NCBI GenBank assembly: GCA_905203475.1 | Contig: CAJKWD010000002.1 | Location: forward strand, 1,658 to 65,657 | Direction of reading: 5' to 3' | DNA from: an uncultured Acholeplasmataceae bacterium | GTDB taxonomy: Bacteria > Bacillota_I > Bacilli_A > RF39 > UBA660 | DNA: 64,000 nucleotides | Shown: one piece after another, positions 1 through 64,000 of the stretch | How positions within the stretch are numbered: position 1 is the stretch's first letter | Layout: every line of letters starts with the position of its first letter | Program-made: the position numbers and the translations under genes | The notes under the pieces: model-generated | What the model saw: the letters and a program-made list of their open reading frames with translations, nothing else | Told to the model about the DNA's origin: nothing | Databases searched by the model: none

Positions 1-1142
1 ATGCAGCCACTGATGAAGATGGAACAAGTTATTATTACAGAGGAGCAGTAGCCGGAAACTATGTAAAATTAAATAATAAATATTACCGAGTAATTCGAGT
101 AAATGGAGATGGAACCTTAAGAATTATTTATGATGGAACAACCCCACATGAAAATGGAGAATCAAGTAGTAATCGTCAAGTAGGAACCAGTGCATTTAAT
201 CCATATTATTCCGATAATGGATATGTAGGATATATGTATGGAGATATGAGTCAGAATGTGATTACAGAGGGAGAAAATACATGGACTTATACTGGATTAT
301 CTGCAACCGCAAAATATTATTTTGGAACAAGTTATTCATACGATGAGTCAAAGAATGCCTTTACAGTAACAGAAGATATGGTTGCAGCAACAGTAACAGA
401 GTATGGCCAGAAGTATAATGATAAAAAATACTATACATGCTTTAGTACATCAAAGACAGGAACCTGTCAGAGACTTATTCATGTACAAAGTTATAGAAAC
501 GCGACACAAATGAGTGTCAAATCAGTAGAAAATTCATCAACGTCATATAATCAAGCACATCAGAATTTAAATAATAGTACAATGAAGAGTTATTTAGAAA
601 ATTGGTATACGAATAATTTAAGTAGTGTCGATGATAAGATATCAAAGACTACTTATTTCTGTAATAATCGTCAATTAGCAACGAAAGGAGATAATACATA
701 TAAGAATACAGGATATGGAATTACGCCATCATTCTATGGATATACAAGATTCTACGATTGGAATGGAAATGCGACAGGACCGACACTATTGTGTCCACAG
801 GATAATGATAAGTTTACCGTATCAACATCAACGGGAAATGGAAAACAAACAAAACCAATTGGATTAATTACAGCCGATGAAGTAAATATGGCCGGAGGAA
901 AGAGTGGTTCTAGAAACATGTTGTATTACTTGTATACAGGAACAGATTACTGGACCATGTCGCCGTCCTACTTCGTCAACAGTGCGTATGCGCACGAGTT
1001 CCTCGTGACGTCTTCCGGTGAGCTGAACGCTTGGAGCTATGTGACGTATGGTTACGGCGTCCGCCCAGTGATCAATTTAGATACAAAAAATATAAAATTT
1101 ACAGGAACAGGAACGATGCAAGATCCATATGTAATCGAATAA
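1..1142 (+). CDS. Secreted lectin-like protein, 5'-truncated by the window edge (C-terminal YW..SP...GVRPV domain, DUF1566/DUF6273-like)
   Basis: Frame 3 is open from base 3 (AATDEDGTSYYYRGAVAGNYVKLNNKYYRVIRVNGDGTLRIIYDG...), so the ORF-track start at 234 is internal. Paralogous in architecture to 42756-43745 (RVI/RII..DGT, YWTM, VRPV..L, G.G...DPY tail). Confidence 0.8.
   Translation, partial: AATDEDGTSYYYRGAVAGNYVKLNNKYYRVIRVNGDGTLRIIYDGTTPHENGESSSNRQVGTSAFNPYYSDNGYVGYMYGDMSQNVITEGENTWTYTGLSATAKYYFGTSYSYDESKNAFTVTEDMVAATVTEYGQKYNDKKYYTCFSTSKTGTCQRLIHVQSYRNATQMSVKSVENSSTSYNQAHQNLNNSTMKSYLENWYTNNLSSVDDKISKTTYFCNNRQLATKGDNTYKNTGYGITPSFYGYTRFYDWNGNATGPTLLCPQDNDKFTVSTSTGNGKQTKPIGLITADEVNMAGGKSGSRNMLYYLYTGTDYWTMSPSYFVNSAYAHEFLVTSSGELNAWSYVTYGYGVRPVINLDTKNIKFTGTGTMQDPYVIE
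950..1072 (+). other. GC-rich, A-poor codon patch; candidate DGR variable region (VR)
   Basis: Positions 961-1070 are 65/110 G+C with only 17/110 A, against 22/60 and 19/70 G+C in the flanks. 28 of 37 codons end in G/C and 15 are NNC. The patch ends in GGCGTCCGCCC. Confidence 0.45.
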
Positions 1143-1164
1143 AAAGAGTTTGAAAACTCTTTTT
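1143..1164 (+). terminator. Rho-independent terminator
   Basis: aaagagtt-tgaa-aactcttt hairpin directly after the stop codon, followed by a T-rich run. Confidence 0.65.
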
Positions 1165-1227
1165 ATATGTTTTAAAATCATATTGCATTTTCGATATGAA
1201 CTTGATATGATGTTGGAGGAAAGTAGG

Positions 1228-1629
1228 ATGAATATGAAAAAGTTTATTATTTTATTTATATGTTTATTATGCTTTACTACAGGTTGTGAAGATAAAAATG
1301 TAATTGAAAAAACAAATGCTGGATATACACATATTTCTATGGATGTAGCTAAGGAATATATGAAGGAACAAGATACTATTGTAGTTGATGTTAGAACAGA
1401 AGAAGAATATGAAACAGGACATATTAGAGGAGCGATTAATATTCCTCTTCATGCGATAGATGGAACAGTGGTAGGAAAGTTAAAAGACTATAATCAAAAA
1501 ATACTTGTCTATTGTGAAAGTGGAAACCGTAGTATTCAGGCAAGTGCTAAATTAGCATCTCTTGGTTATAAAAATGTATACGAAATGGGTGGTATACAAG
1601 ATTACGATGGAGAATTGAGTCAGTCATGA
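1228..1629 (+). CDS. Rhodanese-domain lipoprotein
   Basis: GGAGGA RBS 7 nt upstream of ATG 1228. Lipobox LLCFTTGC. Rhodanese active-site loop CESGNR and GHIRGAINIP. Confidence 0.85.
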   Translation: MNMKKFIILFICLLCFTTGCEDKNVIEKTNAGYTHISMDVAKEYMKEQDTIVVDVRTEEEYETGHIRGAINIPLHAIDGTVVGKLKDYNQKILVYCESGNRSIQASAKLASLGYKNVYEMGGIQDYDGELSQS

Positions 1630-2249
1630 AAATAGATTCTTTAAAAACAATCAATGAGGAAGAAATGGAAGATACTTTAGAATATATAAAAATGTCTGAG
1701 CAAGAGCAATTTGATTTTTCTGGTATTACGGAATGTAATCATTGCTATTTTGAAAAAGTTCAATTTACTGATTTACACTTTCAAAATATTTCTTGTTATG
1801 ATGTGGTATTTAAAAATTGTGATTTTTCTAATGTTATATGGAATTCCCATTCTGATTTTGCAGGTCCATTTTTGAATCATGTGACTTTTGAAAATTGTAA
1901 AATGGTTGGAACTGATTTTGGGATGACGGCTTTAAAGAAAGTAACGTTTCAAAATTGTGTAGGTCGTTATGTGAATTTTTCTTTCGTAACGATGAGAGAA
2001 GTGAAAATATTATCTTGCTCTTTTCAAAACATGATATTGCAAGATACGACTTGTAAAAAATTATTATTGCAAGAAAATGAATTATTTGGACTAGAATTAT
2101 TACATACATCATTAAAAGATGTCGATATGACTAGTAATCATATGGATGGATTAAAAACAGATTTAGAAAGTATTCAAGGAATGATTGTGAATCCTGAACA
2201 AGCATTACAATTATCTAAATTATTAGGAATTATAGTGAAAAATCTATAA
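1626..2249 (+). CDS. Pentapeptide-repeat protein, Qnr/MfpA-like
   Basis: Tandem A(D/N)LxX-type pentapeptides over ~150 aa. The C-terminal IQGMIVNPEQALQLSKLLGIIV resembles the Qnr C-terminal dimerisation helix. ATGA overlap with the rhodanese stop codon. Confidence 0.75.
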   Translation: MKIDSLKTINEEEMEDTLEYIKMSEQEQFDFSGITECNHCYFEKVQFTDLHFQNISCYDVVFKNCDFSNVIWNSHSDFAGPFLNHVTFENCKMVGTDFGMTALKKVTFQNCVGRYVNFSFVTMREVKILSCSFQNMILQDTTCKKLLLQENELFGLELLHTSLKDVDMTSNHMDGLKTDLESIQGMIVNPEQALQLSKLLGIIVKNL

Positions 2250-2318
2250 TTCTTTTTTTATGACAAAATAGTCATGACAGAATTTGAATTTATAGTATAA
2301 TAATTTTAGGTGATATAC

Positions 2319-2999
2319 ATGCAGAAATTACTGATTGTAGAAGACGATGAAACAATTCGTTTTGGGTTAAAGTATTATTTAGAACAAGAAGGTTTTGATG
2401 TCTACCAAGCATCTACTGTGAAAGAAGCATATGATAAATTTTCTAAAACGAATTTTGATATTGTTTTATTAGATTTAAATTTACCGGACGGGAATGGTTT
2501 TGATTTATATCGTGATATGAAAAAAGTAAAAGAGGTACCAACTATCTTTTTAACAGCCAATGATCAAGAAGTATCTATTGTTATGGGACTAGATATGGGA
2601 GCAGATGATTATATTACAAAACCATTTAAGGTAAGAGAGTTATTATCGCGTATTAAGACAGTATTACGTCGTAGTGGGAAAAAACAGGATAATACCATTC
2701 AAGTTGGAAATGTTGTATTAGATATGCATCAAGCGAAAGTATTTAAAAATGGGGTTGATGTAATGTTAACAGCACTTGAGTATAAAATATTTTTAACATT
2801 GGCATTAAATTATAATCAAGTATTAAAAAGAGAAAGTATTTTAGCAAACATTTGGGATGTCAATGAAGAATATGTCAATGATAATACACTAACAGTATAT
2901 ATTAAGAGAATTCGTGAAAAGATTGAAGATGATCCGAATCATCCTCGTATTATCCAAACAGTTCGCAAATTAGGTTACAAAGTAGGTGACCCATGTTAG
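2319..2999 (+). CDS. OmpR-family response regulator
   Basis: LLIVEDDE...DLNLPDGNG receiver domain plus a winged-helix C-terminus (RKLGYKV). AGGTGA RBS 5 nt upstream of ATG 2319. Confidence 0.9.
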   Translation: MQKLLIVEDDETIRFGLKYYLEQEGFDVYQASTVKEAYDKFSKTNFDIVLLDLNLPDGNGFDLYRDMKKVKEVPTIFLTANDQEVSIVMGLDMGADDYITKPFKVRELLSRIKTVLRRSGKKQDNTIQVGNVVLDMHQAKVFKNGVDVMLTALEYKIFLTLALNYNQVLKRESILANIWDVNEEYVNDNTLTVYIKRIREKIEDDPNHPRIIQTVRKLGYKVGDPC

Positions 3000-4216
3000 G
3001 AAAAAGAAGAAAACAATTTCTTTTATTTGAATTTCTTCTCTTTTGTTTTTGTATTTTATTTGCTTTTATGATGACCAAAGTGACAACGGATATTTATCAA
3101 AAACATATTTATGAGCGAGAAGGAACGTTATTAAAAAGAGTCATAGAAGAACATCCGGAAACAGAAGAAGAAGTTATTCAGCTTTATGAACAAACCGATT
3201 TTCGTAAAATAGATACAAGTATTTTAGAAAAATATGGGTATGTAACGAGTGATGATTTAAGATATTTTCAAGATATAAAACAAGCACATCGTAATTTGTT
3301 AATATCACAAATTATTTTTGTAACTATGTTATTTGTAATACTGAATATTGCTTATATTTGGTATCAATGGAATCAAGATCGTAAATTAAAAGAATTAGAT
3401 CAATATTTATTAGCTGTTTTAGCAGGAAATTATAATCTGGATATTAGAGATTATCAAGATGGTATTTTAAGTTCTTTAAAAAACGATGTATATAAAATGA
3501 GTGTGTTATTAAAAGAAGATAAAGAAAGAGCAATAGAACAACAAAAATATTTAGAAAGTGTTTTATCAGATATTTCTCATCAATTAAGAACACCACTTAC
3601 GAGTATGTATGTTATGAATGATTTGTTGAGTGATGGCAAAGTACGAGGTAAACAAAAGAAAGAGATTTTAAATAAAAATCGTGCACAATTAGAAAGAATA
3701 GAATGGTTAATTACTACTTTATTAAAAATGTCTCGTATTGATGCGGGAACAGTTGTTTTTAAAGAGGAAAAAGTAACAACGAAGGAATTGATTAAAAAAG
3801 CTTTAGAACCGATTAATATACCTATAGAATTAAAAAAACAGACGATATTAATTGTTGGTGATAAAAAGAGTACTGTATTGTTAGATAAAAAGTGGACAGT
3901 GGAAGCATTTGTCAATATTTTAAAGAATGCTCATGAACATACATCTGTAGGGGGAATGATTATTATTAAAATTACTGATAATCCTTTATTTACAGAATTT
4001 TTAATTCAAGATAATGGAACGGGCATTGCCAAAGAAGATTTACCACATATTTTTGAACGTTTTTATAAAGGTAAAAACTCATCGAGTGAATCCATTGGGA
4101 TTGGATTAAATATGTCTAAGACGATTATTCAAAAAGAAAATGGAACGATTATGGTAGAAAGTACAGAAGGGAAGGGAACTACTTTTACAATCCGTTTTTA
4201 TAAAGCAGATATTTAA
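2993..4216 (+). CDS. Sensor histidine kinase
   Basis: Two TM segments flank a ~85-aa loop. H-box SHQLRTPLTS. HATPase N, G1 and G2 boxes (DNGTGI, GIGLNM). Confidence 0.9.
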   Translation: MLGKRRKQFLLFEFLLFCFCILFAFMMTKVTTDIYQKHIYEREGTLLKRVIEEHPETEEEVIQLYEQTDFRKIDTSILEKYGYVTSDDLRYFQDIKQAHRNLLISQIIFVTMLFVILNIAYIWYQWNQDRKLKELDQYLLAVLAGNYNLDIRDYQDGILSSLKNDVYKMSVLLKEDKERAIEQQKYLESVLSDISHQLRTPLTSMYVMNDLLSDGKVRGKQKKEILNKNRAQLERIEWLITTLLKMSRIDAGTVVFKEEKVTTKELIKKALEPINIPIELKKQTILIVGDKKSTVLLDKKWTVEAFVNILKNAHEHTSVGGMIIIKITDNPLFTEFLIQDNGTGIAKEDLPHIFERFYKGKNSSSESIGIGLNMSKTIIQKENGTIMVESTEGKGTTFTIRFYKADI

Positions 4217-4232
4217 GTGACAATTCTGTCAC
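4217..4232. promoter_or_regulatory. Perfect inverted repeat GTGACA-N4-TGTCAC (candidate response-regulator operator; could also act as the HK terminator stem)
   Basis: Lies upstream of an ABC-operon promoter that has a poor -35. TGTCAC..GTCATA half-sites follow at 4239-4256. A related ATGACAaaataGTCATGACA lies upstream of the RR gene (2260-2279). Confidence 0.4.
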
Positions 4233-4289
4233 TCTTTTTGTCACGATAGAGTCATATCTATTTACTATACTGTAGGTGTAGGTGATAAT

Positions 4290-4772
4290 ATGACAAAGTG
4301 TAAATATGAAAGATTGATTATGATTGCAATTATTGTAGGAGTGATTGGTATATTAGGGTTTAGTGAATATTGTATGGCACAAAAAGAAGATAAGATAGAT
4401 AAGCCCACGACAGAAAAAGTAAGCAATCAAGATGATATGGCAACATATCACAATATTATAGTTGCGAAAGAAGTACTCACAGATTTGAAAAAGATGAGTA
4501 AATGTGCTGGTCGTGATCATATCGAATTACTTACCCAAACAGGATATCAGGAAAATGGAACAGAGGAAGAAAAAAGTGGTTTATTAATTCGTTTTGGAAG
4601 TAATGACGCAGAAGAAAATCAGTTCATTCAAGAGTGGTTAGAACAACATGGTTGGCAGTACGGATTTGTCCAATTTCAACAAGAGGATTACTTATTATAT
4701 CGTTATACAGGACGTGATATTGCAAAATCAATTCATGAGGCAAATGTGACATTTTCTGAGTACTTAAAATAG
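4290..4772 (+). CDS. Membrane-anchored protein with a degenerate VanY/M15B-like C-terminal half
   Basis: N-terminal TM segment. WLEQHGWQYGFV...YRYTGRDIAKSI...FSEYL matches the VanY C-terminal pattern, but the SxHxxGxAxD and EPWH metal-ligand motifs are not visible. Confidence 0.5.
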   Translation: MTKCKYERLIMIAIIVGVIGILGFSEYCMAQKEDKIDKPTTEKVSNQDDMATYHNIIVAKEVLTDLKKMSKCAGRDHIELLTQTGYQENGTEEEKSGLLIRFGSNDAEENQFIQEWLEQHGWQYGFVQFQQEDYLLYRYTGRDIAKSIHEANVTFSEYLK

Positions 4773-4785
4773 AGAGGATGAAAGT

Positions 4786-5466
4786 ATGGAAATATTAAAG
4801 GTTGAGCATTTAACAAAAACGTATGGTACTGGCAAGACACAAGTAAAAGCATTAGATGATGTTAGCTTTTCCGTTGAAAAAGGAGAGTTTATTGCGATTG
4901 TTGGAGCGAGTGGAAGCGGGAAAAGTACTTTATTACATTTAATTGGAGCAGTAGATAAACCGACAAGTGGGAAGGTTTATGTAGAGGGAGAAGATATTTT
5001 TAAACTCAATGAAACAAATCTGGCGATTTTCCGTCGCCGTCAAGTAGGTTTAATCTATCAATTTTATAATTTAATTCCAATTTTGGATGTAAAAGAAAAT
5101 ATGACATTACCTGTTTTATTAGATGGTAAGCAAGTAGAAGAAGATTATTTGAATGAGTTAATTCAAATTTTAGGGTTAGGAAAAAGAATGAATCATCTTC
5201 CAAATGAATTATCAGGAGGAGAACAACAGCGTGTATCTATCGGCCGAGCTCTTATGAATCATCCTGTTGTTTTATTAGCAGATGAACCAACAGGAAATTT
5301 GGATAGTAAAGCAAGTGCTGAAATTATGAAATTATTAAGGCTTTCTAATCAGAAATATAAACAGACAATTATTATGATTACTCATGATTATAATCTGGCT
5401 TTAACTGCAGATCGTATTATTGAAATAAAAGATGGAAAAATTATAAAAGATGAGAAGGTGAGATAA
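4786..5466 (+). CDS. ABC transporter ATP-binding protein (MacB/BceA-like)
   Basis: Walker A GASGSGKST, signature LSGGEQQR, Walker B LLADEPT. Confidence 0.95.
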   Translation: MEILKVEHLTKTYGTGKTQVKALDDVSFSVEKGEFIAIVGASGSGKSTLLHLIGAVDKPTSGKVYVEGEDIFKLNETNLAIFRRRQVGLIYQFYNLIPILDVKENMTLPVLLDGKQVEEDYLNELIQILGLGKRMNHLPNELSGGEQQRVSIGRALMNHPVVLLADEPTGNLDSKASAEIMKLLRLSNQKYKQTIIMITHDYNLALTADRIIEIKDGKIIKDEKVR

Positions 5467-5468
5467 CC

Positions 5469-8060
5469 TTGAACATATTAAATAAATTAACGATAAAAGA
5501 ATTAAAAATGAATAAACAGCGTACGATTGTAACATTAATAGGGGTTATTTTATCTTGTGCTTTAATGGTTGGCATTGGACTTATTTTCTCCAGTGCCCAA
5601 AAAAATATGTTAGATTCGATTGTCAGTTATTCAGGAGATTATCATGTCCGTTTTGATAATGTTAAAAAAGAAGATATTTCTATAGTGAAAAATAATGTGA
5701 AAGTAAAAAAATATGCGTATACAAATGATATTAGCTATGCAATCGGAAATAGTGAACAAGAAGATGACTTTTTCTTTTTATTAAGAGGAATGAATGATAC
5801 TTATCATGCGTCATTTCGCAATGTAAAAGGGAAGTATCCTAAAAAAGACAATGAAATATTAGTACCTGATACATTGTTAAAACAATATGATCCTTATTTA
5901 AAGATTGGAGATTCTATTACTCTTAATCTTGGTAAAAGATATTTAAATGGAGAAGAAACAACAGAGTCAGTCAGAAGTACAGAAGAAACATTTGAAGTAT
6001 CGGATACGAAGACTTATAAAATTGTTGGAACATATGAATATGATGCATATCCACAAATGTATTATAGCGAATTATATATTTTATATACTGGAGAGAAACT
6101 GAATACTTCTACAGCCAGATTATTTATCACATATAAAAATATGAATGATACTTATCGGGAATCAGAACATATCGCATCATTATTAGGGTTTGAAGAAAGT
6201 GGAACTGGATTATATCAAAATATGACATATCACCAAGAGTATTTATCAGTATCAGGACATAGTCGTTATGGGAACTATAATACGACAATGGTAATTATAT
6301 TAGGTATTGTACTCAGTTTAATCTCGATTGCTTGTATTATAGTAATTTATAATTCTTTTCATATTTCTGTTATGGAAAGAAAGAAACAATTTGGTATTTT
6401 TGCAAGTATTGGTGCAACGAAAAATCAGTTAATGAAAACAGTATTCTTAGAAGCATTGATTGTTGCACTCCTTGGTATTCCAATTGGTCTTTTATCAGGT
6501 ATGTTAGGTATTAAAATAACATTAGATATCATCGCAAAATTAGCACCTGATTTATTTAGTATTCCACTTACATTTTATGTTTATCCAATTTTTATTATTG
6601 TACCAGTTATATTTATGCTAATTGTCATCTTCATTTCTGCTTATTTACCAGCACGTAAAGCAGGAAAAATGCAACCGTTGGAAGCAATTCGCCAAAATGA
6701 TGATATAAAGATTGAAAAGAAAAAGATGAAAACATCAAAGATGATTCGTAAAATATTTGGAATTGAAGGAGAGATTGCTCTAAAAAATATTAAGAGAAAC
6801 CGTAAGAAATATCGTGTGACTGTTGTATCTTTATTTATTAGTATTGTTTTATTTGTTACATTTTCTGGGTTATTGAGATATGGGTTATATGGAACAGATA
6901 CTGCCTTTCAGAATGCAGAATACGATGCGATGGTATCTGTGACTGCTCCAACTTATGATGATATAAAGCCCGTTATGGAACGATTAAAAAAAGTAAAAGG
7001 TCCAGAACAGGCTAAAGAAATTCATTGGACTTATGCGACAACTAAAATAGATTCTTCTACTTTTTATGAAGAATACCAAAAACAAATGAGTGATAATATA
7101 GATTATGATAGTAAAACAACTGATATGGGAGTTATAATTGCTACGATTGATCAAAAAGATTATGAAAAATTACTAGAGGAATATAAACAAGAAGAGGGTA
7201 CTACTTTCTTAATCAATCAAATTAATTTTTCAAGTGTTAATGGTAAAACAAGAAAAACATATTATAATCGTATATTTAAACCAGATTCCATTTCCAGCAT
7301 AATCCCTTATTGTGAGAAATATGATGGAAATGATAATTATCATGTGGAACAATGCTACGAAGCAATCGAACATATTACTATGATTGAAACAGTTCCATAT
7401 GGCTTGAAAAATGTCATTTCTGATCCTGGTTCATTTGTTATTGTTGTACCAGAATCTATGTATCGTCAATTTGTCACAACAGCGTTAGAAAAAGATTATT
7501 TAATTGGTACAAATGATTTTCTTTATATGAATGGAACAAATTTTAAAAATATAGAGAAAGAAATAAAAAACATCGGAGATGAAGGCATTGTTGGTGATGT
7601 CTATTATGAGAATGTCGAAGAAAGCGTTGCTAGAACAAATCGTATTATTTTAGCAATCAAAATATTATTATATGGATTTATTGCTTTAGTGACATTTATT
7701 GGTATTACAAGTGTATTTAATACAATTGTAACTTCATTAGCACTTCGTAAAAGAGAATTCGCAATGTTAAGAAGTGTAGGATTAAGTCCCAAAGGCTTTC
7801 ATAAGATATTGTTTTTAGAGAGTTTCTTCTTCGTTGCAAAAGCATATTTAGTTGCACTCCCTGTATCTTTACTTTTAATTGCACTCATTCATTATGCATT
7901 TAATTTTTCGATGTATATTGAATCGGTATTAATTCCGTGGGATGCTGTATTGATTGCTCTGTTATTCTCATATGCTATTGTCTTAATTACAACGTTCTAT
8001 GCGACAAAAAAAATGAGAACTGCTAATATTTTAGAATCAATACGAGAGGAGAATATTTAA
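5469..8060 (+). CDS. FtsX-family ABC permease with two MacB-type repeats (863 aa)
   Basis: TTG start 2 nt after the ATPase stop codon. Two large extracytoplasmic domains, each followed by a 3-TM FtsX bundle. Confidence 0.85.
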   Translation: MNILNKLTIKELKMNKQRTIVTLIGVILSCALMVGIGLIFSSAQKNMLDSIVSYSGDYHVRFDNVKKEDISIVKNNVKVKKYAYTNDISYAIGNSEQEDDFFFLLRGMNDTYHASFRNVKGKYPKKDNEILVPDTLLKQYDPYLKIGDSITLNLGKRYLNGEETTESVRSTEETFEVSDTKTYKIVGTYEYDAYPQMYYSELYILYTGEKLNTSTARLFITYKNMNDTYRESEHIASLLGFEESGTGLYQNMTYHQEYLSVSGHSRYGNYNTTMVIILGIVLSLISIACIIVIYNSFHISVMERKKQFGIFASIGATKNQLMKTVFLEALIVALLGIPIGLLSGMLGIKITLDIIAKLAPDLFSIPLTFYVYPIFIIVPVIFMLIVIFISAYLPARKAGKMQPLEAIRQNDDIKIEKKKMKTSKMIRKIFGIEGEIALKNIKRNRKKYRVTVVSLFISIVLFVTFSGLLRYGLYGTDTAFQNAEYDAMVSVTAPTYDDIKPVMERLKKVKGPEQAKEIHWTYATTKIDSSTFYEEYQKQMSDNIDYDSKTTDMGVIIATIDQKDYEKLLEEYKQEEGTTFLINQINFSSVNGKTRKTYYNRIFKPDSISSIIPYCEKYDGNDNYHVEQCYEAIEHITMIETVPYGLKNVISDPGSFVIVVPESMYRQFVTTALEKDYLIGTNDFLYMNGTNFKNIEKEIKNIGDEGIVGDVYYENVEESVARTNRIILAIKILLYGFIALVTFIGITSVFNTIVTSLALRKREFAMLRSVGLSPKGFHKILFLESFFFVAKAYLVALPVSLLLIALIHYAFNFSMYIESVLIPWDAVLIALLFSYAIVLITTFYATKKMRTANILESIREENI

Positions 8061-8073
8061 TATTCTCTTTTTT
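8049..8073 (+). terminator. Rho-independent terminator
   Basis: gagaatat-tta-atattctc hairpin overlapping the stop codon, followed by T6. Confidence 0.7.
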
Positions 8074-8149
8074 ATGTAAATCAGAAAACAGTCTTTTCTT
8101 TTCTGAAAAATAGGGTATAATAATGATGAATTTAGATGTAGGTGATAAG

Positions 8150-9469
8150 ATGAAAGAAAAATGGAACATATGGTGTCAAAAACAGCAGAAATATATAAAA
8201 TGGGCAATGATTGGTGTTCTTATCGTTATTTTTCTTATGCTTGTCACAACAGCTTTAGGAAGTAAAGGAAAATTATTAAAAGATCAGAATGGACATTATT
8301 ACCGAGAAATAAAACAGGAAAATAGGACAATTCATGTTCCTGTATTTCAAGATAAAAAGCTAAATGATGAAACAAAAAAGTTTCAAAAACGTATTTTAAA
8401 AAACGAGAAAATTAAAAGTTTGGACTATGAAATAAAAGCAACAGGTGATTTGACACAAGTTATTTGGACCAAAAAAGAAACTAAAAAAGAACAAAAAGAA
8501 ACATGGGTATATCACCAAAAAAATCATCAGGCAATCACCTTAAAACAAGTTTTCCATAATTGGAATCGTGAGATGGAGGAAGAGGTAATTACTTTTTTAA
8601 ATTTGGAATGGAATCGTATGATTCGTACGATGACACCACCGCTTCCAAATGATTATCAAATTCAGGAAGAAGCAAAAAGAGCGATTGCTGACGAGAATTG
8701 GTATATTCAAAATAGTAAAAATGATTATCATTTATATTTTGAGATAGAGAAAGAAAATAAAAATTATGAAGTGGGAATTCCTTTTTATATTTTAAAAGAT
8801 AAAATTAATTGGAAAACATTGGGAATTGAAAAAAAGACCGATTCATGGTTTCAAAATTATATAAAAGATCGTAAAGCGGTGGCGTTTACTTTTGATGATG
8901 GACCGAATCCGAATACGACTCCTACTTTAATTACAGAGTTTGGTAAAAGAGGGATGAATGCTAGTTTTTTCATGTTAGGGAAAAATGCTGAGAAGTATCC
9001 TGAAGTTGTAAAAATGGTAGATCAAAATGGATTTGAAATTGGCAGTCATACTTATCAGCATCGCAATTTAAAGAGAATTTCAAATGAAGAACAAAGTTAT
9101 GAAATCAATCAAACAAAGCAAGTTATTTATAATACGATTGGTAAAAATCCGACAAGTATTCGTCCTCCATATGGGAATTATAATGATGTAACACTTTCTT
9201 ATATAGATACTCCCATTGTTCTTTGGAATGTCGATACATGGGATTGGAAATATCGTGATGCGAATACGACTTATCAAAATTCCATTGATAAAATAGAAGA
9301 TGGAGCGATTGTGTTATTTCATGATATTTATTATGCAAGTGTGGATGCTGCAATTCGTATGGCCGATGAATTATATATGCGCGGTTATCTTTTATTAAGT
9401 GTGCAAGAATTGGCAAATGCGAAACATATCACTCTTACACCTAAAACTCGTTATTATCATATTCCGTGA
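8150..9469 (+). CDS. Polysaccharide (peptidoglycan) deacetylase, NodB family, membrane-anchored
   Basis: FTFDDGP, HTYQHRN, RPPYG and LFHD NodB motifs. AGGTGA RBS upstream of ATG 8150. Confidence 0.9.
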   Translation: MKEKWNIWCQKQQKYIKWAMIGVLIVIFLMLVTTALGSKGKLLKDQNGHYYREIKQENRTIHVPVFQDKKLNDETKKFQKRILKNEKIKSLDYEIKATGDLTQVIWTKKETKKEQKETWVYHQKNHQAITLKQVFHNWNREMEEEVITFLNLEWNRMIRTMTPPLPNDYQIQEEAKRAIADENWYIQNSKNDYHLYFEIEKENKNYEVGIPFYILKDKINWKTLGIEKKTDSWFQNYIKDRKAVAFTFDDGPNPNTTPTLITEFGKRGMNASFFMLGKNAEKYPEVVKMVDQNGFEIGSHTYQHRNLKRISNEEQSYEINQTKQVIYNTIGKNPTSIRPPYGNYNDVTLSYIDTPIVLWNVDTWDWKYRDANTTYQNSIDKIEDGAIVLFHDIYYASVDAAIRMADELYMRGYLLLSVQELANAKHITLTPKTRYYHIP

Positions 9470-9523
9470 TATCTTGTTTGAAAGTTTCATATAATTTGAT
9501 ATAATATAGTAGGATGTGATGGT

Positions 9524-10630
9524 ATGAAAGTCATAGTGAGTGCTGGGGGAACAGGAGGACATATTTATCCTGCTTTAGCAATTATTAATAAGTTAAAAGA
9601 AGTAGATTCTAAATTAGAAGTATTATATATAGGAACTCATAATCGTATGGAAAAAGACATTGTACCGGAAAAAGGAATTCCATTTGAAACACTGGAAATA
9701 TACGGATTATATCGTAAAAAAATATATAAGAATGTAAAAACACTCGCATGTTTTTATAAAAGTTATCGTAAGTGTCTTCGTATTATGAGAAAATTTCAGC
9801 CCGATTTAGTAATTGGAGTAGGTGGGTATGTTACGGCACCTGTTATTTTAGCAGCCCATAAATTGAAAATTAAAACAGCGATTCATGAACAGAATAGTGT
9901 TCCTGGAGCAAGTAATCACTTTTTAAGTAAATATGTTGATAAAATTATGGTTTCTTTTCCTGCTAGTAAAAAAGAGTTTCCTGAAGAAAAAACTGTTTAT
10001 ACTGGAAACCCTTGTAGTGAGGATGCTTTAAAAGCAACCCCAATTCAAAAATCAGAATATGGATTAAGTGATAAAAAACAACTTGTTACCATTGTCATGG
10101 GATCTTTAGGAGCAAGTCACGTGAATCAATTTTTAATGGATAGTATGTCTTATTTTGAAAACAAAGATTATGAGGTGGCTTTTGTAACTGGAAAACAAGA
10201 TTACGAAGAAGTAATGCGTCATACATTTCCTAAAAATATTCATGTTTATCCATATGTTCCACTTACATCTTTTATGAAAAAAACAGATCTTTTAGTATCA
10301 CGTGCTGGAGCATCAACTTTAAGTGAAATTATGGCCTTACATGTGCCTTGTATTTTGATTCCTAGTCCATATGTTCCAAACAATCATCAGTGGAAGAATG
10401 CAATGGGGTTAGTGCAAGAGAAGGCAGCTATTTTATTAGAAGAAAAAGATTTAAAAGAAGATGTTTTAGTGAAGACAATTGATCAATTATTAAAAAATCC
10501 AATTCAGTTAGAAGCGATGAAGAAACAGTTAAGCAGACTTGCTGTTTCAGATAGTGCTACAAGAATTGTAAAAGAATTATATCAGTTAGTAGATGGAGAT
10601 ACATATGGAAAAGATAAAAACGTTAGATAA
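9524..10630 (+). CDS. murG: UDP-GlcNAc:lipid I GlcNAc transferase MurG
   Basis: GGTGGHIYPALA N-terminus, SRAGASTLSE, and dcw context. Confidence 0.95.
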   Translation: MKVIVSAGGTGGHIYPALAIINKLKEVDSKLEVLYIGTHNRMEKDIVPEKGIPFETLEIYGLYRKKIYKNVKTLACFYKSYRKCLRIMRKFQPDLVIGVGGYVTAPVILAAHKLKIKTAIHEQNSVPGASNHFLSKYVDKIMVSFPASKKEFPEEKTVYTGNPCSEDALKATPIQKSEYGLSDKKQLVTIVMGSLGASHVNQFLMDSMSYFENKDYEVAFVTGKQDYEEVMRHTFPKNIHVYPYVPLTSFMKKTDLLVSRAGASTLSEIMALHVPCILIPSPYVPNNHQWKNAMGLVQEKAAILLEEKDLKEDVLVKTIDQLLKNPIQLEAMKKQLSRLAVSDSATRIVKELYQLVDGDTYGKDKNVR

Positions 10631-11516
10631 ATTAAATGTCGGAAGGGTTATTTATCATGTCCCTTTAAATGAATATACAACATACCGTGTTGGCGGAATT
10701 GGAAGAGCATTGGTAATTGTCGATAATCAGGAATGTTTAATAAAATTAGTTCATTTTTTAGAGGAAAAAAATATTCGTTGGAAAATATTGGGAAATGGTT
10801 CTAATTTAATTTTTCAAGATGGCTTTTACGATGGTGTATTAATTAGTTTAAGTAATTTAAATCAAATGGAGATTGATGGTACGGAGATTATGGTCGAAGC
10901 AGGGTATCCACTTCCTAAATTAGCGATGAAAGCAGCGAAAGCTTCTTTAACTGGATTAGAGTTTGCAGCAGGTATTCCTGGTACTGTTGGGGGAGCTCTT
11001 TTTATGAATGCTGGTGCTTATAAAAGCGATATGGGATATATTGTAAAAGAAGTTACGTTTTTAGATGAAAATTTAGAAAAGAGAATATTTACAAATCGTG
11101 AATGTGATTTTCACTATCGTACTTCTTATTTTAAAAAGCATCCTAAATGCATTTGTTTAAGTACTAAGATTGTTTTAAAAAGAGGAATGAAAGAAGCAAT
11201 TTTGGCAGTTATGGAAGATCGTCGTAAGAGAAGAGTGGAGTCACAACCATTAGAATATCCAAGTGCTGGAAGTGTTTTTCGTAATCCGGAAGGAGATTAT
11301 GCAGGACGTTTGATTGAAAGCTTAGGTTATAAAGGAAAAATGTATGGAGGAGCAATGGTATCAGAAAAGCATGCTAATTTTATTATTAATAAAAATCATG
11401 CGACAGCAAATGATATCATTGGTTTAATTCGTGATATTCAAAAACGAGTAAAAAAAGAATATGGTATTGATTTAAAATTAGAACAGGAAATTGTCGAAGC
11501 AAAAAGTTCCAACTAG
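10605..11516 (+). CDS. murB: UDP-N-acetylenolpyruvoylglucosamine reductase MurB
   Basis: YTTYRVGG, GNGSNL, AGIPGTVGGA, PSAGSVFRNP. The start overlaps the murG end. Confidence 0.95.
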   Translation: MEKIKTLDKLNVGRVIYHVPLNEYTTYRVGGIGRALVIVDNQECLIKLVHFLEEKNIRWKILGNGSNLIFQDGFYDGVLISLSNLNQMEIDGTEIMVEAGYPLPKLAMKAAKASLTGLEFAAGIPGTVGGALFMNAGAYKSDMGYIVKEVTFLDENLEKRIFTNRECDFHYRTSYFKKHPKCICLSTKIVLKRGMKEAILAVMEDRRKRRVESQPLEYPSAGSVFRNPEGDYAGRLIESLGYKGKMYGGAMVSEKHANFIINKNHATANDIIGLIRDIQKRVKKEYGIDLKLEQEIVEAKSSN

Positions 11517-12127
11517 TGGGTTGGAACTTTTTTATGAATATCTGTTTTCAGATCATTCTTTAAGGGGCGTATTTGTAAGCCAATATAGATGACTTGTGTT
11601 TGAATAATCGTAAATAAAATACCATATACAACAGACCAAATACCAAAAGTAGCTACACCTATGATTAAAATAATCATTCCTATGATGCGTAAAATAATTG
11701 CTGGATTCCATTTGGGGTGAATTTTATGTAGATAAAGAGCTATGACATCATAACCGACAGTAGAGGAATCTTGACTTAGACAAAGATAATGACCTAATCC
11801 AACTAATACTCCAGCGATGACTACACATACAAATGCTGGAAGAGGGAAAGTAATTCCTGTCCAGTGAAAGAAGTTAAAGAAAATAACATAACAAATACTA
11901 CTGTAAAGAGATCTGATAAAAAATTCTTTACCGAGAAAAACTCTTCCAAATATTAATAAGATAATGGTAAGAGGAGTGCTAATATAACTTATATCAACAT
12001 GGAGGTAATGAGAAATTAAAAGAGAGGTACTTGTTACACCACCATTTATAATTTGATTTGGCACTGTTAAAAAAGCATATGCAGCTGTTAATAGTAAATT
12101 TCCAATCGTAATTATAACATAACTCAT
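11513..12127 (-). CDS. YitT/YczE-like integral membrane protein
   Basis: Polytopic protein with N-terminal LTVPNQIINGGVTSTSLL, characteristic of the YitT family. AGGAG RBS. Confidence 0.6.
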   Translation of the reverse strand: MSYVIITIGNLLLTAAYAFLTVPNQIINGGVTSTSLLISHYLHVDISYISTPLTIILLIFGRVFLGKEFFIRSLYSSICYVIFFNFFHWTGITFPLPAFVCVVIAGVLVGLGHYLCLSQDSSTVGYDVIALYLHKIHPKWNPAIILRIIGMIILIIGVATFGIWSVVYGILFTIIQTQVIYIGLQIRPLKNDLKTDIHKKVPTH

Positions 12128-12311
12128 ATTATCTACTCCTATCGTAATATTATTATTTTATCACATATCGTTCATGAAGTTCTTTTTTTGTTTAGATGAT
12201 TTTGATAAAAAGTGTAAAGGAAACGGAATATTCATATCGATAACCATCGTCTTATCATTTACGAAATGTATAGGTACGTGATATAATAAAAAAAGAATAG
12301 GAGCGTTTGTT

Positions 12312-13019
12312 ATGGCAAAGAAGAAAAAGAAACAAAGAAAAAAGCAAACACCGGCCAAGAAAAAACGAAAGATTTTATATGGTCGTATTTTTCTAGCACT
12401 TGTTATTCTTTTTGTTATAATTTATATGTTCATTATGTTAATTCCACAAAAAATACAAACGATACATATATCAGGAAATGAATTTTTAACAGATCAAGAA
12501 GTATTAGAACTTGCAGAGTTGGAAGATTATCCTTCTACTTTTGCTCATTATAGTTATAAGATAGAAAAAGATTTAGAAAGCTCTAATTTAATTACTAAAG
12601 CGACTGTGAAAAAGAAGTGGCTTTATGAGGTATCTATTCATATTGAGGAAAATCGCCCGTTATTTTATGATTCTACGAAGAAAAAGACAGTATTAGAAAG
12701 TGGTGAAACGACGAATCGTTCCTTTGATGTTCCAGTATTAATTAACTATACACCTGACAAGATTTACAAGAAGTTAATTACTAAGATGCATGATTTAGAT
12801 ACTGATATTATTCGTAGAATTTCTGAAATGCAATATGATCCAAATGATGTAGATCCAAATCGTTTCCTTTTTACAATGAATGATGGTAATTATGTTTATT
12901 TAACGGCAAATCAATTAAATAATTTAAATAGTTATGTTACAATCATTTCTAAGTTTGAAGGAAAGAAAGGAATTTTATATCTCGATAGTGGAGAATATTT
13001 CCAAGTGATGGAAGGTTAA
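12312..13019 (+). CDS. divIB: Cell division protein DivIB/FtsQ
   Basis: Lys-rich N-terminus, a single TM, a POTRA-like region (IHISGNEFLTDQEV), and a position upstream of ftsA. Confidence 0.85.
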   Translation: MAKKKKKQRKKQTPAKKKRKILYGRIFLALVILFVIIYMFIMLIPQKIQTIHISGNEFLTDQEVLELAELEDYPSTFAHYSYKIEKDLESSNLITKATVKKKWLYEVSIHIEENRPLFYDSTKKKTVLESGETTNRSFDVPVLINYTPDKIYKKLITKMHDLDTDIIRRISEMQYDPNDVDPNRFLFTMNDGNYVYLTANQLNNLNSYVTIISKFEGKKGILYLDSGEYFQVMEG

Positions 13020-13043
13020 AGTAAAAAAAGTATAATTTTCAAA

Positions 13044-13073
13044 GGGGAAAAGCGAATTTTTTTCTCCTTTTTT
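13044..13073 (+). terminator. Rho-independent terminator
   Basis: ggggaaaa / ttttctcc stem (one G:U pair) followed by T6. Confidence 0.55.
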
Positions 13074-13139
13074 CTTGATTTTCTTTTCTTTTTTGAAAAA
13101 CTATAGTATAATGAATACTAGATTGTAGGAGATGATTTT

Positions 13140-14405
13140 GTGAAGCACATTTATACAAGCATTGATTTAGGTACAGATTCAATCAAAGTTGTTGTTTGTG
13201 AACTTTACAAGAACAAGTTGAACTTACTTGCTGCATCTTCCGAAAAATCAGAGGGAATAAAAAAAGGGTTAATTACAGATGTTGAGAAGGCAAAAACATC
13301 TTTAAAAAAAGCAATTTCTAATGTCGAATCCATGTTAGGAATTACTTTAAAACAAGCGATTGTAAGCGTTCCGAGTTACTTTTTAGAATGTTCTATGGTT
13401 AAGGGAAGTGTTGATATTCCTATGAATATCAATGAAGATGATGAAGCTTACGATGGAATTATTGATGGAAATGATGTTTCTCGTGTTATCTCTGAAGCAA
13501 TGAGAAGTTATGATTTTCGCGATCGTGAGATGGTTGCGGTTTTGCCGATTGATTTTTTAGTGAATCAAAAAGACTATGTAAGAGATCCAAAGGGGTTACC
13601 AGGAAAGACATTGGGTACGAGAGCAATGATGGTAGCAACGCCAAAAAAGAATATCTATTCTGTTGTTCAATTACTTTCTAGTATTGGAATTGAAGTAGTA
13701 GATATTTCAATTAATGCGATTGGAGATGCATATGCTTTTAAAAATCGTGAGATGGATGCTACAGTGGGAGCAATTGTCAATATTGGTTCTGAGACAACTT
13801 CTGTGTCACTTTACAACAAAGGAATCATTGTGAAACACGCAATGTTACAATTAGGTGGTAAAAATATAGAAAATGATATTGCCTATATTTATAAATTAAA
13901 AAGTGATGATGCTAGAAAATTAAAGGAAAAGTTTGCTTTTGCTCATAAGAACCATGCAAGTCAGTATGAAGTAAAAGAAGTTGCAAATGTGTATGGGGAA
14001 ACGGTAAAAGTAAATCAGTTTGAGATTTCTGAAATTGCTCAGTCGCGATTAGAGGAAATTTTAACGCTTGCCAAGAAAGAGATTCGTTCCCTTACGAGTC
14101 GTAATATTGATTATGTAATTATTACAGGTGGAACGAGTAATATGGCAAATTTTAATTACATTGCAAAAGAAGTATTTGGTAATATCGCAAAGTTAGGAAA
14201 TGTGAAATTAATCGGAATTCGAAATAATAAGTACTCTTCTGCAGTAGGAAATATCGCATATTTTGTAAGTAAATTGAAGTTAAAGGGAAAAGAATATACG
14301 ATGGTTAGTTCAGATATGGAGGAAGCTTTAGTATCTGTAGAAAATGAAGCAGGATCTTATGATTCTATGCTTGGGAAAGTATTTGGATTCTTTTTCAGCG
14401 AATAA
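13140..14405 (+). CDS. ftsA: Cell division protein FtsA
   Basis: GTG start with an AGGAG RBS. IDLGTDSIKVVV and GGTSNM actin-fold motifs. Confidence 0.95.
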   Translation: MKHIYTSIDLGTDSIKVVVCELYKNKLNLLAASSEKSEGIKKGLITDVEKAKTSLKKAISNVESMLGITLKQAIVSVPSYFLECSMVKGSVDIPMNINEDDEAYDGIIDGNDVSRVISEAMRSYDFRDREMVAVLPIDFLVNQKDYVRDPKGLPGKTLGTRAMMVATPKKNIYSVVQLLSSIGIEVVDISINAIGDAYAFKNREMDATVGAIVNIGSETTSVSLYNKGIIVKHAMLQLGGKNIENDIAYIYKLKSDDARKLKEKFAFAHKNHASQYEVKEVANVYGETVKVNQFEISEIAQSRLEEILTLAKKEIRSLTSRNIDYVIITGGTSNMANFNYIAKEVFGNIAKLGNVKLIGIRNNKYSSAVGNIAYFVSKLKLKGKEYTMVSSDMEEALVSVENEAGSYDSMLGKVFGFFFSE

Positions 14406-14420
14406 GGAGGAAGAAAGTTT

Positions 14421-15536
14421 ATGTTAAATGGATTAGAAATGGATCAATTAGCAAAAATAAAGGTAATTGGTGTCGGTGGAGGTGGAAATAACGCCGTAAA
14501 CCGTATGATTGAGTCAGGAGTACAAGGGGTAGACTTTATTGTTGCAAATACAGATTTACAAGTTTTAAATAATTCAAAGTCACCAGTTAAGATTCAAATT
14601 GGTGCAGAACTTACAAATGGACTTGGAGCAGGAGCAAACCCTCAAGTAGGAAAAGAGGCTGCATTAGAGACAAAGGCAGAAATTGAAGCTGCTTTAGAAG
14701 GTGCTGATATGGTTTTCATCACTTGTGGTATGGGTGGTGGAACTGGTACAGGAGCAGCACCAGTTATCGCTGAAATTGCTCAAAATTTAGGAGCATTAAC
14801 AGTAGGTATTGTTACAAAGCCATTTTCATTTGAAGGAAAGAAAAGAATGAGCCAAGCATTAGCTGGGTTAGAAGAATTAAAGAAAAATGTAGATACATTA
14901 ATTGTAATACCAAATGATCGTTTAAGAGAAATTATCGATAAACAAACACCATTATTAGATTCATTTAAAGAAGTTGATAATGTATTAAGACGTGGAGTAC
15001 AATCAATTTCAGATTTAATTGCGGTTGCAGGGTTAATTAATCTAGATTTTGCTGACGTCAAAGCAGTTATGCAAAATCGTGGTAATGCTTTAATTGGTAT
15101 TGGTATGGGTGTTGGAGAAGATCGTGCTGCAGAAGCTGCTAGACAAGCAGTATCTAGTCCGCTTTTAGAGACAAGTATTGATGGAGCAACAGATGCTATT
15201 ATCAATGTAACAGGTGGCTCTAATTTAACATTATTTGAAGTAGAAGAAGCAGCTGATGTGATTCGTAAAAGTGCTAATACAGATATTAATACAATCTTTG
15301 GTGCTGTTATTAATGAAAACTTAAACGATGAAATTATTGTAACTGTTATTGCAACAGGATTTGAAGATGATGATAAAGTAAAAGATGCACAACATACATC
15401 TACAGAACAACAACCAAAAAGAGAAGATATTGCATTTACACGTAGTGAATTAAATCGTGATTTAGACACAGATGATGATTCGTCATCTAGCCCTGATATC
15501 GATATTCCTCCATTTTTAAGAAGAAGAGAATTTTAA
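14421..15536 (+). CDS. ftsZ: Cell division GTPase FtsZ
   Basis: [13 protein letters not shown], the GGGTGTG tubulin signature, and a C-terminal DIPPFLRRR peptide. Confidence 0.98.
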
Positions 15537-15557
15537 AAGGACATGTGTCCTTTTTTT
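15535..15557 (+). terminator. ftsZ terminator
   Basis: aaaaggac-atgt-gtcctttt hairpin followed by a T-run. Confidence 0.7.
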
Positions 15558-15630
15558 CTGTCAAATAGAGTAAAGTATAGTTGCAAATAGTAAATAAATT
15601 ATCCTTTTTGGAATATTTTGTCAAAAAAGC

Positions 15631-15659
15631 TTGTATTCTTTTTGGAAACATGATATATT
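15631..15659 (+). promoter_or_regulatory. Sigma-A-type promoter (TTGTAT-17-TATATT with TG extension)
   Basis: -35 at 15631-15636 and -10 at 15654-15659, with TG at 15651-15652. Confidence 0.45.
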
Positions 15660-15665
15660 TTAGTT

Positions 15666-15760
15666 GTAGGAAGAAATTCCTACGGGGATTCTACCCTGAA
15701 AAGGGTGGAGTAGTTTTAATTTCTACGACGGGTGGGAAGCGTATCTTCCCATCTTTTTTT
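15666..15760 (+). ncRNA. Candidate ~95-nt small RNA or leader of unknown class
   Basis: Sits between its own promoter and the terminator GGGAAG-cgtat-CTTCCC + T7 (15734-15760). Two hairpins (15675-15690 and 15691-15708). GGGTGG is duplicated (15703 and 15730), which allows alternative pairing with CTACCC. Confidence 0.35.
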
Positions 15761-15770
15761 GTTTAAATAA

Positions 15771-15777
15771 TTCGACA
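15771..15777 (-). promoter_or_regulatory. Spo0A box (TGTCGAA on the minus strand) overlapping the -35 region of the spoIIGA promoter
   Basis: TTCGACA is an exact reverse complement of the 0A-box core. TGaTATTTT extended -10 at 15796-15804. Confidence 0.45.
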
Positions 15778-15819
15778 TGATTTCAACAAGATACATGATA
15801 TTTTATTCATGGTGATGCT

Positions 15820-16602
15820 ATGAAAGTATATCTTGATCTTGTTTTTTTTATTAACTTTGGGTTTGATTTTATTCTTTTATTAAGTGTTTCTTATCTTTTA
15901 AAAAGAGGAAGTACAATTTTTTCTTGTATCAAAGGCGCTTTGGTAGGAGCACTATCCATTTTCTTTTTGTTTTTACCCTTAAACTCTTTTTCTTTATTTC
16001 TATTAAAAGGATTGGTTAGTGTTGTGATGATACTTGTAACATTTCATTATCAAAATAAACGCTATTTTATCAAAAATATGGTTTACTTATATTTAAATAG
16101 TATTGTCTTAGGTGGAGGGCTTTATTTTCTAAATGTACAATTTGCTATGAAGCAAAAGGGACTTATATTTTTTCACAATGGTGTTTCTTTGAATGTATGG
16201 TTGCTATTCATCTTATCGCCTATGATTCTTTATTTGTACTTAAAACAATTAAAGCAATTAAAAGTAAATTACGCATCGTATTATCAAGTATCATTTGTAT
16301 GGAAGAAAAAGAAATATCAAATGACTGCTTTTTTAGATACAGGAAATCAGATACAAGATCCGTATTTTAAGCGTCCAGTATTACTCATTAGTCCCAATGT
16401 TTTAAAAAACAAGATACAGTCACCAATTTATATTCCATACCATGCAGTCGGAAAAGATGGTATGCTTTCCTGTTTTTTATTAGATAGTATTCATATTGAA
16501 GGGGTAGGTGATCGTAAGAAAGTATTAGTAGGAATATTAGACGATAAAATAAGAATGGATGGAATAGAGATGATATTAGGAACAAAAGTATTGGAGGGTT
16601 AA
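15820..16602 (+). CDS. spoIIGA: Sigma-E processing aspartic peptidase SpoIIGA
   Basis: Five N-terminal TM segments, the FLDTGNQ active-site motif, and a position immediately upstream of sigE. Confidence 0.92.
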   Translation: MKVYLDLVFFINFGFDFILLLSVSYLLKRGSTIFSCIKGALVGALSIFFLFLPLNSFSLFLLKGLVSVVMILVTFHYQNKRYFIKNMVYLYLNSIVLGGGLYFLNVQFAMKQKGLIFFHNGVSLNVWLLFILSPMILYLYLKQLKQLKVNYASYYQVSFVWKKKKYQMTAFLDTGNQIQDPYFKRPVLLISPNVLKNKIQSPIYIPYHAVGKDGMLSCFLLDSIHIEGVGDRKKVLVGILDDKIRMDGIEMILGTKVLEG

Positions 16603-17295
16603 ATGTTAAAGAGAATATGGAATTTTTTAAAACAATTATTATGGGATGAGTATAATTTATTTTTTGTTGGAAGTAGTGATAAATTACCAGAACCATTATC
16701 TAGGGAAGAAGAAACAAAATACGTAGAACTTTCTATGCAAGGAGATGAAAAAGCACGGGCAAAATTAATTGAACATAATTTAAGATTGGTTGTATTCTTA
16801 TCAAAAAAATATGAAAATACAGGAATCGATTTAGAAGATTTAGTAAGTATTGGGACTATTGGATTAATTAAAGGAGTCAATACTTATAAACTAGATAAGA
16901 ATATTAAATTAGCAACCTATGCTTCTAGATGTATTGATAATGAAATTTTAATGTATTTAAGAAAAAATAAAAAGAGAAGGACAGAAATTAGTTTTGAAGA
17001 CAGTTTAAGTTATGATGGAGAAGGAAATGAGTTACATTTAGAAGATGTTTTAGGAACAGATGCGGACATTGTTACGAAAGGATTAGAAGAAGAAACAGAG
17101 AAGAAATTGTTATATCAAGAAATTGCTAAATTAAAGGGTAGAGATAAAGAAATTATGATATTAAGATATGGGTTATTTGGACAAAAAGAAAAGACTCAAA
17201 AAGAAGTAGCTACTATGTTAAATATTAGTCAATCATATATTTCTCGTATTGAAAAGAAAGTAATCAAACACTTAAAAGGAACGGTACAATCATAG
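16603..17295 (+). CDS. sigE: Sporulation sigma factor E (pro-sigma-E)
   Basis: Pro-sequence followed by LPEPLSREEE, NLRLVVFLSKKY, IGTIGLIKGVNTY and ISQSYISRIEKK. Confidence 0.95.
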   Translation: MLKRIWNFLKQLLWDEYNLFFVGSSDKLPEPLSREEETKYVELSMQGDEKARAKLIEHNLRLVVFLSKKYENTGIDLEDLVSIGTIGLIKGVNTYKLDKNIKLATYASRCIDNEILMYLRKNKKRRTEISFEDSLSYDGEGNELHLEDVLGTDADIVTKGLEEETEKKLLYQEIAKLKGRDKEIMILRYGLFGQKEKTQKEVATMLNISQSYISRIEKKVIKHLKGTVQS

Positions 17296-17315
17296 TTGCC
17301 GTTTTTTTTGAAAAT

Positions 17316-17324
17316 TGATATAAT
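17316..17324 (+). promoter_or_regulatory. Extended -10 promoter element (TGaTATAAT)
   Basis: Lies 27 nt upstream of the GT39 start codon, after the sigE stop codon. Confidence 0.4.
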
Positions 17325-17350
17325 GAAACATAGTAAAAGTAGGTGTCAGT

Positions 17351-19198
17351 ATGAGACGTAAAAAGAAGAAAACAGTTGAGAAATTTACTTATGAGAAAAC
17401 CAAAAAAAGAGAAAAATTTACAAAAGTAGATTGGGTTTGTCTAAGTATTATTGTGATTATTTTTGCTATTTTCGCATTTTCTCATTTAGGAACGACGAAG
17501 ATGGCTAATACGTATTGGAAGCCAGATATGAGTGGTGATTCTGTTATATTAGATATTGGTGATGCAGAAATAGACGCTATTTATTATTTAGTAGGAGTTG
17601 GAAATGATCCTTATGGAAATGTAGCTGATTTAAAAGATGTTAACTTTGAAATAGAAGCATCTGCTGATCAAATCAATTGGAAACCAGTCTCTTTAATTAA
17701 TGATATATCAATGTATAGTTGGACAGAAATACCTGTTTCTATTATTGGAAATCGCTATATACGAATACGAGGCTATCATACCGCAGTGGTAATGAATGAA
17801 ATTGGATTTAAAATAGCTGGTAAACAAAAACTGGCACAAGTAAAATACGTCGATGGAACAAGTTATTCCTATACAGGGAAAGAATTAATTGATGAACAAG
17901 ATAAAATATCATTGAATCCATCTTATTATGATTCCACTTATTTTGATGAGATATATCATGCGAGAACTGCTTATGAACAATTAAAAGGGTATCCAATTTA
18001 TGAGAATACACACCCAGTCTTAGGAAAAGAAATAATATCAATTGGGATTGCTATATTTGGTATGAATCCATTTGGATGGAGAGTAGCAGGTGTTGTCTTT
18101 GGTATTCTCATGTTACCAATCTTATATGAATTTTTAAAACAAATATTTAAAAAACCAATTATTTGTTTTATTGGCACTTTTCTCTTTGCCTTTGATTTTA
18201 TGCATTTTACTCAATCTAGAATTGCTACCATTGATACTTATGCCGTTATATTTACAATACTGATTTACTATTTCATGTATCGTTATTATCGGACGAGTTT
18301 TTACGATACTGATTTAAAGAAAACGTATAAACCATTGTTATGGTGTGGAATCTTTGTTGGAATTGGGTTTGCTAGTAAATGGAATGTTGCCTATGGCTTT
18401 ATTGGAATTGCTGTCTTGTTCTTTATGAATATCTATCGTCGTTATAAAGAATATATACATGCCAAAGAAATGGTCACAGTAAAGCATTCAACAGATGAAA
18501 TGGATCAACACGTATATGAAAGTTTTATTCCTAACTTAAAAAAGACAATTCTTCGTTGTATTTTATACTTTGTAATTATTCCATTATTGATTTATTATCT
18601 TTCTTTTATATTTATTTATGATATAACAAATATTGTCCAGTATACAAAAGATGTCATTGATTACAATGTTCATATGTTTCAATATCATAATGATTTAGTT
18701 GCTTCACATCCATATCAGTCTGCTTGGTATGAGTGGCCATTGATCATACGTCCAATTTGGTATGCATGGAATGAATCAACTGTTCAAATGGGAGCGGTAA
18801 GTAGTATTTCTGCCTTTGGAAATCCATTTGTATGGTGGGGTGGATTGATTGCTATGATAATTACTTTGATATTTGCCATCAAAAAGAAAGATAAAATTGC
18901 TTGGTTTATCGTTATCGGTTATCTCTCTGTTTATCTACCGTGGGTTTATATCACCAGAATTACATTTATTTATCACTATTATCCAGCTGTTATTTTCTTA
19001 GTTCTAGCACTTGCATATATTGCAAATAAAATAGTAGAAAAATGGAAATGGGGTAAACAATGTATTCTAATTTATGCGTCATTATCATTTATTTGTTTTA
19101 TATACTTTTATCCAATTTTATCAGGAAGTTGGACGACGAGAGAATATTTAAAACAATTACAGTGGTTTCCAACATGGACTTTTATGACAGGTGATTGA
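17351..19198 (+). CDS. GT-C fold, PMT/GT39-like polyprenol-phosphate-sugar protein glycosyltransferase with a discoidin-like loop insertion
   Basis: YFDEIYHARTAYE...YENTHPVLGKE..GI..FGMNPFGWR (the loop-1 DE motif of the PMT family). More than 10 TM segments. C-terminal HPYQSAWYEWPL. Residues ~55-160 resemble an F5/8 type C domain (FEIEASADQINWKPV...NRYIRIRG). Confidence 0.75.
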   Translation: MRRKKKKTVEKFTYEKTKKREKFTKVDWVCLSIIVIIFAIFAFSHLGTTKMANTYWKPDMSGDSVILDIGDAEIDAIYYLVGVGNDPYGNVADLKDVNFEIEASADQINWKPVSLINDISMYSWTEIPVSIIGNRYIRIRGYHTAVVMNEIGFKIAGKQKLAQVKYVDGTSYSYTGKELIDEQDKISLNPSYYDSTYFDEIYHARTAYEQLKGYPIYENTHPVLGKEIISIGIAIFGMNPFGWRVAGVVFGILMLPILYEFLKQIFKKPIICFIGTFLFAFDFMHFTQSRIATIDTYAVIFTILIYYFMYRYYRTSFYDTDLKKTYKPLLWCGIFVGIGFASKWNVAYGFIGIAVLFFMNIYRRYKEYIHAKEMVTVKHSTDEMDQHVYESFIPNLKKTILRCILYFVIIPLLIYYLSFIFIYDITNIVQYTKDVIDYNVHMFQYHNDLVASHPYQSAWYEWPLIIRPIWYAWNESTVQMGAVSSISAFGNPFVWWGGLIAMIITLIFAIKKKDKIAWFIVIGYLSVYLPWVYITRITFIYHYYPAVIFLVLALAYIANKIVEKWKWGKQCILIYASLSFICFIYFYPILSGSWTTREYLKQLQWFPTWTFMTGD

Positions 19199-19214
19199 TT
19201 CACCTGTTTTTATT
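19187..19214 (+). terminator. Rho-independent terminator
   Basis: acaggtga-ttgat-tcacctgt perfect 8-bp stem followed by TTTTaTT. Confidence 0.8.
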
Positions 19215-19241
19215 GCGATAAATGTGTAAAGATGATACAAT
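19213..19241 (+). promoter_or_regulatory. Sigma-A promoter of pilin-like gene 1 (TTGCGA-17-TACAAT, TG-extended)
   Basis: -35 at 19213-19218 and -10 at 19236-19241. Confidence 0.5.
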
Positions 19242-19266
19242 AAAAGTATCATAGGGAGTGGTTAAG

Positions 19267-20997
19267 GTGAAGATGTCAAAGAAAGCATTTACTTTAATTG
19301 AGTTAATTGGAGTAATTGCTGTTCTAGCGGTTATTTTACTTGTGGCATTACCTTCATTGACGAGAACATTACGTAATAATGCAAATCAGCAATATGAAAG
19401 TGTATTGAGTGATATTTTTTTAGCAGCAGAACAGTATACTTTAATAAATAAAGCGCAATTTCCTCAACTGGAAACACCAGGAGGAAGAGCTACTGTTACA
19501 ATTAAAGAATTAAAAGAAGCAGGTTATTTAAGTCAGAATTTAGAAAATCCAAAAACAGGAGAGAAGTTTCTAGACACAGATTATGTATTAATTGAAATAA
19601 ATAATGATTATACTAGAAATTACAAATTTAATGAAGGAGAAGCAACTGCAAGTCCTGATGCTACCGCACCTACTTATGCAGTAAATCCAGGAGCAGCAGT
19701 ATGGACCAATCAAGGCAAAACAGTAACTATTCATTATCCTGATGTTAGTAAAAACAGATATATATTTGAATATTCTCTAGATGGCGGAATCCATTGGACA
19801 ATAACACAAGAATTAAATACCGAAATATGGTTTTCTGAAAATGGTTCTATTATCGCACGAGTAAGAGATTCATATAATGAACGAGATAATTTAAATGGAG
19901 GAGTATTTAATGTAACAAGAATTGATAAGATACCCCCAACTTGTGTATCATCAGGAGGAAGTACTGAATGGACAAATGGTACAAGAAAGATTATTGGAGT
20001 ATGTAGTGATACAGGTGGATCCGGATGCAAAGGTAATATTTCATATACATATAATGCTGCAGAAAATACCAATTGGAATATTAATAACGCAGGACCAGCA
20101 GGAGCAGGACAGGCAGGGACTGTTTATGATAATGCTGGAAATAGTGCTCCATGTCAGGCCAATCAATCGATTCGTTTAGATCGAAAAAAACCAACATGTA
20201 CAAGTAGTGGTGGTAACTCTAATTGGGTAATAGGAGGATCTGTTAAATTAACTGGTACATGTAATGATGATGGCTCAGGATGTAAGGGAAATGTTACTAA
20301 GACGTTTTATCCAGAAACAGATACATCAACTGCATCTCCAGGAACTGTATATGATAAAGCTGGAAACAGTACAGTTTGCCCAGCCAACCAACATGTTCAT
20401 GTTACGAATAAATTAGATGCCCCAATTATTACGAATCCGACTGGAGGAAATTGGGTAAACTACAGTTATGCATTAACAGTAAAAACACCAAATAATAAAG
20501 TGAATGTCGCCTACTGGCAATGGCGATATGCAAACACGAGTTGGGCGACATATTCAAATTCCGCTAAAAACACATTTACAACTACTCAATACACAACAGA
20601 ACGTAATGAAGCAACATATATTCGTTATTGTATATCAAGTGGCCAATGTTCTTCTGAAGCGTCTACAATGATTCGTATTGATAAAACACCACCATATTGG
20701 AGAGTTGCAATGCATGCGGGAGGATACCATTATTCAGATGGATCTTATCAACCTTTTACCTGCTATGCGAAAATTGATATATATGATTCTGCTTCAGGAT
20801 TAGAAGGTATATATAATTTAGTTGGAAATTCTGGATCAATTATGATGGAACATGGTCCATTATATGGTGCTGCGGCAACAGGACCAGATGGATTTGTTAT
20901 GGGAAGCTTTGGTGCTTATTATGCATATTATGGATTCTCAGTTTGTGATATGGTAGGAAATTGTGCGAATCAACCAAGAGTTGCTGGATATTGTTAG
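19267..20997 (+). CDS. Large modular type IV pilin-like protein 1 (prepilin N-terminal cleavage/methylation domain plus 4-Cys modules)
   Basis: KKA|FTLIELIGVIAVLAVILL class III signal with Glu+5. A small pilin head is followed by two D..(P)PTC...GSGCKG...D(N/K)AGNS..C modules. The start is ambiguous (GTG 19258, GTG 19267 or ATG 19273); GGGAG RBS at 19254-19258. Confidence 0.85.
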   Translation: MKMSKKAFTLIELIGVIAVLAVILLVALPSLTRTLRNNANQQYESVLSDIFLAAEQYTLINKAQFPQLETPGGRATVTIKELKEAGYLSQNLENPKTGEKFLDTDYVLIEINNDYTRNYKFNEGEATASPDATAPTYAVNPGAAVWTNQGKTVTIHYPDVSKNRYIFEYSLDGGIHWTITQELNTEIWFSENGSIIARVRDSYNERDNLNGGVFNVTRIDKIPPTCVSSGGSTEWTNGTRKIIGVCSDTGGSGCKGNISYTYNAAENTNWNINNAGPAGAGQAGTVYDNAGNSAPCQANQSIRLDRKKPTCTSSGGNSNWVIGGSVKLTGTCNDDGSGCKGNVTKTFYPETDTSTASPGTVYDKAGNSTVCPANQHVHVTNKLDAPIITNPTGGNWVNYSYALTVKTPNNKVNVAYWQWRYANTSWATYSNSAKNTFTTTQYTTERNEATYIRYCISSGQCSSEASTMIRIDKTPPYWRVAMHAGGYHYSDGSYQPFTCYAKIDIYDSASGLEGIYNLVGNSGSIMMEHGPLYGAAATGPDGFVMGSFGAYYAYYGFSVCDMVGNCANQPRVAGYC

Positions 20998-20999
20998 AA

Positions 21000-21027
21000 A
21001 GGGAGAAATTTCTCGCCTTTTAATTAG
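21000..21027 (+). terminator. Imperfect hairpin followed by TTTT
   Basis: aaaggGAGAaattTCTCgccttt. Confidence 0.45.
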
Positions 21028-21061
21028 CATATAGTAAATTTCATGCATTGTATTTTCCTGC

Positions 21062-21090
21062 TTGAAAACATGTGAAAAGTATTGTAAAAT
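21062..21090 (+). promoter_or_regulatory. Sigma-A promoter of pilin-like gene 2 (TTGAAA-17-TAAAAT)
   Basis: -35 at 21062-21067 and -10 at 21085-21090. Confidence 0.5.
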
Positions 21091-21130
21091 TGTTATATGA
21101 ACATAAGAGATTATATACAGGAGGTTATAT

Positions 21131-22918
21131 ATGAGCAGTGAGATGCGATTGAAAAAGGGTTTTACATTAATTGAATTAATTGGAGTAATTGCTGTTTTAG
21201 CAGTTATTTTATTGATAGCACTTCCAACGATTACAAGCTCTGTTCGTCGTAATAATGAGCAAAAATACGCAAATACATTACAAGACATTTATTTAGCTGC
21301 AGAACAGTATACCCTAACTTATAAGGAAAAATTTCCTCAGTTAGATGAATCGGGTGGACGTGTAAAAGTTACGATAGCCGATTTGAAAGAAGCAGGTTAT
21401 TTAGATCAGCATTTAGAAAATCCTAAAACGGGGAAAGAATTTCTAGATACAGATTATGTATTAGTAGAAGTAGATAAAGATTATACAAGAAAATATAAAT
21501 TTAATGAAGGAGAAGAAACAAAAACCCCAGATACTACAGCACCTACTTATACTGTAAATCCAGGTGCAACTGTATGGACGAACAAAGGGAAGACAGTAAC
21601 GATTCATTACCCTAATGTCAGTAAAAATAGATATGTATTTGAATATTCTTTAGATGGTGGTGTCCACTGGATTGTAACCCAAGAATTAAATACAAATGTA
21701 TGGTTTGCCGATAATGGCAATATTATCGCAAGAGTTAGGGATACATACAACGAGCGCGAAAGCCTCAATGGAGGAGTATTTAATGTAACAAAAATTGATA
21801 AAATTCCACCAACATGTAAGAGTTCTGGAGGAAGTAATGATTGGACTGGGGGCTCAAGAACAATTACAGGAATATGTAGCGATACTGGTGGTTCTGGTTG
21901 CAAAGGGAACATCTCTTATACATATAATGGAACTACAGGAGAAAATTACAGTATTACCAATGCCGGACCAGCTGGAGTTGGAAAAGCGGGTGTTGTTTAT
22001 GATAATGCTGGAAATAGTGCTACTTGTCAGGCCAATCAAACAGTAAAGATTGATAAGAAAGCACCGACTTGTACGACAAGTAAGAAAGTAAATACAAGTT
22101 CTGTAACAATTACTGGAACTTGTAGTGATACAGGTGGCTCTGGATGTAAAGGAAATGCCACTAAAACCGTAACTGCTAATGGAAGTTATTCACCAGGTAG
22201 TGTTTCTGATAATGTTGGTCATACTACTACTTGTCCATCGACAAATGTAACGGAAGTAGATAAAACACCGCCAAATTGTCCAACTGTTACAGCAGACCAT
22301 ACAGCCAATAAATGGACAAAAGATAATGTGGTATTAACAATTACCCCAACAAGTGATACGAAAAGTTGGGATTGGTATAGAGGAGAAGGAAACGGAACAT
22401 ATACCTATGTTGATAACAATACTGGAAAGAAAACCAAAACATTATCTAATTCCGGAAAAATATCTGGACAAATCGTCGTTCGTGATGCTGCAGGAAATAG
22501 CCGTACATGTTTTACATCTAGTTATTGGATTGATAAAGTAAAACCATTATCACCAAAATATTCTAGTATTGAGATATCTGGAGGAACCGTGACATCAAAT
22601 GATTGTGGAGGAAAAGGTGGAACAGCGTCTGATGTAAGTTGTACCATTAATATTAGAGGAAGAAGATATAGTGCAGTTAGTTTTGAATTTAATACAGTTG
22701 AAAAAGATCAACATTCAGGAGTAAGTTATTCACAATATAAATGGAATCACAATGGAAGTGGAACAAAATGTCCAAACTGGTTTACAGGAGATTGTGGAGA
22801 TTGGAAGGCTGGAGTTGGAGGAACATTTACATATACGGATTTCGCATGGCGAAGTGTAGATAACGTTGGAAATGCAGGATATGCATTAAATATTAGAGTT
22901 AATTTTACATGGTATTAA
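21131..22918 (+). CDS. Large modular type IV pilin-like protein 2
   Basis: MSSEMRLKKG|FTLIELIGVIAVLA. The N-terminal ~330 aa are homologous to protein 1. The C-terminal ~322 aa are identical to protein 3. Confidence 0.9.
   Translation: MSSEMRLKKGFTLIELIGVIAVLAVILLIALPTITSSVRRNNEQKYANTLQDIYLAAEQYTLTYKEKFPQLDESGGRVKVTIADLKEAGYLDQHLENPKTGKEFLDTDYVLVEVDKDYTRKYKFNEGEETKTPDTTAPTYTVNPGATVWTNKGKTVTIHYPNVSKNRYVFEYSLDGGVHWIVTQELNTNVWFADNGNIIARVRDTYNERESLNGGVFNVTKIDKIPPTCKSSGGSNDWTGGSRTITGICSDTGGSGCKGNISYTYNGTTGENYSITNAGPAGVGKAGVVYDNAGNSATCQANQTVKIDKKAPTCTTSKKVNTSSVTITGTCSDTGGSGCKGNATKTVTANGSYSPGSVSDNVGHTTTCPSTNVTEVDKTPPNCPTVTADHTANKWTKDNVVLTITPTSDTKSWDWYRGEGNGTYTYVDNNTGKKTKTLSNSGKISGQIVVRDAAGNSRTCFTSSYWIDKVKPLSPKYSSIEISGGTVTSNDCGGKGGTASDVSCTINIRGRRYSAVSFEFNTVEKDQHSGVSYSQYKWNHNGSGTKCPNWFTGDCGDWKAGVGGTFTYTDFAWRSVDNVGNAGYALNIRVNFTWY
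21950..22917 (+). repeat. 968-bp direct repeat, copy A (3' end of pilin-like gene 2)
   Basis: Reading both copies side by side, I found no mismatch to 25637-26604 (offset 3687). Identity ends at the third base of the stop codon (TAA versus TAG). Confidence 0.9.
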
Positions 22919-22965
22919 AATCATCAATCGTAAATACTAAGAAAAATGCCAACTTACAATTGCAA

Positions 22966-22990
22966 CCGCACCAAAATGGTGCGGCTTTTT
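22966..22990 (+). terminator. Rho-independent terminator between gene 2 and convergent sigG
   Basis: ccgcacca-aaa-tggtgcgg followed by cTTTTT. Confidence 0.8.
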
Positions 22991-23003
22991 ATATATCTCA
23001 ATT

Positions 23004-23780
23004 TTATTGAATCATTTTTTTGATATGATCAATCCCAGATTTTTCTAATCGTGAGATTTGAGCTTGACTAATACCAATTTCTTCTGCCAATTCCATTTGT
23101 GTTTTACCAATAAAATATCTAGAAGTAAGAACATAGCGTTCTTTTTCTTTTAATTTTTGTAACGCATCATGTAAAGCAATTTTAGTTTCTAAAGAATAGT
23201 TCTTATTCTTTTTATCTTCTAATTGATCCTCTAAATAAATCGTATCTCCACCATCATTATAGATAGGTTCAAACATGGAAATCGCCTCTTTTAATGAATC
23301 TAAAGCGTTACTTACTTCATATTCTGATAGATTCAGTTCCTTCGCTACTTCTCTAATTGTAGGTTCTTTTCCTTGGATAGCAGTTAATTCTTCTTTTTTC
23401 TTTAATGCTTTATATGCAGTATCTTTGATACTTCTAGCAATCCTAACACTATTATTATCTCTCAGGTATCTTTTTACTTCACCTAGAATCATGGGTACAC
23501 TGTAGGTGGAAAATTTTACTTCATATGATAAATCAAAATGATCAATGGCTTTAATTAAACCAATACAACCAACTTGAAACAGATCATCCATGTTATCGAC
23601 ACGGTGATTAAATTTTTTTAAAACGCTTAACACGAGTTTTAAATTTCCTTGTATTAACTGATCCTTGGCAGATAAGTCACCTTGTTTTAATTTTTGAAAT
23701 AATTGAATCATTTCTTCATTAGTTAAAACTTTAATATTCGCAGTATTCACGCCACAAATTTCTACTTTGTGTCGTGCCAT
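23004..23780 (-). CDS. sigG: Sporulation sigma factor G
   Basis: MARHKVEICGVNT..., DLFQVGCIGLIKAIDHFD, KFSTYSVPMILGEVKRYLRDN, ISQAQISRLEK. AAGGAG RBS upstream of ATG 23780. The gene is on the opposite strand to spoIIGA-sigE. Confidence 0.93.
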   Translation of the reverse strand: MARHKVEICGVNTANIKVLTNEEMIQLFQKLKQGDLSAKDQLIQGNLKLVLSVLKKFNHRVDNMDDLFQVGCIGLIKAIDHFDLSYEVKFSTYSVPMILGEVKRYLRDNNSVRIARSIKDTAYKALKKKEELTAIQGKEPTIREVAKELNLSEYEVSNALDSLKEAISMFEPIYNDGGDTIYLEDQLEDKKNKNYSLETKIALHDALQKLKEKERYVLTSRYFIGKTQMELAEEIGISQAQISRLEKSGIDHIKKMIQ

Positions 23781-23847
23781 AAATAGCTCCTTTCTGTCTA
23801 TTAGAATATTGTACAAAAAAAGAGGGATTATACATCTATCTTGATAC

Positions 23848-23876
23848 TTGCAATATGTAGTGAAATATTATAAAAT
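23848..23876 (+). promoter_or_regulatory. Sigma-A promoter of pilin-like gene 3 (TTGCAA-17-TAAAAT)
   Basis: -35 at 23848-23853 and -10 at 23871-23876. Confidence 0.5.
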
Positions 23877-23902
23877 AAAAGATAGATAATAGGAGGCTAT
23901 GT

Positions 23903-26605
23903 ATGAGCAGTGGGATACGAATAAAAAAAGGATTTACATTAATTGAATTATTAGCTGTGATTGTAATTATTGCCGTGATTGCGTTGATCACATATCCAAC
24001 GGTTAATCGCGTAATTACCAATTCCAGGATGACAGCACTAAAAAATAGTGCTGAAGCATTATTGAAAGAAACAAATTTGCAAACAGCGATGGATAAAGTG
24101 GAAGGAAATACGCAAATTTTAATTACCGATGAAAGATTAAAATTAAAAAATAATCAATTTATTGGTGGTTTTATTTTTAAGAATGCAAATGGAAAATTAG
24201 AATTAAAAAATGTGACAAATGGATCATTTTGTATCAATGGAACAAGTGGAAATTTAAAAATTGAAAAAGGAAACTGTAGCTATTCAGATACTTCTGCCCC
24301 AACATTGACACTACAAACTGGATATATTGGTGCGACAGAAGCAATGGTACTTGCTAACGGATCTGATAATGAATCTGGCATTCGTGGATATGAATATAAA
24401 ATAGGGGATGGAAGTTATACTAAAGTATTAGGTAGTAATTTTTATCAATTTGAAGGATTAAAGAGAAATACAAGTTATAAAGTAACAGTCAGAGTCACAA
24501 ATGGAGCTGGTCTTACAACTGAAAAAAGCATTACATTTAAAACGAAAAGTATATCAGCAGCTACATTTATAGTGAGTGGTGCTTCAAAGTGGACAAATAA
24601 AAAAGATGTAACGATTAATTATCCAACCAGAGTAAGTGGCGTTACATATCGTTATAAAATAGGCAGTGGTAATTGGCAAGTACTTACGAGTGGTAAGAAA
24701 AAAGAGTTAGAAGTAAAAGAGAATACAACAATTTATGCAGAAGTGATATTAAATGGAGAAACAGTGAGTTCAAATGTTAGTATTACAAAAATAGATAATA
24801 CACCACCTGTTATTACAAGCATTAAACCAAATACAACATCTTGGGCACGTCAAGTAACGATTCAAGTCATTGCCACAGATACTCCATCTGGAATTGCTGG
24901 ATATTCATTTGACGATGGAGCAACATGGACAAGTGCCCCAACATATACTACAACTAAAAATGGAACTTATAAAATTAAAGTAAAAGATTATGCGAATAAC
25001 ATCGCAAGTGGGAAAATCACTATTAAAAATATCGATAGAACAGGACCTAAATGTGTTAGTAGTGGTGGAAGTAAGACGTGGACAAATCAATCGAGAACGA
25101 TTGTTGGTACTTGTATCGATGATGGAGAAGGTGCAGGATGTGTTTCCAAAACAGTTTCTAAGACAATTAGTACTGACGCTAATGCAACTATGTCACCAGG
25201 TGTTGTAAAAGATGAAGCAGGAAATGAAACAACATGTCCAGCTACTGAAGTTGTTAGAGTAGATAAAACAAAACCAACATGTACTGTATCCTTGAGTAAT
25301 ACAAATTGGACAAATAAAGCAGTTACTGCATATGGTAAGTGTCAAGATTCACTAAGTGGTTGTATAACAAATAATCTTAAGAAAGAATATACAACACAGA
25401 TGAATGATAAAGTAACTTTAGGTACAGTAAAAGATAAAGCTGGAAATGAGACAAATTGTACTTCTAGCCAAAATATCAAAATAGATACAACTCCTCCTAC
25501 TTGTACATCTTCTGGAGGAAGTACTGTTTGGACTAGTGGAACAAGAACAATTACCGGAGTATGTAATGATACTGGTGGTTCTGGATGTAAGGGTAATATT
25601 TCATATACATATAATGGAACTTCCGGTCAAAACTATAGTATTACCAATGCCGGACCAGCTGGAGTTGGAAAAGCGGGTGTTGTTTATGATAATGCTGGAA
25701 ATAGTGCTACTTGTCAGGCCAATCAAACAGTAAAGATTGATAAGAAAGCACCGACTTGTACGACAAGTAAGAAAGTAAATACAAGTTCTGTAACAATTAC
25801 TGGAACTTGTAGTGATACAGGTGGCTCTGGATGTAAAGGAAATGCCACTAAAACCGTAACTGCTAATGGAAGTTATTCACCAGGTAGTGTTTCTGATAAT
25901 GTTGGTCATACTACTACTTGTCCATCGACAAATGTAACGGAAGTAGATAAAACACCGCCAAATTGTCCAACTGTTACAGCAGACCATACAGCCAATAAAT
26001 GGACAAAAGATAATGTGGTATTAACAATTACCCCAACAAGTGATACGAAAAGTTGGGATTGGTATAGAGGAGAAGGAAACGGAACATATACCTATGTTGA
26101 TAACAATACTGGAAAGAAAACCAAAACATTATCTAATTCCGGAAAAATATCTGGACAAATCGTCGTTCGTGATGCTGCAGGAAATAGCCGTACATGTTTT
26201 ACATCTAGTTATTGGATTGATAAAGTAAAACCATTATCACCAAAATATTCTAGTATTGAGATATCTGGAGGAACCGTGACATCAAATGATTGTGGAGGAA
26301 AAGGTGGAACAGCGTCTGATGTAAGTTGTACCATTAATATTAGAGGAAGAAGATATAGTGCAGTTAGTTTTGAATTTAATACAGTTGAAAAAGATCAACA
26401 TTCAGGAGTAAGTTATTCACAATATAAATGGAATCACAATGGAAGTGGAACAAAATGTCCAAACTGGTTTACAGGAGATTGTGGAGATTGGAAGGCTGGA
26501 GTTGGAGGAACATTTACATATACGGATTTCGCATGGCGAAGTGTAGATAACGTTGGAAATGCAGGATATGCATTAAATATTAGAGTTAATTTTACATGGT
26601 ATTAG
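23903..26605 (+). CDS. Large modular type IV pilin-like protein 3 (900 aa)
   Basis: MSSGIRIKKG|FTLIELLAVIVIIAVIAL. Pilin head, then FN3/Ig-like modules (SGIRGYEYKIGDG.., SGIAGYSFDDGATW), four 4-Cys modules, and a C-terminus shared with protein 2. Confidence 0.9.
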   Translation: MSSGIRIKKGFTLIELLAVIVIIAVIALITYPTVNRVITNSRMTALKNSAEALLKETNLQTAMDKVEGNTQILITDERLKLKNNQFIGGFIFKNANGKLELKNVTNGSFCINGTSGNLKIEKGNCSYSDTSAPTLTLQTGYIGATEAMVLANGSDNESGIRGYEYKIGDGSYTKVLGSNFYQFEGLKRNTSYKVTVRVTNGAGLTTEKSITFKTKSISAATFIVSGASKWTNKKDVTINYPTRVSGVTYRYKIGSGNWQVLTSGKKKELEVKENTTIYAEVILNGETVSSNVSITKIDNTPPVITSIKPNTTSWARQVTIQVIATDTPSGIAGYSFDDGATWTSAPTYTTTKNGTYKIKVKDYANNIASGKITIKNIDRTGPKCVSSGGSKTWTNQSRTIVGTCIDDGEGAGCVSKTVSKTISTDANATMSPGVVKDEAGNETTCPATEVVRVDKTKPTCTVSLSNTNWTNKAVTAYGKCQDSLSGCITNNLKKEYTTQMNDKVTLGTVKDKAGNETNCTSSQNIKIDTTPPTCTSSGGSTVWTSGTRTITGVCNDTGGSGCKGNISYTYNGTSGQNYSITNAGPAGVGKAGVVYDNAGNSATCQANQTVKIDKKAPTCTTSKKVNTSSVTITGTCSDTGGSGCKGNATKTVTANGSYSPGSVSDNVGHTTTCPSTNVTEVDKTPPNCPTVTADHTANKWTKDNVVLTITPTSDTKSWDWYRGEGNGTYTYVDNNTGKKTKTLSNSGKISGQIVVRDAAGNSRTCFTSSYWIDKVKPLSPKYSSIEISGGTVTSNDCGGKGGTASDVSCTINIRGRRYSAVSFEFNTVEKDQHSGVSYSQYKWNHNGSGTKCPNWFTGDCGDWKAGVGGTFTYTDFAWRSVDNVGNAGYALNIRVNFTWY
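25034..26218 (+). repeat. Tandem ~70-90-aa 4-Cys modules within gene 3
   Basis: Module starts are at 25034, 25262, 25484, 25739 and 25946. Each reads D..(P)P.C ... G.C.D..(S)GC ... D.AGN...C. Confidence 0.7.
25637..26604 (+). repeat. 968-bp direct repeat, copy B (3' end of pilin-like gene 3)
   Basis: See copy A. Confidence 0.9.
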
Positions 26606-26628
26606 AAAGTGATATAGTGAGGTGAGGT

Positions 26629-27009
26629 ATGAACAAGAAAAAAATAATATATTTGCTAATTGGCGCTGTTGTTGTACTGATAGTGCTTGTCATTATGATT
26701 ATATTTATGTTTAACAAAAATGAATCATCAAAAGAAAAAGAACCTAAAACAACGACTCCAAAAACACAATATACGGATACGGGTAAAGATTCAGAAGAGC
26801 CAAAGAGTACAGAAGAACAACTACAAATATTAGTAGGTGAAAATCAGTCAATAGAACGATATGAACAACAAGCAGATGGAACATATTATGTATATGTGAA
26901 GCCAAAAAAAGAAAGTAATATTCAAACAGGGTATTATGTAGTAAACTTGGATACAGAAGAAGTAGAATATCATTCGTCAGTTCAAATGACAGTAGGAAGT
27001 GAGTCTTAG
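26629..27009 (+). CDS. Single-pass membrane protein, unknown function
   Basis: GAGGTGAGG RBS. N-terminal TM segment, a Lys/Glu/Thr-rich linker and a small C-terminal domain. Probably cotranscribed with gene 3. Confidence 0.65.
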   Translation: MNKKKIIYLLIGAVVVLIVLVIMIIFMFNKNESSKEKEPKTTTPKTQYTDTGKDSEEPKSTEEQLQILVGENQSIERYEQQADGTYYVYVKPKKESNIQTGYYVVNLDTEEVEYHSSVQMTVGSES

Positions 27010-27020
27010 ACTCACTTTTT
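26998..27020 (+). terminator. Rho-independent terminator
   Basis: agtgagtc-tta-gactcact followed by TTTT. Confidence 0.8.
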
Positions 27021-27067
27021 AAATGCATAAAAAATATTAATTTACATATATTTGGTTAGGTGGTATC

Positions 27068-27301
27068 ATGCGATTATCTGATTTACAACATAAAGATGTT
27101 GTTAATATGATCGATGGAAAATTAGTTGGTAATATTATTGATGTGTCGATTAATGCCTTGAATGGGAATATGGAGAAATTAATTGTAGAGAAAAGTAAAT
27201 TTTTTGTCTCTTTATTTTCTAATAAAAATGAAATAGAGATAAAATGGGAACAAATCGAAAAAATTGGAGAAGATGTGATATTAGTTCGAATTGATTTGTG
27301 A
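27068..27301 (+). CDS. ylmC: YlmC/YmxH-family (PRC-barrel) sporulation protein
   Basis: MRLSDLQHKDVVNMIDGKLVGNIIDV....EKIGEDVILV. ylmC lies in the ylm gene cluster just downstream of sigG in Bacillus subtilis. Confidence 0.85.
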   Translation: MRLSDLQHKDVVNMIDGKLVGNIIDVSINALNGNMEKLIVEKSKFFVSLFSNKNEIEIKWEQIEKIGEDVILVRIDL

Positions 27302-27325
27302 TATAATGAAATAGGTGACTATATT

Positions 27326-27460
27326 ATGGCAATAAAAACACAGATTAAAAATGATGATGTATTAGATGAATTATTAAAGAAATATAATTTAGAATTAGTA
27401 TTAGATCCGAAAGAGCAAAAGAAGGATCAGAAAAAAGAAAAATCAAGTAAAAAACAATAG
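27326..27460 (+). CDS. Candidate 44-aa Lys-rich small protein
   Basis: AGGTGA RBS 7 nt upstream of the ATG. Below the ORF-track length cut-off. No homology recognised. Confidence 0.3.
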   Translation: MAIKTQIKNDDVLDELLKKYNLELVLDPKEQKKDQKKEKSSKKQ

Positions 27461-27474
27461 AAAGTGGTGTGGCA

Positions 27475-28494
27475 ATGAAGATATTATTACATTCAGATAA
27501 AATGAAAGAAGTAGAAAAAAGTGGTGTAGGACGTGCAATTATTCATCAACAGGAAGCTTTGAGATTAAATCATGTACCATATACATTAAATCCGAAAGAT
27601 GATTATGATATTGTTCATATTAATACTATTTTTCCAGAATCGTATTTGATGGGCAAAAGAGCGAAAAAAGCAGGTAAGAAAGTAATTTTTCATGCTCATT
27701 CGACAGAAGAAGATTTTCGCAATTCGTTTATTCTTTCAAATCAAGTGGCACCACTTTTTAAAACATGGTTGAAGAAATTATATTCTTCTGCTGATTATAT
27801 TATTACACCAACGCCTTATTCTAAAAAATTATTAGAAGGATATGATTTAGGAAAGCCAATTGTAGCAATTTCCAATGGAATTGATTTAAAATTTTATCAA
27901 AAAGGTCCTCATGATCGTGAAGATTTTAGAAAAAAATTTGGTTTTAAAGAAACAGATAAAGTGATTATGAGTGTTGGATTATATTTAGAAAGAAAAGGAA
28001 TTACAGAGTTTGTAGAACTAGCAAAACGTATGCCTGAATATCAATTTATTTGGTTTGGTTATACGAATTTAAATACAGTTCCTAGTTCTGTTAGAGAAGC
28101 TGTAACGACAAAATTAGATAATTTACACTTTCCAGGTTATTTACCTCGTGAAGAGTTAAAAAAAGCATATTTTGGCGCTGATTTATTTTTATTTATGACA
28201 CATGAAGAAACAGAAGGAATTGTATTATTAGAGGCATTAGCTTGTAAAATACCGACATTAATCCGAGACATTCCAATTTATGAAGGTTGGTTTGAAGATG
28301 GTAAAAATATTTATAAAGCGAAAACTTTAGAAGAATTTCAAGATAAAATTAAGAAGATTGTAGAACATCAATTACCAGATGTTACAGAACAAGGGTATTT
28401 AGAAGCTCAAAAGCGTGATATTAAAGAAATTGGAAAAGAATTAAAACAAGTGTATGAAAAAGTAATGGACTTAGATACAGTAGAGAATAAATAA
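27475..28494 (+). CDS. GT4-family (GT-B) glycosyltransferase
   Basis: The motif region THEETEGIVLLEALACKIP is typical of GT4. Confidence 0.85.
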   Translation: MKILLHSDKMKEVEKSGVGRAIIHQQEALRLNHVPYTLNPKDDYDIVHINTIFPESYLMGKRAKKAGKKVIFHAHSTEEDFRNSFILSNQVAPLFKTWLKKLYSSADYIITPTPYSKKLLEGYDLGKPIVAISNGIDLKFYQKGPHDREDFRKKFGFKETDKVIMSVGLYLERKGITEFVELAKRMPEYQFIWFGYTNLNTVPSSVREAVTTKLDNLHFPGYLPREELKKAYFGADLFLFMTHEETEGIVLLEALACKIPTLIRDIPIYEGWFEDGKNIYKAKTLEEFQDKIKKIVEHQLPDVTEQGYLEAQKRDIKEIGKELKQVYEKVMDLDTVENK

Positions 28495-28540
28495 TCTACT
28501 GTTTTTCTTTTGGTCATGATATAATAGAGATGGTGATTCT

Positions 28541-29068
28541 GTGATAGAAGATTTATTTCAAAAAGATGGAAGTTATAGTAGACTTGGTTTTTTATTATCA
28601 AATGAAGGTGTATTAATTCCCTTTGGTTATAGAGATGTGTATGATGTAGTTTTGAATGTAGGATATGAAAATGTTGATTATCTTTATCACAATACTTCTT
28701 TATTAGAAGAATTGAAACATAATCCTCATTTAGAAGTATTAAAAACACAAATGCAATGTGATTATGGACCAGAGTTAATTTATTCTCCTTTTTTTCCGCA
28801 AAATAATCTTTTAACCATACTTGCTCATGATTATCAAATGACGGCTTTTAAAATGGTTAATACACCTGATACAGGAGAAAAGAGAGACTTTTTAGTAATT
28901 GCACCCCATCTTAGTAGTGAAGCTTATGAGATTTTATTTACATTAAATCAAACAAAAATTTTTAAAAGGTTACAATTATGTCGATGGATACAAAGCAATG
29001 AGACATATGTTGACTATGAAACTATGGATGACTTTTTAAGTGATTATCAAACAAAGAAAAGAAAGTAG
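28541..29068 (+). CDS. Hypothetical cytoplasmic protein
   Basis: GTG start with a GGTGA RBS. No recognised motif. Confidence 0.55.
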   Translation: MIEDLFQKDGSYSRLGFLLSNEGVLIPFGYRDVYDVVLNVGYENVDYLYHNTSLLEELKHNPHLEVLKTQMQCDYGPELIYSPFFPQNNLLTILAHDYQMTAFKMVNTPDTGEKRDFLVIAPHLSSEAYEILFTLNQTKIFKRLQLCRWIQSNETYVDYETMDDFLSDYQTKKRK

Positions 29069-29075
29069 GTATTAT

Positions 29076-30086
29076 ATGCATAAGAAATTAAATATTGTAA
29101 TATGGTTTATAGCACTCTTATTAGCACTTATTTTAATTTTTATTCTTTTCTTTTCTAATAAAGTAAAATTATATGAAAAGAAATTCCGTTATTTTGATAC
29201 GGATATTACGATTCGATTCTATGAAGATGACCCAGAAAAAGTAAAAAAAGCTTGGAATAAAATACAATCTATTTATGAACAATATCATCAACTAGTCAAT
29301 GCTCATAAAGCATATGATAATATAGTAAATATTCATACAATTCGCTATAATAAAGAAGATAGTGATGTGCTTACATTACCTCCTAAGCTATATGAAATGT
29401 TAGAATATAGTCATAATTGGGTTCAAAAGAGTGGAGGTGCTTTTCAAATCAATCAAGGAGCTGTGATTGATGGTTGGAGCCGTTATTTAAAGACAGAAAA
29501 GAAAGTTCCATCCCCTGAACAAATTGATCAGTGGAAGCAAGAAGACCAACAGTCACTCGTGTTGTTAGGAGATGATCAAATTCAAAATACTCACCCAATG
29601 ATAGAGCTTGGCAAAATTCCTCTTGGATTTGCAAATGATGAAATTATAAAGTATTTGAAAAAAGAGGGAATAACTCAATATTTAATTCAAGAAGGTGGCA
29701 ATGCCACAGCAGGATTTTCTCTTGATAATAAACCGTATAAAGTAGCTTTAGAAATATTAAATAGAAATGATGTAGCGACAATAGTACGTTTAAAGAATCG
29801 TACTATTGTTACAAATGTAAGCGATATAGATAGGTATGAATATGACGGAAAAAGCTATCACCTTCTTATCGACCCAAGTACTTCATATCCAGCTGATAAA
29901 ATTGATAAGGTAACAGTAATTACGAAAGATTCTAAAACAGCTTATACGCTGAGTACAGTATTATATATGATGGATGTAGAACAGGGTAAAAAGATGATTG
30001 AAAATGTATCAGATGTTGATGTATTATGGTTAGATTCTAATGGAAAGAGAAGCTTTACAAAAGGTTTTTCCCAATATGAATCTTAA
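29076..30086 (+). CDS. apbE: FAD:protein FMN transferase (ApbE family), membrane-anchored
   Basis: FQINQGAVIDGWS, GKIPLGFANDEI, EGGNATAG and HLLIDPSTSYP match ApbE conserved blocks. Confidence 0.75.
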   Translation: MHKKLNIVIWFIALLLALILIFILFFSNKVKLYEKKFRYFDTDITIRFYEDDPEKVKKAWNKIQSIYEQYHQLVNAHKAYDNIVNIHTIRYNKEDSDVLTLPPKLYEMLEYSHNWVQKSGGAFQINQGAVIDGWSRYLKTEKKVPSPEQIDQWKQEDQQSLVLLGDDQIQNTHPMIELGKIPLGFANDEIIKYLKKEGITQYLIQEGGNATAGFSLDNKPYKVALEILNRNDVATIVRLKNRTIVTNVSDIDRYEYDGKSYHLLIDPSTSYPADKIDKVTVITKDSKTAYTLSTVLYMMDVEQGKKMIENVSDVDVLWLDSNGKRSFTKGFSQYES

Positions 30087-30137
30087 AATTATATAGTAAA
30101 GAAGAAAAAAGTTTGTTATAATAATACAGGTGGTAAT

Positions 30138-30626
30138 ATGAAAAAAATTATTGGAATTAGTTTCGCTTGTTTTTTTCTTGATCAACTGATAAAATACGTG
30201 ATTAATGAAGTAATATCACTGGAAAAAAGTGTTGCTGTGATTGGAGACTTTTTTCACCTTACTTATGTAAGAAATTATGGGGCTGCATTTAATATTTTAA
30301 ATGGAAACCGTTTCTTTTTAATTATCATTGCTTGTATTACTTTATTTATTATATATTATTTTTTAATGAGAGATCGTGTGAATAGTACATTAGAGCAGGT
30401 CGGATATGGATTATTTATTGGAGGAATTCTCGGTAATTTATGGGATCGTTTGATTCATGGTTACGTGATTGATTATTTAGATTTTGAACTCTTTCAAATT
30501 CATATGCCAATTTTTAACTATGCAGATATTTGTATTTGTATTGGTGTCTTCTTATGTGTTATTGCACTACTAAAGGAGGAGATAGGATGGAAGAATTCAC
30601 AGTCGAAGAAAAAGCTGGACGATTAG
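30138..30626 (+). CDS. lspA: Lipoprotein signal peptidase II
   Basis: YVRNYGAAFNIL, GNLWDRL..GYVIDYLDF, FNYADICI. Confidence 0.93.
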   Translation: MKKIIGISFACFFLDQLIKYVINEVISLEKSVAVIGDFFHLTYVRNYGAAFNILNGNRFFLIIIACITLFIIYYFLMRDRVNSTLEQVGYGLFIGGILGNLWDRLIHGYVIDYLDFELFQIHMPIFNYADICICIGVFLCVIALLKEEIGWKNSQSKKKLDD

Positions 30627-31480
30627 ATCAGTATGTTATGAATCTAACTGGTTTTAGTCGTACTAAGGTGCAAAAGATGATAAAAGGAAATACAATCTTA
30701 GTAAATGGAAAGCCTAGTAAGAATAGTTATCAAGTAGAAGTAGGAGATAAAATTGAAGTACAATCATTTACTGAGGAGGAAATGAGCCATGAAGCTGAAA
30801 ATATTCCTCTAGATATTGTCTACGAAGATGATGATTTATTAGTTGTTAATAAACCGAACGGAATGGTTGTTCATCCTGCAGTAGGAAATCCTCATGGAAC
30901 TTTAGTCAACGCCTTATTGTATCATTCTAAAAATTTAAGTGATATAAACGGCAATTTTCGTCCTGGAATTGTTCATAGAATTGATGCTGATACGACAGGA
31001 TTATTAGTTGTCGCAAAAAACAATGAGACACATATTGCACTTGCTGAACAATTAAAAAATAAAACAACCCATCGTAAATATATCGCACTTTGTTGGGGTG
31101 TAATAGAAGAAGATAGTGGAGATATTATTGCTCCTATTGGACGCGATTTAAAAGATCGTAAAAAAATGGCAGTTACTGATAAAAATAGTAAAGATGCAGT
31201 GACTCATTTTCGTGTTTTAGAACGATATAAGAATGCGACAAAAGTAGAATTAGAACTAGAAACTGGTAGAACCCATCAAATCCGCGTTCATATGAATTAT
31301 ATAGGTCATCCAATTATCAATGATAAAGTATATGGAAATCGCAAATTATTTGATGAAACAGGACAATGTTTACATGCTAAAACGTTAGGATTTATTCATC
31401 CTCGTACAAAGCAATATATGGAATTTGATAGTCCATTACCAGAGTGTTTCTTAAATATTGAAAAGCAATTAGAAAGATAG
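30587..31480 (+). CDS. rluD: 23S rRNA pseudouridine synthase RluD family
   Basis: S4 domain, the HRIDADTTGLLVVAK catalytic motif, and GRTHQIRVH. AGGAGG RBS. The start overlaps the lspA end by 40 nt. Confidence 0.92.
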   Translation: MEEFTVEEKAGRLDQYVMNLTGFSRTKVQKMIKGNTILVNGKPSKNSYQVEVGDKIEVQSFTEEEMSHEAENIPLDIVYEDDDLLVVNKPNGMVVHPAVGNPHGTLVNALLYHSKNLSDINGNFRPGIVHRIDADTTGLLVVAKNNETHIALAEQLKNKTTHRKYIALCWGVIEEDSGDIIAPIGRDLKDRKKMAVTDKNSKDAVTHFRVLERYKNATKVELELETGRTHQIRVHMNYIGHPIINDKVYGNRKLFDETGQCLHAKTLGFIHPRTKQYMEFDSPLPECFLNIEKQLER

Positions 31481-31488
31481 GTGATACT

Positions 31489-32676
31489 ATGGAAGAACAA
31501 GGAATGATCATCGAAACGAAAAATGATGAATTAGTGATGAAATTATTACATTATTTTATTACTGATAAAGATTATAATCCCATTGTTTTACATGGGGCCA
31601 AAAATGAAATCTGGTTAGAAAATTTGGACAGTGATTATCCCATTGTCAGAATTGTGACAGATTATATTCATAACGATGAACAATTTCAATTTGATCTATT
31701 AAAAACACGTAGTATTTTGAAAAAGATTAAAAAGAAGACAGTTTCTATGAATATGGAAATGATTTCCTTTTATTTGAACTTAGGAGATAATGTTAATTTA
31801 ATCAAAGAAAAACAAAAATTTGAACATATTTCATGTATTCCAGTGTTTGATAATTCTACATCGCAATTACAAAAGAATAAAGTTGTTTGTGAAGCATTTC
31901 CAGATTTAGTAAAACAAACGACATTTAAAGAAAAAGGTGTTGAGTTATTTATGCGTTTAACACAGGATATTACAAAGAAATCAGAAGAGGATGCAAAAGC
32001 AGCAGAAGATGTTTTCCGTATGAAAAAACCAGTTGTGACGACTGCTCTTATCTTAATTAATATTCTTGTTTTTATTTTCATGTATTTATTTGGAAATGGA
32101 TCAAATGATGTAGCAACTTTATTAAAGTTTGGGGCTAATTTGGGAGAACTTGTTAGAGCAGGGGAATTATATCGTTTAGTTACAAGTGCTTTTATTCACA
32201 TCGGTATTATTCATTTACTTGTGAATTGTTATTCTCTTTATGTAATTGGTCCGCAATTAGAAAGTTTTTTAGGAAAGTGGAAGTTTTTAGCAATTTATTT
32301 ACTGAGTGCAATTGCAGGCAATTTACTATCTATTTCATTTGGTAGCAGTTTAAAAATTAGTGCCGGAGCGAGTGGAGCAATTTTTGGTTTACTGGGTTCT
32401 TTAGTGTATTTCGGATATCACTATCGTGTTTATTTAGGAACAGTACTCCGTTCACAAATTATTCCGATTATTATTTTGAACTTGCTAGTTGGCTTTTTAA
32501 GCCCAGGTATTGATAATGCAGCACATGTTGGTGGATTAATTTCTGGTGTATTTACAACTATGGCATTAGGTATAAAAAATAAAACAACGAGAATGGATCG
32601 TATCAATGGTTGGATTGTGAGCGTTATCTTCTTTGCTTTCTTAATTTATTTAGGATTTTTTGGAGCAGTTTCTTAA
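31489..32676 (+). CDS. Rhomboid-family intramembrane serine protease with an N-terminal cytoplasmic domain
   Basis: GASGAIFGLLG (catalytic Ser), AHVGGLISG (catalytic His), and HIGIIHLLVN. Confidence 0.9.
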   Translation: MEEQGMIIETKNDELVMKLLHYFITDKDYNPIVLHGAKNEIWLENLDSDYPIVRIVTDYIHNDEQFQFDLLKTRSILKKIKKKTVSMNMEMISFYLNLGDNVNLIKEKQKFEHISCIPVFDNSTSQLQKNKVVCEAFPDLVKQTTFKEKGVELFMRLTQDITKKSEEDAKAAEDVFRMKKPVVTTALILINILVFIFMYLFGNGSNDVATLLKFGANLGELVRAGELYRLVTSAFIHIGIIHLLVNCYSLYVIGPQLESFLGKWKFLAIYLLSAIAGNLLSISFGSSLKISAGASGAIFGLLGSLVYFGYHYRVYLGTVLRSQIIPIIILNLLVGFLSPGIDNAAHVGGLISGVFTTMALGIKNKTTRMDRINGWIVSVIFFAFLIYLGFFGAVS

Positions 32677-32688
32677 AACTGCTTTTTA
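32664..32688 (+). terminator. Rho-independent terminator
   Basis: agcagttt-ctta-aaactgct followed by TTTT. Confidence 0.8.
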
Positions 32689-32714
32689 TTTACAAAAAAA
32701 CCATAGTGACTAGA

Positions 32715-33188
32715 CTATGATTCATATTCACGATATACAATATGTTCTAATGTATCATCTTTTATATTATTTTCAGCAACTTTATTTTGAATTGGGGTTT
32801 CTAGTATAGGATATGTTTGAAGATGATTGATTGCTACCCATTCAAATACGGTATCTCCATCATAAGACTGTGTATCATTTTTAAACTTATTTTCATCCAT
32901 TTGACAGAGATAATAAAAACCAATCTCGTGATATTTTGTATTGGGTGAGGCGACAAACATCTCCAATATATATTTTAATTTGTAATCTAATTTGATATGT
33001 AATTCTTCTAATAGTTCTCTTTCAATGGCATGTTTGCTATCTTCGTGGATGTCAATTCTTCCTCCTGGAAATCGATAGAGATTTTCTCTTTTTTTTTCAA
33101 TTAAAACTTTGCTGTAAGTTTCATTATAGATGATGGCTCCGACACGTACACCAAAACGTGTTCCTGGTTCTTTCATGGTAATAATCAT
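32715..33188 (-). CDS. NUDIX hydrolase
   Basis: Nudix box GGRIDIHEDSKHAIERELLEELHI. AGGAGG RBS. Confidence 0.88.
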   Translation of the reverse strand: MIITMKEPGTRFGVRVGAIIYNETYSKVLIEKKRENLYRFPGGRIDIHEDSKHAIERELLEELHIKLDYKLKYILEMFVASPNTKYHEIGFYYLCQMDENKFKNDTQSYDGDTVFEWVAINHLQTYPILETPIQNKVAENNIKDDTLEHIVYREYES

Positions 33189-33212
33189 ATATTTCCTCCT
33201 AATAAAATTGGA

Positions 33213-33830
33213 CTATAATTTACGATATAGTCCAATAGCAATTCCTAAAATAGATACTTGATCCAAGATGATTGGATCCATTGTATCATTTTCTGGTTGT
33301 AATCTAAAATAGTTTGATTCTTTATAAAATGTTTTTAAAGTTACTTCGTTTTCTTCTGTCATAGCTACTACAATTTGTCCATTACGGGCTGTATTTTGTC
33401 TTTCGACAATGACGATATCACCATCTAATATTCCTGCATTAATCATACTTTCTCCGCTAACTTTCAAAGTAAATACTTCCTTGTTTTTAGGAATTAAGTA
33501 AGCGGGTAGGGAAAAGTATTCTCCAGGATTTTGAATTGCCTCAATTGGACTTCCAGCGGTAATTTTTCCCAGTAATGGAACTTCTACTACTTCCTCTTCC
33601 TTTTTGGCATATTCATTATCGACAAGTAGTTCGATAGCACGATTTTTTGTTTCTTTTCTACGAATAACACCTTTTTCTTCTAAGTTTTCTAAATGTGCAT
33701 GAATTGTTGCTGGACTAGATACCCCTAATGATGCGCCAATTTCTCTTACAGTTGGGGGATATCCATATTTAACAATATATGATTTAATGAAGTTTAAGAT
33801 TTCATTTTGACGTTTCGTCAATTCTTTCAT
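33213..33830 (-). CDS. lexA: SOS repressor LexA
   Basis: YPPTVREIG..., the SGESM catalytic Ser and VVAMT..EVTLK Lys region, 205 aa. Confidence 0.96.
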   Translation of the reverse strand: MKELTKRQNEILNFIKSYIVKYGYPPTVREIGASLGVSSPATIHAHLENLEEKGVIRRKETKNRAIELLVDNEYAKKEEEVVEVPLLGKITAGSPIEAIQNPGEYFSLPAYLIPKNKEVFTLKVSGESMINAGILDGDIVIVERQNTARNGQIVVAMTEENEVTLKTFYKESNYFRLQPENDTMDPIILDQVSILGIAIGLYRKL

Positions 33831-33857
33831 AGGCCCCTCCTTTTACATCCTGTATAC

Positions 33858-33886
33858 AGTATAGCATGTAAAATGTAAAAAGTCAA
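33858..33886 (-). promoter_or_regulatory. lexA promoter (TTGACT-17-TATACT on the minus strand)
   Basis: -35 at 33881-33886 and -10 at 33858-33863. The degenerate LexA box overlaps the -35. Confidence 0.6.
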
Positions 33887-33897
33887 ACATTTGTTTG
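33884..33897. promoter_or_regulatory. Degenerate LexA (Cheo) box CAAACATTTGTTTG
   Basis: 8 of 10 defined positions match CGAAC-N4-GTTCG, and the two mismatches are symmetric. Confidence 0.5.
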
Positions 33898-33906
33898 TGT
33901 TTGCTA

Positions 33907-33935
33907 TTGACACGAACAAGTGTTCGTAGTAAGAT
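33907..33935 (+). promoter_or_regulatory. Promoter TTGACA-17-TAAGAT whose spacer contains the perfect LexA box
   Basis: -35 at 33907-33912 and -10 at 33930-33935. Confidence 0.6.
33913..33926. promoter_or_regulatory. Perfect LexA (Cheo) box CGAACAAGTGTTCG
   Basis: Exact match to the Gram-positive SOS-box consensus CGAAC-N4-GTTCG, located in the lexA divergent intergenic region. Confidence 0.85.
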
Positions 33936-33960
33936 AAAAACAGAAAGAGGAGGTTGTTGT

Positions 33961-34107
33961 ATGAAAGAATTATTAAAAAACAAATTTGTGATTGGATTTT
34001 TAGCTTTTATTGTAACATTTACTTATATGAGTTCAATGAGCCAACAAAAAATGGAAGAGGATGTGATGAAGTCGGAACGAGAATATGTTGCGATGAATGT
34101 AAAATAA
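33961..34107 (+). CDS. 48-aa single-TM peptide, candidate SOS-induced cell-division inhibitor (yneA/sosA position)
   Basis: GAGGAGG RBS upstream of ATG 33961. MKELLKNKFVIGFLAFIVTFTYM(TM)SSMSQQKMEEDVMKSEREYVAMNVK. Transcribed from the LexA-box promoter. Confidence 0.6.
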   Translation: MKELLKNKFVIGFLAFIVTFTYMSSMSQQKMEEDVMKSEREYVAMNVK

Positions 34108-34178
34108 TTTCTGTAGAAATCAATTTACTAATATAATCGATACATGTTATAATAAATTTAAGAATAGAGGGGATTTCT

Positions 34179-36179
34179 ATGACAATGGAAGAATTAATTA
34201 TTCGCAATATAAAAACTTTAGGAATTGATATGATAAAACAGGCAGGAAGTGGACATCCAGGAATTGTATTGGATGCTGCTCCGATGATGTATACTTTGTT
34301 CTCGAAGCATCTACTGTTTAATGTCAATGATCCACACTGGTTGAATCGTGATCGTTTTGTGTTATCTTCTGGTCATGGTTCTGCACTTTTGTATGCGACG
34401 ATGTATTTATGTGGGTATCATTTATCATTAGATGATTTAAAGCAATTTCGTAAGTATGGTTCTAAAACACCAGGGCATCCAGAATATGGGGTGACTGAAG
34501 GTGTAGAGGTTTCAACTGGACCTTTAGGACAAGGAATTGCTACAGCAGTAGGGTTGGCCTTAGGAGAAAAAATATTAGAGAATCGTTTTTTAATACATCG
34601 TACAGATAAAAAGAACAAAATGGAAAAGATGTTTGATTATCATGTTTATTGTCTATGTGGAGATGGCGATTTGATGGAGGGAATTGCACAGGAGGCAATT
34701 TCTTTAGCTGGTTCTTGGAAATTAAATAATTTAATTGTATTATACGATTGCAATTCTATTAGCTTAGATGGTGATACGAAACACACATTAGATGAAGATA
34801 TTTTAAAACGTTTTGAAGCTTGTGGTTGGGAAACGCTTTCTGTATCAAATGGGAATGATGTTAAAGATATTGATCGTGCTTTGGATAAGGCAAAACGTTC
34901 TTCAATGCCAACGATTATTCGCGTAAAAACGAAAATCGGAGAAGGTTCTCTTTTAGAAGGAACAAATGCAGTCCATGGAAAAGTATTAGATGACCAGGAT
35001 ATGGCACAGTTAAAGCAAAAATTAGGTATGCCAGATACTCCATTTTATGTCCATGATGGAGCAAAAAATACATTTACAGCAGCTTTAGCACAGCATACAA
35101 GTGCGAAATATCAAGAGTGGGCGAATGAATATCGTCAGTATCAACAAGAAACGGGAGAAGAATTACCAAAAGAATTAAAATTTCTATTGAATCGTGAAGA
35201 TGAGATTGATTTAAGCAAGAAGGAATGGGTGCTTCCTGATCCTGAGGATAAGATTGCTTCTCGTGATTTAAACCATATGGTATTAGAAGAATTAGCAAAG
35301 TCTTACGACTATTTAATTGGAGGAAGTGCTGATTTAGCATCTTCTACTAAAACGTATTTAAAAGATTATCCTGACATTTTAAATGAAACTCATTATCTTG
35401 GAAAAAATATATGGTTTGGAGTACGTGAACATGCTATGGGGGCTATTTTAAATGGTTTAGCACTTACAGGATTTCATCCATATGGCTCTACATTCTTATC
35501 TTTTTCTGACTATTTAAAACCGGCTTTGCGTATGTCTGCTTTGATGAGTTTACCAGTTACTTATATCTTTACACATGATGATATTACGATAGGCAGTGAT
35601 GGCCCAACTCATCAACCAATTGAGCAACTAGCCACTTTACGAGCAACACCAAATCTCGATGTCTATCGTCCTTGCGATATGAAAGAAATCATTGGTTGTT
35701 GGAATGAAATACTGAAGCAAAATAAACCAAGTGCATTAATTTTATCGAAAAATCCAGTGACGACTGTGATTTCATCAGATATTGAAAAAGTACATTTTGG
35801 TGCCTATATAATCGCTCCGGAGAGAAGTGTATTACATGCAATTTTAATAGCCACTGGTCCAGAAGTACAAACTGCACTACGATTAAAAGAAAAATTATAT
35901 CATGAGCAAGGAATCGACATTCGTGTTGTTAGTATGGTATGCATGGAGAAATTTTTAGAACAACCAAAAGAATATCAAGATGAGATTTTAACACCATATA
36001 TCAAAACATTTGTGTTAGAATATTCTTCTTCTTTAAGCTGGTATCGTTTTGTTTACAATGATAAATTCTTATTTACAATTGATACGTTTGGTGCAAGCGG
36101 TTCGAAAGATGATATTTTAAAAGCGCATCGATTAGATTTTGATTCAGTATTACAGAGAATGATTGAATTAATTAAGTAG
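34179..36179 (+). CDS. tkt: Transketolase
   Basis: SGHPG, a GDGDLMEG-type TPP motif (CGDGDLMEGI), and GSDGPTHQPIEQL. Confidence 0.97.
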   Translation: MTMEELIIRNIKTLGIDMIKQAGSGHPGIVLDAAPMMYTLFSKHLLFNVNDPHWLNRDRFVLSSGHGSALLYATMYLCGYHLSLDDLKQFRKYGSKTPGHPEYGVTEGVEVSTGPLGQGIATAVGLALGEKILENRFLIHRTDKKNKMEKMFDYHVYCLCGDGDLMEGIAQEAISLAGSWKLNNLIVLYDCNSISLDGDTKHTLDEDILKRFEACGWETLSVSNGNDVKDIDRALDKAKRSSMPTIIRVKTKIGEGSLLEGTNAVHGKVLDDQDMAQLKQKLGMPDTPFYVHDGAKNTFTAALAQHTSAKYQEWANEYRQYQQETGEELPKELKFLLNREDEIDLSKKEWVLPDPEDKIASRDLNHMVLEELAKSYDYLIGGSADLASSTKTYLKDYPDILNETHYLGKNIWFGVREHAMGAILNGLALTGFHPYGSTFLSFSDYLKPALRMSALMSLPVTYIFTHDDITIGSDGPTHQPIEQLATLRATPNLDVYRPCDMKEIIGCWNEILKQNKPSALILSKNPVTTVISSDIEKVHFGAYIIAPERSVLHAILIATGPEVQTALRLKEKLYHEQGIDIRVVSMVCMEKFLEQPKEYQDEILTPYIKTFVLEYSSSLSWYRFVYNDKFLFTIDTFGASGSKDDILKAHRLDFDSVLQRMIELIK

Positions 36180-36197
36180 GAGTTTCCTACTTTTTTT
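36175..36197 (+). terminator. Rho-independent terminator
   Basis: agtagga-gtt-tcctact followed by T6. Confidence 0.75.
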
Positions 36198-36243
36198 GTA
36201 TGATTTCGACACTCCTATATGTTTAAATAAGAATGGTGATGGG

Positions 36244-36651
36244 ATGAGAACATATTATTTATTTTTAATTCAAGGTGAGATTGCAAATACATTAGAAGAA
36301 AAAGAATTCGAACTATATTATATGTTAAAACGAATCATAGAAGGAAAAGAGGAAACAATTTCATACCGTATTCCTTGTTATTTACAACTTTGTAAATCAT
36401 GGCCTAAAGAGGTCTTAAATCACTATTTTACGACGAAATATCCACATTCGAAAAAGAAATATGATTATGAAATTGCAGGAGATTCTTATCTCATTCGCTC
36501 TAGTTATTTAAAGATTGTAACCTCTAAAACAATTCCTGGTATCTTTCGTTTATTAAATTATATGGACCCCTATATTTTTGTGTGTGATTTTGAAAATGGA
36601 GATTATTTTTATTTGAAAGCATTTATGAATCATATAAAAATAAAATCATAA
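36244..36651 (+). CDS. SirA (YneE)-like sporulation inhibitor of replication
   Basis: 135 aa. The N-terminal YYLFLIQGEIAN resembles B. subtilis SirA YYTYLIKEEFAN. The tkt-sirA-yneF synteny matches Bacillus. Confidence 0.5.
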   Translation: MRTYYLFLIQGEIANTLEEKEFELYYMLKRIIEGKEETISYRIPCYLQLCKSWPKEVLNHYFTTKYPHSKKKYDYEIAGDSYLIRSSYLKIVTSKTIPGIFRLLNYMDPYIFVCDFENGDYFYLKAFMNHIKIKS

Positions 36652-36713
36652 ATTGTAGTAAGCCTTGAAAGTTTCATGATTTTTTAGTAGAATACTATTT
36701 AGGAGGTTATAGC

Positions 36714-36941
36714 ATGGATTGGATTGCATTTCTAATGGATTTATTAAAAGTGCTAGGAGGTTTTATTGCAGGAGCAGTAGTAGGATTCTTCTTGGCTCGT
36801 AGATATATGAAAAAATATATGAAAAAGAACCCACCGATCAACGAACAAATGATTAAAGGGATGATGATGCAGATGGGTAGAAAGCCGAGTCAAAAGCAAA
36901 TTAATCAGATGATGAAATCAATGACGAAGTATATGGATTAG
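36714..36941 (+). CDS. yneF: UPF0154 membrane protein YneF
   Basis: [46 protein letters not shown] is nearly diagnostic for this family. Confidence 0.9.
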
Positions 36942-36973
36942 TCCAATACTTTTTTATTTTATAAAGGAGGCAT

Positions 36974-37660
36974 ATGAAACCATTTATCGGAATTATGGAA
37001 AGGCCTGAAAAGACAAGAGGGCATAATGACGTAACTGTGATGTATGATGATGTTCGTATGGTGGTAGTAGCTTGTGGAGGTATTCCTATCGGGATTGTAC
37101 CTCCTAGTACAACTTGTTATGTAGATCAAAAAGCTTCTGATGTACCAGCATTAACAGAAGAAGAAAAGAACGATCTAACTCGTCTTTTAGATCTGTGTTC
37201 TGGTGTTATTTTCCCTGGTGGAGATGAAGTCATGGATTATGATTTATATGCACTTGATTATTGTTATAAGCACCAACTTCCAACATTAGGTATATGTATG
37301 GGAATGCAAGCGATGGGCGTTTATTTTCACGGCAATTTAAAAGAAATTCACTCATCTTGTAATCATCGCCAAAAGAAACGAGATTATGCTCATGAAGTCA
37401 TATTAGATAAAAGCTCAAAATTATATCAAATCATGCAGAGAGAAATTGTTAAGGTAAATAGTTTTCACAAATATATGGTGACAGATATAGAGAGAATAGA
37501 TGTTGTTGCAACTGCACCTGATGGTGTCATTGAAGCTATAGAAGATAAAAAGCATCCCTTTTTTATAGGAGTGCAATGGCACCCAGAAACACTTTTCTCA
37601 TATGATATTATGAGTCAAAAATTATTTCAAAGATTTTTTGAAATCATAAAGAAAAGGTGA
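36974..37660 (+). CDS. Class I glutamine amidotransferase-like peptidase C26 (gamma-glutamyl hydrolase family)
   Basis: GICMGMQ nucleophile elbow and GVQWHPE. Confidence 0.85.
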   Translation: MKPFIGIMERPEKTRGHNDVTVMYDDVRMVVVACGGIPIGIVPPSTTCYVDQKASDVPALTEEEKNDLTRLLDLCSGVIFPGGDEVMDYDLYALDYCYKHQLPTLGICMGMQAMGVYFHGNLKEIHSSCNHRQKKRDYAHEVILDKSSKLYQIMQREIVKVNSFHKYMVTDIERIDVVATAPDGVIEAIEDKKHPFFIGVQWHPETLFSYDIMSQKLFQRFFEIIKKR

Positions 37661-37665
37661 GAAAG

Positions 37666-38991
37666 ATGAAAGTAGAAGAAATTCAATCACTTCTACGAGG
37701 TATATTAATCCAAGGAACAATAAACGATAAAAACATACTTAACATCTCCATCGATACCCGTACTATGAAAAAAGGGGATGTTTTTATATGTTTAATTGGT
37801 AAACGTTTAGATGGTCATCAATATATAAAAGAAGCAATTAAAAAGAAAGCGAGTGCGATTATTGTATCGAAAATGGTTTCTATTGAAACTGAGATTCCGA
37901 TTCTGTTAGTAGATAATACGGATGAAGCGCTTCAAACACTTGCCCGTTATCATAAAGAACAAATTGAGCCGAGTGTGATTGCAATTACTGGAAGTGTAGG
38001 AAAGACAACTACGAAAGAATTAATTGCTCGTTTTCTATCAAAGAAATATTCTGTATTAAAAAGTGAAGGAAATTTTAATAATCATATTGGTGTTCCTATG
38101 ACAATGTTACAATTAAAAGCCAATCACGAAATCTTAGTATTAGAAATGGGAATGAATCACCAAGGAGAAATTGCTCGTTTATCTATGTTAGCACATCCTA
38201 ATGTTGCGATTATTACAAACATAGGAACGAGTCACATTGGGTATTTAAAATCACGAAAAAATATTTTTAAAGCAAAGATGGAAATTACAGAAGGAATGAA
38301 TCATGGTAGTCTTATCGTTAATGGTAATGATCGCTATTTAAAAAAAGTAAAAGCAACAAAACAATACGATGTTACTTTGGTAAATCAAAATACATTTCAC
38401 GCTCAAATAAAACATAGAAAAGATGGTATTGTTCTGGTATTAAGAGTACAGAAACAAGTCTATCACGTAGATCTTCCATACTGTGCCCTTCATCTATTGG
38501 ATAATATCTTTTTGGCGCTTCAAACAGGTATCATGTATCATGTTCGAATGGAAGATATGATCGAAGTATTAAATCATACATCTTTTCAATTAAAAGGAAG
38601 GTTAGAACATATCGACATCAATTCACATCAAACATTGATCAATGATACATATAATGCTTCTTTGGAATCTAGTTGTGCTGCACTGAAGTATTTAAAAACA
38701 TTGCCAGGAAAAAAATGCATGATATTTGGTGATATCTTAGAACTTGGCAAAAAAAGTAAAAAAATACATCGTCAACTTGCTTGTATGTTCCAAAAAGAAA
38801 AGACAATTGATTTTGTATTCATTGGAAATGAAGTAAAAGTAATGAAAAGAAAATTAAAACATAGTTTGTATTTTTGTTCTGTAGAAGAATATATGAACTA
38901 TATAGAAAAACATCCATTAAAATACGATTATATTTTATTAAAAGCTAGTCATAATATGCACTTTGAAAAAATCATCGATCAATTAAAATAA
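37666..38991 (+). CDS. murF: UDP-MurNAc-tripeptide:D-Ala-D-Ala ligase MurF
   Basis: ITGSVGKTTTKE P-loop, LEMGMNHQGEI, NDTYNAS. Confidence 0.92.
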   Translation: MKVEEIQSLLRGILIQGTINDKNILNISIDTRTMKKGDVFICLIGKRLDGHQYIKEAIKKKASAIIVSKMVSIETEIPILLVDNTDEALQTLARYHKEQIEPSVIAITGSVGKTTTKELIARFLSKKYSVLKSEGNFNNHIGVPMTMLQLKANHEILVLEMGMNHQGEIARLSMLAHPNVAIITNIGTSHIGYLKSRKNIFKAKMEITEGMNHGSLIVNGNDRYLKKVKATKQYDVTLVNQNTFHAQIKHRKDGIVLVLRVQKQVYHVDLPYCALHLLDNIFLALQTGIMYHVRMEDMIEVLNHTSFQLKGRLEHIDINSHQTLINDTYNASLESSCAALKYLKTLPGKKCMIFGDILELGKKSKKIHRQLACMFQKEKTIDFVFIGNEVKVMKRKLKHSLYFCSVEEYMNYIEKHPLKYDYILLKASHNMHFEKIIDQLK

Positions 38992-39011
38992 AGCACATTG
39001 TGCTTTATTTT
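38990..39011. terminator. Bidirectional terminator hairpin
   Basis: aagcac-att-gtgctt flanked by A- and T-runs, between convergent genes. Confidence 0.6.
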
Positions 39012-39385
39012 TCATGTAATGTAAAGTGAATTCCAATCATACCACCAAAAATAGACGTTAGAAATAAGACTAAGTAAAAAATTAAATCTTTGATATGGAA
39101 GCTTTTATCAATCCCTAATACTTGGAATAAAAGAAGGAATATACTTACTACAAAAGCAAACTTCAAACCTTCTAACCATCCTTTTTTAGTTGCTGAGACA
39201 CTCATAAAAAATCCTCCACCAAAGAAACTAACCAATAAGATAATGAATTTGATCACCGCTACCACTTGATATGATAAAACATCAAAATAGTGAAAAATAG
39301 AAAGGAAAAAAGTAAATATAAAAATAATTCCTAAAAAGATTAAGAATGCAATACTATATTTTTTAAAACTCTTTAAATAGTTCAT
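39005..39385 (-). CDS. Small polytopic membrane protein (YrzE/TIGR04086-like)
   Basis: Four predicted TM segments with GG pairs. AGGTGA RBS. Confidence 0.6.
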   Translation of the reverse strand: MNYLKSFKKYSIAFLIFLGIIFIFTFFLSIFHYFDVLSYQVVAVIKFIILLVSFFGGGFFMSVSATKKGWLEGLKFAFVVSIFLLLFQVLGIDKSFHIKDLIFYLVLFLTSIFGGMIGIHFTLHEK

Positions 39386-39457
39386 ATGATCACCTAATTT
39401 ACTATATGTGATGTATAAAAAAATTAGAACAGGTACAAAATGAAATAAGGTGATAAG

Positions 39458-40093
39458 ATGATTGAAATATTTTGGAAATTAAGTTTAGTCTATTTATTTC
39501 TATTAGTCGTATTTCGTTTTCAACCACATAAAGAAGTAAATTCCATGTCTTGCTTTGAATTAGGAAATTTCATATTGCTAATTTTATTTTCTATTGAAAC
39601 GATTCGTAAGACTGGTATTACATTCTATTTTTATAGCCTTGCTTTGGTATTATTGTGGGGGTTACAAATGTTATTACAGTGGTTGATGAAACGAGAAGAG
39701 CGTTTAAAAAAGGCTTTTGGGAAAAGCCCAATTCTACTAATTGAGAATGGAAAATTAAATTTTAAGAATATTAGTCAATTGAACTATAGTCTAGATTATC
39801 TATTTGTAAAATTAAAAGAAGAGGGGATTCATCAAATAGAGGATGTGAATTACGCGGTTTTAGAAGAAGATGGGAGTTTAGCTGTATTTGCCAAAGAAGG
39901 CAGTGATTATCCATTTCCACTTGTTTTAGATGGTGTGATTAACATGAGTGGTTTACATGAAATTGGCAAAGATACGAAATGGCTTCACAAAGTATTAAAA
40001 GGAAAAGGGGTATCATTGAATGAAGTATTTTATGCGTTTCAAAAAAATCATCATACTTTTGTAATAAAAAAACAAGATTTACTTTCTTCATAA
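39458..40093 (+). CDS. DUF421 (YetF-like) membrane protein
   Basis: GKSPILLIENGKLNFKNI...LFVKLKEEGIHQIEDVNYAVLEEDGSLAVF matches the DUF421 pattern. Confidence 0.75.
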   Translation: MIEIFWKLSLVYLFLLVVFRFQPHKEVNSMSCFELGNFILLILFSIETIRKTGITFYFYSLALVLLWGLQMLLQWLMKREERLKKAFGKSPILLIENGKLNFKNISQLNYSLDYLFVKLKEEGIHQIEDVNYAVLEEDGSLAVFAKEGSDYPFPLVLDGVINMSGLHEIGKDTKWLHKVLKGKGVSLNEVFYAFQKNHHTFVIKKQDLLSS

Positions 40094-40121
40094 AAAAAGA
40101 CAGGTAACTGTCTTTTATTTT
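40094..40121. terminator. Bidirectional terminator
   Basis: aaagacag-gtaa-ctgtcttt flanked by A7 and a T-run. Confidence 0.75.
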
Positions 40122-41152
40122 TCAACATAATGATAACTAACAGAACGAATCAGGCGATTCATGATAGCAATACCAAGGCCTTCCTTTTTTACTCCTTCGA
40201 TGATAATAAAGTCAGGTTTTTGACGATCGACTTGACGTAATAGAGTAAAGATATTATGCATTACTTCCTCTAGATGACCGATGTGACCATAGGAATAATA
40301 TGTTTGATCAGGAAAGAATTTTTTGTGTTCCTGAAAACCGATAATTGCAGTATTTTCTTTTAAGTTTTCTCTGATCAATTCCATCATCGTATTTTCATCT
40401 TCTGAATATACCATTAAAGCTTCGGCTTTTGGAGCATAGTGTTTATATTTCATACCCGGGCTTTCTACTTTTCCTGTTGCTTTTTGAAATAAGTGAGAAT
40501 CTAAACGACAGACTCCAACGACTGCTTCAATATCTTGTGGTGTAATTTTACCTGGTCTTAAAATTGTTGGAATACCATCGATTACTTTACAAACAGTTGA
40601 TTCAACACCAATTGTTGTCATACCTCCATCGATCATAAAAGCAACTTTGCCATCAAATTCATCTTTGATATCTTCTAATTTTGTTCCACTAGGGCGACTT
40701 GATAAGTTAGCACTTGGTGCACAAATTGGACGATTAGCATATGTAATTAATTTACGTGCAATTTCATTTTCTGGCATACGAATACCAACAGTATCTAATC
40801 CCGCTGTAACGACATTAGGGACTTTTTCTTTACGTTTTAAAATTAAAGTAAATGGTCCGGGAAAAAAGGCATCGATTAGTTTTTGTTCCATTTCATTTGG
40901 TGTTTCTACTAATTCCTCTAACATATCAAAATCAGCAATATGAACAATAAGTGGGTTATCATTTGCTCTTCCTTTGGCTTTAAATATATTCATAGCCGCA
41001 GTTTCGTTGAGAGCATCTGCTCCAACTCCATATACAGTTTCCGTTGGAAAGATTCCAATTTCTCCTTTTCTTAATAGTTCACCACATTCTTTTAATTTAT
41101 TTTCATCTATTTCCTTTGTACAATCAATGATTCTTGTTTTCATTTTCATCAC
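40115..41152 (-). CDS. tsaC: L-threonylcarbamoyladenylate synthase (Sua5/YwlC/TsaC, long form)
   Basis: GEIGIFPTETVYGVGADA, SANLSSRPS, and a Sua5 C-terminal domain. The start is uncertain (41152, 41149 or 41143). Confidence 0.9.
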   Translation of the reverse strand: MMKMKTRIIDCTKEIDENKLKECGELLRKGEIGIFPTETVYGVGADALNETAAMNIFKAKGRANDNPLIVHIADFDMLEELVETPNEMEQKLIDAFFPGPFTLILKRKEKVPNVVTAGLDTVGIRMPENEIARKLITYANRPICAPSANLSSRPSGTKLEDIKDEFDGKVAFMIDGGMTTIGVESTVCKVIDGIPTILRPGKITPQDIEAVVGVCRLDSHLFQKATGKVESPGMKYKHYAPKAEALMVYSEDENTMMELIRENLKENTAIIGFQEHKKFFPDQTYYSYGHIGHLEEVMHNIFTLLRQVDRQKPDFIIIEGVKKEGLGIAIMNRLIRSVSYHYVEK

Positions 41153-41198
41153 CGCAGTGTATTATACTACAAAGTACTTTATGTTGGCAATTTCCTTT

Positions 41199-42494
41199 CT
41201 AAATAACATTTAATTTTTTTCTAACATGTTTTGCTTGATGTAAAGTAACAAAGATAATATTGGATGAAAGCGCAATGACAAGCGCCCAGAGACCAATTCG
41301 AAAGTAACAGCATACAAATAAAATAACAGTTCTTAAAATCATTCCTAGTAAAGTACCTTTCATCGCCGTTTTAGCCTGTTCCATAGCCTGTAAAGCAGCA
41401 GTTAGAGGTGCTTGAATATAATGGAGGAGAAAAATAGGAGCTAGAACTCTCAAATAGGGGATTCCTTCATGGGTTTGATATATAATTTGGAGAGGAAACT
41501 CAGGAAAGAATACAAAAATAGCTGTAATAGGAATCCCAATTAAAAAAGATATAAGTATAGCAAGACTCAGTTTTTTCTTTGTTCCACGATAGTCTTTCTT
41601 TCCATAGCTTTTACTGATGACAGGAATAAGGGCTTGACTAATTGCCATTGTAAAAAAACTTGGCATTGTTAACATAGGTAGTACATATCCATTTAAAATC
41701 CCATACTCATTGACGATAAAATGATTAGAGTAACCAACTTGTAATAAGACATGTGTCATGATAATTGGTTCTAAGAAGTATCCAATACTTCCAATAAAAC
41801 GTGATCCTGTAGCTGGTAGTGAAATATTTAATATCTTTTTCATAATATTCCATTTCGGAAATAAGTCATACTTTTTAATTTTTATATGTTTCGGTAGAAA
41901 ACAAAATAAAATGATAATGGATGTCATTTCGCTGACAATATTGGAAAGAATGATAAAAGCAACTGCATATTCAATTCCTTTCATTAAAAAATAAGGAATC
42001 CCAATAATCAATGTAAATAACCATACAACATCTTCGACAATACAAGAAAATACATGAGGGAACATCTGTTCCTTTCCAAAAAAATATCCTCTTAAAATAC
42101 TTGTAACACTGATAAAAGGTAAGACAAATCCCATACAGAGAAAGGCGTAATAGCATCTTGGTTCATGCACTAATGAAAAAGCTAGAAATTTTGAGAAACA
42201 AGTTAAAATAATCATTAATAGAATATTTACAAATAATACAATGGGAATGCAAGAGAAAATAATTTCTTTTTCACCATGTTCTTCTTTGGCAATTAAAGTA
42301 GATATCGCAACAGGTAGTCCTAATTGTGCCAAAGAAACAAGTAACATAAAAGTAGGGGATAGTAACATATAAATTCCCATTCCCGTACTTCCGATATTTC
42401 TTGTCATGACAATTTTTATAATCATACCAAGTAATTTTGTGATTGCACCACCGATTAGTAAAATCATTGTGGAACGGATAAATTTATTTTTCAT
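41199..42494 (-). CDS. spoVB: MOP-superfamily flippase, SpoVB/MurJ-like
   Basis: About 12 TM segments. N-terminal STMILLIGGAITKLLGMIIKIVMTRNIG.TGMGIY is typical of SpoVB. At 431 aa it is shorter than B. subtilis SpoVB. Confidence 0.65.
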   Translation of the reverse strand: MKNKFIRSTMILLIGGAITKLLGMIIKIVMTRNIGSTGMGIYMLLSPTFMLLVSLAQLGLPVAISTLIAKEEHGEKEIIFSCIPIVLFVNILLMIILTCFSKFLAFSLVHEPRCYYAFLCMGFVLPFISVTSILRGYFFGKEQMFPHVFSCIVEDVVWLFTLIIGIPYFLMKGIEYAVAFIILSNIVSEMTSIIILFCFLPKHIKIKKYDLFPKWNIMKKILNISLPATGSRFIGSIGYFLEPIIMTHVLLQVGYSNHFIVNEYGILNGYVLPMLTMPSFFTMAISQALIPVISKSYGKKDYRGTKKKLSLAILISFLIGIPITAIFVFFPEFPLQIIYQTHEGIPYLRVLAPIFLLHYIQAPLTAALQAMEQAKTAMKGTLLGMILRTVILFVCCYFRIGLWALVIALSSNIIFVTLHQAKHVRKKLNVI

Positions 42495-42553
42495 GAGTCC
42501 CCCTTATCTAACATATTTTATGTATCTTCTCATTTTGATAGAAGTAAATTTCA

Positions 42554-42582
42554 TTGCACAAATAGAAAAAATGTGTTAAACT
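42554..42582 (+). promoter_or_regulatory. Sigma-A promoter TTGCAC-17-TAAACT (TG-extended)
   Basis: -35 at 42554-42559 and -10 at 42577-42582. Confidence 0.5.
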
Positions 42583-42611
42583 AAAGTTGCTATTAGAAGA
42601 TAGGTGAGTTT

Positions 42612-42668
42612 ATGAAAACAAAGATAAACGTTAACAAAAAGTTACCATGGGGGGGGGTATTTAGCTAA
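42612..42668 (+). CDS. 18-codon upstream ORF (MKTKINVNKKLPWGGVFS) containing the G9 tract
   Basis: AGGTGA RBS 5 nt upstream of the ATG. Too short to score as a gene; annotated as a leader-peptide candidate. Confidence 0.3.
   Translation: MKTKINVNKKLPWGGVFS
42649..42657 (+). repeat. Homopolymeric G9 tract
   Basis: Nine consecutive G in a genome of ~30% G+C. Lies inside the uORF, 99 nt upstream of the 42756 start codon. Confidence 0.95.
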
Positions 42669-42698
42669 CAATACCTTTGTTTTTCAATGTTTTACAGG

Positions 42699-42733
42699 AA
42701 AAAAGTTGTTTTCGTAGTGGAAACAACTTTTTT
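42699..42733 (+). terminator. Terminator-like hairpin in the leader (weak, AU-rich)
   Basis: aaaaaagttgttt-tcgtagtgg-aaacaactttttt. The core is a 7-bp stem with 2 G:C pairs followed by T6. Confidence 0.4.
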
Positions 42734-42755
42734 GTGTGCTAGAAGGAGTAGTTAG

Positions 42756-43745
42756 ATGAGAAAAATTCGTAGAAGAAAAAATAGTGTGAGATCTATTATT
42801 ATCTTAAGTATGTTATGTTTTGTAACAATGGGGATTGGGTATAGTTATTTACAAGAAACTTTAAATGTACATGTTCAAGTCACAAAGAAAGATCAACGGA
42901 TAGATATTACCGAGGATGTTGTCACATCTGGAAGTGGATTATATCAAGATTCATACGAATATGGCAGATATGTTTATAGGGGAAATGAACCTAATAATTA
43001 TATTCAGTTTAATGATGAATTATGGAGAATTATAGCAAAAGAAACAGATGGAACTTACAAAATTGTTCACAATAGTTTGTCAGAGGAACGCGTATATGAT
43101 GAAACAGGCTATAGAGCGACAACTAATAACACATATTGTGATAAGCCTCAATATGGATGTAATATTTTTGGAAAAGTAAATGGTATTTTTACATCTGCTA
43201 ATAAAAGTGGTACTATTACACAAGATTCTAGTCTTGCCAGTTATTTAAATAGTACATATTATACAAAGCTAAGTAGTACTGCTCAAAATCTAATTCAAGT
43301 ACATAATTTTAATATTGGAAATGTGATTCATATGCCAAAGGCAGATAACGATAGTATTGCAAAAAATATTGAAGATGAGAAGGCGTACCAGTGGGAAGGC
43401 AAAGTAGGGCTCATAAATGTAACAGATTATTTGAGAGCGACTATAAATAATGAATGTAAGTCAGCGTCATATGATAATTCAACAAATGATGCGTGTACAT
43501 CTTATTTAGTGGAAGACTTAGATGTGAATCAACATTATTGGACTATGAATGGTTATTCTGGTGAAACAAGTGCTTCTTCTAATGCCGTTTGGTATGTCAG
43601 TCATTTTAGTTCCGGATTTCGTTTAAGAAATATCGTTGCTAATTCTGCTTCACGTTATGTTCGTCCAGTAGTTTATTTAAAAGCAGATATTCAATTTATA
43701 GATGGAAAGGGAACAGAAAGTGATCCATATATCATCACTTTATAA
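42756..43745 (+). CDS. Secreted lectin-like protein, paralog of the 1-1142 gene (non-diversified copy)
   Basis: N-terminal signal-anchor. ELWRIIAKETDGTYKIV, HYWTMNGYS, RYVRPVVYLK, GKGTESDPYIITL. AAGGAG RBS. Confidence 0.85.
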   Translation: MRKIRRRKNSVRSIIILSMLCFVTMGIGYSYLQETLNVHVQVTKKDQRIDITEDVVTSGSGLYQDSYEYGRYVYRGNEPNNYIQFNDELWRIIAKETDGTYKIVHNSLSEERVYDETGYRATTNNTYCDKPQYGCNIFGKVNGIFTSANKSGTITQDSSLASYLNSTYYTKLSSTAQNLIQVHNFNIGNVIHMPKADNDSIAKNIEDEKAYQWEGKVGLINVTDYLRATINNECKSASYDNSTNDACTSYLVEDLDVNQHYWTMNGYSGETSASSNAVWYVSHFSSGFRLRNIVANSASRYVRPVVYLKADIQFIDGKGTESDPYIITL

Positions 43746-43852
43746 ATATGGTTGTAAAGAGATAGAATATTTATCTCTTTTTTATGGCTATTTTTGTCTT
43801 TTTCATAAGTTTTTATATATTTGACTTTAAAATTTCTAAAAAAATAGGTATA

Positions 43853-44149
43853 ATGATTATGTATGAGAAAAGAGGCGATAAGGTGGAAGCTACATTTCAA
43901 TCAGAACAAGAATTGTATCGACATGTTATGCCTGCTCTTCATGCGAAACGGATGGATTTAAAACGTCATCAATTACCATATATCAAGGAGGAAGATATAT
44001 GGAATTATTTAAAAGAAAAAGAGTGGGTGCAGAAAAAAGATTTAGAATTATATCACATTGTAAGTGATATTATGAATTGTGATGAAGTAAAATTAGATGA
44101 TTATTTTAAAACCGTGTTAGAGAGAAAAAGAAGGAGACCAATTTTGTAA
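43853..44149 (+). CDS. ComN/YrzD-like post-transcriptional regulator
   Basis: LYRHVMPALHAKR...EDIWNYLKEKEW.....LYHIVSDIM matches the ComN family. Sits immediately upstream of secDF, as in Bacillus. The start is ambiguous (43853, 43859 or GTG 43883). Confidence 0.65.
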   Translation: MIMYEKRGDKVEATFQSEQELYRHVMPALHAKRMDLKRHQLPYIKEEDIWNYLKEKEWVQKKDLELYHIVSDIMNCDEVKLDDYFKTVLERKRRRPIL

Positions 44150-44169
44150 GATTTTAGGAGGAAGAACAT

Positions 44170-46452
44170 ATGAAGAAGAAGAAAAACAGCAAAAAAGTCA
44201 TTTTGTATACCGTGATTATGGTATTACTATCTATTGGATTAGGATTATCAATTAAACCAATATTTGGACAATTAAATTTTGGATTGGATTTACAAGGTGG
44301 TTTTGAAATTCTATATCAAGTAAAAAGTGTAGATGGAGAAAAAGTAACGAAAGATATGGTTACTAATACGTATAAAACAGTCGAGAGAAGAATTGATAGT
44401 TTAGGTGTTACTGAACCAAGTATTGTGGTAGAAGGTGACGATAAAATACGTATTCAAATTGCCGGTGTTACAGATCCTGATGAAGCACGTAGTATGTTGA
44501 AGCAAGCAGCGAATTTAACATTCCGTGATACAAGTGATAATCTACTTATGACTGCTTCAGTATTACGTAGTGGAGGAGCTAAAATATCAACTGACACAAG
44601 TGGTAGACCTGCTGTTGCACTTAGTGTTAAAGATAAAGATAAATTTTATGATGTAACGAAAAAGATTAGTACCATGAAAGATAACCGCATCGTTATTTGG
44701 CTAGACTATGAAGATGGTGATTCTTTCCAAACTGAACAGTATATGTGTGGAACAGAAAATTCTAACTGTCTTAGTGTAGCATCAGTATCACAAGGATTTG
44801 CCAGTGATGTAATTATCCAAGGTAACTTTACAGAAGATGAAGTTAGTAATCTTGTTGATTTAATTAATTCTGGTAGTTTGCCAACGAAATTAGAAGAAAT
44901 TTCATCTAAAACTGTAGGTGCTCAATTTGGTGATCAATCATTAAATATGACATTTACTGCAGGAGTGATTGCCGTTATCTTAATTATGGCACTTATGATT
45001 TACTTATATCGTTTTGCAGGACTTGTATCTAGTTTTGGATTATTAATATATACAGTTTTAACATTTGGTACTTACTGGTTGATTGGTGGTGTGTTAACAC
45101 TTCCGGGTATTGCCGCTGTCGTGATCGGAATTGGTATGGCTGTAGATGCCAATGTTATTACATATTCTAGAATTCGTGATGAATTATATAAAGGAACTGA
45201 TCTCGATATGGCCTTTAAATTAGGAAATAAAGAGTCGTTCTGGACAATTTTTGATTCAAACTTTACAACATTGATTGTAGCTGTTATTTTATTTATCTTT
45301 GGAGAGAGTAGTGTAAAAGGATTTGCTACATTATTGATTATTAGTATTTTTGTGACAATGTTTATCATGGTATTCATTTTAAGACATATCTTAAAATTAT
45401 TTGTCAATACTGGTTGGTTCCAAGATAAACCAAGGTTGTTTGTAGGAGCAAAAAGAAAATGGATTCCAGATCGCAAGAAGAATGAAAAACCTACTTATAA
45501 GCCATTTTCAAAAATTGATTTTGCAAATAAACGTAAAGTATTCTATACCATTTCTATTGTCTTAGTAATTGCTGGAGTTATATCTCTTGCAACGCAAGGA
45601 TTACAATTAGGAATTGATTTTAAAGGTGGTAGCAGTATTACAGTAACTGGAGAAAAAGAAATCCCTAAGAAAGAATTCCGCAATGATTTAAAAGAATTAG
45701 GTTACGAAATTGAAAATATCGATGAATTAACTGGTGGAGCAATGAGCGCTCGTATTGAAAATACTTTATCGCAAAAAGAAATTAAAGAAACAGAAAATTA
45801 CTTTAATGATAAATATGAGGCAACGACTGAAATTGGAGTTGTATCTGATATTGTTAAAAAAGAATTGATTAAAAATGCCGTTATTTCCTTATTGTTAGCT
45901 GGCCTTGCCATTGGACTTTATATTTCAATGTGTTTTACATTTACATATGCGGTTGGTGCGATTGTTGCACTATTACACGATGTATTTATGATGATTGGTT
46001 TGTTTAGTATCTTTAGATTGGAAGTCAATAGTATGTTTATAGCTGCAATGCTTTCTATTGTTGGTTACTCTATCAATGATACCATTGTTACATTCGATCG
46101 TATTCGTGAAAATATTGAGAAAAAATATCATGGTAAGTTAAAGAAGAAAGAACAATATATGGAAGTTGTCAATGCAAGTTTAAGAGAAACATTCGGACGT
46201 AGTTTAGTAACGACATTTACAACATTAATTCCAGTTGTAATATTAATTTTCTTAGGAAGTCATGAAATTTTGAACTTTAATATTGCACTGATGTTTGGTT
46301 TAGTTTCAGGAGTATACAGTTCTTTATTTATCGCCAGTCAATTATGGTTAGATTTAGATTATAGACGTAATTTTAAAAATCAAAAGAGACCAAAGAAAAA
46401 GGTACCGAAAAAAGAAGATGAAGAAATTTTAATTAAAGGAATTAATGCATAG
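44170..46452 (+). CDS. secDF: Protein translocase subunit SecDF (fused)
   Basis: 760 aa. SecD (LGLDLQGG) and SecF halves, each with a 6-TM bundle. Confidence 0.95.
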   Translation: MKKKKNSKKVILYTVIMVLLSIGLGLSIKPIFGQLNFGLDLQGGFEILYQVKSVDGEKVTKDMVTNTYKTVERRIDSLGVTEPSIVVEGDDKIRIQIAGVTDPDEARSMLKQAANLTFRDTSDNLLMTASVLRSGGAKISTDTSGRPAVALSVKDKDKFYDVTKKISTMKDNRIVIWLDYEDGDSFQTEQYMCGTENSNCLSVASVSQGFASDVIIQGNFTEDEVSNLVDLINSGSLPTKLEEISSKTVGAQFGDQSLNMTFTAGVIAVILIMALMIYLYRFAGLVSSFGLLIYTVLTFGTYWLIGGVLTLPGIAAVVIGIGMAVDANVITYSRIRDELYKGTDLDMAFKLGNKESFWTIFDSNFTTLIVAVILFIFGESSVKGFATLLIISIFVTMFIMVFILRHILKLFVNTGWFQDKPRLFVGAKRKWIPDRKKNEKPTYKPFSKIDFANKRKVFYTISIVLVIAGVISLATQGLQLGIDFKGGSSITVTGEKEIPKKEFRNDLKELGYEIENIDELTGGAMSARIENTLSQKEIKETENYFNDKYEATTEIGVVSDIVKKELIKNAVISLLLAGLAIGLYISMCFTFTYAVGAIVALLHDVFMMIGLFSIFRLEVNSMFIAAMLSIVGYSINDTIVTFDRIRENIEKKYHGKLKKKEQYMEVVNASLRETFGRSLVTTFTTLIPVVILIFLGSHEILNFNIALMFGLVSGVYSSLFIASQLWLDLDYRRNFKNQKRPKKKVPKKEDEEILIKGINA

Positions 46453-46464
46453 GAAAGTGATAAA

Positions 46465-48636
46465 ATGACAAAAGTAAACCAAAATATACGTTTTGAAAAT
46501 GTATTAAATCTTTTAAAAACGTATATCAAAAAAGAAGACGAATTGAGTTTGATTCACGATGCATATTTATATGCAAAAGAAAAGCATCAGGGTGAAGTAC
46601 GCTTAACAGGGGATGATTATATTAATCATCCTTTGAATGTTGCTTACATCCTTGCTAATATGCAAGCAGATTATCAGACTATCTGTGCTGGACTTCTTCA
46701 CGATATTTTAGAAAATCCCGAAAATTCGAAAGACGAATTGAAAGAAAAGTTTGGAGAAGATATCTACGCGCTAGTTGAGGGAATCACGACGATTAATCGC
46801 CTTAGTTTTAATGGCGATAACGATTCGAAATTAGCAAGTCAAAGAAAAATATTAGTAGGACTCACAGAAGATGTTCGTGTTATTTTTATTAAACTAGCTG
46901 ATCGTCTTCATAATATGCGTACATTGTGGGCGATTGATTCAAAAGCACAAAAAGAAAAAGCAAGGGAAACGTTAGATATTTTAGTTCCAATTGCTGCCCG
47001 CTTGGGAATGAACCAAATCAAGGGTGAATTAGAAGATCTATGTCTTCGTTATTTGAAGCCTGATGTTTACTTTTCAATTGTAGAAGCATTAAATGAGACA
47101 AAATTAGAACGTGATCAAACCGTTGAAAAGATGATTGCCGAAGTTGAAAAAGTATTAGAGGTAAATCATATTCCTCATAAAATTAAAGGGCGTAGTAAAA
47201 GCATTTATAGTATTTATAAAAAAATGGACAAAGGAAAAAGTTTCCGCACAATCTATGATTTATTTGCCATGAGAATCTATGTCAATACAGAGAGTGAATG
47301 TTATCAAGTACTAGGTTTAATTCATGCAAAATTTAAACCAATGCCAAAACGTTTTAAAGATTATGTTGCTAACCCAAAACCGAATATGTATCAATCTTTA
47401 CATACAACTGTATTTGGTATTGATGGTAAATTATTTGAAATACAAATTAGAACTTATGAGATGGATGCAATTGCTGAAAATGGAATTGCTTCGCACTGGT
47501 CTTATAAAGAAAATGGAAGTAATGTAAAAGCAAATATTCAAAATGCAATGGAACAAAAATTACAATTCTTTAAAACTATGATGGAACTACGTAAAGAAGA
47601 AACGAGTGATGAGGCATTTGTCGATTCTGTTAAGTCAGATATTTTAAAGGAAAGTATTTATGTATTTACTCCAAAAGGGGATGCAATTGAACTTCCTAAC
47701 GGATCAACACCAATTGATTTTGCTTATCGTGTTCATAGTAAAGTAGGAGATAGTATGGTTGGGGCTATTGTCAATAATCAGATTGTTCCACTAGACTATG
47801 TTTTAAAAGATGGCGATATTGTTAATATTAAGACGAATAAGAGTGCTATTCCATCTAAGGAATGGATGAATATTGCTTATACACAACAAGCTAAAAATAA
47901 AATTAAAGCATTTTTTAATAAAATAGATAAAGAAGAGTATTTGAAAAAAGGCGAAGAAGAAGTTAAAGCGGAGTTACGCAAGAGAAAAGTTTCTTTTAAT
48001 GAATTTTTTACTCCAGAAAATACAGAGAAAATGTTATCTGAGATGAAATGTGCTAATATGGAAGAGTTGTATACTAATATTGGTAACGGTAAAACAACTG
48101 CTACTTTAGCACTTAATACCATTCAAAATAATAATGATACAAAAGAAGAATTGATTTTAAAGAAAGTTACAGATCGTGAAATTAAACCAGTTGTCATTAA
48201 AGATGATATTATTGTCGAGGGAATTGATTCTATTAAAGTCAATGTGGCTAATTGTTGTCAACCGATTCCAGGAGATCATATTGTTGGATATATTACCAAA
48301 GGAAATGGAATTAGTGTACACCGTATGAGTTGTCCGAATATGGAAAACGTAGATGAACGTGTGATTGCTGTTCATTGGAATGATACAGTATCTAAAAAAT
48401 ATCATACAAGTTTATTAATCGAAGCAGAAAATACTAAGAATGTATTATTAGATATTATTTCTAAGACATCGAGTGGAGATATTATTGTCGATAGTATTAA
48501 TACTTTAAAGAGAAGTGGAGATACTTCTTTGATTGAAGTGACAATTCGTGTTTCGAATCTCGAAAAATTAAAAAAATTTATGCATGACTTAGAGAGTTTA
48601 AAACATATCATATCAGTAGAAAGGTTAATTAAATAA
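46465..48636 (+). CDS. relA: Bifunctional (p)ppGpp synthetase/hydrolase RelA/SpoT homolog
   Basis: HD domain (HPLNVA..LHD), synthetase domain (KSIYSIYKKM, RIYV, YQSLHTTV, EIQIRT), and TGS and ACT domains. Confidence 0.96.
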   Translation: MTKVNQNIRFENVLNLLKTYIKKEDELSLIHDAYLYAKEKHQGEVRLTGDDYINHPLNVAYILANMQADYQTICAGLLHDILENPENSKDELKEKFGEDIYALVEGITTINRLSFNGDNDSKLASQRKILVGLTEDVRVIFIKLADRLHNMRTLWAIDSKAQKEKARETLDILVPIAARLGMNQIKGELEDLCLRYLKPDVYFSIVEALNETKLERDQTVEKMIAEVEKVLEVNHIPHKIKGRSKSIYSIYKKMDKGKSFRTIYDLFAMRIYVNTESECYQVLGLIHAKFKPMPKRFKDYVANPKPNMYQSLHTTVFGIDGKLFEIQIRTYEMDAIAENGIASHWSYKENGSNVKANIQNAMEQKLQFFKTMMELRKEETSDEAFVDSVKSDILKESIYVFTPKGDAIELPNGSTPIDFAYRVHSKVGDSMVGAIVNNQIVPLDYVLKDGDIVNIKTNKSAIPSKEWMNIAYTQQAKNKIKAFFNKIDKEEYLKKGEEEVKAELRKRKVSFNEFFTPENTEKMLSEMKCANMEELYTNIGNGKTTATLALNTIQNNNDTKEELILKKVTDREIKPVVIKDDIIVEGIDSIKVNVANCCQPIPGDHIVGYITKGNGISVHRMSCPNMENVDERVIAVHWNDTVSKKYHTSLLIEAENTKNVLLDIISKTSSGDIIVDSINTLKRSGDTSLIEVTIRVSNLEKLKKFMHDLESLKHIISVERLIK

Positions 48637-49079
48637 TGAGAGTAATTTTACAAAGAGTTACTTCTGCTTCTGTTGTAATAGATCATAAATGTGTGGGACA
48701 AATTGATCAAGGATATTTAGTTTTAGTTGGTTTTACACATGATGATACAGAAGCAGATATTGACTATATGGTAGAGAAAGTAAAAAACTTACGTGTATTT
48801 TCTGATGAAGATGGGAATATGAACCGTTCTTTATGTGATATTCAAGGTAAAATCTTAAGCGTTTCACAATTTACTTTATATGCTGACGCAAGAAAAGGAC
48901 GTCGACCTAGTTTTATAAATGCAATGAAACCTGAATTAGCAACGAAAATGTATGATTTATGGAATGAAAAATTGAGACAAGCTGGGATTGAGGTACAAAC
49001 AGGTATTTTTGGAGCAGATATGAAAGTAACACTGACTAATGATGGACCAGTTACTATTTGTCTAGAAAGTAGGAAATAA
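48636..49079 (+). CDS. dtd: D-aminoacyl-tRNA deacylase
   Basis: MRVILQRV...SQFTLYAD...GRRPSF...NDGPVT. Confidence 0.95.
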   Translation: MRVILQRVTSASVVIDHKCVGQIDQGYLVLVGFTHDDTEADIDYMVEKVKNLRVFSDEDGNMNRSLCDIQGKILSVSQFTLYADARKGRRPSFINAMKPELATKMYDLWNEKLRQAGIEVQTGIFGADMKVTLTNDGPVTICLESRK

Positions 49080-49081
49080 TT

Positions 49082-50161
49082 ATGATAAAGAATAAAATGG
49101 ATTATCGTTTAGTGAATATTGCGCTTGTGGTACTAACAATTTTTTTACTATACCAAACGGGACATTTATGGATGGGAGTTACAGATAAAATTATTGCAAT
49201 TATTACTCCTTTCTTTATTGGATTTATTGTTGCTTATGCATTATATCCAGCTTGTAAATGGCTCCAAGATCATCGTGTACCAAAAGGGCTTAGTATTTTT
49301 TTAGTCATTGCTTTGGTACTTGCAATTTTCGCAATTATATTGATTTTAGTTGTTCCATTATTATTTGATCAATTATCTAGTCTATTTAATAATATTATTG
49401 CCTTTTTGAAAGAATTAAGTATTGGTCATGATTTAAATATTGGATCATTACAAAAATCTCTTTCATCTAGTTTTAATGATATTATCAAAGATTTAGGCAA
49501 ATATGTATCAGATGGAGCAATCAATGTGATTGGTGTATCATTAGGTGTTATTTCAACAGCTGTTATTTCTTTTTCAGCAAGTATATATTTACTATCAGAT
49601 ATGGAACGTATTCGTTCTAGTTTCAAATCTTATTTGATGAGAAAATCAAAAAAGGCATATCGTTATTTTTCTATTTTGGATAAAGAAATGAAAGCATATT
49701 TAACAGGATTTTTAAAAATCGTAGTTATTACATTATTTGAATATACTTTGACATTCTATTTTATTGGCCATCCAAATGCACTGTTATTGGGTTGCCTAGC
49801 AGCAGTAGCTAATTTAATTCCTTATTTTGGTGGTATTATTACAAACTGTATCGCATGTATTACGGCATTTGTAACCAGTCCATGGCTATTCTTTAAAACA
49901 TTAATTGCTTTCTTTATTCTATCTAGTATAGACGGTTATGTAGTAAATCCACTTGTCTATGGTAAGACGAATGAAGTCCATCCAATTTTTGTTATCTTTA
50001 GTGTTTTTGCTGGAGGAATTTTAATGGGGGTTCCAGGAATTATTTTATCATTGCCAGTTGCTATTTTAATTCAGGCAACGATTAAATTCTTTAAACCAGA
50101 AATTAAAGATAAATTGGATGATATGAAAGAGATATCATTACTTGAAAAAGAAAATAGTTAG
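49082..50161 (+). CDS. AI-2E family transporter (PerM/UPF0118)
   Basis: Eight TM segments and the conserved IPYFGG and VNPLVYGK blocks. Confidence 0.85.
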   Translation: MIKNKMDYRLVNIALVVLTIFLLYQTGHLWMGVTDKIIAIITPFFIGFIVAYALYPACKWLQDHRVPKGLSIFLVIALVLAIFAIILILVVPLLFDQLSSLFNNIIAFLKELSIGHDLNIGSLQKSLSSSFNDIIKDLGKYVSDGAINVIGVSLGVISTAVISFSASIYLLSDMERIRSSFKSYLMRKSKKAYRYFSILDKEMKAYLTGFLKIVVITLFEYTLTFYFIGHPNALLLGCLAAVANLIPYFGGIITNCIACITAFVTSPWLFFKTLIAFFILSSIDGYVVNPLVYGKTNEVHPIFVIFSVFAGGILMGVPGIILSLPVAILIQATIKFFKPEIKDKLDDMKEISLLEKENS

Positions 50162-50183
50162 GAGTAAATTCTAACTATTTTTA
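50151..50183 (+). terminator. Rho-independent terminator
   Basis: aaaatagttag-gagtaaatt-ctaactatttt. Confidence 0.6.
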
Positions 50184-50222
50184 AATATTGCAAAAAGTAT
50201 GTTAAATCGTAAAAAATATACA

Positions 50223-50251
50223 TTGACCAATAATATAAAATAAGTTATACT
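50223..50251 (+). promoter_or_regulatory. Sigma-A promoter TTGACC-17-TATACT
   Basis: -35 at 50223-50228 and -10 at 50246-50251. Confidence 0.65.
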
Positions 50252-50270
50252 ATAAATATATTAAATGTCT

Positions 50271-50461
50271 GTGTGAAGGAGTACATGATTTATTTTAATA
50301 AAGAGACTATGTGGTTGGTGGAAACATAGATAAAAGAATCGTGGAAGACATCATACGTTAAGAACATACGTGTGCTCGCGTTAAGAGATGAGAGTATAGA
50401 CTAGTCTATGAATTAAGGTGGCACCGCGGGGTAACTCGTCCTTAAGTCATGGGCTTTTTTA
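50271..50461 (+). promoter_or_regulatory. T-box riboswitch leader, tRNA-Asp specific (specifier GAC at 50347-50349)
   Basis: Stem I was folded by hand: guguga/ucauac lower helix, AGGAGUA 5' loop, caugauuu/gaaucgug upper helix, and 3' loop GAA-GAC-A. AGAGA bulge and distal loop are present. T-box sequence AAUUAAGGUGGCACCGCG at 50411-50428, with UGGC pairing to a G73 discriminator. U-run at 50455-50460. Confidence 0.85.
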
Positions 50462-50482
50462 TGTTTAGAAAGGTGGATATTT

Positions 50483-51022
50483 GTGCAGATACAAGATGTA
50501 ATAGAAAAAAGAAGAAGTATTAGACATTATTTAGATACGAGTTTGCGTGAAGAAGATATTGCCCGTATTTTAAAAGCTGGGACTTTAGCACCTTCTGCTC
50601 ACAATAAACAACCATGGTTTATACATGTAGTGGAAAATGAAGATTTAAAAAATAAAATAGCAGATATATTGATGCAAAAAGAAGATGCAAGCATTCAAAA
50701 TACGGCTCGTATTATAAAAGAAGCTCCTGTTTTATTTGTTGTTTTCGAAGAGAAAACAGATTTGAGTGTAAAGATGCAACAACAATCGCTTGGTGCTTTT
50801 ATGGAAAACATGTGTTTAGAAGCAACTGCACTAGGAATTGGAAGTTTATGGATAGGTCATATTTTAGAAGTAGAAAAAGAAGTAAAGCAATTATTTCACG
50901 AGAAAAGAAAAGTGGCTTGTGCTATGACACTCGGTTATACAGATGCTAATCCAAGTCCAAGACCACGTAAGAGTTTAAAAGATATGATACAGATTCATGA
51001 TGAAGAGGAGGAAGTAGAATGA
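50483..51022 (+). CDS. Nitroreductase-family protein
   Basis: GTG start with an AAAGGTGG RBS. IEKRRSIRHY, APSAHNKQPW. Confidence 0.85.
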   Translation: MQIQDVIEKRRSIRHYLDTSLREEDIARILKAGTLAPSAHNKQPWFIHVVENEDLKNKIADILMQKEDASIQNTARIIKEAPVLFVVFEEKTDLSVKMQQQSLGAFMENMCLEATALGIGSLWIGHILEVEKEVKQLFHEKRKVACAMTLGYTDANPSPRPRKSLKDMIQIHDEEEEVE

Positions 51023-52371
51023 TACAGAAACCAAAAGGAACATATGATGTATATGGTGAATATGGAGAAAAAATTCAATATTTAGAAAAGTTATTAAGTG
51101 CATTAATGGAAAAATATCACTATGAATTTGTTCGTACTCCTATTTTTGAAGCAAGTTCATTATTTCATAGAGGTGTAGGTGAAACGACAGATATTGTTAG
51201 TAAAGAGACATATGATTTTAAGGATCGTGGAAATCGTGATATGACTTTACGCCCAGAGGGAACTGCAGGAGTAGTACGTTCTTTTATTGAGAATAAAATG
51301 TATACACGTGCTAGTATGCCTGTCAAAGCATGGTATTATGGACCAATGTTTCGCTACGAAAGACCACAAGCAGGACGTTTTCGCGAATTCTATCAATTTG
51401 GTGTAGAAGTTTTTGGTAGTACTAGTCCTATGTTAGATGCTGAAGTGATCAGTATTCCTGTTACATTATTCCGTTTATTAGGGCTAAAAGGAGTAAAAGT
51501 AAAGATTAATAGTTTAGGAGACAGAGAATCAAGAACAGCATATCGTGAAGCATTATTAAAGCATTTTAAACCACATTTAAACGAACTATGTCACGATTGT
51601 CAAGAACGATATCTGAAGAATCCACTTCGTATTTTAGATTGCAAAGTAGATCGTGAATTAGAATGCATGCAAAAAGCTCCGAAATTAAGTGATTACTTAT
51701 CAGAACAATCAAAACAACATTTTGAAGCATTAAAACAATATTTAGATGCCTTAAACATTGATTATACAGTTGATGAACATTTAGTTAGAGGATTAGATTA
51801 CTATACAGAAACAGTATTTGAAGTAGAGGCAGATATTAAAGATTTTGGAAGTAATAATGTCCTTTGTGCCGGGGGACGATATAATCATTTAGTAGAAAAC
51901 TTAGATGGCCCTTCTACACCTGGAGTAGGTTTTGCTCTTGGCTATGAAAGAATCTTAAATGCAATTGAAGCAGAGGGAATCGAGTTAGAGAATGAAAATC
52001 AAGTCGATGTATATATGATTCCAATGAGTGATAAAACAAAGACGGAAGCATTTTGTTTAACACAAACATTACGTATGAATGGTTTTACGGCGGAAACAGA
52101 TTATTTAAATCGTACTTTAAAAGGAAACTTTAAACAAGCAGACCGTCTAAGAGCAAAATTTATTGTATTATTAGGTGAAGATGAGCAAAAAGAACATATT
52201 TATACAATTAAGAACAATCAGACGAAAGAAGAATATAAAATTGATCAAGATTATATTGTTATGTTTTTAGATGAAAAATTAGAAGAAATAGAAGTAGGAA
52301 GTAGTGAACATACATGTCAACATAATCATGAATGTCATTGCCATGAAGGAGGTTGTCAACATCATGAGTAG
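51019..52371 (+). CDS. hisS: Histidyl-tRNA synthetase with a C-terminal His/Cys-rich tail
   Basis: RPEGTAGVVR, YYGPMFRYERPQAGRFREF, GGRYN, GFALGYER. The tail is SEHTCQHNHECHCHEGGCQHHE. Confidence 0.95.
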   Translation: MIQKPKGTYDVYGEYGEKIQYLEKLLSALMEKYHYEFVRTPIFEASSLFHRGVGETTDIVSKETYDFKDRGNRDMTLRPEGTAGVVRSFIENKMYTRASMPVKAWYYGPMFRYERPQAGRFREFYQFGVEVFGSTSPMLDAEVISIPVTLFRLLGLKGVKVKINSLGDRESRTAYREALLKHFKPHLNELCHDCQERYLKNPLRILDCKVDRELECMQKAPKLSDYLSEQSKQHFEALKQYLDALNIDYTVDEHLVRGLDYYTETVFEVEADIKDFGSNNVLCAGGRYNHLVENLDGPSTPGVGFALGYERILNAIEAEGIELENENQVDVYMIPMSDKTKTEAFCLTQTLRMNGFTAETDYLNRTLKGNFKQADRLRAKFIVLLGEDEQKEHIYTIKNNQTKEEYKIDQDYIVMFLDEKLEEIEVGSSEHTCQHNHECHCHEGGCQHHE

Positions 52372-53680
52372 AATTACCATCAAAGAATTAGAAAATCATA
52401 TTGGAGAAACAGTAGAAGTACAAGCTTTTATAGCTAATATTAGAGATTTACAATACGTTCAATTTGTCATTTTAAGAGATGGAACTGGAACAATTCAAAT
52501 GACAATTGAAAAAAGTGAAGAAAAAAATAAAGAGTTTGTTGAACTCATTAGTAATACCACTTTAGAAAGTACAATCAAAGCAAAAGTACTTGTTTCTAAA
52601 AATGAGAAAGTAAAATTACGTGGTATGGAATTGATACCAGAAACGATTGAAATTACAAGTAAATCTTTACCAGAACTTCCAATTGATATCAAAGATAAGG
52701 ATAAAACATTGCGAGAAACCAGATTAGATTATCGTTTTTTAGATTTACGTCGTGATGATAATCATTTGCTTTTTCAAGCTGAAACCATTTTTGAACACGC
52801 AGCAAGAGAGTTTTTCTTAAAAAATAATTTTATAGAAATACATAGTCCAAAAATTAGTGCAAAAGCAGCTGAAAGTGGAGCAGAAGTATTTCATTTGGAT
52901 TATTTTGGACAAGAAGCATGTCTATCTCAATCACCACAGTTTTATAAACAAATGGCTATGGCCAGTGGTTTTGATCAAGTATTTGAGATTGGTCCTGCTT
53001 TTCGTGCTGAAAATTCTCATACTTCTTATCATGCAACAGAAATTAATATGTTGGATGTAGAAGCAAGTTGGTTATCAGATGAAAATGAAGTGATGAATAT
53101 TGAAGAAAATTTATTAAAATATATGTTTACACGTTTAAAAGAAACTTATGGCAAGGAAATTGAAGAGACCTTCCATGTGACTTTAAGTGATGTCAGTGTT
53201 AAATTCCCTCGTATTACGTTTCAGGAAGCAAAAAGAATTTTAAAAGAGGAAATGAATTTTGTAGGGGAGAGAACAGATGATTTTGAAAGACACGAAGAAG
53301 AATTGTTATGTCAGTATGCAAAGGAAAAGTATGGCAGTGATTTTATCTTTGTAACAAAATTCCCATTTGCTGCTCGTCCTTTCTATCATATGTTGGATGA
53401 AAATGGTCTTACAAAAAGTTATGACTTGTTATTTAAGGGAGTTGAAATTACGACTGGAGCAATTCGTGAACATCGTATTGATCAATTGACAAAACAAATT
53501 ATTGAGAAAGAAATTGATCCAAAATCATTAGAATTTTATTTAGAATTTTTCAAATACGGATGTCCACCACACGGTGGGTTTGCAATTGGAATTGCTCGTA
53601 TGATGATGGAAATTTTTGAAATCGATAATATTCGTGAAGCAACATTTATTTATCGTGGACCAACGAGGTTAAACCCATAA
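52364..53680 (+). CDS. aspS: Aspartyl-tRNA synthetase, short archaeal/eukaryal type (type 2, 438 aa)
   Basis: OB-fold N-terminus, LSQSPQFYKQ (the Asp-specific QSPQ), FRAENSHTSYHATE and GGFAIGIARMMM. No GAD insertion. The start overlaps the hisS stop codon (ATGAGTAG). Confidence 0.85.
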   Translation: MSRITIKELENHIGETVEVQAFIANIRDLQYVQFVILRDGTGTIQMTIEKSEEKNKEFVELISNTTLESTIKAKVLVSKNEKVKLRGMELIPETIEITSKSLPELPIDIKDKDKTLRETRLDYRFLDLRRDDNHLLFQAETIFEHAAREFFLKNNFIEIHSPKISAKAAESGAEVFHLDYFGQEACLSQSPQFYKQMAMASGFDQVFEIGPAFRAENSHTSYHATEINMLDVEASWLSDENEVMNIEENLLKYMFTRLKETYGKEIEETFHVTLSDVSVKFPRITFQEAKRILKEEMNFVGERTDDFERHEEELLCQYAKEKYGSDFIFVTKFPFAARPFYHMLDENGLTKSYDLLFKGVEITTGAIREHRIDQLTKQIIEKEIDPKSLEFYLEFFKYGCPPHGGFAIGIARMMMEIFEIDNIREATFIYRGPTRLNP

Positions 53681-54096
53681 TGGATACAATCGTTGAAATT
53701 GATGGAAAAGTATACGATTTTACACCATATCATGAGGCAGAAGATATCCAAAATTATTATGGTTTTATAGGTCCTGATGGTAGCTTTTATCGCGTTAGAA
53801 GTAAAGATGTGGAAGATATCGATGGACCACATGATAGTTGGGCTAAGGAATATATGAGATATTATCATTTAGACAATGACTTTGAAAACTTAACTTCTTC
53901 TAGAACCTTAGTAAAGCAATATGGATATATTTTATGTACTTATGCGAATCGCTATGATGATATCGTAGATCTATTTATTATTCCCGAAAGAGATGGCATT
54001 TTTACGATTGATCGATTAAAAAATACGCCAATTACCGAAGAACAATATCGTACTGCTCAGATAGTTGCAACAGATATTCACGCTCATAAAAGATAA
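53680..54096 (+). CDS. Hypothetical protein, translationally coupled to aspS
   Basis: TAATG overlap with the aspS stop codon. 138 aa. No recognised motif. Confidence 0.6.
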   Translation: MDTIVEIDGKVYDFTPYHEAEDIQNYYGFIGPDGSFYRVRSKDVEDIDGPHDSWAKEYMRYYHLDNDFENLTSSRTLVKQYGYILCTYANRYDDIVDLFIIPERDGIFTIDRLKNTPITEEQYRTAQIVATDIHAHKR

Positions 54097-54122
54097 AAAG
54101 AGAAATTTTTTCTCTTTTTTGT
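54096..54122 (+). terminator. Rho-independent terminator
   Basis: aaaagagaa-attt-ttctctttt followed by a T-run. Confidence 0.75.
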
Positions 54123-54161
54123 TTACTTTGTGTTATAATGCTATCAATAAGAGGTGGTCAT

Positions 54162-54854
54162 GTGATAAAGACAAAAAAACAGGGATTATTAATTGTACTG
54201 TCTGGTCCAAGTGGTTGTGGTAAAAATACAGTATGTAATGATTTAAAGAAACAGAATGCGAATGTATGGGAGTCAATTTCTATGACAAGTCGTGCAATTC
54301 GTCCGAATGAAGTAGACAAAAAAGATTATTATTTTGTTTCAAAAGAACAGTTTGAACAATATATTCAAGAAGGAAAAATGCTAGAATATGCATCTTTTGC
54401 TGGAAATTATTATGGAACTCCTAAAGAAGCTGTCCAAAAACAATTAGATCAAGGAAAAGATGTAATTTTAGTGATAGAAATACAGGGAGCATTACAAATT
54501 AAAGAAAAGGTTCCACAGGCATTATTTATTTTCTTACTTCCACCTAGTATGGGCGAATTACGCAAACGTTTAGAAAAAAGGAAAACAGAAAGTAAAGAAA
54601 AAATGATGGAACGCTTTCAGATTGCATATCAAGAAATTAACGAATTACCAAAATATAATTATGTCATTATCAATGATGATTATCACATTGCAGCAAATAA
54701 ATTAAATGCAATTATTACAGCTGAAAAGTGTCGTGTAGATCGTATTGAAGAGGTATATTTAAATACAGAAGAAGAAAAAATTCATGAAACGTTAGTACAG
54801 AAAGATTTAGAAAATATACCAATTGATATTATAAAAGAAGCTCCTAAAAAATAA
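54162..54854 (+). CDS. gmk: Guanylate kinase
   Basis: GPSGCGKNT P-loop, SMTSRAIRPNE, YYGT. GTG start after AGAGGTGG; the ATG at 54138 lies inside the TGtTATAAT -10 element. Confidence 0.9.
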   Translation: MIKTKKQGLLIVLSGPSGCGKNTVCNDLKKQNANVWESISMTSRAIRPNEVDKKDYYFVSKEQFEQYIQEGKMLEYASFAGNYYGTPKEAVQKQLDQGKDVILVIEIQGALQIKEKVPQALFIFLLPPSMGELRKRLEKRKTESKEKMMERFQIAYQEINELPKYNYVIINDDYHIAANKLNAIITAEKCRVDRIEEVYLNTEEEKIHETLVQKDLENIPIDIIKEAPKK

Positions 54855-54911
54855 CAACTACAAAATAGAAATTCTATGGTATAATAGGGATAGTTTTGGT
54901 GGGTGAGAGAC

Positions 54912-55937
54912 ATGTTTAAGAAGACAAAAAACATTTCAGAACGTGAGAGTGCGCTTGCAATCTTGCAAAATTATGCAACATTGGTTAGTCGCAAAAATCA
55001 TAAAAATCGTCTTTTCATTATCAAAGATATGATGAAATGTAAAAAAATATATGGTTGTAATTACGAAGAATATTACTATTATCGTTTTGATACATTAAAT
55101 GAGGCAGAAAGAAATACATATATTACTACTGAAAAAAATCAATTATTGGAAGAAGTATGGAATGAACATGCAGATCCTACTTTTTGGGAAAGAAAAACAA
55201 TGTTATACCAACAGTTTAAAAATGACATAAAAAGAGAATATTTATTATTAACTGGAGATAATTTAAAAGAATTTACTAAATTTTCAAAAAAAAATCCAGT
55301 ATTTATTGCTAAAACAGATATGAGAAATGAACCACATCAAATCAGAAGAGTAGTTTTAAATGAACATATGAAACCAGAAAAAGTTTATGAGAGCTTATTA
55401 GAAAAAAATTTAAATTTATTGGAGACAGAATTAACACAAAATGTAAAATTAAAAGAACTTTACCCTAAGAGTTTAAATACAATTCAATTTATTACTGTAA
55501 AAAATAAAGGGAAAGTACATATTACCAATGCAGTTCTTAAGATTGGGAATGGTAGTATTGTTAATAATTTGTACTATGGTGGAATGGTAGCTAAAATTGA
55601 TTTAAAAACGGGAATTGTTACAACTCCAGGTTTAGACTATCGTGACCATTGTTATGAAAAACACCCTTCCACAAAAACAAAAATTGTTGATTTTGAAATT
55701 CCTGATTTTGGAAAGTTGAAACAGTATGCATTGAATTTAGCACTCAAAATGAAAAATACAAACTATGTAGCTTGGGATATTGCTGTAACAGAAGAAGGGC
55801 CAGTATTAATGGATGCTTCGATCAAACCGACATGGTATCAATTTCCTGAGTTTATGGAACAGAAACAAGGAAAATTACCACAGATGGAATTATTACTTGG
55901 ACACAAGGTAGAAATTGCTGAAAAAAGATCGTCTTGA
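54912..55937 (+). CDS. ATP-grasp-like protein (sugar-transfer-associated ATP-grasp type)
   Basis: The C-terminal pattern NNLYYGGMVAKIDLKTGIV...HPSTKTKIVDFEIPDF...YVAWDIAVTEEGPVLMD resembles the ATPgrasp_ST family. GGTGA RBS. Confidence 0.5.
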   Translation: MFKKTKNISERESALAILQNYATLVSRKNHKNRLFIIKDMMKCKKIYGCNYEEYYYYRFDTLNEAERNTYITTEKNQLLEEVWNEHADPTFWERKTMLYQQFKNDIKREYLLLTGDNLKEFTKFSKKNPVFIAKTDMRNEPHQIRRVVLNEHMKPEKVYESLLEKNLNLLETELTQNVKLKELYPKSLNTIQFITVKNKGKVHITNAVLKIGNGSIVNNLYYGGMVAKIDLKTGIVTTPGLDYRDHCYEKHPSTKTKIVDFEIPDFGKLKQYALNLALKMKNTNYVAWDIAVTEEGPVLMDASIKPTWYQFPEFMEQKQGKLPQMELLLGHKVEIAEKRSS

Positions 55938-55946
55938 TCTTTTTTT
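55922..55946 (+). terminator. Rho-independent terminator
   Basis: aaaagatc-gtctt-gatctttt followed by a T-run, overlapping the stop codon. Confidence 0.65.
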
Positions 55947-56113
55947 GTGTGAAAATAGCTGTTTTGTGCATGAAATATAAAAAGTCGCATAAAATGAATG
56001 CGAAATTACTCATTCAAACAGCTTGCAATGTCTTTCATACAGTATCGATTTGACAAATAATTTATATGTGGTAAGATATTAAGGCTTTTCCAAAAAAGAA
56101 AGGGGTTAATATT

Positions 56114-57400
56114 ATGGAAGAAGGGTTAACATTGAATTATCAAGAATTAAATCATAGAAAAGAAAGATTACAAGAATTATTAGAATTAAACTATATTTAT
56201 CCAATTCATGATCGTCGTTTAATTCGTTTTTTATCATTATTGGATTGTCAGTTAAATCAAAAACAAGGTAGTCAACAAGAAGCATATCAAGCATACTATC
56301 AATTAAAGAATATCATGAAAAAATATGCATTAACAGGAAATCAAATAATCAGTGAAACGCAAATGTTGAAATCGAAATTTGCTAAAGAAAATAATATAAA
56401 ATTGACAGAATTAGAGCAATTATTTCAACAAGAAATGCACGTTTCAATTGATGATTTTATCGAAAATTATATGAAACGTTCTAACGATTTATATGAACGT
56501 TGGGGACTTACAAATATTCCAGTTCGTGAAGAAATTAAGAATCGTTATTCACTTACAAACACATCAGAGGTTCGTGACACATATTATTTCAAGAAAGATG
56601 ATGAATCTGAATATCGTGAAATTTATCACCCAATAGTGATGTCTTTTATTTCATATTTAGAGGATAAAAATGTAAAAAGACAAACACATGAAGATTATCA
56701 AAAAGTTCAGAAAATAAGTCAGGAATATCATATGAAGCCAACACCAAAGTTTGATGAAATTGATTTTTTAAGTCGTTATGTTGGATTTGAAAATCGTGAT
56801 GAATTAAATGCTTATTTTATGGCGGAAACAGATATTTCAATTGATTGTTTTATGAAGGAATATGTTGAAACAGGACAATTTGATTACGTAAGTATTTGGG
56901 GATTAGTGCAAAAGAAAAATCATCAAGTTGAAAATACTTACAAATTTATCCCTGCCGGAAATCAATCAAATACGATGAGTGCAAAAACACCATTATTCGA
57001 TTTTGTAGAACAAAAGAGAAATGAAAAAGAAGAAATCAAACCACATGTTACAAAAATTCAAGATTTTGAAATTACAACATATCCAGAGAACATTACAAAA
57101 CACTTTATAAATATTCCAACATTTGAACATCATGTAAATGAATTGTTAGAATTACAAGCATATGGTTTAAGCTACGATGAAATGAAGTTATATATTTATC
57201 AAAAGTTTTTAGCAAATGATGCTTTCTTATTAAAAACAAATAATTATTTAGAATTAGCACAAAAAGATATCTGGGCTTTAATATTCTTATATCAATGGCA
57301 ACAACAACATCTATTAGAACAACAAGAATTTAATGCTGAAAAGGCAACTTCATATAAAAAAGAAAATGAGAAAAGAAAAAGTTTTTACTTGCATAATTAA
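56114..57400 (+). CDS. Hypothetical 428-aa Gln/Glu-rich cytoplasmic protein with an internal duplication
   Basis: Own TTGACA promoter (56053-56058) and an AAAGGGG RBS. Repeats HVSIDDFIENYMKRSNDLYERWGL and DISIDCFMKEYVETGQFDYVSIWGL. Confidence 0.65.
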   Translation: MEEGLTLNYQELNHRKERLQELLELNYIYPIHDRRLIRFLSLLDCQLNQKQGSQQEAYQAYYQLKNIMKKYALTGNQIISETQMLKSKFAKENNIKLTELEQLFQQEMHVSIDDFIENYMKRSNDLYERWGLTNIPVREEIKNRYSLTNTSEVRDTYYFKKDDESEYREIYHPIVMSFISYLEDKNVKRQTHEDYQKVQKISQEYHMKPTPKFDEIDFLSRYVGFENRDELNAYFMAETDISIDCFMKEYVETGQFDYVSIWGLVQKKNHQVENTYKFIPAGNQSNTMSAKTPLFDFVEQKRNEKEEIKPHVTKIQDFEITTYPENITKHFINIPTFEHHVNELLELQAYGLSYDEMKLYIYQKFLANDAFLLKTNNYLELAQKDIWALIFLYQWQQQHLLEQQEFNAEKATSYKKENEKRKSFYLHN

Positions 57401-57499
57401 TGAATATTTCGTATAATATATATGTACTTATGACTTGGAAGAAAGAGTCTCCGACTTTTGTCTAGGTATAAGCGTATGATTTAGAAAGGAGAAAAGAAA

Positions 57500-57769
57500 A
57501 TGGCATTAACAAAAGAAAAGAAAGCAGAAATCGTAAGTAAATTTGCACAAAGTGAAAAAGATACTGGTTCTGCTGAAGTTCAAATTGCAATTTTAACAGA
57601 AGAAATCAAAGATTTAACAGAACATTTTAAAGTACATCCACATGATTATCATTCTAAAAGAGGACTTCTAAAAAAGGTTGGACAAAGACGTAGTTTATTA
57701 AATTATTTATTTAAAAACGATGTTACACGTTACCGTAAAATTGTAAAAGAACTAGGACTTAGAAAATAA
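57500..57769 (+). CDS. rpsO: 30S ribosomal protein S15
   Basis: [42 protein letters not shown]. Confidence 0.97.
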
Positions 57770-57779
57770 TGATAACAGT

Positions 57780-57807
57780 AGGCACTATTTTTTAGTGTCT
57801 TTTTATT
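57780..57807 (+). terminator. rpsO-pnp intergenic hairpin (terminator/attenuator)
   Basis: aggcact-atttttt-agtgtct (one G:U pair) followed by TTTTaTT. Confidence 0.6.
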
Positions 57808-57821
57808 GTAATGGAGGATTT

Positions 57822-60002
57822 ATGAAGAGAGTATTTGAAAAAGAATTTTATGGAAAGAAAATTGTTGTAGAAAGTGGAGAACTTGCAAAACAAGCAAATG
57901 GTGCAGTATTAGTACGTTTTAATGATACAGCGATTCTAACAGCGGCAGTTATGAGTAAGAATGCATCTACAGCTGACTTTTTCCCACTAACTGTTTTATA
58001 TCAAGAAAAATTATATTCTGTAGGAAAAATTCCTGGAGGATTTATCAAAAGAGAGGGTAGACCTACAGAAAATGCAACATTGACAGCACGTTTAATCGAC
58101 CGCCCAATTAGACCATTATTTGACGATGGTTTTCGTAATGAAGTGCAAGTTGTCAATACTGTATTAAGTGTAGATCAAGATGCTTCTCCAGAAATGAGTG
58201 CATTGCTTGGTTCCTCTCTAGCACTATTAATTAGCGATATTCCATTTACAACACCTGTAGCTGGTGTGGTTGTTGGTAGAATAGATGGAAAGTTTGTAAT
58301 TAATCCTACACCAGAGGAATTAGAACATAGTGATATTCATTTAACAGTAGCAGGAACAAAAGAAGCTATTAATATGGTGGAATCTGGTAGTAAAGAAGTA
58401 AGTGAAGAAGCAATGGTAGATGCTATGATGTTTGGACATGCAGCAATCAAAGAATTAATTGCTTTTGAAGAAGAAATTGTCAAAGAAATTGGAAAAGAAA
58501 AAATTGAAGTAGAATTAAAGACTGTGGATGTAGAACTAGAAAAAGAAGTGAATGAATATGCTTATGAAGATATGAAAAAAGCAATTCAAGTAGTAGAAAA
58601 ATTAGCTCGTGCTGAAGCAGTAGAGGCAGTAAAAGAAAAGACAATAGCTCATTTCGAAGAATTGTATAAAGATAATGAAGAATTAGAAAGCCTTTTAAAA
58701 GATGTTTCTAGTACGCTAGATCACATGGAAGCAACGGAAGTAAGAAGATTGATTATCGAAGATAAAGTACGTCCAGATGGCCGTAAAATTGATGAGATAA
58801 GACCTCTATCTGCTAGTATTGATCTACTTGCCAGAACACATGGTTCTGCATTATTCACACGCGGACAAACGCAAGCTCTAGCTGTTACTACATTAGGAGC
58901 TTTAGGAGAACATCAAATACTAGATGGATTAGAATTAGAAGATGAAAAAAGATTTATGTTACACTATAACTTTCCACAATTTAGTGTTGGAGAAACGGGT
59001 AGATATGGTTCTCCTGGAAGACGTGAAATTGGACATGGGGCACTTGGAGAAAGAGCGCTTTCACAGGTAATTCCATCAGAAGAAGAATTCCCATATACCA
59101 TTCGTGTTGTATCAGAAATCTTAGAAAGTAATGGTTCTTCTAGTCAGGCAAGTATTTGTGCTGGATGTTTATCACTCATGGCAGCAGGAGTACCAATTAA
59201 AGCCCCAGTTGCTGGAATTGCTATGGGTTTAATCACTGATAAAGACGAGAAAAATTATACTATTTTAACTGATATTCAAGGTTTAGAAGATCATATGGGA
59301 GATATGGATTTCAAAGTAGCTGGTACAAGAAATGGTATCTGTGCATTACAAATGGATATTAAAATTAAAGGAGTTACCAAGGAAATCTTATCGGAAGCTT
59401 TAGCTCAAGCGAAAAAAGCAAGAATGCAAATACTAGATTTAATGGAATCAGTTATTCCAGAACCTAGAAAAGAAGTTAGTAAATATGCGCCTAAGATTTG
59501 TGATTTCTATATTTTACCAGAACAAATTAAAGATGTAATCGGGCGCGGTGGAGATGTTATTACAAAAATTATTCAAGATGCCAGCCATGTGGTCAGTGTC
59601 AATGATAGAAACGCAGTTAAAATCGATTTAGAAGATGATGGACATGTTTTAATTTATCACCATGATCAGGAAATTATCGATAAAGCGAAAGAAATGATTT
59701 TAAATATTACAAGAGTTCCGGAAGAAAATAAAATTTATACTGCTAAAGTTGTAAAAGTAGAAGATTTTGGATGTTTTGTAGAATTATGGCCAGGCTGTGA
59801 AGGTATGGTTCACGTATCAAAACTAGATAGAAAACACATTGATAAAGCAGGAGATGTCGTAAAAGTCGGAGATGAAATTATGGTGAAATATATCGGTAAA
59901 GATAAAAAAGGAAGACATAATTTCTCTAGAAGAGATGCAATGAAGGAACTATCAAAAGAAGAAAAAAAAGATAAGAAAAAAGAAGAAAAGAGTGAAGATT
60001 AA
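57822..60002 (+). CDS. pnp: Polyribonucleotide nucleotidyltransferase (PNPase)
   Basis: Two RNase PH domains ([27 protein letters not shown]), KH and S1 domains, and a Lys/Glu tail. GGAGG RBS. Confidence 0.97.
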
Positions 60003-60064
60003 TCTTGGCTCTTTTCTTTTATTCATGATATACTAAACATAAATAATAATAGAAAGGAAAAAAT

Positions 60065-60529
60065 ATGGCAAAACTATTAGATAACGTATTTCGCGCCAAT
60101 ACGGGAGCAATTATCATCAATGAACAGAAACAAGTATTAGTATTTGAAAGAAAACATATTTCTGGTGCTTGGCAATTTCCTCAAGGAGGAATAAATGAAC
60201 ACGAATTACCAATTAATACAATTTATCGTGAATTACAAGAAGAAACAGGAATTCAAAAAGAACAATTACAACTATTAGAAGAATATCCAGAATGGCTAAC
60301 ATATGAACTACCGAGCGAATATAGAAATGAAAAAACAGGAAGAGGCCAAACACAAAAATGGTTTTTATTTAGATGGAAGGGTGTTAATATTCCTTTTGAA
60401 CAAGCTACTGATAAAGAATTCAGACAATGGAAATGGATATATATGAAAGAATTATTAGAACTGATTCCAGAGTTTAGAAAGCCTGTATACCAGGCACTAT
60501 ATAATAAATGGAATTATTATATTTTATAA
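60065..60529 (+). CDS. NUDIX hydrolase, RppH/NudH-like
   Basis: WQFPQGGINEHELPINTIYRELQEETGI Nudix box with the RppH-like QFPQGG. Confidence 0.8.
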   Translation: MAKLLDNVFRANTGAIIINEQKQVLVFERKHISGAWQFPQGGINEHELPINTIYRELQEETGIQKEQLQLLEEYPEWLTYELPSEYRNEKTGRGQTQKWFLFRWKGVNIPFEQATDKEFRQWKWIYMKELLELIPEFRKPVYQALYNKWNYYIL

Positions 60530-60581
60530 ATTATACTAGTTATTTCTATTTATTTCAGTTATAATAAAATAGGTGACGTTT

Positions 60582-61526
60582 ATGATGTACTTACTTTATG
60601 GGAAAGAAGAACTTTTAATTCAAAAAAAAATAGAGCAAATAAAAAAAGAAAATCACTTACAAGATCTAGATATCAATGAATATCAAATGGATACAGTTTC
60701 TTTAAAAGAAGCCATTGACGATGCCGAAACAGTTTCTTTTTTTAACGATAAAAAAGCAGTTATATTAAACCAATGTTATTTCTTGACCACTGCTAATAAA
60801 AAAAGCACTTTAGAGCAACCAATTGAATTATTAGAAGCATATATTCAACATCCAAATCCAAGTACAATCTTTATCTGTATTGTCAATAGTGAAAAATTAG
60901 ATGAACGTAAAAAGGTTGTAAAAACATTAAAAAAAGAAGCAACAGTAGTAGAATGTAATCAAGTATCTAATATGAATCATTTTATTCGAGAATTATTTAA
61001 AAATTACTCTATATCCCAAGAAAATTTAAATTTATTTCAAAAGAGAGTAGGAAACCATTTAGAATTATTAGAACAGGAAGCAGAAAAATTAAAAATAGCA
61101 GCATTGGATGATAAGACAATTACTACTGAATTAATTGATGATTTAACAATTCAAACGATTGATTTAGATATTTTCTCATTAATAGAAGCAATTGTTAGTA
61201 AACGAAAAGAAAAAGCGATGACGATGTTAGATGAAATGATTAAAAGGGGAGAAGAGCCTATTATGATTTTAATTATGTTAGCTAATCAATTTCGTATTAT
61301 TTATCAAGCAAAAGAGTTGTATCAAAAAGGGTATACAGAAAAAAATATTGCTAGTATGTTAAATATTCATCCATATCGTATCAAAAAAGCATTAGAAAAA
61401 GGACGAATGTTTTCTAGTGATGTTCTTCTTACTTATTTAAAACAATTAGCAGAATTAGATTATCAAATAAAAAATGGAGAAATGAATAAACGATTAGGAT
61501 TAGAATTATTTCTTTTAGGACTATAA
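60582..61526 (+). CDS. holA: DNA polymerase III delta subunit
   Basis: N-terminal YLLYGKEELLI, its length, and C-terminal helical-domain features. AGGTGA RBS. Confidence 0.8.
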   Translation: MMYLLYGKEELLIQKKIEQIKKENHLQDLDINEYQMDTVSLKEAIDDAETVSFFNDKKAVILNQCYFLTTANKKSTLEQPIELLEAYIQHPNPSTIFICIVNSEKLDERKKVVKTLKKEATVVECNQVSNMNHFIRELFKNYSISQENLNLFQKRVGNHLELLEQEAEKLKIAALDDKTITTELIDDLTIQTIDLDIFSLIEAIVSKRKEKAMTMLDEMIKRGEEPIMILIMLANQFRIIYQAKELYQKGYTEKNIASMLNIHPYRIKKALEKGRMFSSDVLLTYLKQLAELDYQIKNGEMNKRLGLELFLLGL

Positions 61527-62447
61527 GAGATGAGATATTTCACTATTACCACAGTAAAAAGTATCAGTAAAGAGGGTTTTTCCCTCTTTTTTTAATACTA
61601 CATGAAATATATCCATACTACCTTCATGAATCGTATCTGTCATTTTACCTTCTTTAGGTGCATTTAAATGGTGTAATTGATTTTGTTTCCATATAATTGT
61701 TAATTCTTTGGTCCTCTTTTTGATATGAATCTGATATTGCTCGTTTTTGTATTTAAAGCTTGTTTTAGCTCCATTCCAAGTTGCAAAGACCTCTTGGTCT
61801 TTTTTTATCCTAAGTACGCAAATAAGACCATAAAAAGAAAAAATAGGGAAAGGTATATGAGCATAGGAACAAAAAATAGTACAATCTTTATGTTTCTTAG
61901 CGTGATGAGATTCTAACCATAAATACTCTTTTGGAAAACTACGACCATAATCTTTTTCAATATAACAAGTAGCTCCATCCATATCTATTTTTATATCATC
62001 AACAAATAACGTTCCTGTAACTTGACTACATAGTGAGATAATACCATGATTACACTGCATATTCTTAAAATAAGAAAAAGGCCCCATAATTGTAGGAGCA
62101 TACATACTTGTTTTTAACAAAGTAGGGGAATAGAGTTTTAAATTACCAATATAATGATGTTGAATCGTCTTCAAGTTCAATATAATTTGATTTTCTTTAA
62201 AACAATTATCTCCTATTTGAATAAAAGATTGAGATGGAAAACATACATGAGAGATAGAAAATTCAACGGTATCTGTAATTGACTCATTACTATCTAACAC
62301 TTGAATATACCCCTTTTTTTCTTCCGTAAAAGAAACACTTGCTATCCATACAAATATTCTCTTCTCATTTGGGGTTACTACTTTAAAATACCATCCTTCA
62401 AAATAAGGTTGTAAATCAAATGATCCTTGAAAATATTTTTGTTCCAT
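61521..62447 (-). CDS. Tocopherol-cyclase-like family protein
   Basis: The N-terminal YFEGWYFKV motif is typical of this family. GGTGA RBS upstream of ATG 62447; the longer ORF from 62513 would overlap gpsA. Confidence 0.5.
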   Translation of the reverse strand: MEQKYFQGSFDLQPYFEGWYFKVVTPNEKRIFVWIASVSFTEEKKGYIQVLDSNESITDTVEFSISHVCFPSQSFIQIGDNCFKENQIILNLKTIQHHYIGNLKLYSPTLLKTSMYAPTIMGPFSYFKNMQCNHGIISLCSQVTGTLFVDDIKIDMDGATCYIEKDYGRSFPKEYLWLESHHAKKHKDCTIFCSYAHIPFPIFSFYGLICVLRIKKDQEVFATWNGAKTSFKYKNEQYQIHIKKRTKELTIIWKQNQLHHLNAPKEGKMTDTIHEGSMDIFHVVLKKEGKTLFTDTFYCGNSEISHLL

Positions 62448-62499
62448 GTCTATCACCATCATTAGTATGAACAAAAAGAAAAAGAATAAAGTAAAAACC

Positions 62500-63468
62500 T
62501 TATTCTTTTTCAATTAAGAAATCTAATAATGCATCAGGTTCTTTTCTCTGATGTATAATGTCAGAAATTAAAGATACTACTGGCATTTCAACCTTATTTT
62601 GTTTCATAACTTGATTCATTCCATAAATTGTTGTTAATCCTTCTATTGTATGAGTATCCATATATTTTTTGATTTCCTCTTGATTCCCAATTCCAACCAT
62701 TCTTCCAAAGGAATAATTTCTACTTTTTTCACTCGTACAAGTAAGTAATAAATCGCCAAATCCAGCAAAAGAAAGAATTGTTTTCTTATCTCCCCCTAGA
62801 GAATAAATCATACTTTTAATATCGTGTAATGATTCAGTAATTAGCATAGCTTTGGTAGAAATCGGATATCCCATTCCATCTAACATTCCGCTTGCAATAG
62901 CAATCACATTTTTAATTGCTCCACAAATTTCTACTCCTAAGACATCTTTCGTTTTTCTTAATTTTAATCGCTTTCCTGCTAAAGCAGATTCAACAACATC
63001 CATTGTATGATAAGAAGTTGAAGCTAGAGATAAACCAACTGGAACATGGCTTGACAAGTCAATAGCAAAACTTGGTCCTGAAATTACAGCAATCTGTTCT
63101 GCTTTAACAAATTCTTTTATCTTATCACGGATAAATAAGCCATCTTCAGATATTCCTTTTGATGCAATTAAAACAATTTGATGGTCATAATATGTTTGAA
63201 ATTCATTTAAAATTCCATCTATATATTCTGTTGGAATTGCAATTACAATTATATCCTTATCGTCTATGGCTTCTTTCATATTTAATGTAAAACGAATATT
63301 ATTGGGAATGATTACTCCTGGTAATACTCTGGCATTCTCCCGTTTATTCATTAATTCTTCGTATTCTTTTTCTAACTTAGTCCACATGGTTATATCACTT
63401 GTATTTTCTAAAAAAGAAAGGGCAAGTGCTAAACCATATGCACCAGTACCTAATATTCCTACTTTCAT
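62500..63468 (-). CDS. gpsA: NAD(P)H-dependent glycerol-3-phosphate dehydrogenase
   Basis: MKVGILGTGAYGLALA Rossmann fold, SGPSFA, GAIKNVIAIASG. GGAGG RBS upstream of ATG 63468. Confidence 0.93.
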   Translation of the reverse strand: MKVGILGTGAYGLALALSFLENTSDITMWTKLEKEYEELMNKRENARVLPGVIIPNNIRFTLNMKEAIDDKDIIVIAIPTEYIDGILNEFQTYYDHQIVLIASKGISEDGLFIRDKIKEFVKAEQIAVISGPSFAIDLSSHVPVGLSLASTSYHTMDVVESALAGKRLKLRKTKDVLGVEICGAIKNVIAIASGMLDGMGYPISTKAMLITESLHDIKSMIYSLGGDKKTILSFAGFGDLLLTCTSEKSRNYSFGRMVGIGNQEEIKKYMDTHTIEGLTTIYGMNQVMKQNKVEMPVVSLISDIIHQRKEPDALLDFLIEKE

Positions 63469-63476
63469 AATACCTC

Positions 63477-64000
63477 CTAATTTATCTTTTGTTTTAATTT
63501 CCAAATTCTTTCATCTATATCTTTTAACATTTTCTCATATTTTGAGCTGTCTTTTGGATGATAATATTTTTTGTTTTTAATTTTATCAGGTAAATATTGT
63601 TGAACCACATATGCGTTTGGATAGTCATGCGGGTATTTATAATCTGGTGAATTGGTTTTAATATGACTAGGAACATTTCCCGTATCACCAGAACGAATAT
63701 CTTTTAAAGCTTCATCGAGCGCTAAATGACCTGTATTTGATTTAGGTGAAAGTGCTAATTCAATTACGACATCTCCTAAAGGAATTCTTGCTTCGGGTAG
63801 ACCAACTAATTCGGCAGCTTCTATTGCCGCCATTACTTTAGGTCCCATACTAGGATTCGCAAGACCAATATCTTCATAAGCAATTACACTCATTCTTCTG
63901 TAAATGCTATCTAAATCTTCAGCTTCAATTAAACGCGCTAAATAATGGAGAGCGGCATCGACATCACTACCACGAATCGATTTTTGAAAAGCACTTAGAA
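63477..64000 (-). CDS. rarA: Replication-associated recombination protein RarA/MgsA (C-terminal part; 5' end lies beyond the window)
   Basis: The frame is open to the window edge: SAFQKSIRGSDVDAALHYLARLIEAEDLDSIYRRMSVIAYEDIGLANP...YKYPHDY...QQYLP. Confidence 0.9.
   Translation of the reverse strand, partial: LSAFQKSIRGSDVDAALHYLARLIEAEDLDSIYRRMSVIAYEDIGLANPSMGPKVMAAIEAAELVGLPEARIPLGDVVIELALSPKSNTGHLALDEALKDIRSGDTGNVPSHIKTNSPDYKYPHDYPNAYVVQQYLPDKIKNKKYYHPKDSSKYEKMLKDIDERIWKLKQKIN

Follow-up and report, generated by a model that had tools for sequence, protein, structure and literature searches.

What has placed a short, sharply bounded GC-rich and adenine-poor patch at the 3' end of a protein-coding gene in an AT-rich genome? 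The window analysed here, the whole 64,000-nt stretch of DNA, averages 31.1% G+C (0.311) and 37.0% A (0.370). Positions 961-1070 hold 65/110 G+C (0.591) and 17/110 A (0.155) between flanks with 22/60 G+C at 901-960 and 19/70 at 1071-1140, and G or C stands third in 28 of the 37 codons between 960 and 1070, 15 of these being NNC. These base and codon counts, as well as the encoded peptide (SPSYFVNSAYAHEFLVTSSGELNAWSYVTYGYGVRPV), had been given in a sequence-only reading of the locus and are reproduced exactly by our own tallies. Across all 110-nt windows of the 64 kb, G+C averages 0.311 (sd 0.050), so that the patch forms the highest peak of the entire stretch (z about 5.6; runner-up 0.482), and G/C-ending codons make up only 75/342 (22%) of the rest of the gene (Fisher P=1e-10 for patch versus remainder). 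A second copy of the patch is absent from the window (blastn, word size 7).

The gene in question occupies the very 5' edge of the window, and the following features frame its 3' end and its comparison within the same stretch of DNA:

3..1142, + strand: 3' part of the DGR target gene, 379 codons plus stop (open reading frame and translation)
1139..1166, + strand: hairpin ATAAAAAGAGTT-TGAA-AACTCTTTTTAT with a 12-bp stem and a 4-nt loop (DNA fold and self-blast inverted repeat)
42756..43745, + strand: distant, non-diversified relative of the target family, outside the DGR (weak DUF6273 match; equivalent segment of 0.35 G+C, with neither of the anchors described below)

As the sequence-only reading had noted, the 5' side of the target gene lies outside the window, since the frame 3..1142 runs off its end. 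A contig identical at 100% to window positions 1..6743 over the shared sequence (L002) extends the open reading frame by 1621 nt upstream, still without reaching its start, for a protein of at least 920 aa; these additional 1621 nt all belong to the gene, and past them the contigs break. Homologues of the target protein number 4389 at E<=0.001, and its upstream part yields weak fn3/Big_13 matches. Toward the C-terminus, residues 308-360 of the window protein match Pfam DUF6273 (PF19789) weakly, at 21.1 bits (E=3e-4) against a gathering cut-off of 23.5 bits and over only the last third of the model; the same family is matched by 20/49 aligned family members at E<=0.01, with a best E-value of 1e-7. 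The DUF1566 assignment proposed earlier does not hold, as PF07603 (DUF1566/Lcl C-terminal domain) matches neither the window protein nor any of the 49 aligned family members, and by profile comparison the C-terminal domain is DUF6273-like, not DUF1566.

AlphaFold models of the target were obtained with pLDDT values of 94 and 90, and their best Foldseek match is PDB 9qa6 (whole model E=1.4e-3, C-terminal domain E=8e-3, with probability 0.84-0.92), the DUF6273 domain found at the N-terminus of the Thomasclavelia ramosa IgA protease (PMC12402451). Best as it is, this structural match is weak (TM about 0.3, identity 13-17%) and, unlike the window target, the 9qa6 domain is not known to be DGR-diversified. 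Matches to the C-type lectin CD23 (E=2-6) and to the Lcl C-terminal domain (8q4e, E=1.3), the single link to DUF1566, are weaker still, and neither Foldseek, run twice against the PDB and once against BFVD, nor a profile search of PDB sequences returned a significant C-type lectin fold. The case for such a fold therefore comes from the literature on DUF6273, which has been reported as C-lectin-like (PMC10743442). The target is probably a large surface-exposed protein with a presumed ligand-binding role.

Downstream of the target gene lies a rhodanese gene, with the hairpin at 1139..1166 directly between the two. The hairpin overlaps the stop codon (1140-1142), reaches 24 nt past it and is probably a terminator; a terminator scan made no call there because the stem contains too few G-C pairs. 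It stands about 70-72 nt downstream of the variable region defined below and is possibly the equivalent of the hairpin that aids retrohoming in other DGRs; a comparable 12-bp/4-nt hairpin is found 3' of the cis target in a related contig (L147). The gene at 42756-43745 had been put forward as an internal control of the same architecture. Its equivalent segment has AT-rich codons and 0.35 G+C, but BLASTP aligns it to the target over only two short blocks (32% and 52% identity), which makes it a loose control and not a gene of shared architecture.

The search for a template used the two anchors that bound the patch, set 75-105 nt apart, and covered one genome per GTDB species. It recovered A-poor copies inside genes and A-rich copies (25-30% A) in non-coding DNA, the latter in low-GC MAGs labelled Bacilli, Mycoplasmatota or Tenericutes. 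Among these is a non-coding template repeat (TR) of 109 nt, TGTCGCCGTCCAACTTCAACAACAATGCGAATGCGAACGAG...GGCGTCCGCCCAATTTCC, present in two identical copies in L037 and later recovered, again identical, at 1488-1596 of L147; this unit, TR109, reads TGTCGCCGTCCAACTTCAACAACAATGCGAATGCGAACGAGTTCCACGTGACGTCTTCCGGTGAGCTGAACGCTTGGAACAATGTGACGAATGGTAACGGCGTCCGCCC and is followed by AATTTCC. Aligned to window positions 958-1066, it requires no gaps and is identical at 98/109 positions, and all 11 of the 11 mismatches fall on TR adenines. With 27 adenines among the 109 nucleotides of TR109, such confinement has a hypergeometric P of 3.4e-8, and none of the 82 non-A positions is changed. The replacing bases are T in seven cases, G in three and C in one, so the asymmetry is specific to the template adenines. 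Homology to the TR starts sharply at 958 and stops at 1067, with unrelated flanks on both sides. Both TR sources are related gut-Bacilli assemblies, distinct from the window's own genome, with target genes 88-93% identical to that of the window. Where TR and VR occur in cis, the mismatches likewise sit on TR adenines (14/14 in L036, 14/14 in L037, 12/12 in L043 and 6/6 in L054). One apparent TR of the 112-nt class (L123/L135) proved to be a chimera with a VR 5' part and a TR 3' part and was not used as template.

The alignment divides the patch as follows:

958..1067, + strand: variable region (VR), homologous to the template repeat (gap-free alignment to the TRs of L037 and L147)
958..968, + strand: 5' anchor TGTCGCCGTCC, GC-rich and A-free, common to TR and all VRs
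969..1055, + strand: mutagenised core (codon-by-codon TR/VR table)
1056..1066, + strand: 3' anchor GGCGTCCGCCC, GC-rich and A-free, ending every VR and every TR unit; the GC part of an IMH-like end
1067..1077, + strand: VR-specific 3' flank AGTGATCAATT, encoding P-V-I-N, in whose place TR units have AATTTCC

Within the core, 10 of the 12 AAY (Asn) codons of the template are rewritten, as is one CAC codon, the replacements being, in order, N to Y, V, S, Y and H, then H to L, then N to S, Y, Y and Y. The changed positions are 969, 975, 976, 982, 987, 993, 1003, 1036, 1038, 1047 and 1053; the AAC codons of the template at 978 and 1026 are unchanged, and the scaffold codons are identical between TR and VR, synonymous sites included. 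The 5' anchor TGTCGCCGTCC is the same in every TR unit of the subgroup and in the VRs of proteins whose overall identity is just 55%, and homologues at other genomic sites carry the same GC-rich, A-poor island with identical A-free ends, TGTCGCCGTCC and GGYGTCCGCCC. At the opposite end, earlier described as IMH-like, GGCGTCCGCCC is not a VR-specific signal, as it is present in both TR and VR. The two diverge immediately after it, the VR continuing with AGTGATCAAT and the TR with AATTTCC: 24/24 units in VR context continue in an AGTKRTC-like manner, and 19/19 units in TR context continue with AATTTCC. The flank at 1067..1077 is thus a candidate VR/TR discriminator and may have a role in target recognition. 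From the end of the VR to the stop codon there are 25 codons, which places the VR near the C-terminal end of the target open reading frame.

The sequence-only reading had further predicted that a TR aligning to the patch with mismatches only at its adenines would stand next to a DGR-type reverse transcriptase (RT) and an avd gene, and such an arrangement, with an MSL gene in addition, is what the related assemblies L147 and L037 provide. L147 is a human-gut metagenome contig whose target gene shares 93.1% identity with window 1-1143, and its gene order is target, hairpin, 112-nt TR, 109-nt TR, MSL, Avd, a 221-aa gene, RT and Aminotran_5, with the TR 250 nt downstream of the target gene and the RT 1.6 kb downstream of the TR. 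Taking an [I/L/V]GxxxSQ motif plus YxDD as the mark of the DGR clade, the intact 367-aa RT of this contig (RVT_1, E=8e-19) has IGNETSQ at 224 and YMDD at 256. L037 carries, 3' of its A-rich units and on the same strand, genes for an MSL protein of 147 aa, a bAvd protein of 117 aa, a membrane-anchored protein of 220 aa and an RVT_1 RT that is frameshifted. The MSL-type protein matches MutS_I (PF01624, E=5e-8, on the L037 and L073 proteins, 88-100% identical) and Avd matches bAvd (PF22296, E=3e-13) as well as NCBIfam DivGenRetAVD (E=3e-12, under the curated cut-off). The same set of genes is found at eight further loci (L036, L050, L054, L060, L078, L082, L084 and L123), and gut metagenomes commonly contain intact RTs with 87-90% identity to the one of L037. 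In MAG UMGS2016 (L073), TR and MSL are kept, while Avd (117 aa) and RT (367 aa) survive only as alignable fragments of about 30 aa. A scan for Rfam families in the TR region of L147 found none.

The nearest annotated relatives of the cassette RT are phage DGR RTs: tblastn against GenBank phage records returns phages that carry DGRs (29-35% identity), Bordetella phages and phage nd12 among them. Phage carriage of the TR109 type was considered and rejected, the TR junction having 0 matches in IMG/VR. In a scan of the same collection, two AT-rich viral contigs matched the VR anchors, with VR-like segments but no TR in the examined DNA, and the C-terminal domain of the target has no tblastn match in 50,697 phage records.

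With adenine-only differences at 11/11 positions and a cassette beside the TR in relatives, the DGR interpretation of the patch is supported, and we put the probability that the patch is a VR written by a DGR at about 0.9. In the mechanism that we propose, the RT would copy the RNA of the 109-nt non-coding TR into cDNA, misreading template adenines, and the cDNA would take the place of the matching segment close to the 3' end of the target. In the C-terminal DUF6273-type (C-type-lectin-like) domain, around a dozen Asn (AAY) codons would thereby be rewritten while the scaffold codons stay fixed, and a cassette located elsewhere in the genome (TR array, MutS-like gene, avd, 220-aa gene and RT) would act on the remote target. 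The patch would be GC-rich because its sequence is dictated by a GC-rich TR rather than by AT-rich host codon usage, and A-poor because the template adenines have been replaced.

The earlier statement that the window contains no RT, Avd or TR is confirmed by blastn (word size 7), fuzzy motif scans and tblastn, which likewise detect neither MSL nor the RNA motif that flanks the TR within the 64 kb; the RT, Avd, MSL and p220 proteins of L037 have no tblastn match in the window, and the target gene is consequently a remote (trans) target or an orphan. Nor do the cassette-flanking genes Aminotran_5, p182 and SDF have a tblastn match there, which places the cassette site outside these 64 kb. The orphan version, in which an ancestral DGR wrote the patch and the cassette has since been lost or inactivated, leaving a frozen allele, agrees with the lack of every cassette part in the window and with a VR that is identical in three assemblies of the window's strain (window, L002 and L003), so that no ongoing diversification is seen at the locus. 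It has precedents in the Avd and RT remnants of the related L073, in the frameshifted RT of L037 and in the orphan targets left after DGR loss in Treponema denticola (PMC4891356), and it is weakly favoured by a metagenome scan for the TR junction that gave no contig from the L002 sample series. We nevertheless regard this fossil state as the less likely one. The cassettes of the lineage sit at another locus, beside Aminotran_5, so their absence from the 64-kb window is expected, and intact RTs close to that of L037 are widespread, as described above. Furthermore, the VR shows 0/82 non-A differences from the TR in a gene that has otherwise diverged by 6.3% from that of L147, which makes the last homing event recent relative to that divergence. 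Against the remote-target reading, on the other hand, the RT contigs retrieved by protein search (P0121-P0124) all come from samples other than those of the window. In the homologue contexts L005, L006, L119, L120 and L121, which represent other dispersed paralogues, no RT lies within reach. On balance, we lean towards a DGR that is still present and active in the window's genome; the literature on DGRs describes remote targets as well as MSL accessory genes and targets with DUF6273 (PMC5758913, PMC10743442).

Variation among relatives separates the patch from the rest of the gene. Among homologues with 82-86% overall identity, hypervariability is restricted to the patch, where it affects the same columns as the changes in the core, around a scaffold SPSxFxxxxxAxxxxVTxSGxLxxWxxVxxxxGVRPV. 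Outside the VR, the 6.3% divergence between window and L147 falls on codon position 3 in 42/65 differences, and inside the VR the divergence is 12.8%, with codon positions 1 and 2 accounting for 12/14 differences. In the three same-strain assemblies the VR is invariant. The only variant strain contig, L001, is 99.9% identical to the window downstream and 13% diverged over 715-957. We rejected it as a clean case of strain-level VR turnover on account of this 13% difference upstream of the VR, its VR of the 112-nt class and a contig start that lies inside the gene; paralogue recombination or a chimeric assembly could account for it.

This contig, in which the C-terminal domain seems to have been exchanged between alleles, is also an argument for reading the patch as a recombination tract, which a GC-richer homologue would have donated through gene conversion or horizontal transfer with no reverse transcription involved, and the three bases typical of a second TR in the L147 VR point the same way. 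For the patch itself, however, the best donor is a non-coding repeat beside an RT and not a gene, the borders of homology are sharp at 958 and 1067, and 11/11 differences lie on donor adenines, which together exclude recombination from a GC-rich gene in practice. Moreover, G+C is about 30% at all the loci that carry target-family genes, which gives no sign of a GC-rich donor genome, and we consider this origin very improbable. An even smaller, practically negligible chance is left to a compositional or selective artefact, in which selection for a Tyr/Ser/Gly/Val-rich loop or a local codon bias would have shaped the patch with no templating. The patch does encode many Y, S, G and V residues, but its synonymous sites are fixed to the TR (GCG, ACG, TCC, GTG) in a gene with 22% GC3, identical nucleotides recur across proteins just 55% identical, and the distant paralogue at 42756-43745 encodes a similar tail with AT-rich codons; the nucleotide identity to a non-coding TR refutes such an artefact in practice. 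We conclude that the patch is a true variable region of a DGR, of known mechanism, and that the gene bearing it is a remote or an orphan target.

As assembled, the TRs of this DGR lineage form tandem arrays of two to six different units, each composed of a leader (GGGATTAATCT...), a TR of 106, 109 or 112 nt and the AATTTCC junction, and we found no literature description of such arrays. Internal units serve as templates (14/14 in L036; 16/17 for L101 against the 112-nt TR of L147), and only the last unit of an array has a conserved region of about 200 nt on its 3' side, with the core AGATTGGAAACAAGGTTA. This region contains predicted hairpins with compensatory changes in 8/38 pairs, at a covariation score reached by 0/500 shuffles, and a helix with AAUUUCC is predicted in it and invariant. 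A-poor units also occur in TR context: in one MAG, such a unit differs from a remote VR at 9 positions, at all of which (9/9, against 24% expected from composition) one partner keeps an A, which suggests that TR units are themselves occasionally mutagenised.

We tentatively raise the idea, which we think less likely than not, of a multiplexed DGR in which one RT and one structured RNA region 3' of the last TR serve up to six different TRs, with different units rewriting different members of a dispersed family of surface-protein paralogues. The units would share the AATTTCC junction, each with its own short leader, and the gene in the window may be one such paralogue target. Template choice might then proceed via alternative pairing of the AAUUUCC of any unit with the single downstream GGAAGU.

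Among known systems, the cassette of the relatives resembles the MSL-containing 'Architecture D' DGRs (Wu et al. 2018, PMC5758913) in having a TR, a small MutS-domain-I protein, avd and RT on one strand; MSL co-occurs with avd in that survey. Unlike Architecture D, the TR of the relatives is an array of 2-6 units, an extra membrane-anchored 220-aa gene lies between avd and RT, the hosts are uncultured low-GC gut Bacilli/'Tenericutes' MAGs, and the window holds the target only. The Treponema denticola DGR (TvpA; PMC5758913, PMC4891356) is likewise chromosomal and non-phage, with scattered paralogous surface proteins that each bear a C-terminal VR and with some genomes that retain VRs but no working cassette, but its accessory gene is HRDC where MSL is found here, its target family differs from the DUF6273-like one, and the present system has several TRs. 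With Bordetella phage BPP-1 (Mtd/TR/Avd/Brt) the locus and its relatives share adenine-specific changes from TR to VR that concentrate in AAY codons, a 3'-terminal position of the VR in the target, GC-rich ends common to TR and VR, both Avd and an RT bearing IGxxxSQ, and a structured RNA 3' of the TR; unlike in BPP-1, the system is not phage-borne, the target is remote, an extended IMH/IMH* pair cannot be recognised, and a gap of about 70 nt separates the hairpin from the VR, which it does not adjoin. DGR targets with DUF6273 domains are known from gut phages, namely the nd4/nd12 tentaclins and those of Faecalibacterium prophages (PMC10743442, PMC11792537), where they are receptor-binding proteins, some with an N-terminal VR, in contrast to the target described here, which is chromosomal, at least 920 aa long and bears its VR at the C-terminus.

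The DGR mechanism itself is not new, and the locus adds an example of it. What it illustrates is that a DGR target can be flagged by composition alone, without the retroelement being part of the examined sequence: the mark, in an AT-rich genome, is a sharply bounded GC-rich, A-poor island in the 3'-terminal part of a gene. Such a signal is useful for annotating remote or orphan targets missed by RT-centred pipelines. A multiplexed DGR, if true, would depart from the canonical layout of one TR and one cassette, and the TR arrays could be of interest for the understanding and engineering of template choice in DGRs. For the organisms concerned, a family of large DUF6273-tipped proteins of uncultured low-GC gut Bacilli joins the catalogue of hypervariable surface proteins.

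Cassettes of this DGR lineage carry tandem arrays of two to six different template repeat (TR) units, each consisting of a leader, the TR itself and the AATTTCC junction, and recurring with a period of ~165-170 nt. Such arrays were found in the following contigs, as well as in L137, L036, L050 and L141.

L132 5085-6220, reverse-complement coordinates, TR array
L054 3166-3775, TR array
L037 3711-3265, TR array
L147 1314-1596, TR array (human-gut metagenome contig with an intact RT)

Comparison of TR and variable region (VR) sequences reveals that internal array units serve as templates for both cis and remote VRs: an internal L036 unit differs from its VR exclusively at adenines (14/14 differences), and 16 of the 17 differences between the L101 VR and the 112-nt TR of L147 likewise fall at A.

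The last TR is followed by a conserved region of ~200 nt (alignment A4, comprising L147 1597-1760 with its 14 homologues), in which several hairpins show compensatory changes at 8 of 38 pairs, with a covariation score reached by none of 500 shuffles. Within it, a helix is predicted between AAUUUCCU.CU, directly 3' of the TR, and AG.AGGAAGU ~70 nt downstream; this helix is invariant throughout the alignment. The region matches no Rfam family.

Between avd and RT, the cassettes encode a protein of roughly 220 amino acids (p220) with an N-terminal membrane anchor, whose gene is also found immediately 3' of cassette-less target genes.

L037 1627-2289, (-), p220
L147 2572-3237, p220
L098 1567-908, p220
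L006 11358-12008, p220
L015 2849-3349, p220
L119 2047-2631, 194-aa gene after the target, placed similarly to p220

Given this recurrence downstream of cassette-less targets, p220 may be partnered with the target protein instead of being a DGR accessory factor. No p220 homologue is present within the 64-kb window, where positions 1150-4216, downstream of the target, hold a gene for a lipoprotein-like protein with a rhodanese domain, a 207-aa gene lacking a recorded Pfam family, and the response regulator and histidine kinase of a two-component system, all of which are unrelated to the DGR.

A decayed cassette occupies positions 1-1140 of L073 (MAG UMGS2016): its TR and MSL gene are intact, Avd and the RT C-terminus are alignable only as ~30-aa fragments, and next comes the Aminotran_5 gene usually found downstream. 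Positions 3033-4532, close by, encode an IS-type transposase. Adenine-poor VR-like segments with the same anchors as the window VR also occur in two AT-rich IMG/VR contigs classed as viral, with no TR in the contig DNA examined.

L009 6887-6992, VR-like segment with an in-frame TAG
L010 3216-3105, VR-like segment

The variant strain contig L001 is ~99.9% identical to the window across the next 11 kb downstream of the target gene and diverges by ~13% over the gene's last 430 nt (window 715-1103 versus L001 1-390), beyond the VR too, which is itself 3 nt longer in L001; either the C-terminal domain was swapped between paralogues by recombination or the metagenome assembly is chimeric. At the very start of L123 and L135 (1-181 in each), the VR 5' flank of a target gene is joined to a TR 3' flank, reflecting either repeat collapse in assembly or a genuine VR/TR recombination product. 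Finally, the L147 cis VR (1052-1160) differs from the 109-nt TR (1488-1596) at 12 adenine and 3 non-adenine positions, and the latter three carry the bases of the adjoining 112-nt TR (1314-1425; GAGCTTCAT), a mixture that could stem from a switch of template or from recombination among units of the array.

Adenine-poor units are, furthermore, found in TR context, including the last units of L132 and L137.

L037 3711-3603, (-), adenine-poor unit
L054 3166-3274, adenine-poor unit
L078 3799-3541, adenine-poor unit

The L037 unit differs from the same MAG's remote VR (L052 4991-4883) at nine positions, and at all nine one partner carries A (24% expected); both therefore appear to derive, through mutagenesis, from a single A-richer template. 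If so, the TR units would themselves be rewritten.

Follow-up and report, generated by a model that had tools for sequence, protein, structure and literature searches.

The interval between sigE and ylmC in the 64-kb window (the whole stretch of DNA that we analysed) probably arose through stepwise, lineage-specific remodelling of the spoIIGA-sigE-sigG-ylmC sporulation locus, within an uncultured clade of gut Bacilli, rather than through one insertion, a reading that we hold with good confidence and that includes an account of sigG inversion as an insulator against read-through transcription. A first-pass annotation of this DNA had proposed a single insertion of ~9.7 kb, a proposal that is not supported, since the inversion is present in all sampled clade members, the nearest other species (L011) lacks only pilin-like genes 1 and 2, and the pilin-like genes are paralogous. 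In the series of steps that we propose, a self-contained sigG module with its own promoter, ribosome-binding site (RBS) and terminator would have been inverted in situ before the clade's sampled species split, a PMT-type glycosyltransferase gene would have been placed directly after sigE, and a modular pilin array would have formed on both sides of sigG, where it would expand, contract and homogenise by duplication and gene conversion.

Gene content and transcription signals of the interval

In the window, spoIIGA-sigE (+) is followed by the PMT gene, pilin-like genes 1 and 2, sigG (-), pilin-like gene 3, a membrane-protein gene and ylmC (Table 1). Our open reading frames and domain matches reproduce the gene map and coordinates previously assigned to 17296-27067, and agree with the earlier statement that spoIIGA-sigE (15820-17295, +) and ylmC (27068, +) keep their order. 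Upstream of the spoIIGA-sigE pair lie ftsA (13140-14405) and ftsZ (14421-15536), as in the Bacillus-type arrangement, and the start codon of sigE directly abuts the stop codon of spoIIGA. A further Bacillus-type trait, the position of sigG directly 3' of sigE on the same strand, is absent, sigG being on the minus strand, 5.7 kb away and separated from sigE by three genes. The top NCBIfam match of spoIIGA (TIGR02854) falls below that family's cut-off, as do both SigE matches of sigE, the 318-bit match against a cut-off of 339 bits and the 309-bit match just below its own. By analogy with B. subtilis, the TTCGACA box at the putative spoIIG promoter, a consensus match, may be a Spo0A site. At the right-hand end ylmC forms a conserved anchor, adjacent or close to sigG in the majority of related loci, and the 126-aa membrane protein encoded before it had tblastn matches solely in L001 and L002, being found in this species alone among the loci compared. 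An Rfam scan of the whole window returned a single match, a T-box at 50265-50446, away from the interval.

Table 1. Features of the spoIIGA-ylmC region, in coordinates of the 64-kb window
Feature	Coordinates	Strand	Evidence and remarks
Putative spoIIG promoter region	15771..15799	+	Spo0A-box-like TTCGACA read from sequence; promoter-like match 15772-15799
spoIIGA, pro-sigma-E processing protease	15820..16602	+	Pfam Peptidase_U4, E 1.8e-47, 162 bits vs 28.4-bit cut-off
sigE	16603..17295	+	Top NCBIfam matches are SigE equivalogs, 318 and 309 bits, ahead of SigK
PMT-family GT-C glycosyltransferase	17351..19198	+	Pfam PMT_4TMC, PMT and PMT_2 above cut-offs
Terminator-like hairpin closing the spoIIGA-sigE-PMT unit	19186..19208	+	
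Pilin-like gene 1, modular type IV pilin-like	19258..20997	+	Pfam N_methyl at residues 6-31; true start may be ATG 19273
Pilin-like gene 2, chimeric paralog	21131..22918	+	Prepilin N-terminal methylation motif
Exact 968-bp direct repeat, copy 1	21950..22917	+	3' end of pilin-like gene 2; exact-run search
Hairpin terminator common to convergent pilin-like gene 2 and sigG	22966..22984	both	Followed by a T-run
sigG, 258 aa	23004..23780	-	ATG at 23780; RBS AAAGGAG 23787-23793; NCBIfam NF006071 SigG, 380 vs 372-bit cut-off
Predicted sigG promoter	23805..23833	-	-35 GTATA 23829-23833, 17-nt spacer, -10 CAATATT 23805-23811
Sigma-A-like promoter of pilin-like gene 3	23848..23876	+	TTGCAA-17-TAAAAT, consensus match only; set back to back with that of sigG
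Pilin-like gene 3, 900 aa	23903..26605	+	Pfam N_methyl and DUF7743; TIGR02532 33 bits vs 16.3-bit cut-off
Exact 968-bp direct repeat, copy 2	25637..26604	+	3' end of pilin-like gene 3; exact-run search
Small N-terminally anchored membrane protein, 126 aa	26629..27009	+	Family matches all sub-threshold
ylmC/ymxH sporulation gene	27068..27301	+	TIGR02888, 77.6 bits vs 44.2-bit cut-off

The SigG protein of the window is encoded identically on 12 human-gut metagenome contigs, and its predicted promoter, whose -10 element ends 24 nt before the ATG, is conserved in position across ~80 related genomes. A strict promoter regular expression matched 66 of 82 sigG loci compared to 36 of 1120 other genes, and sites deviating by no more than one base from the sigma-G consensus of B. 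subtilis (GNATA-17/18-CAWAMTA; PMC3416734, Table 4) were present at 52 of 81 sigG loci compared to 21 of 1120 other genes. The -10 element of the window departs from this consensus at 2 of 7 positions and is a poor fit to the -10 of sigma-F (GGNAANAMTR). Across the whole window a sigma-G-like expression gave 8 matches against 11 expected from shuffling, and the motif is therefore informative solely through its positional conservation. This conservation supports the earlier suggestion that GTATA at 23829-23833 could be a forespore-type -35 element, and the comparisons indicate that sigG has a conserved forespore-type (sigma-F/sigma-G-type) promoter of its own, which is probably used by sigma-F and/or sigma-G.

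We propose that forespore RNA polymerase carrying either or both of these factors would transcribe sigG monocistronically from GTATA-N17-CAATATT, and that transcription would stop at the hairpin shared with pilin-like gene 2. This hairpin folds with -15 kcal/mol (z -2.6) on the plus strand and -23.9 kcal/mol (z -3.6) on the minus strand, and its T-tract is strong on the plus strand and weaker on the minus strand. The first-pass annotation had described sigG as convergent with pilin-like gene 2 over a shared terminator, which the hairpin and its T-run substantiate, and as inverted, monocistronic and divergent from pilin-like gene 3, which is consistent with the gene map and the predicted promoter; it had also held that read-through from spoIIG into sigG is impossible, as follows from the location of sigG on the minus strand.

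Orientation of sigG in relatives and its proposed insulation from read-through

The inverted orientation is shared by every clade member that we sampled (L011, L091, L012 and L013, with SigG identities of 94%, 90%, 88% and 84%, respectively) and is therefore old. Sister-genus loci (L014-16) have a co-directional sigG, and the related loci L026 and L037 have the tight spoIIGA-sigE-sigG-ylmC order, in comparison with which the window carries extra DNA. Fitch parsimony on a neighbour-joining (NJ) tree of SigG, a single 258-aa protein, placed six changes of sigG orientation in the wider group. Over 500 bootstraps, run with a numpy NJ implementation, the number ranged from 4 to 7 and was 6 in 431 of them, compared to a mean of 19 when the tips were shuffled, and each clade has its own genes at the inversion junctions. 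Together, these comparisons suggest that related lineages flipped sigG independently, with about six orientation changes across the wider group. We found no mechanism for the inversions, and full-text searches of the literature returned no paper describing an inverted sigG.

In B. subtilis, a hairpin has been proposed to block the translation of spoIIG read-through transcripts, and misexpression of sigG is toxic (PMC5942855). Co-directional relatives of the window would be protected either by an anti-Shine-Dalgarno (anti-SD) arm in the promoter spacer or by a terminator just before the -35 element. At loci with a co-directional upstream gene, the duplex of promoter spacer and RBS has a mean energy of -9.5 kcal/mol (z -2.7, n=44), compared to -5.6 kcal/mol (z -0.7, n=30) at those with a divergent one (Mann-Whitney p = 2.8e-5, with kinship among loci ignored). 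When only the approximately six independent inverted clades are counted, the duplex is on average weaker in all six than the median of co-directional loci, and a sign test gives p ~0.016. Among the 46 co-directional loci, 27 have an anti-SD arm and 12 a terminator only; the remaining seven go unexplained by our crude terminator/anti-SD rules, and six of these look, from their sequences, as if the rules had mishandled a start codon or a cut-off, such that by our own reading of the leaders nearly every co-directional locus appears to have a hairpin or a terminator. RNAalifold on 24 leaders recovered an 11-bp stem with compensatory changes in 4 pairs, which puts the hairpin under selection where it is present. 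In many co-directional relatives the duplex attains -11 to -16 kcal/mol and shows covariation; that of the window, at -8.6 kcal/mol (z -0.8 vs shuffles), contains no significant anti-SD arm. Inverted loci are mostly without the hairpin, the exceptions being L030, L041 and the window, which keep some T-rich complementarity.

Where the upstream neighbour of sigG is divergent, no upstream transcript reads into the gene, and given that a hairpin or terminator protects the co-directional relatives, inversion would act as an alternative insulator. These data suggest that inversion offers a third means of shielding sigG against read-through, and insulation may be the benefit for which it was selected. 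In its fullest form the proposal would be that, throughout this group of gut Bacilli with small genomes, sigG is always insulated, with arm, terminator and inversion interchangeable, that inversion is a recurrent, selected alternative, and that inverted lineages then lost the hairpin; this we advance tentatively, leaning somewhat against it as a complete description. A neutral account would instead treat the sigE-sigG-ylmC intervals as a recombination hot spot and the loss of the arm as shared ancestry or relaxed drift, in keeping with the very mixed cargo of the interval across the group (PFL, amidotransferase, collagen-like protein and others), the distance of sigG from spoIIGA-sigE in many genomes, the disregard of phylogeny in the insulation statistics, and eight loci, six without the arm, at which the upstream gene is divergent though sigG and ylmC point the same way. 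We judge neutrality unlikely in view of the weaker duplexes in all six inverted clades, the hairpin or terminator that we read in nearly all co-directional leaders, the compensatory changes in the stem and the harm done by sigG misexpression in B. subtilis (PMC5942855); even under neutrality, loss of the arm after inversion implies that the arm had served to block read-through.

The glycosyltransferase, the pilin array and the 968-bp repeat

The PMT gene starts 55 nt after sigE with no terminator between them, and it also directly follows sigE in L011, L012 and L091; the 3.7-kb contig of L013 stops short of sigE and is therefore uninformative on this point. By its position directly 3' of sigE, the gene probably extends the spoIIG transcription unit. 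The protein matches yeast Pmt1/2/4 structures and scores 58 and 103 bits against the Pfam families PMT and PMT_4TMC (cut-offs 22.7 and 32.4, respectively), and since its score against the NCBIfam equivalog NF058602 is only 61 bits (cut-off 800), we regard it as a family member and not as an ortholog of the characterised enzyme.

The three pilin-like proteins carry the type IV pilin signature of a short hydrophilic leader ending in Gly or Ala, a hydrophobic tract and Glu at +5 (KKG/FTLIEL in 2 and 3, KKA/FTLIEL in 1, the slash marking the end of the leader). An AlphaFold model of pilin 3 (mean pLDDT 76.8) has a helix at residues 13-59 (pLDDT 65-76), the predicted pilin alpha-1 helix, and beyond it beta domains that form a chain of Ig/FN3-like beta sandwiches. 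A Foldseek search with this model gave generic multi-Ig ectodomain matches with low TM-scores, from which no specific pilin function can be inferred, and a PDB sequence search returned N-terminal pilin-helix matches and weak collagenase PKD-like matches, nothing more. Pilin 3 has 257 relatives, the few that bear a source name being prepilin-type proteins, and the closest pilin relatives are 70-93% identical, a large allelic diversity. The open reading frames of the 64-kb window include no prepilin peptidase or assembly ATPase/platform gene, so that pilin function is assigned from sequence and model only. Sigma-A-like promoters precede each pilin gene (consensus matches only), and since a sigma-70 scan of the window gave 66 matches against 67 expected, these calls are weak by themselves; by eye, the TTGCAA/TTGAAA ... 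TATAAAAT block of the pilin 3 promoter is kept in L011 and L091. The pilins may be vegetative surface adhesins, possibly glycosylated by the PMT protein.

If the PMT and pilin genes were instead related to sporulation, for example as glycosylated spore-surface fibres expressed in the mother cell, their place beside sigE and sigG would be explained. The unterminated junction of sigE and PMT in three further species is in line with this idea, as is another clade (L024/25/39/76/86) that has a collagen-like repeat protein and then a glycosyltransferase after sigE, a pairing that we take to recall exosporium glycoproteins. The sigma-A-like consensus matches before each pilin gene, of which that of pilin 3 is conserved across species, argue against it, as does the allelic diversity, which fits vegetative adhesins exposed to host or phage, and no sporulation-type promoter was identified upstream of the pilins; we consider a sporulation role for this cargo improbable.

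The pilin genes are paralogous and do not represent foreign cargo. Pilin 2 is 63% identical to pilin 1 over its N-terminal ~415 aa and its final 968 nt are identical to those of pilin 3, forming an exact direct repeat pair that brackets sigG and that is absent from the first-pass annotation. The copies of strain L001 match each other at 99.9% identity and those of the window at 96%, and L091 has a 1764-nt direct repeat across sigG with 88.6% identity. Within strains, the copies evolve in concert, and their homogeneity means that they do recombine.

In L011, the locus is collinear with the window through 19196 and resumes at 22996 with sigG still inverted, lacking only 19197-22995, the stretch that holds pilins 1 and 2. 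An ortholog of pilin 1 occupies the same position in L091 (collinear with the window to 20731) and is missing in L011. Pilin copy number varies from 0 to 2 before sigG and from 0 to 2 after it, between species as well as between strains, with extra pilin genes in L001 and L091. Sister-species long-read contigs of up to 431 kb read spoIIGA-sigE-PMT-pilin-<sigG-pilin-252aa-pilin-242aa-ylmC, and a divergent pilin gene lies beside sigG in all 10 listed human-gut contigs (among the 12 bearing this exact SigG). The block as a whole is not variably present among close relatives; only sub-blocks vary, and the inversion and PMT persist. The first-pass annotation had reasoned that an arrangement shared by relatives with no size variation would be an ancient fixed order: the arrangement is shared, and to that extent ancient, but size varies as well, which points to ongoing remodelling.

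These observations largely refute, through L011 and L091, the horizontal acquisition of a single ~9.7 kb island or mobile element that flipped sigG on insertion, which we regard as very unlikely. The tight ancestral order in L026 and L037, the finding of PMT and pilin cargo in this clade only, out of 80 loci compared, and a GC content of 0.35-0.38 over the pilin genes vs ~0.28-0.33 in the flanks could be cited for such an island. The GC rise, however, follows Gly/Thr/Cys-rich coding sequence, and we judged composition uninformative as a sign of horizontal transfer. The components also differ in age, the inversion and PMT spanning species with 88-94% identical SigG, pilin copy number varies between strains, and the pilin genes are paralogous. 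In agreement with the first-pass annotation, Pfam and NCBIfam searches matched no integrase, transposase or recombinase among the open reading frames of 17296-27067; a tRNA scan found none in or near the interval, and repeat searches gave no convincing case of bounding direct or inverted repeats or an att site, the sole long repeat being internal, between pilin paralogs.

A programmed segment, by which a site-specific flip or a 968-bp excision would switch sporulation on and off, is more doubtful still: exact direct repeats, homogeneous within strains, do bracket sigG, and its orientation has changed repeatedly in evolution, but no recombinase gene is present, the inverted repeats around sigG are AT-rich matches of 70-80% complementarity at chance level, and one orientation is found in 10 of 10 listed contigs of the species and 4 of 4 sister-species long-read loci. 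Recombination between the direct repeats would, moreover, delete sigG irreversibly, which is not a switch. A pair of inverted sequences near sigG noted by eye (ACTTACAATTGCAA / TTGCAATATGTAGT) was not recovered by the repeat search. A repeat-induced misjoin in the assembly can be practically dismissed although the 968-bp repeat exceeds short-read length and most short-read contigs break there, for with two direct copies A-R-B-R-C is the sole linear path using each unique segment once, L001 and L002 span both copies, the metagenome contigs L003 and L006 stop exactly 127 nt and 41 nt into either copy, a pattern expected of a repeat boundary, and the sister-species long-read contigs agree in layout.

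Implications and comparison with known systems

Stepwise remodelling of this locus offers a natural experiment on the need to shield sigG from spoIIG read-through, so far argued mainly from B. subtilis. The approximately six independent inversions, mostly without an anti-SD hairpin, support a shielding constraint and indicate that gene orientation alone can meet it. Sporulation loci are also documented here for an uncultured lineage of Bacilli near Mycoplasmatales/Erysipelotrichales. The uncultured orders RFN20 and ML615J-28, in the same region of the tree, are reported to be without sortases (PMC10868615), and if the clade belongs to one of them, large hypervariable modular pilins beside a PMT-type glycosyltransferase may be a main class of surface adhesin in it. 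Because an essential sporulation gene lies between direct repeats that recombine, sporulation-negative variants are predicted to arise spontaneously; the homogenised 968-bp repeats would make sigG deletable in one recombination step and could yield asporogenous variants in the gut.

Like the B. subtilis locus (Mearls et al. 2018, PMC5942855), the window has spoIIGA and sigE downstream of ftsA-ftsZ with ylmC beyond sigG, and its sigG has a predicted forespore promoter of its own with a GTATA -35 and a sigma-G-like -10; the co-directional relatives of the window have a spacer-RBS stem that can form only in read-through transcripts, a mechanism also proposed for B. subtilis. Unlike in B. subtilis, sigG of the window lies on the opposite strand, 5.7 kb from sigE, convergent with one pilin gene and divergent from another, has no significant anti-SD arm and starts with ATG, not GTG. 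In common with modular type IV pilins such as PilB of Streptococcus sanguinis (Raynaud et al. 2021, PMC8179133), the pilins are predicted to have an alpha-1 helix, here of ~47 residues, with bulky extra modules grafted on behind it. They differ in being much larger (579-900 aa), in having a Cys-containing chain of Ig/FN3-like repeats in place of a vWA or lectin module, and in forming a paralog array under gene conversion with no pilus machinery genes nearby.

Extra DNA at a sigma-factor locus and direct repeats flanking a sigma-factor gene recall the skin element in sigK and other sporulation intervening elements. The sigG frame, however, is intact and not split, no recombinase is present, and the repeats are gene paralogs whose recombination would delete sigG, not restore it. 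The neisserial pilE/pilS system is a pilin multigene family with gene conversion. As in that system, pilin paralogs at one locus swap segments and are homogenised within a strain and divergent between strains. Unlike pilE/pilS, the window array has no known silent cassettes or G4-type initiator, all of its copies look complete and expressible from their own putative promoters, and an essential sporulation gene lies between them.

Gene content and promoter of the sigG locus

ORF calls and family scans bore out the gene order and identities assigned in the first-pass annotation of the locus. SpoIIGA was matched by Peptidase_U4 (E 1.8e-47), SigG by NF006071 (380 bits, above the 372-bit cut-off) and YlmC/YmxH by TIGR02888, and the top NCBIfam matches of SigE were the SigE equivalogs, slightly below their cut-offs. 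The gene after sigE encodes a GT-C glycosyltransferase (PMT/PMT_4TMC; PMT below), and three proteins of the interval carry the prepilin N-terminal methylation motif. The terminator proposed where pilin gene 2 and sigG converge was found as a hairpin. When upstream sequences from all loci were aligned at the sigG start codon, they shared the motif G(T/A)ATA-N17/18-CA(A/T)(T/A)AT(A/G), ending about 20 nt 5' of the ATG. A strict regular expression matched 66 of 82 sigG leaders versus 36 of 1120 other genes scored at that position, and at most one mismatch to the B. subtilis sigma-G consensus GNATA/CAWAMTA (PMC3416734, Table 4) was seen in 52 of 81 sigG leaders versus 21 of 1120 other genes. The GTATA upstream of the window's sigG, earlier put forward as a candidate forespore -35, is therefore a genuine -35 by its conservation across sigG leaders. 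The sigma-F -10 (GGNAANAMTR) matches this promoter poorly. Elsewhere in the window, a sigma-G-like GTATA-N18-CAAAATG ends 16 nt 5' of a 211-aa membrane-protein ORF, which may be forespore-expressed.

In our working model, spoIIGA-sigE would be driven from the region with a Spo0A-box-like element just 5' of spoIIGA. The PMT gene starts 55 nt after sigE with no terminator between them, and the spoIIGA-sigE-PMT unit would end at a hairpin. A sigma-A-like promoter precedes each pilin gene, such matches occurring at chance frequency in the AT-rich DNA of the window; the pilin-3 promoter block is conserved in two relatives (L011 and L091) and lies back to back with the sigG promoter, 14 nt away. On the opposite strand, sigG would be transcribed from its own promoter, translated from the ATG at 23780 and terminated at the hairpin shared with pilin gene 2. 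GC skew and gene orientation suggest leading-strand status for the plus strand, in which case sigG faces replication head-on, plausibly harmlessly, as it would be expressed only after replication has finished. Three terminator-like hairpins occupy the 283-nt ftsZ-spoIIGA spacer, in which no Rfam family was matched. Between ylmC and a GT4 glycosyltransferase gene lies a 44-aa Lys/Glu-rich ORF, which gene calling also recovers in L001 and L002, and L091 has a 43-aa ORF in the corresponding position; it may encode a conserved micro-protein.

Features of the window
Feature	Position	Strand	Remarks
YitT-like membrane-protein ORF	11513-12127	-	204 aa; between murB and divIB
ftsZ-spoIIGA spacer	15537-15819		hairpins 15535-15554, 15688-15711, 15730-15754
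Spo0A-box-like element	15771-15777		TTCGACA
Hairpin, predicted end of spoIIGA-sigE-PMT unit	19186-19208		
Pilin gene 1	19258-20997		
Pilin gene 2	21131-22918		repeat copy 21950-22917
Hairpin	22966-22984		between convergent pilin gene 2 and sigG
sigG	23004-23780	-	
sigG promoter	23805-23833	-	GTATA 23829-23833, N17, CAATATT 23805-23811; two mismatches to B. subtilis sigma-G consensus, both in -10
Pilin gene 3	23903-26605		repeat copy 25637-26604
Lys/Glu-rich ORF	27326-27460	+	44 aa
Sigma-G-like element	39413-39442	+	
Membrane-protein ORF	39458-40093		211 aa
T-box leader	50265-50446	+	Rfam RF00230, 110.5 bits
ORF group 3' of T-box	50483-53680		includes histidyl- and aspartyl-tRNA synthetase-like genes, by eye

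Authenticity and probable stepwise origin of the interval

Pilin genes 2 and 3 share their final 968 nt exactly, a feature that had gone unnoticed, and sigG therefore lies between two long direct repeats. An identical SigG protein occurs on 12 human-gut metagenome contigs, and the divergent pilin gene beside sigG is the same in all 10 of these 12 that were listed. Most contigs with this SigG end within the repeat: one from a k127 assembly (L003) stops exactly 127 nt inside both copies and another (L006) 41 nt inside both, as expected of a de Bruijn graph at the edge of a genuine repeat. Via the pilin homolog P0009, a sister species (SigG 90% identical) was reached whose long-read contigs, up to 431 kb in length, read spoIIGA-sigE-PMT-pilin-<sigG-pilin-252aa-pilin-242aa-ylmC. 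The inverted sigG within a pilin array is therefore no assembly artefact, the possibility that could have undone the first-pass arrangement. On one of these contigs (L094, 9570-14143), ylmC is cut to 69 aa, with IS66, mutator-type and rve transposase genes next in line; either the junction is rich in IS elements or, possibly, the contig is chimeric.

The first-pass annotation had treated the interval as a single insertion of about 9.7 kb. We compared all loci by tblastn and ORF maps, drawing on a scan with SigG across genomes sampled one per species, which yielded 80 loci. Every one of them belongs to an uncultured gut MAG that carries the label Bacilli, Tenericutes or Mollicutes, among them Ca. 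Fimihabitans (81%) and Ca. Coprosoma (76%), which NCBI places in Mycoplasmatota or Bacillota incertae sedis; the group probably corresponds to uncultured orders in the vicinity of Mycoplasmatales and Erysipelotrichales, as treated in PMC10868615. The tight order spoIIGA-sigE-sigG-ylmC is present in two loci (L026 and L037) and almost so in a third (L060), and in most genomes 1-8 kb of heterogeneous cargo fills the sigE-sigG or sigG-ylmC gap. The close relative L011 (SigG 94%, nucleotide identity about 90%) is collinear with the window to 19196 and resumes at 22996 with sigG already inverted, so that only pilin genes 1 and 2 are missing there. More distant relatives show sigE-PMT-<sigG-pilin-ylmC (L012, SigG 88%), pilin-<sigG-ylmC (L013, 84%), or one pilin gene before sigG and two behind it (L091, 90%), and in another strain of the window's species (L001) sigG is followed by two large pilins and a 245-aa ORF. 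All four relatives are inverted, and sigG is co-directional in the sister genus (L014-16); the inversion is thus old within the window's clade. The PMT gene is common to the three relatives whose contigs reach that region, and the pilin genes form a dynamic paralog array. The components thus differ in age, and the 9.7 kb did not arise in one event. Comparing synteny among relatives had been proposed to tell an insertion from an ancient fixed order; the inversion, shared across the clade, fits an ancient order, and the variable pilin count does not fit a fixed size. The reported absence of integrase, transposase and inverted repeats held in family scans and repeat searches: the interval contains no integrase or transposase family match, no tRNA and no convincing inverted repeats, and hence no marks of a mobile element.

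In L012 (3418-5217) the PMT gene is broken into two ORFs of 376 and 223 aa, which reflects either loss of a functional gene (a pseudogene) or a sequencing error in the MAG. The YitT-like ORF of the window is missing from L011 and L091, whose collinearity skips from about 11535 to 12200, and is a second small, species-specific insertion within the same cell-division (dcw) gene region.

Recurrent inversion of sigG and read-through RNA

Among 71 scorable loci, 22 carry sigG in inverted orientation with respect to ylmC, sigE or both. On a neighbour-joining tree of SigG the inverted state falls in six clades, with six orientation changes by Fitch parsimony (4-7 over 500 bootstraps; tip-shuffled null mean 19), and the genes adjoining the inverted sigG differ from clade to clade. 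Where the upstream neighbour is co-directional with sigG, the promoter spacer bears AAAATCTCYTTT, complementary to the RBS AAAGGAGATTTT. The mean duplex energy is -9.5 kcal/mol (mean z versus shuffles -2.7) for co-directional upstream genes (n=44) and -5.6 kcal/mol (z -0.7) for divergent ones (n=30; Mann-Whitney p = 2.8e-5, loci counted without phylogenetic correction), and by clade, mean energy is weaker than the co-directional median in six of six inverted clades (sign test p about 0.016). For 24 co-directional leaders, RNAalifold predicted an 11-bp stem with compensatory changes in four pairs, for example ACTCC/GGAGT in L061. Its 5' arm lies between the -35 and -10 of the sigG promoter and is therefore missing from sigG-promoter transcripts and present only in read-through RNA, the same logic as proposed for a large B. 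subtilis hairpin (PMC5942855).

The arm is present in 27 of 46 co-directional loci, and in another 12 a terminator immediately ahead of the -35 stands alone; judging by their leader sequences, crude detection rules seem to account for six of the other seven. On our reading, sigG needs protection against transcription arriving from upstream, for which hairpin, terminator and inversion serve as interchangeable shields. The window's residual spacer/RBS complementarity (-8.6 kcal/mol, z -0.8) falls short of significance, and on this reading its shield would be the inversion. That inversion has been selected as an insulator, and that the direct repeats let sigG be deleted in one step, is a possible reading but less likely than not.

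The pilin array and comparison with known systems

Pilins 1 and 2 are 63% identical across about 415 residues. The two corresponding repeat copies in L001 are 99.9% identical to each other and only 96% identical to the window's, a case of concerted evolution of the repeats by ongoing gene conversion across sigG; in L091 the direct repeat spanning sigG is 1764 nt at 88.6% identity. The pilin N-terminus reads KKG|FTLIEL. An AlphaFold model (42 sequences; mean pLDDT 76.8) places a helix at 13-59 ahead of a small beta head, behind which beta-sandwich domains follow in a row, and the only Foldseek matches were multi-Ig/FN3 ectodomains. Many of the 257 database relatives are gut-sample alleles 70-79% identical, and the few bearing a source name are called prepilin-type proteins. 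No pilus-assembly genes occur within the 64-kb window. The pilins could function in adhesion and be glycosylated by the adjacent PMT.

Pilin genes recur around the cell-division and sporulation locus. Three loci (L070, L088 and L089) have ftsA-ftsZ-[1-2 genes]-sigG-ylmC, with spoIIGA-sigE not between and a small pilin-like gene immediately 5' of ftsA, and in two others (L058 and L077) a pilin-like gene lies just 5' of spoIIGA. In five further loci that make up another clade (L024, L025, L039, L076 and L086), the first gene after sigE encodes a collagen-like GPT-repeat protein, and the sigE-sigG interval continues with genes for a glycosyltransferase and for YitT-like membrane and PAP2-like proteins. 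This pairing of surface-protein and glycosyltransferase genes parallels the window's own, and the arrangement recalls exosporium glycoprotein loci.

Full-text literature searches found no description of an inverted sigG, and its recurrent inversion, together with the tie to loss of the read-through hairpin, appears to be new, as read comparatively from MAGs. The window's pilins fit the concept of modular pilins (PMC8179133), and the locus as a whole is a variant form of one that is very well known, combined with a member of that widespread modular-pilin class.

Follow-up and report, generated by a model that had tools for sequence, protein, structure and literature searches.

A trio of modular type IV pilin-like proteins with Ig-like stalks containing a four-cysteine module in an uncultured gut bacterium

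Three neighbouring genes of an uncultured human-gut bacterium with a small genome encode modular type IV pilin-like proteins, each with a pilin head followed by a long stalk. On balance, we favour the view that they are adhesin-type proteins, probably minor pilins, whose Ig stalks are braced by putative disulfides. New here is a putatively cysteine-braced Ig-like domain type so far missing from domain databases; the proteins themselves are a new example of modular pilins, a class already described, and not a new kind of system.

The genes lie in a window of 64 kb, by which we mean the whole stretch of DNA analysed (Table 1). The original prediction of three very large paralogous ORFs (about 576, 595 and 900 aa) was correct and all are intact, the first having candidate starts at 19258, 19267 and 19273 and ending at 20997. 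Proteins 1, 2 and 3 also occur, with 100% identity, in human-gut metagenome assemblies, as database entries P0148, P0190 and P0146, respectively. Genes 1 and 2 share 77% nucleotide identity over 890 nt, covering the head and the first Ig domain. Genes 2 and 3 are separated by the sporulation gene sigG, which is read from the other strand and is regarded here as context only. The 126-aa ORF downstream of gene 3 matched no family; it has its own ribosome-binding site with no hairpin separating it from gene 3, and the two are probably co-transcribed.

Table 1. Features of the pilin-like locus (window coordinates; a slash marks the prepilin cleavage site).
Feature	Coordinates	Strand	Remarks
PMT-family (GT-C, GT39-like) membrane glycosyltransferase	17351..19198	+	directly upstream of gene 1
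Sigma-70-like sites, genes 1 and 2	19213-19241, 21062-21090		analogous to the gene 3 site; hexamer scan, count at chance level
Pilin-like gene 1	19273..20997	+	574 aa from ATG 19273, or 576 aa from GTG 19267
Class III signal, gene 1	19273..19350	+	basic leader, Ala -1, Phe +1, Glu +5, hydrophobic helix
4-Cys modules x2, gene 1, tandem	19918..20403	+	aa 216-302, 301-377 (regex, HMM)
Hairpin and U-run 3' of gene 1	20992..21029	+	-12.4 kcal/mol, z -3.4
Pilin-like gene 2	21131..22918	+	595 aa, intact ORF
Class III signal, gene 2	21131..21223	+	MSSEMRLKKG/FTLIEL...
4-Cys modules x2, gene 2, tandem	21791..22258	+	aa 221-307, 306-376 (regex, HMM)
966-nt block, gene 2 3' end	21950..22915	+	100% identical to 25637-26602
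2-Cys variant module, gene 2	22259..22540	+	aa 377-470; retains just first and last Cys
Strong GC-rich hairpin and T-run 3' of gene 2	22966..22984	+	-14 kcal/mol, z -4.3
sigG (sporulation sigma factor G)	23004..23780	-	NF006071, 380 bits vs cut-off 372
Sigma-70-like TTGCAA-17-TAAAAT site upstream of gene 3	23848..23876	+	hexamer scan, count at chance level
Pilin-like gene 3	23903..26605	+	900 aa, intact ORF
Class III signal, gene 3	23903..23995	+	MSSGIRIKKG/FTLIEL...
Cys-free DUF7743 domain, gene 3	24791..25045	+	aa 297-381, Pfam 34.1 bits vs threshold 27
4-Cys modules x4, gene 3, tandem	25028..25945	+	aa 376-453, 452-527, 526-612, 611-681 (regex, HMM)
966-nt block, gene 3 3' end	25637..26602	+	second identical copy
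2-Cys variant module, gene 3	25946..26227	+	aa 682-775; identical to gene 2 copy
126-aa ORF, N-terminally membrane-anchored	26629..27009	+	begins 24 nt past gene 3

A six-frame scan of the whole window returned exactly three class III motifs with a hydrophobic stretch (KKA/FTLIEL, KKG/FTLIEL and KKG/FTLIEL). The canonical signals predicted on all three ORFs were confirmed by TIGR02532, with 18.5, 24.1 and 33.3 bits for proteins 1, 2 and 3 against a cut-off of 16.3 bits; proteins 2 and 3 also passed Pfam N_methyl, with protein 1 just under the cut-off. The motif was present in 207 of the 226 retrieved homologues, most of the others being N-terminally incomplete or start-miscalled, and F+1, T+2 and E+5 were invariant in 42 aligned family members. 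The Ala at -1 of protein 1 (leader MSKKA/F) had been contrasted with a near-invariant Gly but is not anomalous: the accepted prepilin motif, (A/G)X4(D/E), allows it (PMC3244431), all protein-1 orthologues keep it, and 27/207 family members have it. A prepilin peptidase encoded elsewhere would cleave after the Gly or Ala at -1, leaving Phe1...Glu5.

Head and helix alpha-1 extend to about residue 135 in protein 1; the head of protein 3 is of a different type, carrying a Cys110-Cys125 pair. Against solved structures, the head profile matched helix alpha-1 of Geopilin (1.8e-14), Streptococcus sanguinis PilE1 (1e-11), gonococcal pilin (5e-8) and the pseudopilin GspG (7e-8). An AlphaFold2 model of protein 2 comprised a 51-residue N-terminal helix (13-63), a small strand/helix head with beta structure (77-124) and then tandem beta-sandwich domains. 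No pilin head was among the best 50 Foldseek matches to this model because Ig arrays dominate them, so that the evidence for the head fold comes from sequence and secondary structure. Another spore-forming bacterium has a free-standing 125-aa pilin whose head belongs to the same type. HMM matches, the head profile and the AlphaFold2 models agree with the original reading of the proteins as type IV pilin-like, and indicate on each a class III signal, an alpha-1 of about 50 residues and a small head. The top NCBIfam equivalog matches were ComGE and ComGC (25-27 bits), and Bacilli typically have one com operon, with pilins that may be encoded apart (PMC3244431), as would be expected of minor pilins of a competence (Com) pseudopilus that serve DNA uptake and not adhesion. 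We consider such a role improbable, however, as these scores are far under the cut-offs (49-75 bits) and span helix alpha-1 only, the Ig stalk has no likeness to known DNA-binding pilin modules, and three large variable paralogues suit surface interaction more than DNA capture.

The families T2SSE, T2SSF and Peptidase_A24 were absent from all ORFs of at least 100 aa in the window, in line with the earlier statement that it holds no PilB, PilC or PilD genes, and in five lineages the surroundings of family members, examined out to 10 kb, encoded neither a prepilin peptidase nor an assembly ATPase nor a platform protein. A location of pilin genes away from assembly genes is documented and ordinary for pilins (PMC3244431). 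Genes that are orphan in all five lineages checked, and that occur as 2-3 paralogues not within a pilus operon, would also fit surface stalks that sit in the membrane without ever polymerising. Their class III signal would then serve only as a prepilin-peptidase-dependent, sortase-independent membrane anchor, and the Ig rod would cross the thin wall and display the distal domains. Archaeal proteins with class III signals outside filaments provide a parallel. If each Ig-like domain is given its nominal textbook size of ~4 nm, 5-9 of them make a rod of ~20-35 nm, long enough to cross a Gram-positive wall. Sortases are reported to be missing from two related orders of uncultured Bacilli, RFN20 and ML615J-28 (PMC10868615), an argument that bears on this genome indirectly. 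Nevertheless, Glu5 and the entire alpha-1 and head are strictly conserved, as expected of filament-docking subunits and needless for a mere anchor, making anchored stalks rather unlikely in our view. As minor pilins, the proteins would be taken up via alpha-1 as low-abundance subunits, probably at the tip, of a type IV filament of the Com or Pil type, or alpha-1 would at least keep them in the membrane; a rod of up to nine domains may be hard to place except at a filament tip.

Past the head, the stalk of each protein consists of 5-9 tandem Ig-like domains, mutually related and most of the 4-Cys type, which form a beta-sandwich rod like the extender regions of giant adhesins. Regex and HMM searches identified two, two and four canonical 4-Cys copies in proteins 1, 2 and 3, with a core motif of 61-77 aa and HMM envelopes of 71-87 aa, supporting the proposed 2-5 copies of a module of ~70-90 aa. 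In protein 1, the head is followed by a Cys-free Ig-like domain (136-217), two 4-Cys modules and two Ig-related C-terminal 'X' domains; in protein 2 by an Ig domain, two 4-Cys modules, one 2-Cys variant and a C-terminal domain 'Y'; and in protein 3 by three Cys-free Ig/FN3-like domains (131-215, 216-296 and 297-381), four 4-Cys modules, one 2-Cys variant and again a C-terminal 'Y'. As for the predicted FN3/Ig-like segments, the third of these Cys-free domains passed the Pfam threshold as DUF7743; the fn3 match was below threshold. The 4-Cys modules reached a pLDDT of 92-95 in the full-length model of protein 2, and a single module of gene 3 was modelled with seven strands (pLDDT 89.4). The best Foldseek matches of the protein 2 model were tandem Ig arrays of adhesins or fibres, including the GhpA grappling hook (7e-9), SiiE (2e-6) and a large adhesion protein extender (6xi3, 4e-6).

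The 4-Cys module was below every Pfam, NCBIfam and PDB threshold (best Pfam E 0.0013, none reaching the gathering score), so that its placement outside any described family stands. The DUF7743 domain of protein 3 is its nearest curated relative, and profile-profile comparison with DUF7743-type domains of the same proteins gave a probability of 97.5% (E 5e-12). Like DUF7743 (PF24893) and the related bacterial Ig-like families HYR (PF02494), Big_3_2 and Big_13, the module has a D-x-T-x-P start, a D-x-AGN end and an all-beta sandwich; it differs from DUF7743 in four invariant Cys, SGC instead of SG[ILV] and deletion of the 'YSFDGG-TW' hairpin. Judged by these profiles, it is a shortened, Cys-bearing offshoot of Ig-like DUF7743 and not a wholly new fold. 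The module is frequent in metagenomes, where 2,065 representative clusters matched it at E<=1e-10. It is strongly linked with prepilin N-termini (75/85 versus 4/47, p = 2e-20) and almost restricted to proteins that have them.

All four Cys were invariant across 46 diverse modules. Among 885 unique module copies, the pattern was CCCC in 745, C--C in 57 and none in 27, and C1 or C4 alone was never found. This covariation suggests two disulfides per domain, C1-C4 and C2-C3. The former would link the first strand with the segment preceding the last strand and the latter would close a short loop, a clamp that may stiffen the stalk and guard against mechanical and proteolytic unfolding. Extracytoplasmic disulfides in an anaerobic Firmicute would need an oxidising system.

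Proteins 2 and 3 share their C-terminal domain, as predicted, and the likeness goes further, as the last 966 nt are identical in DNA. The two copies are direct repeats flanking sigG, and the identity ends at the stop codons of the genes. C-terminal domains are swapped among orthologues, module number differs among strains, and the outermost C-terminal domains vary across paralogues and across strains. Segments are exchanged among paralogues, as seen in the 966-nt block, the 5' half common to genes 1 and 2, the swapped C-terminal domains and the differences in module number, and this exchange may serve surface variation. The variable outermost domains would be the likely ligand-binding ends, through which the proteins would act as adhesins; domain 'Y' was poorly modelled (pLDDT <50 for residues 531-595 of protein 2), and its binding function is therefore conjecture.

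The PMT gene adjoins the pilin-like genes in every lineage relative examined, and Ser+Thr content is 18-24% versus a background of 12%. We infer the PMT-family enzyme to be a candidate pilin O-glycosyltransferase, which may modify the Ser/Thr-rich stalk. The order spoIIGA-sigE-PMT-pilin(s)-sigG-pilin is kept in the lineage, and the window contains other sporulation genes (SpoVB-like, PdaB-like, PRC barrel). The genes had been placed in a sporulation locus, which is right for their position in this lineage but does not extend to a link beyond position. Family members in other lineages lie among housekeeping genes such as PNPase, LeuRS and GatCAB. Because the genes sit between sigE and sigG, they might be sporulation-specific components of the spore surface or an appendage, expressed under sporulation sigma factors, and one distant family member adjoins the spore-coat gene YutH. 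We hold this to be very improbable. In Pfam and NCBIfam searches, no known family of spore-coat or appendage proteins resembled them, and the upstream sequences look sigma-70-like. To be exported, a type IV pilin needs a peptidase as well as a Sec-competent membrane, and such export is, to our knowledge, not known in spore assembly. Each gene was predicted to have its own promoter and terminator. One promoter-like site does precede each of the three, the hexamer positions (-35 and -10) of gene 3 being retained in a sister species with TTGAAA at -35, but such sites were not in excess of chance (60 found vs 59.1 expected). The hairpin after gene 1 is a plausible intrinsic terminator by sequence and folding energy, and that after gene 2 also faces the sigG 3' end; no terminator hairpin was found 3' of gene 3, which runs directly into the 126-aa ORF.

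Long tandem Ig-like rods that project a distal binding region are also found in giant adhesins and fibres (Salmonella SiiE BIg repeats, 6xi3, Aureispira GhpA). These use other anchoring and secretion routes, such as type I secretion, whereas here the pilin head would be the anchor, and they are rigidified by Ca2+ where studied, in contrast to the putative disulfide bracing here. In sortase pilins such as Spy0128, isopeptide bonds cross-link early and late strands of Ig-like domains and confer resistance to force and proteases; by analogy, not homology, the disulfide clamp would do their job, with type IV filament machinery in place of sortase assembly. Pilins with grafted modules were correctly noted as known: 264 architectures are represented among the >1,200 modular pilins of a published survey, some of them with FN3 domains or multiple repeats (PMC8179133). 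In the type IVb minor pilins CofB and TcpB, extra beta-rich domains likewise extend a pilin module, at the filament tip (PMC8179133), but these pilins are proteobacterial, encoded within a pilus operon and limited to one or two extra domains without the 4-Cys repeat. Closest are PilB (vWA module) and PilC (lectin module) of S. sanguinis, modular pilins established as tip adhesins (PMC8179133, PMC9934059). They differ from the present proteins in having one functional module rather than 5-9 tandem Ig-like domains, with no vWA or lectin domain here and the genes outside any pil operon. In both sets the host is monoderm, non-pilin modules are grafted C-terminally onto a small pilin module with a class III signal, and a tip location and adhesin role are proposed.

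Scanning all six frames of the 64 kb for class III motifs with a hydrophobic stretch behind them identified exactly three sites: MSKKA/FTLIELIGVIAVLAV in protein 1, RLKKG/FTLIELIGVIAVLAV in protein 2 and RIKKG/FTLIELLAVIVIIAV in protein 3 (cleavage site at the slash). All three proteins passed the cut-off of the NCBIfam prepilin-type cleavage/methylation domain TIGR02532 (18.5, 24.1 and 33.3 bits for proteins 1, 2 and 3; cut-off 16.3). Proteins 2 and 3 also reached the threshold of the Pfam N_methyl family PF07963 (25.2 and 28.7 bits; threshold 21.2), with protein 1 narrowly under it at 19.7 bits. Phe at +1, Thr at +2 and Glu at +5 were present without exception in an alignment of 42 family sequences. 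A profile built from 20 diverse family heads and compared with solved structures matched helix alpha-1 of 20 solved pilins and pseudopilins at E≤1e-5, including Geopilin (1.8e-14), Streptococcus sanguinis PilE1 (1e-11), gonococcal pilin (5e-8), GspG (7e-8) and PpdD (8e-6). The HMM scores, the profile E-values and the conservation led us to reject the idea that the motifs are chance transmembrane segments. At the level of sequence, the three proteins carry every feature by which type IV pilins are recognised. Ala at position -1 of protein 1, which the original prediction had considered unusual, proved to be ordinary: the prepilin motif is (A/G)X4(D/E), with PilD described as cutting 'at a glycine or alanine' (PMC3244431), residue -1 was Gly in 179, Ala in 27 and Ser in one of 207 motif-bearing homologues, and Ala was kept in every orthologue of protein 1. 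The predicted N-methyl-Phe N-terminal peptide of protein 1 is FTLIELIGVIAVLAVILLVALPSLTR; proteins 2 and 3 differ there.

In an AlphaFold2 model of protein 2 based on the 42-sequence alignment, residues 13–63 form a single helix, and the head further comprises strands 77–81, 109–114 and 120–124 and a short helix (pLDDT 72–90), giving the N-terminal region the predicted shape of a pilin-like 'lollipop'. The part after the head is modelled as all beta structure. The top 50 Foldseek hits of the full model were tandem Ig/FN3 arrays, with no pilin head among them; the pilin-head fold is predicted from sequence and secondary structure. Extenders of bacterial fibres and adhesins stood at the top and among the better matches, with the Aureispira grappling-hook protein GhpA in first place (7e-9) and SiiE (2e-6) and a large adhesion protein extender (4e-6) also retrieved; the rest of the top ranks were mostly eukaryotic receptor ectodomains. 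Close to its end, the head of protein 3 contains a Cys-x14-Cys pair (residues 110–125) reminiscent of the C-terminal loop that a disulfide closes in classical type IVa pilins; neither protein 1 nor protein 2 has a cysteine in its head.

The products of genes 1, 2 and 3 are identical in every residue to database proteins P0148 (574 aa), P0190 (595 aa) and P0146 (900 aa), all encoded on one 66,693-bp NCBI contig; an exact look-up returned records for proteins 1 and 2 and none for protein 3. P0148 is present in several independent human-gut metagenome assemblies. Scanning a genome collection with one protein gave two loci only, in a circular 1,256,474-bp MAG labelled 'uncultured Bacilli' and in a MAG labelled 'uncultured Mycoplasmatota'. 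The G+C content of the window is ~31%, and the host is an uncultured, small-genome human-gut member of the class Bacilli. Database gene callers start gene 1 at ATG 19273; the alternative start, GTG 19267, is preceded by GGGAG and gives a 7-residue leader resembling that of the protein 1 orthologues (MKTNQKA/F).

Positions of the pilin-like genes and neighbouring features (in the window unless a compared locus from another assembly, L001 to L022, is named)
Feature	Position	Strand	Remark
302-aa exported/membrane-anchored protein	234-1142	+	weak DUF6273 match (E 5e-6)
spoIIGA-like and sigE-like genes	15820-17295	+	
PMT-family (GT-C) membrane glycosyltransferase	17351-19198	+	between sigE and first pilin gene
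Sigma-70-like site	19213-19241		upstream of gene 1
Pilin-like gene 1	19258/19267/19273-20997	+	intact ORF
Sigma-70-like site	21062-21090		upstream of gene 2
Pilin-like gene 2	21131-22918	+	intact ORF
966-nt repeat, first copy	21950-22915		
sigG	23004-23780	-	
Sigma-70-like site	23848-23876		upstream of gene 3
Pilin-like gene 3	23903-26605	+	intact ORF
Cys-x14-Cys pair, protein 3 head	24230-24277		
966-nt repeat, second copy	25637-26602		
126-aa membrane-anchored ORF	26629-27009		after gene 3
329-aa exported/membrane-anchored protein	42756-43745	+	no family match
242-/252-aa proteins, L001 (sister species)	12743-13501, 15299-16027		one after each downstream pilin gene
Fragmented genes, L003 (sister species)	7325-9071		long-read assembly
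680-aa second pilin, L017	9922-11964		three 4-Cys modules
680-aa second pilin, L018	11859-13898		three 4-Cys modules
P0416 pilin gene, L020 (also L021, L022)	10001-10378		between gap and pgk, glycolytic gene cluster

The repeated Ig-like unit with four cysteines (C1–C4), hereafter the 4-Cys module, was defined by a regular expression and an HMM made from the window's own copies. Proteins 1 and 2 contain two copies each and protein 3 four; proteins 2 and 3 have in addition a longer variant with the first and last Cys only. In 46 diverse modules (28–57% identity to the reference copy) D3, P7 and the four Cys were invariant, and W18, D31, S36, D62, G65 and N66 nearly so. AlphaFold2 modelled the single module as a seven-stranded, all-beta domain (pLDDT 89.4), for which Foldseek found nanobody-like Ig folds only (best E 0.1). 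The module profile had no match among PDB sequences and none of the 46 modules reached a Pfam threshold. The best sub-threshold Pfam matches were to DUF7743, HYR, Big_13 and Big_3_2, all Ig-like families; six modules matched DUF7743 (PF24893, threshold 27 bits; best E 0.0013) and four of the 46 HYR (PF02494; best E 0.0056), in each case below the threshold. Comparison by hhalign with Cys-free domains of the same proteins that pass DUF7743 gave a probability of 97.5% (E 5e-12, 63 columns). DUF7743-type domains contain SG[ILV] and a 'YSFDGG-TW' hairpin, whereas the 4-Cys module has SGC instead and lacks the hairpin. Based on the hhalign result, the module is a shortened, Cys-bearing offshoot of this Ig-like Pfam family of unknown function, and the relation led us to reject an independent new fold. 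In line with the original suggestion, the 4-Cys pattern matches no described Pfam, NCBIfam or PDB family at threshold.

The other post-head segments, including both C-terminal domain types (X in protein 1, Y in proteins 2 and 3), were related to the module superfamily in an all-against-all hhalign table that is partly circular because iterated profiles merged. Residues 131–215 of protein 3 scored 18.2 bits against fn3 (PF00041, threshold 25 bits; E 0.003), covering profile positions 42–78 only, and showed weak sequence matches to collagenase chains 4jrw, 4aqo and 2y72 (E 0.02–0.04).

A search of 1.84 billion representatives with the module profile matched 4,526 representative clusters at E≤1e-3, 2,065 at E≤1e-10 and 451 at E≤1e-30, with a maximum of 37 matched stretches in a single protein. 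The association with prepilins was counted over 132 new top representatives. A class III N-terminus was found in 75 of the 85 with at least one 4-Cys copy (four of the 75 being shortened by start-codon miscalls), versus 4 of the 47 with Cys-free or 2-Cys copies only (Fisher p = 2e-20); these 47 are mostly 1,400–5,000 aa in length and have Sec-type signal peptides. By this count the 4-Cys form is close to a pilin-specific domain. It is a widespread, pilin-associated feature worth curating, and merits a curated domain model because the proteins are now annotated only by a 25-residue N-terminal motif. In the large family represented by the 2,065 clusters, which belongs to uncultured gut bacteria with small genomes, the pilin head is extended by a long Ig stalk that appears to be braced by disulfides.

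The many functions gained by simple type IV filaments have been attributed to modular pilins, of which, to our knowledge, few have been studied, each with one grafted module. Modular pilins have been defined by an N-terminal IPR012902/N_methyl motif together with at least one domain that is not peculiar to the biology of type IV pili (PMC8179133). Protein 3 has both N_methyl and DUF7743 above threshold, and in each of the three proteins the head is followed by 5–9 Ig-like domains. The survey by Raynaud et al. (2021; PMC8179133) counted over 1,200 modular pilins with 264 architectures, some of them containing FN3 and some with multiple repeats, and predicted many further examples with modules lacking database signatures. 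The class III signals, the head profile, the models and the definition of modular pilins all fit the original prediction of large modular type IV pilin-like proteins, and on the pilin features and this definition we read the three genes as encoding modular pilins, probably minor or tip ones.

As predicted, the 64 kb holds no assembly genes: T2SSE, T2SSF and Peptidase_A24 had no match in ORFs of at least 100 aa, the single PilM_2 match was FtsA, and none of the unannotated ORFs of the window encodes a polytopic membrane protein. Nor were assembly genes found within 10 kb of family members in four other lineages, represented by long contigs, where the family genes are single or in clusters of two or three amid housekeeping genes. 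Pilin genes away from biosynthetic operons, clusters included, have been documented (PMC3244431). Against the competence equivalogs ComGC/GD/GE/GF (NCBIfam cut-offs 49–80 bits) the best scores were 25–28 bits, over helix alpha-1 only. Nothing specific on pili or competence was retrieved from the literature for RF39, RFN20 and comparable orders. The orphan loci, together with the reported absence of sortases in related uncultured orders (PMC10868615), favour the main rival explanation, that the pilin head merely anchors a wall-spanning stalk in the membrane; that Glu5 and the head are strictly conserved speaks against this explanation, and we consider it rather doubtful. If the proteins are pilins, as we prefer, their processing and incorporation would depend on a peptidase and an assembly apparatus with genes elsewhere in the genome, and the Ig stalk would project variable distal domains for adhesion.

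A head-only search retrieved a stand-alone 125-aa pilin (P0416), 42% identical to the protein 1 and 2 heads, and otherwise mostly frameshift fragments of giant pilin genes. This shows that a conventional-size pilin with the same head type exists; a pilin of this kind could be a major subunit. The P0416 gene is also an orphan, no gene for pilus assembly lying within 10 kb of it. Its host is another spore former, with SASP and Spo0A genes near the locus. In the sister-species locus L003 the first pilin gene, ftsA, the PMT gene and others are broken, probably by indel errors, and fragments of this sort are listed in protein databases as short 'pilins', P0411 among them.

The pilin-like genes lie in the order murB, divIB, ftsA, ftsZ, spoIIGA-like, sigE-like, PMT-family glycosyltransferase, gene 1, gene 2, sigG (opposite strand) and gene 3, followed by genes for a 126-aa membrane protein, a PRC-barrel protein, a GT4 transferase, ApbE, LspA, RluD, a rhomboid protein and LexA. 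This position is the sole basis for proposing that the three pilins function in sporulation, which we judge highly improbable. The spoIIGA-sigE-sigG genes, usually one operon, are split here, with sigG inverted and 5.7 kb from sigE and the PMT gene and two pilin genes between them; the SpoIIGA-like protein (129 bits) is far under its NCBIfam cut-off of 209 and SigE (318 bits) slightly under its cut-off of 339. The 242- and 252-aa proteins of sister species L001 have an N-terminal transmembrane anchor and are mutual paralogues (25% identity, E 1e-17). The 126-aa membrane-anchored ORF of the window is unrelated to them; it has no family match, and none is on record for the L001 pair. The 329-aa and 302-aa exported or membrane-anchored proteins of the window are not pilin-like.

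Each gene had been predicted to possess its own promoter and terminator. The sigma-70-like sites upstream of the genes were rejected as promoter evidence, since the region contains 60 such sites versus 59.1 in shuffled sequence; both hexamers of the gene 3 site are kept in the sister species. Genes 1 and 2 are each followed by a hairpin with a U-run (-12.4 kcal/mol, z -3.4, and -14 kcal/mol, z -4.3, respectively), in support of the terminators proposed there, but gene 3 has no hairpin and the next ORF begins 24 nt on.

The PMT gene was found at the same place in every lineage relative examined (L001–L004, L008–L013, L017–L019) and does not adjoin family members of other lineages. Ser and Thr make up 18–24% of the stalk versus 12% in the background, and the TfpW oligosaccharyltransferase arabinosylates Pseudomonas pilins (bioRxiv 10.1101/2020.04.19.049825). 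Based on this composition and precedent, the adjacent enzyme may glycosylate the stalk, making it a candidate pilin O-glycosyltransferase.

The three genes are mosaic. Genes 1 and 2 share 77% nucleotide identity across their first 890 nt and genes 2 and 3 97% across their last 1,131 nt, where blocks of 966 nt ending at the stop codons are 100% identical. Assembly could have contributed to this perfect identity. In the circular HiFi genome of a sister species (OZ006994.1), however, the first and third of three pilin genes share 1,428 nt at 93.6%, so that the high similarity of the paralogues is real and more than a short-read artefact. Domain X is common (80 retrieved proteins) and forms the C-terminus of the 900-aa-type orthologue in other species; domain Y is rare (8 retrieved proteins). 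In two other samples (L017 and L018) the second pilin has 680 aa and one 4-Cys module more, versus 595 aa and two modules in the window; within the species, the module count is variable. The L017/L018 locus matches the window at 99.7% identity in its left part and 96.4% in its right part. Exchange of segments among the paralogues may thereby vary the cell surface. Between the 966-nt direct repeats lie sigG and the 5' portion of gene 3; recombination of one repeat with the other would remove sigG, with sporulation-negative variants as a possible outcome. In L017, a near-identical strain represented by one public assembly, the 680-aa second pilin is followed by the 126-aa ORF, with neither sigG nor a third pilin, an arrangement that fits a true deletion variant and an assembly collapse equally. 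Several other assemblies end within the second pilin gene.

Cysteine pairing was judged by the co-occurrence of Cys columns in 885 unique copies of the module from the whole set of retrieved proteins. All four cysteines were present in 745 copies (CCCC), C1 and C4 only in 57 (C--C) and none in 27. There was no case of C1 without C4 or of C4 without C1, and C2 and C3 were generally retained or missing as a pair. This co-occurrence implies putative disulfides C1-C4 and C2-C3. In the single-module model C1 is part of the first strand and C4 immediately precedes the last; a C1-C4 bond would thus mechanically short-circuit most of the domain, and the 4-Cys modules may serve as disulfide clamps. A broader reading, which seems to us quite unlikely, takes the module as the hallmark of 'stalked pilins', a large class so far unrecognised, by which gut Bacilli with reduced genomes and possibly few sortases would chiefly display surface proteins. 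The pilin head would anchor or polymerise such pilins; they would be braced by two disulfides per domain in an anaerobic Firmicute, change by cassette-like paralogue exchange, and attach to host mucus or to microbes that these auxotrophs need. Firmicutes tend to avoid cysteines in exported proteins. If the clamps are real, these stalks would be an exception to that tendency and the type IV filament counterpart of the isopeptide-locked domains in sortase pili.
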